Of a DNA stretch of 64,000 bases, positions 1 through 64,000 are shown piece after piece. Origin of the DNA: Saccostrea cucullata (taxonomy: Eukaryota); NCBI RefSeq assembly GCF_032062105.1, contig NW_026919036.1, positions 62,001 to 126,000 of the forward strand. Direction: 5' to 3'. The position numbers were made by a program, and so were the translations under genes. How positions within the stretch are numbered: the stretch's first letter is position 1; each line of letters starts with the position of its first letter. Below the pieces are notes generated by a model, which worked only from the letters and a program-made list of their open reading frames with translations, was not told where the DNA came from and searched no databases.

Positions 1-559
1 TTGAATATTGGCTTGTAACTCAAAATAAAGAATACAAAATAAGCACCTGGACTTGAACAACAATTATAATATATTCATGTATCCTCCTATTTTATTATGT
101 ACCAAGTTCTATTTAAATCAAATAAAACTGCAGGAAGATAAGCATTATAAAAAGATTTTCTCTAATAATATTTATGTATAAGTAGCCATGTCCGCACCAG
201 TTAATTAGAATTATAGTTATTGATTCAGTCCACTTGTGCACCAATCAATTGAACAAGGAGGGAAAGTGTTTAGAAAGAATTCCATATAATATTCTATTTT
301 TAGTAACCATTGCAATATTGTTCATTGAAATTAAAACTGATATAATACATTGTATATTTAGGTTAACTCACACAATTTTAATTCGAGATTAATAGATATA
401 AGAATAAAAATATAGGAGGAAAACGTTTTGAAAGACTTTTACGTTATTATATTTATTAAGTAAAGCGACACCTTGCGGCAAAAATGTCAAAGAAAAAGCA
501 TAACATCATAGTAAAGTTGTCCCCAACTAAAAATAATTTTTCCCGCACCATACTGATAG

Positions 560-720
560 CATAGACGTCGGAAGCAAATTGAAAGTGGGGTGGGGGGGGG
601 GGGGGGGCTAAACCAACGAAAAAAGGTAAGCCCCAATTTTCAATGCTTATATGATTATATTTGAACAAGAAGTGGGAGGGGCTAAGCCCCCCCCCCCCCC
701 CCCCGGCTCCAACGCCTTTG
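560..720. mobile_element. Short non-autonomous DNA transposon (MITE) with G/C homopolymer subterminal tracts
   Basis: Imperfect terminal inverted repeats CATAGACGTCGGAAGC ... GGCTCCAACGCCTTTG flanking poly-G/poly-C tracts; no coding capacity. Confidence 0.5.
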
Positions 721-1771
721 GATAGACCAGACAAAAAATACCAACATCAGACAGATTGACTCTAGGGTCTTTTCTCAGTTTCGATGAACAGTGCAATCGC
801 AAGCTTCACTGTTTCATCCTGTACACCTACGTATATTTACGACCTAGCTTCGTTATCTCGGATTCAAAACCCTTCAGATATGCGAGATTTCGAGACATTA
901 AAACTAAAAAGCTGAAAGTGGAGGAAAGTTCAAACATCCACAACTCCAGCATACCGGGGTATTTAAGATAACAAAGGTTCAAATGCCTATATATTTTCTT
1001 ATCCAGGAGTATATTTTGATTTTTAGTAAATATTGACTTTTTGTTGCTGACCAAAGTATATATACATGTACATTGTAAGTAATTCTTTCTTCCGGGTTCA
1101 ACTTTACACGTAAGGTGAAAATTATCTGGACGGCAACCAAACTATTCCGTATCCTACCTTCCAGTTGATTACATGATTCAGATAAACTGTATAAAAAACT
1201 TTATGTACGTATGACCTCATTAGGTACATGGTTCTTTTTTGCTTCCCCTTCGAGGCCATTTCAACAAACAAGGTAATTAGTCAATTTGTTTCCAAACCAA
1301 CCTGAAAAGAAAACAAGAACACGCTTAGAAACCAAATACATGTAATATCTTACGTATGATTTAATATTGTTAAAAAGCATGTAACTAAGAATGAAATATT
1401 TGCACATATTATTAATTATTATACTGATAACCCTATGGAACATATCTAATCTACCACAGTAAGATTCAGTTCAGATAAACCGACATCGTACGTTTAACTT
1501 TCTTTTGGACCGTATAGAAAAATATGGTCAATATAGTATATATTTGGAAGACCGAGTATCAAACTGTTTTGATTCATATTGTTTTTGGATAATTGGAGAG
1601 GGGTGCACCTGGAAATGAAAATTGAAAGAAATCTGTATCCATCCTTATTAACTTTGTCAATATGTCCTTCGTGATTCGCATATCTTTCCCTAAGATACAG
1701 TAATTCAAAATTAAAAAAAAACTGATTTTAATATATTTTTTAAAAAGTTTTAAAATCATTATAAGACAAGA

Positions 1772-1997
1772 TTGATTGATTGATTGTATATTGTTTAACG
1801 TCGCTCTCGAGAATTTTTCACTCATATGGATACGCCACCACTTGCCGGTGGAGAGCTGCAAATTTTTGTCCTATACTCGGCCCTTAGGGCCATTGAGCAG
1901 GGAGGGATTTTTTTTCGTCCCAGCACCTACTGCGACACGGAACCTGGGTTTATACGGTCTCATCCGAATGACCGGTCTCCACGTCCCACAGTGGGAT
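1772..1997 (-). mobile_element. tRNA-derived SINE, 5'-truncated copy
   Basis: Reverse complement of the body at 17070-17284 (shared CCCACTGTGGGAC, GTGTCGCAGTAGGTGCTGG, GAGTGAAAAATTCTCGAG); (ATCA)n tail reads TTGATTGATTGATTG on +. Confidence 0.8.
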
Positions 1998-2949
1998 AAG
2001 ACAAGAATGAGGTCGAAGTTAATACATTTTTTTCTCCCGAAAATTTCAACTCGATACTAGAGAATCTTCCAACTTTGATTGATATCCTCTAAGTATTTGT
2101 ATTACCAAAAGAGTATAAATTTATTGACATATTTGGTGGTCACAGAGACAGATAATAACTTCGAGGCATAGCGTAAGTAGGCGGTTATTTTTCAAGCAAT
2201 TCAATTTAATCCCTTGCATTCCCCGACATCGAAGGAGTTCAAAATAAAACATAAGAGACATGCTTCTAGTTATCTTGTTCTAAATCTGTTAATCTGTTTG
2301 CTGACCTGCTTTACATTCCAGCATCATCAATGTATGGACACTTGACAATTTTTGTTTACGTTTTGAGCATAGATTATTACTGAATTGTCTTTACATATAC
2401 TCTATCAAATTTACTTTGCATATGCATTTAGCGTATCGGTTAAATGGAGCCTGTACACTTTTCACACTTTCATTTGATCTCTAGAACAGAACAACTGAAC
2501 TAATTTAAACCAAACTACCCTTATACATCGTATATATGCAACTGCTTCTTATAAACGGAAGTCGGCATATTTCCTATATCTTGTAGTTGTAATGACATCA
2601 ACACAATTAGGTTCGTTAATTGTCACTGTAATCCTATTGCTGATATTAAAAGTGCTATATTGACATCATTTATGTAGTTGTATGAATTCCTATGGACACT
2701 AATTGTGCTCTTTTATTAGATGACTTCTTTCAAATCTGTTTTTATTTTGACATCATTCATATGTAGTTGTATGAATTCATAAATGGGCGTTTACATAAAA
2801 TTATCACGCAACTGTGATCATCTTTTTATTGAAAGATGACTTCTTTCAAATGCTGTTTTTATATTCAATACTATGAAATAAAGAAAAATCGGACAAAGAA
2901 GGAAAAATATACTTAAAATAAAGGAGAAAATACTTGTTAAATATGGCCT

Positions 2950-3590
2950 ACAAATCGACATTTTATATAACGACGATGTACTAGGGTATTATCAAGTGAT
3001 CATAATTACCGGTACTTTCACTCATATGTTTATCCCAGTGAACTTGAAATAAGAGATGCTACATATTCTGCAACAGATTTGGACGTTTTACTGATTATAG
3101 ACAACAAGGGACAACTAACAACTATATATTGTATAACAAACAAGATTACTTCAACTTTTCCATCGTCGTGTAAAATATTCCGTCATCACCTGCATATGTG
3201 TAAACATCTGCCAACTTATTCGATAGACGAAAGCATGTTCTGAGTATTATCAATTTTAAATGGGGCAAGCTACTGACAGAAAAATTGATGTTACAGAGCA
3301 TTCAACAACCGGTATTTCGTAAATTCTTTGGTGTTATAATGACCTTGTTAGCAAATATGACCTCTTAATGGGTTGCAATTTGTGTGACTTGTTTCAACTT
3401 GTTAGGCCTTTGTTTTTAAACTTGATTTTAAGGAATATTCCGTCTTCTGATCAATGTTGGAAGCTCAGAGCGTGGAATGCTAACATCCTAGGCACCTGAA
3501 CCCACCTATGGCCACGGATTCGTGTTTTGTACCTGTTTACAGATTTTTATTGTTTATAGACTATCTGAAATCGATTACTGTTCGTAATTG
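2950..3590 (+). mobile_element. Degenerate Penelope-like retroelement RT 3' fragment
   Basis: Frameshifted traces of RT motifs: ST-F-x-Y-x-DDVL (near 2955), YPSELEI, LD-x-LL-x-ID-x-x-GQL, DYFNFSIV, NIPSSPAY, QLIR; 3' motif CCTAGGCACCTGA-CCCACCT that I recall from bivalve PLE ends. Confidence 0.6.
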
Positions 3591-4265
3591 TCACCTACTA
3601 GTATTTATTTCAAAAGAGAAAAATAATTTTCTTTTATGGTGCGTTAGCAATTTTTAGCCAAAGACCCTCTTGTTATCCAATAATGAAACAACTTGGCTGT
3701 ACGGACATGAAGGTGACGTAGAGGCGTGTTAGACGTTGGTATTTTTAATATATCGGTTATCAGTTCAGTTGGTAAATCTATCAAGTCACCACGACACAAT
3801 GAGATAAAAAATGTGAAGGTTGATTTAATTTTTTTTTAATACGTTGATATCAACTTTTGAGCATTTTTCTCAAGTGTGAACATTTATTAAATAAGATTGT
3901 TTTTCAAATAGATCAATATTATACTCCTGATTATTTTTATGTCATACATTCAACACTAATAATTCAGAATAAAAATATGTATGGTAAGACAAATGCGGGT
4001 CAAAACACTACGACTAAGCCCGTAGAAACAGTTTCGAAAGTAAGGAGGGGGACTTCCCTAAAAAGTTTGGTAAGCAAAAATAAATAAATAAATAAATAAA
4101 CTGCTAAGAGTGGGAGGAATTCTCAAAATAATCTGACAAACAAACGAGTTTTTTTTTTTAAAAGTCAAAAAGGCTAATTGCAATTTATCTTATACTGATA
4201 TACTTGTACTAAAAGGTTTTTTTTTTCAGATCATAATATCACTGTCTTTGTTAATGTCGTATTTA

Positions 4266-4460
4266 GAATGGGTTTAAACAAATTACCCAATGCTCAACTA
4301 ACTCAGTTATCTGTTTATTCTGATTTAGTACCATACCTTTATAACAATAAACGTTTTTTTTATTGAATGGGTTTAAACAAATTACCCAATGCTCAACTAA
4401 CTCAGTTATCTGTTTATTCTGATTTAGTACCATACCTTTATAACAATAAACGTTTTTTTT
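4266..4460. repeat. Near-perfect tandem duplication, ~99-bp unit x2
   Basis: GAATGGGTTTAAACAAATTACCC...AATAAACGTTTTTT at 4266 and again at 4365. Confidence 0.9.
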
Positions 4461-6037
4461 TTTCAATAAAAACTTTTTGGGGAACTCACGAATTCGTTTT
4501 ATCTCATGAGTGGGCAATGTCAATGCAAAACAAATATTATGTAACTAGAAAGGTGCATAATATTTTGAGTCAAGAGTTTATCTCTTCCACAGGTGTATCA
4601 ATGTACATATTTAGAACAAGTTATTTATCCACCTGTACCCATTTGATCTATCCATTTTCAAAGACCTAGAAAACTGGAAATTAGAAAGCTAAAACACAAA
4701 TAGTCCTGTTGAAAGTTCAGTACTTATTTATCTCTCCGTCTTCCTCAAACAACTTTGAGTATAAATCGAATACGCTGCCAAAATAAAATTTTGGAAACAT
4801 TTACCATAATATGAAAGCCACAGCAATGGCGACGTCATTAAGTTTCAGCTAAGTCTCTTTAACAGAACAGATTACTTTTTTAAAAATATCTTAAATTTAT
4901 ACATGTATAGAAATACTAGTTTTCAGATTGCCCTAAAGACTATAAAATTTTATGTTTTGATTTTTCTCAGACTGCGAGAGCTGCCTGGTCTAATCAGATC
5001 GAGTTTGTCTTGACCCTGATTGGGTATGCTGTAGGGCTAGGGAACGTCTGGAGATTTCCGTACCTTGCATACAAAAATGGAGGAGGTAAATTGAGGAAGT
5101 GTTCGAAAAAGTAACATTAATTAGTTATAAACATGGTTCTGAGACCTTGTTGTGAGAAACTTTGACTTCTTTCTGATATAATTTATTACATGAAAATTTG
5201 TTATTTGATTAAAAAACACAAGTCTTACAGACATTTTCTCAAAAGGTGTTTGCTTCGTTTTATCAGAAGTGAACGTTTTCTAGTTAATCCATTCATGTAT
5301 ACACCTTTTCTGGTAAATTTTGTCATCATCCACAAAGTGAAGGAAAATCAATTCTGCTCACTTTGACAGGTGCTTTCCTCATTCCATACTTTGTTTGTCT
5401 GGTCCTTATTGGAATTCCGCTCTTTTTTCTGGAATTATCCTTTGGTCAGTTTGCAAGCCTGGGCCCTATAAGAATATGGGTTGTGAATCCGGCATTCAAA
5501 GGTAGGTCATTTGCGGATGTAACTCCTTCTCATACTTCCAAACACCTGTATGTCTGTACAGATCAATGATTCATAAAGTAATTATTTTATTTACAACCTG
5601 TACTTTTAATGCATTTTTTTTTATTTTCAGGACTTGGGTTTGCCATGACAATTATATCAGCATTAATCGCCCTTTATTACAATGTCGTCATTGCTTGGTG
5701 CTTGTATTACCTGTTCGCATCAATGACGTCATATTTGCCCTGGCAGGATTGCGAAAACGAATGGAACTCGTGCAAGTGTATTGATAAAACCAGAAACTTT
5801 TCCAGTCCAGATCCATGGAATGGAAAAAGACCCGAATGCTGTAATGATATTGTGATCATTTGATGTCTAGCTTCAGTTTTTTATATTGCATACAGTGTAG
5901 GAGTGTTCGAATTCTTTACCGTTTCTTGTCGTCTTTTGCAGTGTCCCAACTCGCAGAAATTGTAAACGCTACCAAGAGAACACCAAGTTCCGAATATTTT
6001 ACGTAAGACGTAGATTACTGTTCTTAAAACTTTTAAA

Positions 6038-6224
6038 TACTGTAGATCACTTAATTTTCGAGAGAAATAAACTCTTTTTGAGATAATTTTCACGAAATGT
6101 GTCATTGTTATATAAGCTTAATTAAGGAATTCTATTATACACGAGAATGAAATTTTCGCGAGCATATCCTCTCACGTAATTACGCGAAAATAAAGTTCTT
6201 GCGAATAAAAAGTGATTTACAGTA
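6038..6224. mobile_element. MITE, Tc1/mariner-like ends
   Basis: TACTGTAGATCACTT ... AAGTGATTTACAGTA terminal inverted repeats with TA ends. Confidence 0.65.
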
Positions 6225-7767
6225 TTTCAATTAACGTCCTTTTATTTTATAAAAAATAAAAGGTTTTGAAATAGTCGTGTCTTGTGTTTATAAATAGGGA
6301 GAAAGTACTCGGTTTTTCAATTTTAAGATTTTTAAATACCAAAAAGAGTGAAATGGGATGTGATTTTGTGTAACTTGCTGCACATTTGTTATTTTTTTTT
6401 ATCCAAAGGGTCGGAAAGGTACACAATGCACTAGTACTCGGTCTTTCAATTTTAAGATTTTTAAATACCAAAAAGATATGAATGAAATGTTTTTTTTTAG
6501 GTCCGAAGACTCATATTTTTTGTTATTTTTTTTATGTAGGTTGTGTACTTCACGGCCATTTTCCCATACATCTTGTTGACAGTTTTGTTGGTTCGCGGAC
6601 TGACTCTGAGCGGATCTCATGAAGGTGTGATGTACTACCTGACCCCCGACTGGGACAAACTCACGAAAGCCAGTGTAAGAAAATGCTCCACTTAGACATT
6701 CAAATTCTTACAATTACATAAAGTCGTCGCCATGAAGAAGCTTTTAACGCCATTTACTGGTTTTAAGGTATGGTCTGATGCAGCAGTGCAGATCTTTTAT
6801 TCTCTCAGTGCGTGTTCAGGTGGATTGATTGCGATGGCGAGCTATAATAAGTTCAACAATAATGTCCTAAGGTCTGTTGTATATCCCCCCGAACATTGAC
6901 GATCAATTTATATAGTAAATGAATGTGCAGATATTTCTGTAGTTAGCATTATTATTCTATAACTGTAATTATTATTTCTAGGGATTCGCTGGTTGTCCCC
7001 TTTATTAATTGTCTTACAAGCTTCTATGCCGGGTTTGTGATCTTCTCAGTACTTGGATTCATGGCAGATTATAAAGGCGTCGCAATGGATAATGTTGTGA
7101 AAGGAGGTACCAAAAACAGATGTAATATTCTTGAAAAAAGAATTCTTATTTAAAATGAAAGCACAAGAAATCATGCTTTTAATATGTCTTGTATTAATAC
7201 TATCTCTCCAGTATATAGGAAGAAAAACGTTTTAAATCTTAACATATACAAACTACAAAATTTAATAAGTTTCAAAGCACAACAGATTATCTTAATTCGA
7301 TAACGCAGATTGCAAAATTTAAAGAAAATCATTGGCTCAGTTTTATTTCTTTCTAGGACCTGGACTTACGTTTGTGGTTTACCCAGAAGCCCTTGCGCAG
7401 ATGCAGGTGGCTCCATTGTGGGCTATTCTATTTTTCTTCATGATGGCCACCCTGGGATTCAGTTCTCAGGTTTATTCTAAACTTTTATTTCAATTACTAA
7501 CTATAGCAAAGCAAATATTATTGCTCTCTTGACAGCTTTTAGAATAGAAATTTTCCACTCATAAGGTTATGAGATCAACTTTATAAAGTGTAAAATGATA
7601 TCTTTCTATAATTTTAGTTTTCAATCACGGAGACAGTTATTACAGGGATTGTGGATGAATTTCCGCATTTCTTCAAAAACAAGAAAAGGTTGATTTTGTT
7701 CCGAGCCGGAATTTGTGGCACTGCATTTCTCCTTGGATTACCGATGACTTGCAGGGTAAGCTATATG

Positions 7768-8220
7768 CACTGGCGGATCCATGGGGGGGGGGGGGCTACG
7801 GGAGTTGCACCCCCCCCCCCTTTGGAGTTGTAAAAAAGTAAGAGAGAGAAAAAAGTTCCATTTTTTTGTTGTTTTTTTACTATAAAAAATGTTAAGTGAA
7901 TGGCTAATGTTGTAATATGTAAAGAAATTCGGTTGTGAAAAGTTCAAAACAAAATGAAACCCCACCCCCTTTTAAAAAATAGGATTTTCAGGTTGGAAGA
8001 TTTATTTTTCTTTCTTTTTAAAAACTTTCCATACAAGTACCCCTTCCCAGGCTGATTAACCTCCCACTTTTAAAAACCATACTCCACCCTGTATCCTATT
8101 GAGTTATTTAACTATGTGTATGTGTACAACGTATGTTATAATAACTCTTTTCCCCTTCACCCCTCTTTGAAAAATCCTTCAACCCCCTCCCCCTTTGAAA
8201 AATTTCTAGATCCGCGCCTG
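7768..8220. mobile_element. MITE inserted 12 bp downstream of a 5' splice site
   Basis: Ends CACTGGCGGATCCA ... TAGATCCGCGCCTG; ATATG direct repeat at 7763-7767 and 8221-8225. Confidence 0.65.
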
Positions 8221-10915
8221 ATATGTATAGTCGGGATTTATTAGTTCCAATCTATAGAAATTTGACAGAATGAAAATGATGTTACTTGTTATTTGTTATA
8301 AAATTTGAATTTGATTATTTGATATAAAAAAAACATCTTCAGAACATCAGGGGTCCCGAGTTTACTCGTGTCCAGGACACCTGACGTATCGAGGTCTCAA
8401 GAAAGCAAAACTGAAGTAACAACTAATAGAGAAAATGTTCAACAACCGAATTCACTTACAAACAGGCCCTAATAATCTTCATACTAATCTTAATGAGTAT
8501 ATTTTATGGTTATTAGATTCACAAATGTCCAATATAGCGTAAGAAAAAAGGTATCTTTCTCGTAAGATTGCACTCAATGAGTAATTTTTCGAACACTTTT
8601 GAAAACAGTAGATTTTTTTATTGGCAGGGTGGAGAATATACTCTCAACCTAATGGACACATTCGTTGGAGGTTTCCCTCTCTTATTTGTCGGATTATTTG
8701 AGATCATCGCCATTATCTATATCTATGGTAAGTAGGATTTGAATGTCATTTGTCCATTAAACTGACATAGACATTTGATGTGTGTAAAAGAGTTTAAAAT
8801 TCAAAATTAACAACTTTCAGGATTTTTCCGCTTTAAGAGAGATATCGAGATGATGCTGGGTTCTAACATTGTCATCAACATATTCTTCGGCTACTTTGCG
8901 ACCATGTGGCTGTTGATTTCACCCTTGGCACTACTGGTAAACTCATATGTACTACATGTATCTATTATGAGATAAACTTTCTCAATTTATATATATTGAT
9001 AAATATTTATTCATCAAAGATTGGGCCGACGAAGGTCCATGTGGAGAAACGCTGAACCAAAATCACTATAGACATTTCATAGTTCTACTGTAGATGACAT
9101 TGCAAATAAGATGTACACAGTATTTTTGTAATTTTGTTTAAAATCATTTTTTCTTCAAATATTTGAACTGTTTGATTAGTGTTATTCTACCTGAAAAACT
9201 TTTGATAAATATACTGAGTCAAAAATTACATTTTCGAACAGGCTGTGATAATTTTCAAAGCTATTCAGACCAAACCTGCCACAGACGGAAGTTACGTTTA
9301 TCCAGACTACGGTCAAGCTCTGGGCTGGCTTATGGTACTGGCACCATTGATATGGATTCCAGTCATCTTCTTCTTCGAGGCCTTCAGAAATGGTCTTGGA
9401 AAGGTATGATTTGATTATCTTGTTCTCTATATAAACATTTTCACCCTTTTTTTCTATAGAATAAATAAAATAAAATCGATTGAGTTTCCACTGAAATGTT
9501 CCTTGTGATGAGATGTATGTAAATGGCAATCTTATCTCCGCGAATAACACTATCTTTAGAATATTTGCAGTCGAGAATACTTCCAAGTTTAAACAATTAA
9601 AAGAAATAATTTTTTAAGTCGATAAATATTCTGTCTGAAAACCTGCTGCATTATCAGAATTCCAGTGCAATATCGAATGAGGTTCTTATCATTTTTTTGT
9701 TCTCAAGTTACTGATCAAAATTACCTCTCCTGAAAAGAATTGGGGACCAGCTTTGCCAGAAAATCAGATGGGAAGATACAGCGAACAAAACAAAGCTAGA
9801 AGCGAGATGAAAAACGGAACCAACGGTTACATTAAAAGTCAATCCCAACCTCCAATGGAAAAATACACAGCATTCCAAACTACCGTTGTCACACCAAATA
9901 TGGAAATCACACCAAATGGGAAACCAGTGCAACATACAGTGAAGATAGATCATGAAGAACAGAATGGACAGGCAAGAGATAAAGAAGTAGTGGAAAATGG
10001 AACATCGACAGTGGACCCTCAGGAACCGAATGCTCAGTTCAGTAATCCAACGTTTGAAAATGATGAGGCTCAGGTAACCAATACTGTACAATACTAAGAG
10101 GGACAGTTTTTATGAATTGTCAAGAGCAGTTGTTTGAAATCTCTGAATAGTCAGATGGAAGTGAAACTAACTGTAAATAGATTCCGTTGAGCATTTACAG
10201 TCTCTTATACTTCAAACACATTGTAGATATTTTCATCGACTTGGTGAATGGTTTGCTTTCAGGTTATAGTACCCATATTAACGTGTTGATTCTTGTATAT
10301 CCATGTAACCTCATCAACTTAAGATGTCTACGTGTATATTTTATTTCAAATTCTCAAACAGTTTATCTTATTTCACGTTACCAGTATTTTTTTATTAAAC
10401 TGTTTTTAAAGAATTTATTGTCAAATTCGCCAGGAATAGTCCATAGTATATCTAACACATGAAATTATCTATGTCACTGTGTTGTAATCTCGTTCCCAGT
10501 GTTATGGAAGAAATATACTAAGTACATGGAAAGTATGAAATACTGGCAACAAGATATTCTTTTAAAAGAATGGAATGTTAAACGGAATAATTTGTCCATT
10601 TGTATGTCCAAAACACGTGTATTTGAAAGAATCTTAAAATTGAAATAATTTATATATATTAATATTTTTTGATGAAGCTTCTAAATTCTGCTGATAAATG
10701 TTTAGCTAATTGGAATATTCTTTATTCACATACAACTTATCTTAAAATGTTTGATCTTATTGAATGAAACTTTAATGAAAAAACCCAAACTCACAAATAA
10801 ATAGATAGATCTTTAATTATTATCAAAATTGATTAACTTTAACACAGGAATTCTTCATTTATACATCGTTAGAGTCTATATATATGGAGTTGTACGCTGC
10901 AGGGCAATTTTTCTT

Positions 10916-13900
10916 TCATCTGAATCCAAGGAACTTTTTGATTTTCCTGCTAATACTACTTCTCTTTTTTACAGTTACCTGAAAAGAAAATATGAGAGAC
11001 ACGTGAATTTTTAATTGCACTTACAAATTAATGGGATACAAATGTTTTGTATTGTTATTTACTTTGGATGCTATAATTGCAAGAACTTACCACGTCTTTT
11101 TCTACAGATTCATTTGTAAACGAGTCAAGCACATCAGTTGATTTCTCAGGAATACTGGGGTTTTTTGCTTTTTTGTTTGACTGCAGATTCCACTCACTCT
11201 ATTTAAAAAAAAGAAGTTTTACTCTCAAATTGCTCAAGCATAATAATTAAATTACGTATAAATTATAACTCTTTCCAGTTAATGTTTATACATGTATACT
11301 TCAATGAACGTACCTTAAATTCTACCACTCCAAAAAGAAAGAGTTTTCTAGGAATAAAGCAGCTGTCATTTTCATCTTTTTCATTGCATTCAAACTGTAA
11401 AAAATAATCAAAAAATGAATTAATCCAGTAAATAAATAATTTGTTGCTTATAAAATATATATTGTATAATAACTGGCATTTTATTTTTGTTTTAATCAGA
11501 TGAAATAAACATTTCTCATCTTTTAACCCTTTTAGTTTCATGTTATTAGATTGATTCAACTGTTAGTTGCAAATTGCAAATCTGTACATATTGCATGTTA
11601 TAATACATAGAAAAAGGGACAATTTTAATTGACAAACTAACAAGTAACAACACTAATGATTCTTCAAAAAATGTTTTACATTGTTTCTGTTCTACACCTA
11701 CTAAGACTATTAGTCTTTTCCTTACCTCTGACTTTATCTGCTGTGTTTCCATTTTGCTACATATATCTTTCAAGTCTTTGGTTTCCTTGTCAGTGCCAAT
11801 TTTGGCTTTCAATGGTTGAGACATATTTTGGGTTTTGCTGTTTAATATTAAAAAAACTTCACTTTAGTACCAACATATAAAGGGACATTTAAAAGTAAAA
11901 AAAATATTCCACAACATACAAATGTACAAGTAATTGTGAAAAGGGACTCATTTATCTATTAGGCATATATACATGTAATTTAACATTATTACAATCAAAT
12001 GTCAACAATTGATTATACTATGAAGTTAATACCTGGCATTGTCAGGAGCTATCTCTGGATTTGCTCTGCACTCTTCAGTCACTCTCTGCTGGTGTTCTGT
12101 GTCCTTTTGTAAGGTCTGGTTCAAAATGAAAGACACCTGTAAATAAAATATTCGTATATAAAATTGATACTTTGGGATCTCCAAAAAAAGTTTGTATGAC
12201 ATATACCTGTACTTGCATGTAATTACTCAAGCATTTTATATAGTTATAAACATATAGATTTTATAAATGTATCCATACCTTTGTTTCTCTTTCTTCTTCT
12301 TCTACTTTCTCTGACCAATTGTACCCAAACTTAAGTATTTCTAGTTTTTCCTCCTAAAATTATAACAGCCAAAATAAGATATTTTACAAAGAAACTAACA
12401 TCACTTTAGTTAAGTACATTAAAAGGTAGAAGTTTTCAATCTGGAAAGTTCACGGATAGCTTAAATAGTTTCTAGAAAATGACATTTTTCATTATCTTTC
12501 AGTAAATTTCTTGAATTAAACAGTATCATTAAAACATAACATCAGATCTACTTACCAAATTAGTGACTGGCCCCTCGCCGAAATCCAAGATTGTCTCTCT
12601 TTCATAATAAAAAAAAAAGTAAACATTTAATCTTACATGTAACTTGAAGCCACTGTTTTATATACACTAGATTTACAAATTTTACATTCTAAATAGGAAA
12701 GAAACATTTGAAGGAACAAGTATCCAGTACAAATGTAATACTCAAATAAACTATTTTTCAAAGCTATTTCAGTCTGAGAGAAAAAGTGTTACCTTGGGAT
12801 ATCATTTCTTTCCTCTCTGGGAATCTTTACTTTGGATTTGACCTCCATTTTGTTCATCTGTTCAACTGTTGGTTCATTGCCTTCCTAGAAATCAAATTTA
12901 TAAAATTACACTTAAGGTACATTGATACTCTGATAAAAGAGATAACTCTTAATGACATATATGCCTATTATTCCTTTACATATTTTCCAACTTGAAGTGC
13001 CTTTTTTGTCCAATTTTGCCCCGCAAGCTATGCTATAATTGTTTGTATTTTACATATAAAATACATTTCTTTTGGAAAATCATCAAGGTTCAAGCAACAT
13101 TTTATACATATGTATGAGTGAGCAGAGGGTTTATGAACTTTAAATAGAATGTTTTGCTATAAAGTCAATACCAATGAGATTTACTGTAATCGACATACAA
13201 GATCATTAAATCTTGAACTGTAGTAAAATTCTATTATTTCACACAAAAAATTACGAAGTACTACATATACATGTATATTACTCAATATTACTCAGTATTT
13301 AATTACCAATCACTTATACTCTAATTGACAGTACACATTCAGTTTGTTAAATTAAAATTCAGTCAACCTCAGTCAAATCGTTTTACCTTTGCTTCTTTCT
13401 CTTCCTCTTCAACCCTCTCAGCCCAGGAGTAGGTGAACTGTAGTATTTGTAATTTTTCATCCTAAAAATTTAAGATTCAAAGTTTAAACGGATGAAATCA
13501 TATAGTAAAAAAAAAAAGTTAATAAGTCGGTACTTGATTGGGTTGTATTCGATAATCATATGCATTTAAATCAATACCAACAATAAAAGCATTGTTGATT
13601 ACTATTATCATAACAACATAATTTCTGGGGAAACTTTTTTTTCAGTATTAATTCTTCAAAAATAAATACCTCGAATAAAAAAAATAGATACACCAAAAGA
13701 AAGCAGATCTATGGTTTCCTTACCAAATTTCTCACGGGCCTATCGCCAAAATCCAAGACTGGCTCTCTACAACAGTGAAAGCATGTAATGAAACTTTCAT
13801 ACTGAAAATGTCAAATTTACTGGATGGTGCCAAATGTAAATTTAATGTAACATATTCAATATTTAGAGAAAAAGATAAGTAGTAGAATTACATTTTTCAT

Positions 13901-14554
13901 GGTAAAACTAGAATCCTAAAGACTCACAGAGTTCTAGTCTTACCTGGGAATTTCCTTTGTCTCTGTTGTTAAAGTATTTAATTGACATTCATTCTTAAGT
14001 TCATCTTTATCCTCTAAAACTGGTTCGGTGACTTCCTAGAAAAAGATATAAAGAAGACGTTTATTCAAACTTAAAAAAGGGAAATCAATCATATTGAAAA
14101 ACAATTGACACATGTTTAAATGTGTAAGGGGAGTTATAATAAATCTATTGTGAACGACATGTAAGTCTTGTCAGAGTTAAACGTGTAACTATGTTGTTGC
14201 TCTAGACAAATTTCTAGATTTGCATAATTAATGTACCTTCATAAATCTTTCTTGCTTTTCAACTTCTTCAACCCAAGTATAGCCGAATTTGAGAATCTGT
14301 AGCTTCGTATCCTGAAAACATCAAGAAGTTTTTTTTAATTCAAAAGCAGATGTTTTGGTAATTTATGTACGACCAATTTCTTTGAACGAATTACTTCATC
14401 TGTATTTTTTGCAATGAATTAGTTGAAAAAGGTAGTTACCAGTATTCGTCGTTAAAAAAATCCTTCATAATATTGATGTGCAAGATGTGAAAAATGCCAA
14501 AATACTTACAACATCCTTAACTGGCTCACTTCCAAAATCCAATACAACGTCCAT
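10916..14554 (-). CDS. Uncharacterised 335-aa acidic protein with three ~70-aa tandem repeats (LDFG-x-x-PV ... KL-x-IL-x-F-x-Y-x-W-x-E-x-VE) and a basic amphipathic C-terminus
   Basis: 13 GT-AG exons join in frame with no stop: 14554-14510, 14311-14237, 14035-13944, 13766-13724, 13461-13387, 12884-12793, 12598-12556, 12353-12279, 12136-12033, 11837-11726, 11394-11314, 11198-11091, 10978-10916 (1008 nt). Starts MDVVLDFGSEPVKDV, ends KKRSSISRKIKKFLGFR*. Confidence 0.85.
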
Positions 14555-15709
14555 GATTGTCTACAATCAAAAACGAATATTTATGAATATACGTTTTCTC
14601 TTGTCAAGAAAAAAAAACAAGAAAAGAGTGATTTAGTCGTGAAATTTACCGCTAATATGTCTGCAATCTGCATCCACTTTTGTTATAGTGATAATTATTA
14701 CGTCACTTTAATTGTTACGTTTAAGTTTGTGTGTGTTGCTTTCATGACGTCATACACAATATTTTATTTTATCCAAATCATACTTTTATTATGCCAGGAA
14801 CGTTGGTGTAAAATTGTTGAAAGGACAAGAGGAGATATCTTGTATCTTACATGTACTAAGTAAATTAAACAATAATTCTAACCAAAAACTACTTATATGA
14901 ATTATTAAAGGATCTCCAAAAAATATTTCCATTCCTAGAATTGTAGACCCAAAATACCGATTTCATTTTTTTGTTGTTGTACAACTATTTTCAACCAAAA
15001 CGTAGCAAAATTTACGAGTACGTGTTATAATACAAGATTTAAAAAAAATAATTATAGAGTGCTAGGAAAGTGCCTCATTAATTGTAATTTACAGTTTTAG
15101 TTAAATGGACATTGACGCATGTGAACGCATAAAGACATATTTATTTATACCTATAAGAAAAAAATTGCATGCTAATCTGCCAGTAATATGGGTGTATAAA
15201 TGCTTTTTAAAAACTTACTAGTTAACGAAACAAGAAAGAAATTAATTTCTAGTCAAAAACTCGAAATAGTTTTTTCATATTATTCGTTCCAGGAACTGTA
15301 ATTAGTTTCAGAAGATGGGAAAAATTGGCTTAAATCTACATGTACCTCTGAAGAAACAATGTCATTAAGTTGATCGAGGGGTTATTTCATCAAAGATGTT
15401 CTACGGGAATCAAGGATTTACTTTCGTCAAATACCGTGGTTTATTGTATGCAAATGTGGTTAGGTCATATTATACAGTGCTTTAGATTTAAACAGATACA
15501 GAAACTTTGGTTTAACACATAAAATATAGATGTTTCCATTCCTTTTCTGGGCACAAGGAATGCTACACATGTATTTACGCGTAAATTTTTGATACACAAG
15601 TTTAAGAGCGGTAGCAAGAATATGATGATTGTTCTATTTTTCTATATCAAAAAAAAAAAGCCATTGCTCTTGAATCTCAAACTATCATGTAGTATATAGA
15701 TCTGTTTAT

Positions 15710-15790
15710 ACTCACGCTTTACGCCGCCCTTTTGTTTGGTTGATAAGATAATGTATATATATTTCGTCATAAAGCATGACGTCACAATGC
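15710..15790 (-). promoter_or_regulatory. Candidate promoter and tiny non-coding first exon of the repeat-protein gene
   Basis: On -: CRE TGACGTCA (15777-15784), TATA-like ATATATATA (~15754-15762), then donor GTGAGT at 15715; acceptor TAG before 14560; second CRE at 14745-14752. Confidence 0.35.
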
Positions 15791-16297
15791 TCTTTGTGAT
15801 AATAGTTCGGCAAACCTCGGATGTTTCCGTCACCTACATCAAAGGTGCGACTAGGCAATGTGCTATATGTAGTGTTTAGTTAAAAATATCATAATAGCAT
15901 CAGCAAATAGTAATTTCTATATGGTCGCCTCAATAAACAGAAAAACAGAAAGTACTTTAATTTTATTTACATGGAACACACTCAGTATATATAACTTGAT
16001 TATAAATGTATAATAACTATTAAAAGTTTATACAATAATGTCAAGATCTACTTCCCTTTGGTAAATGAATATGTTACACCTGCTTTTATTTTGATTTCCT
16101 TAAATGCCTTCTGTTTCATTCAGAAGGATATTGCTGGTAAAATACTTCTAAATGACAGGCATATTGTTATAATCGCGCTCTGTAAATAAAGCTGAATTTT
16201 CCACGTCTCCGCATTCAGTCCTTTGATCCTAATCACGATTAATTAAGAGGGTCACGGAGACAGAGAACAGTTTGTTTTTTTAATTCTGGGTGACTTA

Positions 16298-19200
16298 TTA
16301 GAACTTTGTGGCAGTTGTGTCCCCTGCTTCTATTACGTAAGCTTTATTATCATATTCTTTGGATTGCATTTTCATCATGTCAACAGAGTAATCGTTTGCA
16401 GGGGCGGATCCATTTGAAGTGATGTCATTGAAAGCGACGGAATAACGACCTGTTCTGTTCTCAGGTAAGGCGGGTCCCCAGTCTTCTGTTGGCTGCAAAA
16501 AAATAAAACAAAATCAGAAATGAAAATTCGTGGATGAAATTTGAAAAGTAGTCCTTCTTCAAAAATATCGAATGTTGTGTTTGACTGTGATGATATACAT
16601 GTATATTACCTTTCCAAGCCCCTTTTTACAGCTGTAGTATATAAACCAACCAGGAATTCCAATCAAGCACGTGACTTGAATTAACCAGAAGATCACCTGA
16701 CCACTGTCTGGGTATAAATATCCATCACTTTCTAGAGGTTTCGTTTGGGCAATTTTAAAGATAATTACAGCCTGTAAAAAGAAAGAAGAAAGAAAAATTA
16801 CATCATTCCGACTATTAATTTATTGAAATAATAGTGTTCATTAACTTCTTTTAACATTAAAAATTAAAAAAAATAAAATAAAAATTAAATATAAAACGAA
16901 ATATGTTTTAGTTGCCAGATGTATCAGATGTAATAATTTAAGAAGTTGTAAATATCAAATTGAAATTTTAAATTAAAAATACTAAACGTCGCCCGCATAT
17001 GGCGTATGGGGTAGTAGAGCGTCTGTTCTAGAGTCGCAAAGCAAGGAGTTAATTCTTATATCGAGGGTTCTTATCCCACTGTGGGACCTGGAGACCGGTC
17101 CTTCGGATGAGACCGTATCCTAAACCGAGGTCCCGTGTCGCAGTAGGTGCTGGCACAAAAAAGATCCCTTCCTGCTCAATGGCCCTCAGAGCCAAACTGT
17201 ATAGAACAAATTTGTAGCTCTCCATCGGCAAGTGGTGGCGTCTCTATATGAGTGAAAAATTCTCGAGAGGGACATATTCAATCAAAATAATAAACTAACA
17301 ATCAGACTGTAATTTTTCTTTCAAAAAAGGTGGCGAATTTCGAAGATATGTAGATTTTTAAACTTTTTGTTTGGAAACTGACCAATAGCGCCAACGGAGA
17401 AATAAGCAACCAACAGGCTCCAAAATACCAGAAGCAGGGCTTGACACAGAGTCGGTCACCAATCATCATCTCAATGTCCCGCTTAAATCTGAAGAATCCT
17501 GCAAATGATTATATATTTTATTGATTTCAAAATATTTAACAAAATATTACTGTTTTATTTACATTTCAAGCATCTAATATGTTAACAAAATATTAACTGT
17601 ATAAAACGGTACTTATTCTGGTCCTTGGACTTACCATACACGTAACATAAGAGAATCAGCTCAAAGAATCCGACAAACAGCAGCGGGAATCCACCGACAG
17701 CATTGTCCACCAGAGTCAGCATGTAATCACCTCCCTTAATAGACCAAAAAATAGTTTTCTAATTAGTGTTGATCACAGATCCAAAAATAGAACAAGGACT
17801 ACAACTATATAAATTATCAGTATTTCACTAGATCAATTTTATATATTATACTTTAGTTAGTCTTACTCTAGTTGTCATAGGCAAGCCCAAAAGAAACCCT
17901 GTCATGCAGATTCCAAACCGGAAACCCAGAACTCGCCATTTTGATCGAGAGAGGGCCGGAAATTCATCCAGAAGACCAGTCATTACCGTTTCAACAATGG
18001 AGAACTAGTAAATAACATTATAAATTGAATGATTGTTTTAAGAAATAAACAACGACTAATTGTTGCGTTATAATACCTCAGTTTTAATATCGATACATTT
18101 GTATAATTTATAAAATATTACCGCTGAGCTAAACCCTAAAGTCGACATCATGAAGAAAAACAATATTGACCATAACGGCGCTACCGGCATTTGAGCCAAT
18201 CCCTCCGGATAGACAATGAACACAAGACCAGGACCTAGAATATATTGAATTAAACTGAATTGTGCAATTTAGAAATATTTACGGCGCAGAAAATACATTT
18301 TCCAAAAATAGAAACTCGGAACTTCAAGATATTCTTTAATGGATATTTAACTTTAAATATTTAAAGAAACACACAGACTTTAATAGTCTGCCTAGAGGTG
18401 AACACTTAATTATCATTTTAAACAAGAGTTGTAAAAGTCCTAGCAAGTTTGTTTTCATATGATAAATATGGTTTACCTCCCTTGGCCACTTCCGGAACCG
18501 TGACGCCTTTAGCGTATGCCATAAATCCCAAAACTGAGAAGATGACAAAACCCGCATAAAAACTCGTTAGGCAATTAATTAATGGCACCAAAAACGTATC
18601 TCTGAAAAAACAACAATACCGTTTGTTGAATTTATCACTAATAAGGAAAACAACTAGTATTTTAATGATTTCCGTTCATTAAACGCCATTCTCGCAACCT
18701 CTTGGATTCTGTTTCAAATCATATCTAACAGTCACGGGTTGCCTCAAAACCCCTAAAGTTGTGAAGATGGTACAAATTCTTGCTTAAATACAACAGAAAT
18801 GCACCGAGCAACACCGTACATTCCATTTAGTCATTTAGTGATTTTTTTTTTCTAAATTCATGCCACGATGAGCATACAATAACATTGGACCAAAAAAAAA
18901 TAAACATCATGTGCTTGGTTTGCTAGAAAGGTACATGTAAATCAATGAGTTTTGAAATTATATTTACAAGTACATGTAGTAACCTAAAATATTGTCCTTT
19001 CCTGACCACAGGTACTTGTGGACAGGACCCTCTCCCCCCTCCCCGATATTCAACCCCGGGGCTTATTGGACATTTTTTTTTTCAAAAATTATGTTTATTA
19101 CACTTATTCATCATGTGTACAATATGAAAAAATCCTCAAAACCCAAAACAATCGCTCCGCAAAAAAATACCCCACTAATGTATAGTGGGGTATTTTTTTT

Positions 19201-22200
19201 GTGGAGCGATTGTTTTGGGGTTTTAACGATTTTTTCATATTGTACACATGATGAATAAGTGTAATAAATAAAATTTTTGAGAAAAAATGTCCAATAAGCC
19301 CCGGGGTTGAATATTGGGGGTGGGGGGTCCTGTCCACAAGTACCTGTGTTCCTGACGTAAGAAAAATGCCATGTTCACAATTTTGGTATTTACTGTAAGT
19401 ATGCATACCTCAGAACATTGTTATCAAACTTATTGAAGCTGGCCATTGCTATAAGTCCTCCCTGACAAGCGCTGAGCGAGTAGAAAATTTGGACTGCAGC
19501 ATCCGACCATACCTAGAAAAAGCAGGTGTAAGTATTATTTTTTTTATAATAGGACAATTCACAGGTAAGCTTGGACATTCAGTAAGGCTTGGCACTCTCG
19601 ACGTTACATAATTTAGCATCTGAAATTTACAAAGGTTTCATTCACTGTTGAAATATACATGGGATAAAAAATTCGGACAGATGCTAATTAGTGTATCGAA
19701 TAACCATTAACATTGTCTCGTCCGGCAAAGATGTGGGGCTTAAGTCGTTTCATTGTTGTCAATAACAATATAATGATGTTATTAATTTCTTAACCAGTGA
19801 GAATCTATTCGCCAATTGACAGACGCTAATTACATAGAACCGAGAATGCTGCACCTTACTGAAAGTCCAAGCTTATATGAGAATTGTTCTAAATGTGTCC
19901 TAAATACATTCCATTTTATTCATGACTTAGTATGAAAAGAAATGTTTATATTTTATGTGTGCATCGTGTCTTCTTTAAAGTAACATTAGGCTATTCCAAG
20001 TTTTTTCTATGTTTAGCGTCCGCGTGCGCCTTGGTTTTTGACACCCCATACAAGAAAAAACACACAACATCAGGTGTCCAAAAATTGATTAATTAAGTTG
20101 ATTTTTTAAAATTTTGTCACTTTCTCCGAATAATTCTGTACAGTAAGTTGCACTGGGTGAATTTAAAGCATTTAATCCTTTGTTTTTGCTCAAGAATAGA
20201 TATTTCTACTACTAAAGCTGTTTATTTAGATCACATCATTTGAAGGGCGTCATTTTAATGACTTTTAAGCCTGTGTTTTATGTTTTGGCTTGTGTGTTTT
20301 TGCGAATAGGTAGGTAAGTTTTTGAAAGATGGGTGGACGCTAAACAGAGAAAAAACTTGGAATGGCCTTATCTATTGGTTGCAAGAATACATTGCAAATT
20401 TTGTTCCTTTAGAGCAATCAGCTTACGCTGGCATCCGTGAGTTTATCCAAATCGGGAGTTAAGTAGAAATCTATTCCTTGTTTGTAACCATCTAGTGTAA
20501 GTCCCCGGATGAGAAGAGCTGTGAGTAAAACGTATGGGAAAATAGCTGTAAAGTACACAACCTGGTAAATAAAACATTCAAATTTACTTAGAATTTTAGT
20601 TAGGAACTTTTTAAGTTGCTCTTTTTGAAAAACGGCTGTTTTACTTCAGAAGCACATAATTTTACAATACGTACTTTTCCAAGTGTTTTGATACCCTTGG
20701 ACAATACTATAAAAATTATCGTCCAGGCTAGAAGGTTACACAGAGTTACGTCCCATTTCACACCTCCGGTGGACTCGAATCCGTCCGTGATCTCCAAAAC
20801 CCGACGTCTGAGAAAAGGGGAGAGAAATCTTTCAACATTCCTTCATTCTTAGTATTTATAATTGTTAGAAATGAGTTGTTTTGTTTTTTTAAAATCTTTT
20901 AAGGAAGCTCTAAACAGTGCTCACTGAAGAGTTCTATTCAAGTGGTAGTTTTAAGAAGATGAACTTATCTGCCTTTTGATGAAAGAAATAAACGGAAAAC
21001 TACAATAAAAGACACGATTTGGAATGCAGTAATATACTCACTTCTTACATTTTTTCAGTGTTATGAGCTTCCTTTATGTAAAAATACGGTTTTATATATA
21101 TACTTCGTTTGCTTATGTATACCTGAAATACTCTTCACTGACAGAAACTCCGGTTGTGTTTACAGGATAATCAAAAGTCACTGAAAAGATACAAATATTA
21201 TAATGTAAAGAATTTTCCTAGTTTAATCCTAGACCGCAGAAAAAATTCAAGTGAAAAGAACATATCAAGAAATTAATGCTTGTATTTTTGAATATTATAC
21301 TTTCATGTAAATTACTTGAATCTGATTCGTCGAGAAACATTTGATAAAAAACACTACTACCCGCTGAATAATGAAGCCACGCCCTCCTGCGTAGCAACAG
21401 TCAACATTGCTTGACGACGGGTGGTATTCCAAAAAATTAGCGACTGCGCGGAATTTATGCGCGCACGGTTCACTCTAATATGTATTTGTATAAAACATTC
21501 AGTATAATATAATAAATATTGCATGTAGTTGAGTGTAACATTGAAAATTTTCACCCCTCGAAAACCATTGTCAACCTCGGCTGCGCCTCGGTTGACAATG
21601 GTTTTCTTGGGGTGAAAATTTTCAATGTTACACTCAACTACATGCAATATTTATATAATATTTCTTGTCTTTGGATTTAATATTTCCCCCTAAAAATAGA
21701 ATTCTTCTTACAGCACTCATTGCGTGCTCCAAGCCAGGGATCAGGCAGTGAAAAATTCCGTTTTCCGTCTTGACACAGACAGGTATTCCAGTTGTTGTCG
21801 CAATCTTGCCACGGTAGATATGACGTCATCGAAGCAAAGAAGTAGTACAAGCACCAAGCAATAATGACCACATAATACAGGGCTATCCCCATTGATACTG
21901 TTATCATGGCAAACCCCAATCCTATTTAAAAGATGAAACTGAATAAATATATAGAGATAACTAAATCTAAAATATGTTATGTAATTTTTTTGCACTAGAA
22001 AAAAGTATTTTAAGCATATATTGTCTTATAAGAAATTTAAGATTCGTTTTCCCTCTGTTTATTTACTCATATAAATATTGCTTTAGCGCTTATGATTTTC
22101 CAAGAGAAAATTTAAATTAGTGAAGGCACACATTGAAAGATATCGTCTCTTTGTTTCACAATTTTATCAAAATATCAGATATTTATTTCTTTGAGAGTAA

Positions 22201-25200
22201 GCTTCCCTATCAGAGGATATATTGAACCTTAATTTTTTTTTTTTTTTTAAATATTTGCCTTTCATCAAAAGATTTATTTTCCATATGTTAACGGGTCCGA
22301 GACTGGCAAACTGTCCAAATGCGATTTCTAGATAAAACAGGGGGATTCCAATGAACACCAGACAGATGAAGTACGGGATGAGAAAAGCCCCTGAAAGTAA
22401 CAAAGAATTACAAGGTTAAATAACATCTTATTGAAATTCAACACAATTAATGTCGCATGTTACATATAACTGATCTTATTACCATGATACAGTACTTTAT
22501 GGTCCGTAGTCGTGCCTGGATTAAGAGGAAAATACTATATGCAGGGTCTTGTACAAAATTTGATTACATACGACTTTTATTTGTGTTTTAAAATAAAGAC
22601 ATTATTCGGTAACCAAAATTGGATAATGCATACTCGTGAATATAAATGTCATCCTATGAACTTAAATTTACACATTCGTCACACCGTTGTACAGATCGGG
22701 AAAATTGCGTGTTTTTGCATATGATGACAATTCTATTGTGCATTGTAAGTAGATTTAATGACATTTACACTTACCTCCTCCGTTTCTAAATGCTAAGTAG
22801 GGAAATCTCCAGACATTACCCAGACCGACAGCAAACCCCACACAAGTCAAAATAAACTCCACAGGGTTCGACCACTCCGCTCTCTACAATATAATTTTTA
22901 AAAACTTAAATGATCAACCAATTTAAAAAAAATATTTTTATACCCCCCGCTTGAAAAGTGGGAGGGTATACTGTAATCGGTATGTCCGTCTGTACGTCTA
23001 GCTGACGTCCATCCGTCTGTCTGTTACGCTTTGGGGTACCAATCTCTTATCCGCAACTCCTCTTATACCACTGAGTAAAATTTAATGAAACTTTCATAGA
23101 AACTTTATTACATATTGCCATTGTGACCTACTATTTTACTTTTTGATCCGACACATATTTTGGGTTTCCCGGCCACAGCAAAACATGGACTTTTCGATTA
23201 TAATCATATGGGAGGGTGGGTATCATTTAGTGGGCTCATTGCTCACAGTACCTCTAGTTTTTTATTGTGAACGCTTTTAAAGTGTGGCAGAAATTCACAT
23301 GTTCCCACGTTTTATGCTTTTTGTGTTCATTGTCATTTCTTTGTAAGTTCTGATTAGAAAAAAAAAAGATTCATTGCTTACAACATGCAGTATTATTCGC
23401 AAAGGTCGTGTATCGTCATATTTCAAAAGACCACAGTAATTGCAGCAGTGGAGTTAGAAATATTTCAAACTCTATCTCAGAATTAAGGTCAGGTCATATA
23501 TTATTCTCCCCCCCCCGGTCATTAACTTATGAGAAGATAAAATCTTCAAGGTCATTGAAATTCCAACAAGCTCCTTTTAAATTAAAGAATGAGATCTGAG
23601 AAGTTGTGATTGACATGTTGGTAGTTAACGCCTACCCGATTAATCTTTGTGTAAAATTCGCGATCAGATGGATCGCTTTTATGTATTCCAAAATACAATG
23701 TCGTAATTATGTTAAAATATATACATATAAAATGCATTGTTCTCGATACTTTGTAAATATATATTTGTGTTGAATTTTTTTTCAATAAAACCTATTTTGT
23801 AGGCATCCCTTCAAAACAGTTCTGTTCTAAATAACTTTGTTACCACACAGAAGTTTGTTTTATTTGCAGACTTCGGAAAGTGACATTTAATAGAACATTG
23901 TTACTTTTTCTTGTTAGTCACTTATTGGTGTCTTGGTTAATTTGAAAAAAATAAAAAAAGAAATGTTTAATTTTTTTTGGCCGAACCTGAAGATTTTAAC
24001 GATCGTAAATTTAGATGTTCTTATGTATTTTGGTAACTTTTGACTGACGCCAATTAATAATCTACCTCTTCTGCGCCTTGACAATTTGTAGACAGGTATA
24101 TTTATATACATGTATATGAAAAGTACCATATATCACAAACTAACTGCTGAAATTTATACATTTATACACTTTAAAATTTATTAAACTAAGTGACTGATTT
24201 GTCCTTTATAGTTTATAATTAGCAACGTATAAAATTTATTTCTAAATCTAAATAGTCTATATAGTCGAAGGATAGTCTATCGCATTATATGGGGGATAAG
24301 CACTCCTCGATGGATTTCGTTTATAACATTGCCACTGATTTATGGGTGATTGAGATGACCGAATGAATGACAATTTTTGACTTATCTCAACTCTATAAAG
24401 ATAGTTACCCGGAACACAGCCATCGACATTCAAGAACAAAACTTTCTATTTGAGCACTGAATGTACTTGTACATGTTTTGTACATGTTGCAGAGTGGTTA
24501 AAAAAGTATACCAAGTGTATATAATGCTAATATTGGTTCTTTTTTGGGGTCTTTTAAACGTTTTAAATTTTGTCCCGCTCTTTTCGATTCCAATTCTGCA
24601 GGTTATTTAAGAAGCAGTTGGCAGACGGCAAACAAATGATAACAGGAAATTGATTGATTTTCAAACATTGCTTTTCAAAGCCCCTACAAGAAGTGTTTAT
24701 TACTACCCAAAACCCAACTGATAAGACAGGTAAAAAGGTTAAGTAATCCTGAAAGGGCATGGTGATAAATATTTGAAAATAACTCCTTGTTAATATTTCA
24801 TTTTCCTTTCTTCGTCCTTGATTTGTGGGGAAAATAAAACATTTCGAATATATACGTCGTCTAATAAATCTGTAGTACTTGGTGTCAATGATAAAAACAT
24901 GCACTTTAAGTATATTACACCAACATTACAGTGAAATGTTTATATGTATAAAAATGTCAGTGCATATATATACGGGTTGATTTTGTCGGTAAGGGCTTTG
25001 TCGGTAAATGGTGCCATAAATGAGTCCAAATTAACGCAAAAGTATACAATAATGAACTATAAATTTTTGTTGAAAAAAGTTGTTTTAACGGATGAAAAGT
25101 CTGTATTTACATTCATATCTTTTCACGGATTCGAAATCAGTATTTTGACGCGAATTATTGTCTTTGAAAATTATCGAAATAATTTATTTTTGACTTGTTT

Positions 25201-26190
25201 AAAAATAGAAACTTAAACAGAAATTTAACCATTAAGCGTGGGAAAATTAAAGGAAGTCGTAAAACATGGTACTTTTATACACTCGTATTGTAGAGCAGAT
25301 AAAGTATGAATTATGAGCTCACTGTAACACGTACTCTGTATTTCACAATGTCACACGTTTCTTTGCCCATATGTCACCAACTGATAGAAACTTGCAATCA
25401 GTTTTTCAAAATGAAACAGAATGTTTGATAACACGATAATTATAATACATCATTTATATTAATGTTATCCATGCATTGCGATGTACATGTATGGTGGTAC
25501 ATGTACATATTTGGTTATATGTATTGTATTCTGTATAAACAGAAAGCACAATAATTATACGGATTAAATATATTTACACCGTTTATAAAGGGAATGATAA
25601 TTAGTTACAAGGAACAAAATGATATTGATTTTTTTTTTCGGGGAGGGGGGGGGGGTACATATTATACTTTCTTACGCACCTGTCCTCGAATTAATTTCCC
25701 ACCGGGTACTTTATTTTCCGCATATAAACAATTCACAGATAAAGACAATCATTCTGATTAGACAAGCTTAATTTTTTTCCAATTTTGCAATCATATTCCA
25801 AACAAAAACTTCCAGGTAATATCTTCATATGCGGAAATATAACGTGCCTATTTTTTGCGACTAAAATTCATATTTTTATTAGAAAATCTATACTTAATTA
25901 TAAAAACAAAAATATTTGTTTATACATCAAAGTAAACACTTCATTCAAGTTTTGCATTATCTGACCCCGAGACCGATAGGTAAAATTTGTTTTATCAATG
26001 AAAATGTTATCACACAATCATTTGTTACTCCATACAACATATAAATTTTTAAAAATTGAAATCTAACAGAAAAAAATATGTTTTGCTTTATTTAAGTTTT
26101 TTAGAAAGGAAAATAATAAACAGTCTTCATAAACAATTCAGAAAAAAAAAATCGGGGCCTAAAATATCATAAACGTACCTTTCCTCCCAT
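16298..26190 (-). CDS. SLC6 (NSS) amino-acid-type transporter, copy B, intact, ~613 aa
   Basis: Exons 26190-26179 (MGGK), 22883-22775 ([14 protein letters not shown]), 22390-22259 (GC donor), 21921-21712, 21180-21123, 20807-20675, 20561-20427, 19512-19409, 18601-18477, 18234-18122, 18004-17867, 17734-17635, 17498-17383, 16771-16610, 16492-16298; total 1842 nt in frame; ends ATKF*. Confidence 0.9.
16991..17284 (+). mobile_element. tRNA-derived SINE, near full length
   Basis: Degenerate A/B-box head (TGGCGTATGGGGTAG ... GGGTTCTTATCCC); body shared with 1772-1997 and 26770-27018; ATCAA tail. Confidence 0.8.
19007..19348. mobile_element. Fold-back MITE with 8-bp TSD (P-element or hAT-like)
   Basis: Nearly the whole element is an inverted repeat (CACAGGTACTTGTGGACAGGACCC ... 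GGGTCCTGTCCACAAGTACCTGTG); TTCCTGAC duplicated at 18999-19006 and 19349-19356. Confidence 0.9.
19989..20367. mobile_element. MITE with TTA TSD (PIF/Harbinger or Zator-like)
   Basis: TIR GGCTATTCCAAGTTTTTTCT-TGTTTAGCGTCC / GGACGCTAAACA-AGAAAAAACTTGGAATGGCC, flanked by TTA on both sides. Confidence 0.8.
21512..21654. mobile_element. Long palindrome, probably part of a non-autonomous element
   Basis: ~60-bp near-perfect arms ATAAATATTGCATGTAGTTGAGTGTAACATTGAAAATTTTCACCCC... around a CTCGGCTGCGCCTCGG centre. Confidence 0.7.
22935..23259 (+). mobile_element. Helentron-associated non-autonomous element (HINE/DINE-1-like), copy 1
   Basis: TTTTATACCCCCCGC subTIR plus hairpin, GTCC/GTCT microsatellite, 3' GGGTATC plus stem-loop and CTAGTT end; same family as 32770-33133. 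Confidence 0.8.
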
Positions 26191-39446: not shown

Positions 39447-41397
39447 ACACATTACTATAGTATATATATTAAAGTTTTAAAATAATTATATAATCGTTTT
39501 AAATAACAACCATAAAATTATATGTAATGACCAACCAGTACATTCACTTCACTACTGGAAGTTCCACAGAATAGTAATATTTAATCCTTTAACTGGTTGT
39601 CTGGAACATAGAAATTAATATAAACAACTATTTTTACCCCTGTAGATTATTAGTTTGACCAAATTGCAAAAACAAAACATAAAAGAACCTATGTGTGTAC
39701 ATATATGTCAATCACAATTTTTAAACTCCTTTATTTCAAAGTTCCAAAATGATTAACGAAACGTCGAATTCATATCAAAGTATCAACTTTAAAGAAAATT
39801 AAGCATCGTAGATTCAAACTATTTTATAGGTCGTAAAAGCAGCTAAAATCATAAATATTTTGTAATTTGATTGTTTGTTTCAATTTGATAAACATGGGCG
39901 ACAAATCAAGTCTTCATAAAGAAGTGGTTTGAAATTCGAGGACTTTTCTGACTGTGGGTGAGGGAGAGCTCAGACAAGATTATAACACGTTGTTATTTAC
40001 ATGCCTCTGGGTGGTAGCGATATACGGGCCCTCCCGCTGTGGTCATTCGAGTCCCATGGGACGCTAAAATGCTTCATGGTTAGTTCTCCCATTCCGATTT
40101 TCTTTTTTAAAAAGTATTTCAGGAAATGAAACGTGTTTCTTCATATTCCATTGGCTTGAGATGGGAATATTTTTCATCATATTTTCAAACTTCGGATGGA
40201 AATAAAGTAATAGAATCGGAAAATATCACTCGCCTTTTCCACGTTAACGCGGTTATTAAAGAATAATTATTGGCTAAGATTCAAGGTACCACTATAGAAT
40301 CACTACAGCTGATCAGTTTGAACCTTTCAGATTTTTCCCTTCCAGATAAGATGTGTTTTATGAAGATTCTGCGATTCCATGTGTTTTCGTTTAATTGTTT
40401 CTTTGACGTTTTGTCTACGTAAATTGATTGTAAAAATAAACATTATGGGTTATGTGCTGTCAATAAATTTCACCAAGAATGACAAACCTCAGAGTTCATT
40501 TTCGTAATGCAATAAAAATTTCACCTTGAAAATTATTTTCTTTAAAATTGCTTATATTTATTTGATTTTTTAAAATTGTTTGAAAACTGACTGAATTTAT
40601 CCATGAAGTAAAAGTTGTATTAGCTGCAGGTCTTTAGGTCAAAACTGGATGGACGACTCATCCCAATTTTTTCAGACCAGCGAGCTACAGATCCGCAGTG
40701 AATGTTGTATAAATGAAAGTCAGGAGAAAGTCACAATATATATAACCATAAAATTAACAAACGTGTTGTTAACATATTTTCCAGCGGATGTTCCATGGAA
40801 TGCCCTCGCATGTCAGTTTTGTCGTGGGAGTAGCGGAGTGCGGTAATTAACAAACCCAGGCATGCTGCCGATGTCTTGTTCTGACGAAAACAAGTGTGCC
40901 CGATTCTAAGAAACTTGCCATCTGTTTTAGATATACATGTATACTATTAACCAAAACTCTAAGCAAATACAACAACGACGGCGCTTAGGAGCTTATTTTT
41001 ACATTCCGCCAAATATACACGAGTGATGTCTATAGCATGAATGAATTAGCTTCGCCCGGATACACGTGTACAGCATGCATATGAATATAGGCACTTATTT
41101 TATTGAATTATTAAATAATTCTAAATAAAATAGTATGCAATTTAAAGAATATTTTATTTGATATAATATACTGCAGTGAGTTGATACACACGCATTTTCG
41201 GATATACTTTAATGTCCATTAATGCAAGAATAAGAATATTTGTGCAGTGCTTCACGAGAATCCTAAAATTTTACCAATGCTTTGAGGCGGAGATAGGCAT
41301 TCCTCTTGACTGTGTATCTCTACAAATGCATGCATATATGAGACGAACTATAACAAAACTTCAGGTATTCAACTATTGGAGGGGGTGTGGGGGGGGG

Positions 41398-41764
41398 GGT
41401 GTTCCAACTTCTTTCACGACCAAATTTTATTCTATGATTACGACATTACTCTTATTACTCTTATTTGAACATGTTGCTACTAAAAAAGGGGATGGGGGCA
41501 ATCATCCTTTTAATAAACATTTTCAGTAGTAAACAGTCATTGTTGGAAAAGTTTTACTTGAAACACATTTAAACTGGGGGCGGGGGCAGGGGTGTTCCGA
41601 CTTCTTTCACGACCAAATTTTATTCTAACATTACGCCATTACTCTTCATTTGACCATGTTGCTACTAAAAAAAACGGGGGGGGGGGCAATCATCCTTTTA
41701 ATAAACATTTTCAGTGGTAAACAGTCATTGTTGGAAAAGTTTTACTTGAAACACATTTAAACTG
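41398..41764. repeat. Tandem duplication, ~190-bp unit x2
   Basis: GTGTTCC-ACTTCTTTCACGACCAAATTTTATTCTA...GAAACACATTTAAACTG repeated at ~41399 and ~41593. Confidence 0.85.
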
Positions 41765-43739
41765 TCAAAGTAGATTCCAGCCACACAGACGTCTGTACAA
41801 TATGCTTCTCGTCCATAAACCCCTCCCCGCTGTTTCTGATTTCCCCAACACAATACCAGACCACGCGCGCTGAGCCTGCACGCGCCAATATGACCTTTCA
41901 TCAAGTGAACGTAAATTAATCACAGACGATTTTGCAGAGAAAATCTGCTGATACATGAAGAGTGTGTTCCATAACTAACATTTGCATACATAATTCACAT
42001 ATGTAACTTTCTGTGATGATATCAATTACTAGTAGCAGTAGGTATAATTTGCCGTAATAAGAAATCGTTGGTTTTTCTTCCTCAGAATTTCGCCTCAATT
42101 CAATAGCCAAACTTTGGAAAGATTTAAAAATAACTAAATCAGACCTGAAGACCAGAAACTGAGAGCATACTTGTGTTAAATTGAGTTATATTTAACAAAA
42201 ACGTGCTTAAAACTAGCAGGGTTGTATTATTATTAAATTCACACGTACGATGACAATCTTGTTTCAATATCACAATTATTTCAAAATTTAAAGTGATTTG
42301 AAATTTTGACTTAAGCCTCGGACCTGGAAAAGACTTTTGTTTTTATGAGATACGCTTGGATAATTTCAAGTTGAAACTGTCACATTTTTCTCAAAATTCA
42401 AAATTGGCTCTCTACAGTGCCGACATCGTTTTTAGAAAAAAAAAATTTTTTTACTTACCTTAAAAAGTTAGCAAGCAAAAAAAAAGGAAAACTCGAAAAT
42501 CCTATTTCTTGGGGGGGGGGGGGGGGGGGCTTTTTTCATTGACAACTTCTTTCAGTACCAATTTTTTATACTACATTTTCCTAGTACAACAAAAAGTGGG
42601 AAGGCCAACCAGCCTTTCAATGAACATTTTCAATAGTAAAAGTTAAGTTTTGAAAAAAAAGGGGGCAGCCCTTCGCTCCCCCCCCCCCCCGTTGCTACGT
42701 GCCTGCTCTAAAACTGAATAAGTGATATCCGATAAATAAGTGTACATGTACATAACTTTGATACTTGGTCACAAACCACATAATTTGATCAAAAATGAGA
42801 AAGCAAAACATTGCAGTTCAATGAAGTCTCTACAGATCTTTAAATATATGATGTTTTGTTACTGTAAAGGTTCTAGAAAAAAAATTAACAGTCTACTTTT
42901 GCATTTTACATAATTAAACGATCATACGTGTTGTAATAAGATTTTTATTAAAGAAATTTAAAAAAAAAAAAATTAGCAATGCAACTCTTTTGATGGGTGT
43001 TAAGAAAATTTGTTTGTGGTATGTTAAGTTGAAATCTGTAATTTTAATTTAAATCTTTTTTTCTCAATTACTAATATCCATACATATTTATTTTCCCCTA
43101 CATGCTTATCAATTCTAAAGAATATAGTGGCTTCCGCCCTTTGCAATGAAGGTACACTTTATATAGAAATTCGGGAGTGAATAAGATTTGCCTACATCAA
43201 GCCACATTTCTAAATATTACAAGTTAAAATCCTTTTTTTTAATTTCAAATCAATTTATTTGAATGTCTACAGCCAAAAACGAGGAGTAAATAACCTCTTA
43301 ACGTTGTTCAAATCTTTTTTGCCAAGGATGAAATAGAAGAACGTCGAAATAAAATATTCCTTTAAGAATAATGCAAAATTGAAAGTTCATTGATAACAAT
43401 GTAACGGAAAACAAATATTAAATATAGGCCTAATAAAATATTCCGCTATTTAAATTCTAAATTGTAATGTCGTTATTTATGTAATAAAAATAAAATCCAA
43501 ATACCAAGACGAGGAAAAGTAATCCCATTGAGTTTATAATTAACAATAATTATGTAAGCAGACGATATCCAGACAGATAAGCACACATGTCCCCCCTACA
43601 TCCCCCCACGCAGCGCGATTATTATGCAAAGTTATTAATAGATTCTGGGTTCCATACCGTTATTCGACTCTTGGCATAGAACAGCTGAGCAACCGTATTC
43701 CTTTTGTAGTATCCTCATCTTTCTCTCATAGGAATCTTT

Positions 43740-43884
43740 CTCGTCTTCTGATTGGTTATTGATTGATGCTGCTACGGCTACCTTCCAATCAAATGATCCG
43801 TTGTTTATTTCTGTTTGGAAATTTCGGAGGATATATAAACTGAAGGGTGTAACCGAAGCATTTAGAGCAGCTTCAGATCGTAAG
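43740..43884 (+). promoter_or_regulatory. Probable core promoter and short non-coding first exon of the myosin heavy chain gene
   Basis: ATTGG at ~43751 and CCAAT at ~43785, TATATAAA at 43832-43839, donor GTAAGT at 43879; second UTR donor AAG|GTAAGG at 44222; acceptor TTTTTTTTCAG ending 45251. Confidence 0.6.
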
Positions 43885-44254
43885 TAAATCGGATGTGGGA
43901 TTTTTTTTCTCTCTTGTGTGCCTTTACTCATTCCGTGATCAATAAATCCTAACCTAATATCTCTTGACTTTTATACATTAACCATTTCCCTTCCTTTCCT
44001 TTATACATTCAAACCATCCAAATCTCCAAAATCATTCTATCCTTCACTAGATTTTAATGCATTTTCCCAGTTTTAAGCAATTCACTTTCCACAACCTTTT
44101 ATTCCTTTTAGCCTCCTCCTTAGTTTTACATTTTCCCTAAAGGTTATTTTTTCTGATTTCGGATTACATATTCTGTGAATTTTTAAGTATTTTGTAACAT
44201 CTCTCTCTGGAATAACCCAAGGTAAGGTTGAATATTGAAAGGCGCATACCTATT

Positions 44255-45068
44255 CCATATTTGGTTATCCTCTTTAGGCATAACTTATCAGTGATGGATT
44301 CATACTAGTAGCCTAACTAAAAGTCTAGTTTTAAAATGAACAAAATATTTTGGCCAAGAATCATTGTAAAAGGACACATGCAAGTGGAAGCAACTGCACG
44401 CATTCCTTTGCCATATTTGGAAATACTCTCAGAACTTAGTTAATAAGTAATGGAATCAAATTTACCGTTTGCATATAAGTTCTAGTAATATTTTGTACTG
44501 ATTTTAATAAAAATATTTTTGTAAAAAAAAATTATACAACGTAAGCTAGCTTTTATATCGCAGAAAGATTCGGAAGCAACAGAGTTGTGCAATAGTTGGT
44601 CTCAGCTAAGCGTAATCTAATGAAATTTTGGATGATTTTTTTAAGCATATCATATGCTTGATAGCTTACCAACCATATCGGTTTTGGTGCAAGAGGAGTA
44701 ACTCTAAAAACAAACTCAATGTTTTGTGTTTGAAATGTACTTGAATAATTTTTTTAAAATGATAATAATTATTGATGACTAAAAGATAACTGTTACTTTT
44801 AAAATCATAGTGTTAAGTTGCTGAAATCTCAAGTTATGTTCGTGTTTTGCAAAAAATGCATATTCGTCAGAATAAAACACCCGAACAAATAGTTTATACT
44901 GTTTTTAAGATACGAAAAGGAATAAACTTAGTGTCGAAAAATATTCAAATGATGTTTGATGAAGAGAAATTTTACTTCACGCATGGTTTCTTATAAATTT
45001 ACGGGATTTTTTTTTTCAATCCATACCTAGAATTTTTATCCAAGCACATCTATGCATGCTATTTTTAG
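44255..45068 (+). promoter_or_regulatory. Candidate intronic muscle enhancer (CArG x2, MCAT, E-box x3, MEF2)
   Basis: CCATATTTGG at 44255-44264 and 44411-44420; CACATG 44375, CAAGTG 44381, CAACTG 44391; CATTCCT 44401-44407; CTATTTTTAG 45059-45068. Confidence 0.6.
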
Positions 45069-45380
45069 ATACAGTTTTTTAAATTTATGAAATACATTCC
45101 CATTTTCCTATAAATTATATTTTTAAAAAACAATTCCTTGTTGCTAACAGCGTCAGATTATCAAGCAAAAAAAAAAAAAAAAAAAAAATGAAGGAAACTT
45201 ATCACAATTCTATTCAGTGCCAGCTAGTATTGAAATTCGATTTTTTTTCAGGCTGTTCTGTAACAATTCGGGCTTGTTCTTGAGGCGTCCGGTAAACCAG
45301 ACAGACTCCATCTTTTCGCCAGATTTCGGTTCAACTTTTTATTTATATACAAGCGGAGCTTGTCCACCGAATAAGCAAAC

Positions 45381-48300
45381 ATGGCGTCATTCGATCCCAA
45401 CGATCCGGATATGAAGTACCTGGCTGTCGACAGGAAAGCTCTGATGAAGGAGCAGACTGTCCCATTTGACGGCAAAAAGATGTGCTGGATTCCCGACGAG
45501 AAGGAAGGTTTCTTGGCCGCTGAGATCCAGTCCACCAAAGGAGAGGAGATCACTGTCAAGACCATTGAAAGCCAAGAGGTAAACAAAATAAACAAACAAA
45601 AAAACAAACAACAATAATCATTAAAAAAACAAATTCCTTGGTTTAAAAACGAAAAAAGCTTAATGATTTTCAATTGAATTATCAAAAATTTTCGGAGAAT
45701 ATCGAGCAAAGACTGTTTTAGACCATAATATTAACTTGAAAAAGTCTAAACCTTTGTGTAACTTTTGTTCCAATATTGTCATTAGACCAGGACAGTGAAG
45801 AAGGATGACATTCAGCAAATGAATCCACCCAAATACGAGAAAATTGACGACATGGCCAACATGACCTACCTGAACGAAGCCTCTGTGTTGCACAACTTGA
45901 GATCCCGTTACAAGTCTATGTTGATCTACGTAAGTCTCATAAAACATGTAAAAATCGCTCATAATATCCATTTCACATAATTTGTTTATTTTGTATATAT
46001 ATTTTAAATATTTTGTTTTTTCTTGTTATTAGACCTATTCCGGACTTTTCTGCGTTGCCGTCAACCCCTATAAGCGCCTCCCCATCTACGGCCAGGCCCT
46101 GGTCGACAAATACAGGGGTAAGAGGAAGACTGAAATGCCTCCCCATTTGTATTCCGTGGCTGACAACGCTTACCAATTCATGGTACAAGATCGTGAGAAT
46201 CAGTCCATGTTGATTACGTAAGTTTGCCTTCTTTTTTTTTTTTTTTTTTTTAGAAAAATCATTTTTTAAATTATTTTTTTTTTTAAATCTGCGTCTTGAA
46301 GCTCAAATTGAGATAATGGATTTTCTAATTTAATTCTCAGTGGTGAGTCTGGAGCCGGAAAAACTGAAAACACCAAAAAGGTCATTCAGTATTTCGCCCT
46401 CGTGGCAGCTGGTCAGTCCAAAAAGGATGATCCAGAGGAAAAGCCAAAGGACGACAAGAAGGTAGCGAAAATGTTTCCTCTTAAAATATTCCTTCAATAT
46501 AATAATAATTATAACTGTAAAAGTCTTTATCGGTATGATAATGGCATTATATATGTACTTAAATTGCTAATTTATATTTTTTTTTTACTTTTTTCTTTTT
46601 CCCCTCTCCCTTTTCTTCATAAATTTTCCGATTATCCTTCCTTAAATCCTCTCAAACTATTCTGATCGTTTTCTCTCCTAAATTCGCCAAATTTCCTTTC
46701 AATCCTCTTCTCGGTTCCTCCCCTATTTTCTTGACCCTCCAAACAACAGGGAACCCTAGAGGACCAGATCGTGCAGGCTAACCCAGTACTTGAGGCTTAC
46801 GGAAACGCCAAGACTGTCCGTAACAACAACTCCTCACGTTTTGTAAGTTTATTTTTAAATCCGTTATCATCCACACTTTGTGCTGAATTTATCTTTCATT
46901 AAACCTAAACCATAAAACAACTCAACCCATATTTTTTTTATTTTGATTTTTGGACTTAAAATGATGTCATTTTCCCGATATTTTAAAAATGAACGAATTT
47001 ATCACCTACCTCAGTGCATGGTTAATGGTTTACGTATTTGCCCTCCTTGATGTTCCAAAAAAAGACTTAGGAGATACAAAACCTGTAATAAAATTTACAC
47101 CTTTTTTATTTTTAATTCCAAAATAATGTCATGGTTTTTGATGTGAAAATAACCTTGCATGTATTTTACCTTTTTGGAATATTCGTTTAACCATAAACGA
47201 ATAATACAGCACTGACAAACTTTGATCCACCGGTGTGTTTTTAACAAATTCCTACTCTCCCTCGTCACTAGGATAATCTGGATCCTCAGATATCCGCCCA
47301 CCTTCCTAAGCCGCTCCCCCATCCTCACTCCCTCCTGATTTTGTCTCCTCTCATTTTGAGGATGCAGTGAACTGTAAGTAAGAAAGTTTTCCTCATTGTC
47401 AATCAGTTTTAGTTTCAATTTAGCTAAGTATTTAATATATTTATTACGTTTTTAAAATAAATTTTTATGGTTAGAAAATACAGTTTTTACACGACTGTAC
47501 TTTCATTTTAATGATTTTCACTTAGCCTTTTTCTTTCGTAAACAGGGAAAATTCGTCCGTATCCACTTCGGTCCCACAGGAAAAATTGCAGGAGCCGACA
47601 TTGAAACCTGTAAGTTTATATTTTATTTGTTAGTTTAAAATCATTTTTAAATCCTTATTGAAATTTTAGTTATTAAAAATACATGTTTAAATACATAGAC
47701 CTGCTGGAGAAATCTCGTGTCACTTACCAACAAACTGTTGAGAGAAACTACCACATCTTCTACCAGCTCCTGTCTAACGCCATTCCAGAGCTCAATGGTA
47801 GGTGTCTTCTTCAATGTTTATGAAACTTATTTTTTCCACTTTTAAATGATAACTCTATAAAGTCATAAATAAATCGTACCAGAATATTTTTTACTCCGTA
47901 TTACATGCAGCATTACACTACCGGTAGTTACTCATCATCACCAAAATGGAGAGGACATAAAAAGGTGGTCGTGAAATTTGCTGTCTAATCCGTCAATGGT
48001 ATAAAAAATATAATATGTTATCGTCTCATTCACGTCATATAAATCAAGTAATGGCATTCTGCTTACAGAACTTTTATTGGTTTCTCCTGATCCGGCCCTC
48101 TACAGCTTTATCAATCAGGGTGCACTCACTGTCGATGGCATTAATGATGTAGAGGAAATGAAAATGATGGACGTACGTTGTAATAAGCCCATTCCCGTCT
48201 TGAATACTCTTTTCTTCTTTCAATATAGAAACCTGGTTCCAAAAGAAATCTCTCTACTCTGAATCTCTCTACTCTGAAGAGATTTAAAAATCCCACCAAA

Positions 48301-51300
48301 ACCTTGACCACTTGACAATGTCGAACTAATAAAATTTTCTTTCAGTCAATCAATCCCTGCTCCCGAACCCAATTTTCTTTTAAAAAGAATTCCATAACCT
48401 TTTTCCCGGACTCGATCTCTTTACATTCTTAAAAATAATATAACATATCAAACTAATAGTTTCTTTTTTCAGAAAATGCAGCCAAATTTCTTGAATCTCG
48501 AAATCCATACCGAAACCCTAACCTAAAACTACTCCAACGAATCTATCTTCTTTCACTCATATACTAGTATTCTCTTTCAGCTGGCAGTTCTTGTCCAAAA
48601 AGTTGAAAACTCTGACAAATACCTCCGAACTTTCTCATATTTTTTTTATAATAACATACTCCAAAACACCCCCTACCGCATATTTCACGAATTTCTAAGA
48701 CTTGTCACTCACGATTTTCCAAACGTCCCCTATTTCCCCCACCTAAAACAATTCTGTTTCAGTTTTCCATTCAGACTATTCGATACTGCATTCCAACTTA
48801 TATTTCAATATGTCATTTAATACTGATCTCTCATGGGATATTCTCCCAGATCAAACGGTGTATGTCATATCCTTTCATCCTTATCCCACCTTAACTCTTT
48901 TTAGAACCTCTACTGGTTTCCCCCGATCCCGCTCTCTATTCCTTTATCAACCAAGGTGCTTTGACGGTTGATGGTATTGATGATGTTGAAGAAATGAAAA
49001 TGGTCGATGTATGTATATTTGAAACAACAACAACAACAAAATCAATCTTTGTATTTTGATTCAATGTAATTTTTATCTTCGCGTATGAGTATGTGTTGAC
49101 TTCCATTTTATAAATGCGCGATTATGTATCATTTAGGAAGCTTTTGACGTTCTTGGTTTCACCACTGAAGAGAAACACAGTATGTACAAGTGCACAGCCT
49201 CCATCATGCATATGGGTGAAATGACCTTCAAGCAGAAGGGTGAACAGGCTGAAGTCGATGGAACTGCTGGTATGCTTTTTTTTCAACAACCGTACTACAA
49301 ATTCACGGTATTCATCCAGGAAAGAAACGTAAACAAAACCTATCTCATGATTATTCTCGTTTTATAGAACCTGAAAAGGTTGCTTTCTTGCTGGGTATCA
49401 ACGCTGGAGACTTCTTGAAATGCTTGCTCAAACCCAAAGTCAAGGTCGGAACCGAGTTTGTCTACAAAGGTCAGAACAAAGAGCAAGTTACCAACTCCAT
49501 CGGTGCCTTGGCTAAGTCTTTGTACGATCGTATGTTCCAATGGCTGGTCAAGAGAGTCAACAAAACTTTGGACACCAAAGCCAAGAGAAACTACTACATC
49601 GGTGTATTGGATATTGCTGGTTTCGAAATTTTTGAGGTAAGATATTATGAAAACAATGTGTATTCAAAGACAAAAAAACGTCATTGTATACTAGTATTGT
49701 ACAAGCACGTGCATTATCTTTTTCATATGATCCATATTTCTTTTACAGTTCAACAGCTTTGAGCAGCTGTGTATCAACTATACCAATGAAAGACTTCAAC
49801 AGTTTTTCAACCACCACATGTTTGTCCTGGAGCAGGAAGAGTACAAGAAGGAAGGTATCCAATGGGAGTTCATTGACTTCGGTATGGACTTGGCAGCCTG
49901 TATCGAGCTCATTGAGAAGGTAGCGTATCAAAGATGTAGTTTGTAAACTAAAATATTACATACTGGTTTGTCAAGTTTTAGAATTAAGACGAAAAATTAA
50001 CATTATTTTTCAGCCTATGGGTATCCTGTCCATCCTTGAAGAGGAATGCATGTTCCCCAAGGCTGACGACAAGTCATTCAAGGACAAGCTGTACCAAAAT
50101 CACATGGGCAAATCCCCCAACTTTGGAAAACCAGGAAAGGCTCCTAGGCCTGGCGTTCCCGCTCCTGACTTCTCCTTGGGCCACTACGCTGGCTCTGTTG
50201 GTTATAACATCAGCAATTGGTTAGAGAAGAACAAGGATCCAATCAACGAGAACGTCGTTGCCTTGCTGTCCGAGTCTAAGGAACACCTTGTAAAGGAACT
50301 CTTCCAAGCTCCTGAACCAGAAGCCGGCGGTGGAAAGAAGAAGAAGAAGTCCTCTGCTTTCCAGACCATCTCAGCTGTCCACAGGGTATTAATGCACTCA
50401 TTTTATCCTCATTCACTTTTTTATATTTTCAGCTTTTGTTTAGAATACCTTTCTTTAGAGTTAAATGGCGATTAATTGACCTTTAAACATATTTGTTTGC
50501 AGGAGTCTCTGAACAAACTGATGAAGAACTTGTACAGCACTCATCCTCACTTCGTGCGTTGTATCATTCCCAACGAAATGAAACAGTCTGGAATGATTGA
50601 TGCCGCTCTTGTACTCAATCAGCTCCAATGTAACGGTGTACTTGAGGGTATCAGAATCTGTCGTAAGGGATTCCCCAGCAGAGTCATCTACTCTGAATTC
50701 AAACAGAGGTAATTGATTTGCCTATATTGAAAAGAATTATAATTGCCTCATGCAGACTTATTATTGAAACTGTTCAAAATTTTGTTTTACAGATACTCCA
50801 TCTTGGCCCCTAATGCCATTCCACAAGGCTTTGTTGATGGCAAAGTTGTGTCTGAAAAGGTTCTGCTTGCTCTGCAGCTTGACCCTGCAGAGTACCGTCT
50901 TGGTAATACCAAGGTATTCTTCAAGGCTGGTGTACTTGGTATGCTTGAGGAAATGCGTGATGAACGTCTTTCTGCCATTCTCTCAGGATTCCAGGCTCAT
51001 ATCAGAGGTTATCTGATGCGCAAACAATACAAGAAATTGCAGGACCAAAGGTAATTTTTACCCTATGTAATCGTTTATAAAATCGTTCGGTTTAACGCAA
51101 ATTTTAAATAATTTTCTCATTGATAATCATACTAGAAAATGAAATACTTTAAATTTTTCAGAACTGCTCTTGCTATGATCCAGAGGAACATCCGTAAATG
51201 GCTTGTCTTGAGAAACTGGCAATGGTGGAAACTGTACGCCAAGGTTAAGCCCATGTTGAATGTTGCCCGTGCTGAGGAAGAGATGAAGAAGAAATTGGAA

Positions 51301-64000: not shown

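Follow-up and report, generated by a model that had tools for sequence, protein, structure and literature searches.

A spliced oyster gene with a triplicated SBM-like repeat and its undescribed, expanded family

Between two SLC6 paralogues of the oyster Saccostrea cucullata, 13 short exons had been predicted from the DNA letters to splice into a hidden orphan gene carrying a triplicated domain of no recognised family. This locus raises the question of whether the exons form a genuine coding gene, whether that gene stands alone, and what its repeats might do. The stretch that was analysed, called the window here, comprises 64,000 nucleotides of contig NW_026919036.1 (positions 62,001 to 126,000, forward strand), and all positions below are counted from its first letter.

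Gene structure, relatives and selection

The 13 exons run on the minus strand from 14554 to 10916, each 43-112 nt long, and all 12 introns start with GT and end with AG in the window sequence (Table 1). Joined together they gave 1008 nt encoding 335 aa followed by a single terminal stop, and the resulting protein is acidic (pI 4.9) with 15.5% Glu and 12.2% Lys. Exons 1 to 8 are built from a cassette present three times. Its exon A has 43 or 45 nt and carries an LDFG motif, exon B has 75 nt in phase 0-0, and exon C, the linker, has 92 nt. The three repeats aligned as had been quoted and derive from this triplicated A+B+C cassette. Poly(A)-type hexamers were found at 10817, 10776 and 10726.

The RefSeq model P0051 (LOC134277992, S. 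cucullata, labelled 'uncharacterized') was identical to residues 1-253 of the joined model. After residue 253 it used a different terminal exon of three codons at 11636 and stopped before exons 11-13. RefSeq also added an upstream exon 0 (14673-14650), whose in-frame ATG and donor were conserved in all 4 copies compared, and the gene thus has at least 14 exons and encodes 345 aa. The 13 predicted exons therefore stood, with the amendments that exon 0 had been overlooked and that exon 1 really starts at 14560. The 3' end formed by exons 11-13 is more likely the main form because the acceptor used by P0051 was unconserved in the paralogues, while exons 11-13 were conserved and used in the models of relatives. 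Both the exon 11-13 end and the 11636 end may exist.

Table 1. Positions of the gene, its putative promoter sites and its neighbours in the window
Feature	Position	Strand	Remarks
SLC6 paralogue A, convergent neighbour	5363..10097 (span of exons checked)	+	Pfam SNF; synteny with L040
Exon 13, encoding the C-terminal helix (SISRKIKKFLGFR; basic, amphipathic) and the stop	10916..10978	-	
Exon 12 (variable linker)	11091..11198	-	
Exon 11: acidic run and F-x-P-R-[KR]-L-F-[LF]-F-G-x3-F-K, family-wide motif	11314..11394	-	
Alternative terminal exon, 3 codons, RefSeq model P0051	11625..11636	-	acceptor not kept in paralogues
Exon 10 (variable linker)	11726..11837	-	missing in S. echinata orthologue
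Exon 9 (variable linker)	12033..12136	-	missing in S. echinata orthologue; both paralogues have exon 9
Exon 8 (B3), SBM-like WSEKVEEEE	12279..12353	-	
Exon 7 (A3)	12556..12598	-	
Exon 6 (linker C2)	12793..12884	-	
Interspersed repeat, ~235 bp, high-copy, in intron 5	12910..13146	.	best 40 of 1918 candidates at 86-90% identity
Exon 5 (B2), SBM-like WAERVEEEE	13387..13461	-	
Exon 4 (A2)	13724..13766	-	
Exon 3 (linker C1)	13944..14035	-	
Exon 2 (B1)	14237..14311	-	KLxILKFxY and SBM-like helix WVEEVEKQE; Val at W+1, atypical for SBM
Exon 1 (A1, LDFG motif)	14510..14560	-	acceptor 14560; second ATG at 14554, strong Kozak context
Exon 0, coding part (MQIADILA)	14650..14673	-	ATG and GT donor kept in L011, L014, L040; in RefSeq models P0051, P0002
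Second CRE-like site of pair, TGACGTAA	14698..14705	-	
Perfect CRE/ATF palindrome TGACGTCA, putative promoter element	14745..14752	-	~70 nt upstream of exon-0 ATG
SLC6 paralogue B, upstream neighbour, same strand	16298..22403 (span of exons checked)	-	Pfam SNF; synteny with L040

Relatives of the gene were compared over the full locus. In S. echinata the protein P0002 (LOC133192929) is encoded between two SLC6 genes in the same orientations, and it is the orthologue of the window gene; it has 11 of the 13 exons, lacking exons 9-10, and keeps the splice sites and frames. A DNA search of the oyster's own genome returned two collinear paralogues, C19422 and C17556, at 67-78% identity and with all 13 exons in both. 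These also keep splice sites and frames, save that exon 5 of C17556 lacks 10 nt through a deletion, the one exception to exon length differences among the copies being multiples of three. At this copy (L014:5976-6040) the RefSeq model P0018 begins downstream at a Met in exon 6, and the copy may be a pseudogene, a truncated form or an assembly error. The high-copy repeat in intron 5 (12910-13146) was without counterpart in the orthologue or the paralogues, where the alignments show a gap, and it has no part in the gene's function.

Selection was then measured between repeats and between copies. Repeats within the gene differed by a pS of 0.59-0.88, which is near saturation, versus a pN of only 0.18-0.29. 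Against the orthologue and the two paralogues, the A+B core gave a dN/dS of 0.14-0.17 (p<1e-8) as compared to 0.46-0.73 for the linkers, bearing out the earlier suggestion of purifying selection on a core of about 40 aa. Over the same three copies dN/dS was 0.11-0.23 for the B exons, 0.13-0.19 for exon 11 and 0.11-0.29 for exon 13. These values show selection on the repeats and on the motif in exon 11; for the C-terminus they do so less strongly. Position-matched repeats were closer across species than repeats within the gene, which places the triplication before the species split. Judged by this comparative evidence for its junctions, with the predicted exons recovered exactly and their sites and frames kept in relatives, the locus is a functional, spliced protein-coding gene.

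Both flanks matched the Pfam family SNF, confirming the location between two SLC6 paralogues. Within SLC6 copy A a stretch (6275-6520) looks disturbed and locally duplicated. Elsewhere the window holds a LINE-like ORF of 691 aa with a reverse transcriptase domain (27642-29717, plus strand), exons with a C1q domain on both strands (31931-35200), a myosin heavy chain gene with Myosin_head and rod exons (45381-57000, plus strand), and tandem arrays at 38525-39147, 58051-58579 and 60289-61417 with units of 148/296, 21 and 168 bp, the last of which we take to resemble the oyster Cg170-type satellite.

Shared promoter sites and an oyster family

The assembly was scanned with a profile of exon B at E<=2.1e-4, and clusters of 1-4 repeats were counted as loci. 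This returned at least 146 matches on 72 contigs in at least about 85 clusters, a figure for which the haploid locus number is uncertain because several contigs look like haplotype duplicates. An independent profile of the exon-11 motif gave 91 matches in the S. cucullata genome. The hidden orphan of the original prediction is therefore a real coding gene that is neither lone nor unannotated, having about 85 loci in the assembly and being for the most part predicted by RefSeq.

A full HMMER scan of 1.84 billion representative proteins returned 33, of which 2 were repeat artefacts. Of the matches that were looked up, those with an organism name came only from S. cucullata, S. echinata, and Crassostrea/Magallana gigas and angulata; four short ones were metagenome fragments. 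Two word-index protein searches were blank outside oysters among the 8000 candidates that each covered, a result that is weak as low-complexity words saturated them, and the HMMER scan is the better evidence of restriction. With named matches confined to Saccostrea and Magallana/Crassostrea, the family appears to be restricted to oysters, in line with the original suggestion of a possibly lineage-restricted domain, and to have few members in Magallana.

Members share an architecture that begins with 1-4 repeats at the N-terminus and continues with a middle part that is variable and charged and an acidic stretch containing FxPR[KR]LF[LF]FG..FK, before it closes with basic amphipathic residues such as RKIKKFLG. 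They include LOC134277992 (S. cucullata), LOC133192929 (S. echinata), and LOC105337229 and LOC105339272 (Magallana gigas), all four of which have the A+B repeat or repeats, the PR[KR]LFLF motif and the basic C-terminal helix. They are automatic predictions; where RefSeq gives them a family name at all, it misleads (tropomyosin-like, titin homolog, golgin-like). Look-ups of the literature and supplements by LOC ids found no paper naming the genes and no tissue data. No Pfam match above the curated cut-off came from the exons, from the repeat or from ten members searched at full length, in line with the claim that the family was not a recognised one; two proteins of a divergent subfamily passed Pfam cut-offs only by summing repeated weak matches, and some M. 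gigas members carry a precomputed PF26541 label. Foldseek returned no structural match to the family, the ESM Atlas no cluster, and a PDB search with the exon-11 motif no match. Among unannotated expansions in a farmed oyster genus, this undescribed family is one of the larger.

Variants of the architecture were also seen. In a divergent S. cucullata subfamily, that of P0031, P0038 and P0040, repeats of 54 aa (ILKFDRPWCEMVEE) occur up to six times with near identity, and the C-terminus has a Cys-Cys beside a basic helix; these proteins are possibly lipid-anchored. P0011, P0024, P0052 and P0053 carry RLF(L/V)CG and a Cys cluster in place of PRKLFLFG, a possible palmitoylation site. At L037 (G000:C12488:21900-22600, minus strand) tandem units of ~135-140 bp contain a B-like exon without exon A, some of them frameshifted.

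The two closest paralogues, each on a different contig from the window gene, retain broken 3' remnants of its SLC6 neighbours, and their boundaries differ, which indicates DNA-level copying out of the SLC6-flanked locus of the window. Examination of 30 kb around each of the two revealed no shared termini and no transposase or reverse transcriptase in the duplicated stretch. The family has spread by DNA-level duplication, and these two copies show no signs of a dedicated mobile element. Of 3 loci with long open frames that were inspected as possible retrocopies, none was intronless.

Upstream of exon 0 two CRE-like sites form a pair that keeps its place and distance in the orthologue, both paralogues and distant members, and this conservation across the family marks a shared promoter. 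The palindrome TGACGTCA occurred 5 times in the window as compared to 0.59 expected, and the block 14756-14678 had matches at 26 loci. The conserved pair suggests CREB/ATF/CREM-type control; that this would be linked to a germ line or stress response role is a guess. At L034 and L035 (G000:C14497 near 499470-502538 and C22777 near 3004-6072) a separate CRE pair precedes every A+B unit of the tandem, indicating that promoter and 5' exons were duplicated together, and transcription or translation there may also start at internal repeats. Another TGACGTCA (15777-15784) lies in a non-coding block at 15750-15850 that is 89% identical to paralogue C17556; the block may be a distal element, or it may belong to a repeat recurring near 62159-62564.

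The SBM-like helix of the repeat

AlphaFold predicted the repeat as an extended segment followed by a short KLxIL helix and a second helix starting from the Trp (W36 and W106 of P0002, W28 of a single repeat), with no packed core and a pTM of 0.23-0.35. Three repeats are present as claimed; the word domain is doubtful given this lack of a globular core, and the repeats are better read as a string of linear motifs.

The second helix has the pattern W-x3-V-E-x2-E, with the four residues about 96-100% conserved. This resembles the SBM (SLIP1-binding motif) found in SLBP, DBP5 and eIF3g, in which contacts are made by Trp94, Val98, Glu99 and Glu102 (W0, +4, +5 and +8), Asp96 occupies +2, and a small residue (Gly or Ala) at +1 faces a shallow pocket (PMC3763545). 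The metazoan SBM binders are PAIP1, CTIF and SLIP1, and coronavirus NSP3 is also reported to target the SBM groove (bioRxiv 10.64898/2026.07.31.742013). Fifty-two family repeats were aligned by the upstream KLxILxF alone, and so independently of the Trp, and showed W0 in 98%, V/M+4 in 100%, E+5 in 98%, E/D+8 in 98% and D/E+2 in 87%, with +3 and +6 varying. In the window gene the contacts W0, V+4 and the acidic +5 and +8 were present in 3 of 3 repeats. The residue at W+1 is Val in repeat 1, Ala in repeat 2 and Ser in repeat 3; across the family it is A/S in 75% and V/I in 21%, and about half of first repeats have Val or Ile. Loose SBM matches in the model numbered 3 as compared to 0.017 expected after shuffling, although the three are not independent, and the i, i+4, i+5, i+8 spacing is generic for one helix face.

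The exon-B profile was run against 177,635 PDB sequences, and at E<=10 matched only the SLBP peptide 4jhk_C (E 0.15), eIF3g 6ybs_o (1.6) and the DBP5 peptide 4jhj_C (7.7), which are exactly the three SBM proteins of PMC3763545, none of them significant singly. The longer A+B profile scored APOBEC2 (E 0.067, gapped) better than the SLBP peptide (E 0.32), which was followed closely by OspC, and exon 5 alone had no match in the PDB. The oyster's own SLBP (DWAEEMEIRD) and eIF3g (SWAEQVEQVE) retain SBM-like motifs. Derivation of the repeat from their exons was rejected on flanks and on phases, which are 0-0 for the repeat exon but 2-2 for the SLBP exon and 2-1 for that of eIF3g in oyster, leaving no sign of exon capture from those genes. 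A MIF4G search of the genome did not find SLIP1, CTIF or PAIP1 exons, and the exons that it returned are ones we take to be eIF4G, DAP5 and UPF2. The PAM2 and eIF4E-binding consensus sequences do not fit the family motifs, and PRKLF is reminiscent of an RxL cyclin-docking motif.

The oyster repeats are like the SBM of SLBP, DBP5 and eIF3g in having a W-x3-V-[ED]-x2-E helix that starts from the Trp in a disordered acidic context. However, a protein with a known SBM has just one, next to a domain that binds RNA or acts as a helicase, and its gene is conserved and single-copy, whereas the oyster proteins have 1-4 (up to six in a divergent subfamily) without a folded domain, add an LDFG..KLxILKFxY extension, and form a lineage-specific family of dozens. 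LDFG and KLxILKFxY are as conserved as the SBM positions and have no counterpart in known SBMs. Half of the residues that are conserved fall outside the SBM. Membership in the SBM class is not established, since the +1 rule fails for one repeat and binding to the adaptors is a prediction.

Possible function and competing readings

The gene product is acidic and, by prediction, largely disordered, carrying an array of short linear motifs. As regards binding, location and tissue, we infer the following scheme. By its SBM-like helix (W0, V+4, E+5, E+8), each repeat would fit into the groove in which SLIP1/MIF4GD, CTIF or PAIP1, adaptors of the MIF4G type, hold an SBM. Having three such helices but neither an RNA-binding nor a catalytic domain, the protein would either link these adaptors to one another or draw them away from SLBP, DDX19 and eIF3g. 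Translation tied to histone mRNA, the cap-binding complex or poly(A) would be tuned in this way. An additional contact surface would come from the LDFG and ILKFxY residues, PRKLFLFG would serve as a site for a second partner, and the tail, basic and amphipathic, would anchor the protein to a membrane or in the nucleus. That the protein is such a disordered multivalent ligand, which adjusts specialised translation by cross-linking or titrating SLIP1, CTIF or PAIP1, has in our estimate an even chance of being right.

The scheme has to be weighed against a reading in which the whole 40-aa repeat (LDFG..ILKFxYxW..VE) is an extended module for another partner, resembles an SBM by chance as an acidic Trp helix, and serves a multivalent scaffold outside translation control. 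In its favour, the residues LDF, K, IL, F and Y vary no more than the SBM positions do, the PDB scores are not significant with unrelated proteins scoring alike, and many first repeats have Val at W+1. The B-exon profile nevertheless retrieved the three known SBMs and nothing else, and the invariant positions coincide with the reported contacts, so we consider another partner rather unlikely. A structural germ-cell or cytoskeleton- or membrane-associated family, for example of sperm, whose repeats self-associate or bind a filament and whose basic tail anchors to the membrane, is more improbable still. CREM drives spermatid genes with CRE sites in mammals, and the CRE pairs here resemble those of such genes; the long helical repeat middles of the Magallana members P0030 and P0046, the conserved basic amphipathic C-terminus and the Cys clusters of two subfamilies point the same way. 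A structural role fits poorly with middles that are dispensable, exons 9-10 having been lost in the orthologue and the linkers being near neutral, and with conservation confined to short motifs.

Copy number could also reflect transposition and not host benefit, the gene being a selfish or passenger one spread by a mobile element. This would account for about 85 scattered loci, for damaged copies, and for the two closest paralogues sitting on other contigs with broken 3' SLC6 scraps. We give it very little credence, as these two copies differ in their boundaries, have no common termini and include no transposase or reverse transcriptase in the duplicated stretch, while the locus is syntenic in two species and the copies, at 67-78% identity, are old and evolve under purifying selection.

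Carried over to the family, the SBM-like reading leads to a broader and tentative proposal, to which we give somewhat less than an even chance. Oysters would have evolved and massively expanded stand-alone multivalent SBM proteins, host decoys or cross-linkers of the SLIP1/CTIF/PAIP1 groove that act as a CRE-controlled, lineage-specific translation switch in germ line, stress or infection. The established SBM proteins number only three and are single-copy with one motif each, and dozens of domain-less proteins with repeated SBMs would, if this is true, constitute a new mode of regulation of the SLIP1/CTIF/PAIP1 hub, with natural sequence variants that would help to define the SBM and its receptor specificity. 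Even with a different partner, the repeat is undescribed and under strong conservation, the family has a promoter signature in common, and short peptides would allow a test.

Follow-up and report, generated by a model that had tools for sequence, protein, structure and literature searches.

A family of oyster genes encoding repeats that resemble the SLIP1-binding motif

A minus-strand gene in a 64,000-nucleotide stretch of the Saccostrea cucullata genome (contig NW_026919036.1, positions 62,001 to 126,000; the whole stretch is called the window, and coordinates refer to it) contains three 75-nt exons encoding TWVEEVEKQE, SWAERVEEEE and NWSEKVEEEE, a reading already made in an earlier note and now confirmed at each of the three. 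These strings recall the SLIP1-binding motif (SBM), and the locus raises the question of whether the protein docks on SLIP1 and related MIF4G proteins or carries a repeat of another kind. SLIP1 forms dimers whose two sites lie 65 Å apart; SLBP contacts it through Trp94, Val98, Glu99, Glu102 and Asp96, the SLBP helix starts at the Trp, and a small residue follows the Trp at a shallow pocket, while the key residues of DBP5 are W6, A7, V10, D11 and E14 (PMC3763545). The eIF3g motif SWADQVEEE corresponds to residues 11-19, and the zebrafish SLBP string is NWGDEVEEQE; both the eIF3g string and the key residues of DBP5 agree with the motifs given in the note. To our knowledge, only three natural SBM carriers have been described, each with one motif.

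The gene model comprises 14 coding exons, running from 14673 down to 10916, with GT-AG introns throughout. The product has 345 aa, of which Asp and Glu make up 21% and Lys and Arg 16%. The exons are, in order of translation:

14650..14673, minus strand: first coding exon, 8 codons, with the start Met; agrees with the RefSeq model (P0039) and with paralogs L031 and L032; provisional 5' limit
14510..14560, minus strand: repeat 1 exon A (LDFG..PV half)
14237..14311, minus strand: repeat 1 exon B, 75 nt; SBM-like helix at 14249-14278, with a deviating Val at +1
13944..14035, minus strand: linker exon 1, weakly constrained
13724..13766, minus strand: repeat 2 exon A
13387..13461, minus strand: repeat 2 exon B, 75 nt; SBM-like helix at 13399-13428
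12793..12884, minus strand: linker exon 2
12556..12598, minus strand: repeat 3 exon A
12279..12353, minus strand: repeat 3 exon B, 75 nt; SBM-like helix at 12291-12320
12033..12136, minus strand: charged spacer exon, with homologous exons in L031 and L032
11726..11837, minus strand: charged spacer exon; the RefSeq model ends shortly beyond it
11314..11394, minus strand: exon with the second family motif, F-x-P-R-K-L-F-L-F-G-x-x-x-F-K (motif at 11314-11358)
11091..11198, minus strand: spacer exon
10916..10978, minus strand: last coding exon, with a conserved basic, partly amphipathic C-terminal helix and the stop

The three exons B are bounded by AG/GT, lie in phase 0 at both ends and have their Trp codons at 14275, 13425 and 12317. 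On the minus strand between 10.9 and 14.7 kb, their motifs are the sole matches to W-x3-V-[ED]. Since a short LDFG..PV exon precedes each exon B, the repeat spans two exons and about 38 aa. The motif ends each repeat, as previously described, but it makes up the final third of a conserved unit of 38 aa and not, at 10 residues, the whole repeat. Likewise, the limits 12279-14311 first assigned to the locus hold the three exons B but leave out exon A of repeat 1 and the two ends of the gene (10916-14673). Exon A is joined to exon B in the RefSeq models of Saccostrea and Crassostrea relatives, as in the model given here; these relatives match no Pfam model and are not recognised as a family.

The RefSeq protein of this gene (LOC134277992, P0039) is identical to the model over 263 residues, after which it runs into an intron and ends. 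Its end lies three codons into an intronic acceptor (11630-11640), past the exon at 11726-11837. The last three exons (10916-11394), which it lacks, are intact, conserved and included in the model of the S. echinata ortholog. LOC134277992 is thus probably a truncated annotation, the other reading being an alternative end. The S. echinata protein (P0002) is the ortholog, its gene lying in collinear DNA with the same SLC6 genes beside it. In the window, these neighbours are two convergent SLC6 (SNF) transporter paralogs, one on either side of the gene at about 5300-10100 (plus strand) and 16300-22900 (minus strand), and this arrangement recurs in S. echinata (L041). The ortholog retains the three motifs as well as the C-terminal exons, and the motif, whose conservation had been proposed as a check, is also kept across paralogs. 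Repeats 1 and 3 match the repeats at the same position in the ortholog and in a paralog at 83-88%; within the gene, repeat 1 matches the other two at 60-63%, and repeats 2 and 3 match each other at 72%.

How closely do the repeats follow the SBM? Numbering the Trp as 0, all three repeats of the window gene have W0, V+4 and acidic residues at +5 and +8. Among 92 unique oyster repeats, W0 is found in 99%, V+4 in 97%, E+5 in 100%, E+8 in 97% and an acidic +2 in 90%, while +3, +6 and +7 are variable; the alignment was anchored solely on the upstream IL-x-F, and some selection remains in these figures, as the loci had been preselected by whole-exon similarity. The contacts seen in SBM crystals are matched determinant by determinant in 85 of the 92. 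The +1 residue is Val in repeat 1, Ala in repeat 2 and Ser in repeat 3 of the window gene; over the 85 core repeats it is small in 58 and Val or Ile in 22, against Gly or Ala in SLBP, DBP5 and eIF3g. Known carriers and oyster repeats therefore share W0, V+4, acidic +5 and E+8, often an acidic +2 and a polar -1, and a helix from the Trp within a disordered region, which in the oyster proteins is a prediction. In contrast to the known carriers, where a single motif lies next to a folded RNA-binding or helicase domain, the oyster proteins have 1-6 copies, each fused to 26 more conserved residues, and no folded domain; they are also lineage-restricted and multicopy, and their +1 residue is often bulky.

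The brevity of the motif had led the earlier note to allow for chance resemblance, a caveat on which a search of 177,635 PDB sequences bears directly. A 14-residue helix profile built from oyster sequences alone gave two matches, the SLBP SBM peptide (4JHK_C, E 0.0018) and human eIF3g 11-19 (E 2.2). Both are validated SBMs; the same search did not return the DBP5 peptide. The value of 0.0018 overstates the case, since the helix segment was cut out with the hypothesis in mind, and longer profiles give E 0.12 for the whole exon and E 0.36 for the whole repeat, level with unrelated matches. When the Trp is left out of the profile, neither SLBP nor eIF3g is retrieved. Given the Trp, the probability that composition supplies the remaining three matches is 0.001-0.01. 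PDB matches to APOBEC2 and OspC (E 0.1-0.5) were rejected as chance. As far as sequence comparison reaches, the resemblance to the SBM is specific rather than loose.

Conservation extends well beyond the motif. Exon B has at least 150 genome matches and is under purifying selection, so its motifs are not a product of chance. Pooled dN/dS is 0.14 for the A exons, 0.16 for the B exons, 0.11 for the two C-terminal motifs (11314-11394 and the last exon) and 0.55 for the linkers, in comparisons of the window gene with its ortholog and two paralogs that all share the window sequence, and so are non-independent, and in which dS is high. Both halves of the repeat are under purifying selection; inside exon B, dN/dS is lower over the first 11 codons (0.06) than over the motif (0.17). 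The conserved positions are spread evenly along the 38 residues, ten hydrophobic ones being nearly invariant, and the 26 residues upstream of the motif (LDFG..PV..KLxILxFxY) are at least as constrained as the motif itself. Compared with the PDB, this upstream half yields nothing credible, and it is part of no known motif. Likenesses of LDFG to the Cip/Kip inhibitor domain, UBA, the G3BP-type hydrophobic-x-FG, the DDX6-type FDF and clathrin or GAE motifs were considered and set aside, none being supported by the searches. In divergent subfamilies the LDFG exon, the KL or the Tyr has been lost, yet IL-K-F and W-x3-V-E-x2-E are still kept, which makes the SBM-like helix the deepest core of the repeat. 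By sequence, the protein behaves as an SBM carrier, an assignment that stops short of class membership since known SBMs are isolated islands among variable neighbours and here the upstream residues are equally conserved.

Outside the repeats, two more conserved motifs occupy the C-terminal region. The first (F-x-P-R-K-L-F-L-F-G) has 89 matches in the genome and no credible match in the PDB. It resembles an RxL cyclin site or, in P0011 and P0040, where a Tyr leads it, an eIF4E-type site (Y-x4-L-hydrophobic); neither these likenesses nor a PIP-box reading of the C-terminal motifs drew support from the searches. The second, the basic C-terminal helix, is present in all subfamilies, with Cys clusters in two, and its hydrophobic moment is just marginally above that of shuffled sequences (fraction 0.04-0.64). 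C-termini of this kind, basic and in some members flanked by Cys, may point to membrane association more than to a function in mRNPs.

These features have to be weighed against other origins of the motif, and structure prediction bears on two of them. In searches and folds the window gene was used exon by exon, and joined sequences were those of database proteins. For one repeat, AlphaFold predicts helices at 15-21 and 28-41 (mean pLDDT 80, pTM 0.39), the latter starting at the Trp as in SLBP; for the three-repeat ortholog, pLDDT is 58 and pTM 0.25, with long low-confidence stretches and repeats that are not confidently packed. A small self-associating fold, formed by homo-oligomers or by packing of repeat on repeat, could bury L, F, I, Y, W and V and make the motif structural, as the ten nearly invariant hydrophobic positions and the well-scored two-helix repeat would suggest. 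This is improbable given the low pTM of the single repeat and the ortholog, the pTM of 0.12-0.14 in Atlas models (all of them monomers), the surface-type Glu that is invariant at +5 and +8, and the existence of single-repeat members. Searches of Pfam, PDB sequences, folds (best match Z 2.9) and the Atlas for a known folded repeat domain were blank, which does not exclude a fold. The monomer models give no sign of a compact fold that buries the Trp and Val, and the earlier expectation of a mostly disordered protein agrees with the predicted low pTM and the helix starting at the Trp. It is very unlikely, similarity of the motif notwithstanding, that the family is a captured piece of SLBP, eIF3g or DDX19 turned into a dominant-negative paralog: the likeness is confined to 13 residues, the SLBP RNA-binding domain of the genome maps to one other contig, and no SLBP RNA-binding, RRM or DEAD-box Pfam domain was found in the exons or in ten full-length family proteins, where Pfam returned noise only.

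A more serious contender, though the odds are still against it, is that the whole 38-aa repeat binds a partner unrelated to MIF4G, having converged on a common helix face, and that the family is a membrane or cortex scaffold. The even conservation would fit, positions 0, +4, +5 and +8 are those that any one-sided helix would conserve, and the chance match calculated above is not negligible across a genome-wide scan; the frequent bulky +1 and the basic, in two subfamilies Cys-rich, C-termini point the same way. However, the agreement with the SBM concerns the identity of residues and not just their spacing, the helix has no other match in the PDB, and a hydrophobic moment barely above shuffles argues against a scaffold at the membrane. 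Docking of the repeats on MIF4G proteins, with the family serving as a disordered multivalent adaptor or competitor, is the preferred reading, with a probability of roughly one half.

If the repeats do dock in this way, each 38-aa unit would be a bipartite binding segment that folds upon binding. Its last helix (W0, V+4, E+5, E+8) would enter the SBM groove of SLIP1/MIF4GD, CTIF or PAIP1, while the upstream LDFG..PV..KLxILxFxY might add contacts, either with the MIF4G protein or with another partner. With several repeats, avidity could exceed the low-micromolar binding of the lone motifs in SLBP, eIF3g and DDX19, enabling the protein to out-compete them or to cluster dimeric receptors, and the conserved C-terminal motifs would determine its place in the cell. 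We infer binding, the identity of the partner, competition, location and tissue, and to speak of a decoy or of a tether, or of a role in gametes or embryos, is conjecture. The genome has an SLBP locus and several MIF4G loci as candidate receptors; a PAM2 scan to locate PAIP1 gave noise only. PAIP1, a third and more abundant receptor that also reads the SBM (bioRxiv 10.64898/2026.07.31.742013), is a candidate partner that the earlier note did not have, as it had neither the dozens of genes nor the two C-terminal motifs. SBM receptors are pan-metazoan (bioRxiv 10.64898/2026.07.31.742013).

Precedents exist for parts of this scheme. The motif of DDX19B tethers and inhibits CTIF (PMC8373075), and DDX19B also recruits PAIP1 (bioRxiv 10.64898/2026.07.31.742013), a case of an SBM relocating or holding back a MIF4G translation factor; unlike the oyster proteins, DDX19B is a conserved enzyme with a single motif and acts at the nuclear pore. 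Coronavirus NSP3 occupies the SBM groove of PAIP1 (bioRxiv 10.64898/2026.07.31.742013), which shows that outside proteins can use it, but it is viral, unlike the oyster repeat, and no relative of the repeat was found among viral contigs. A bolder proposal, tentative and rather doubtful, is that rock oysters expanded dozens of genes for disordered proteins in which extended motifs for docking on SLIP1, CTIF or PAIP1 are strung together. As decoys or tethers that the host itself encodes and that bind with high avidity, these proteins would switch translation of the histone, pioneer-round or poly(A)-linked kind, and an eIF4E-like or cyclin-type motif near the C-terminus might take part as well. 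Should docking hold, the family would be the first dedicated multivalent ligand for the SBM groove and an example of translational control gaining a new layer in one lineage, and its short peptides would serve to test selectivity among SLIP1, CTIF and PAIP1. Even with a different partner, it represents an unannotated, strongly selected 38-aa repeat family, together with a corrected truncated RefSeq model.

The gene and its family are real, judged from the sequences, and their function is as yet a proposal. The listed exon-B matches form 89 clusters of one to four, distributed over 74 contigs, so the family likely occupies up to about 90 loci in Saccostrea cucullata; these likely represent dozens of genes rather than 90, since some are presumably allelic copies in a fragmented assembly. 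A full library search returned 31 proteins from S. cucullata and S. echinata plus one single-repeat protein from Crassostrea virginica (E 5.8e-4 with the 25-column profile), all named as uncharacterized or '-like' (LOC134277992, LOC133192929 and LOC111122280 among them). The library search named no relatives outside oysters, which does not amount to absence there, as the 25-column profile scarcely detects single-repeat members. A word search with a paralog tail exon gave no match, P0013 was rejected as a member on account of a spurious repeat match, and no paper naming these loci or the family was found. Database members carry one to six motifs, and trivalency, which the note had taken as a possible design, is thus not a rule of the family.

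Subfamilies differ in their architecture. In one (L021-L030, L034), the gene has three repeats that hardly differ from each other (88-99% nucleotide identity in L021) and, after them, one exon of 400-1300 acidic codons of low complexity; multiplication or homogenisation of repeats thus occurred more than once, independently of the subfamily in the window. Another, divergent subfamily (P0031, P0036, P0038) has 2-6 motifs, lacks the LDFG half and ends in a Cys-rich C-terminus after the basic helix. At two further places (G000:C20596:16440-16791 and G000:C12488:22215-22550), matches to the repeat exons are separated by just 120-150 bases, much less than in spliced members, and these copies may be intron-poor or processed. 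Elsewhere, the window holds a myosin II heavy chain gene (45375-56710, plus strand), a LINE-type reverse transcriptase-like frame of 701 codons (27612-29714, plus strand) and C1q-domain exons on both strands (31934-33935).
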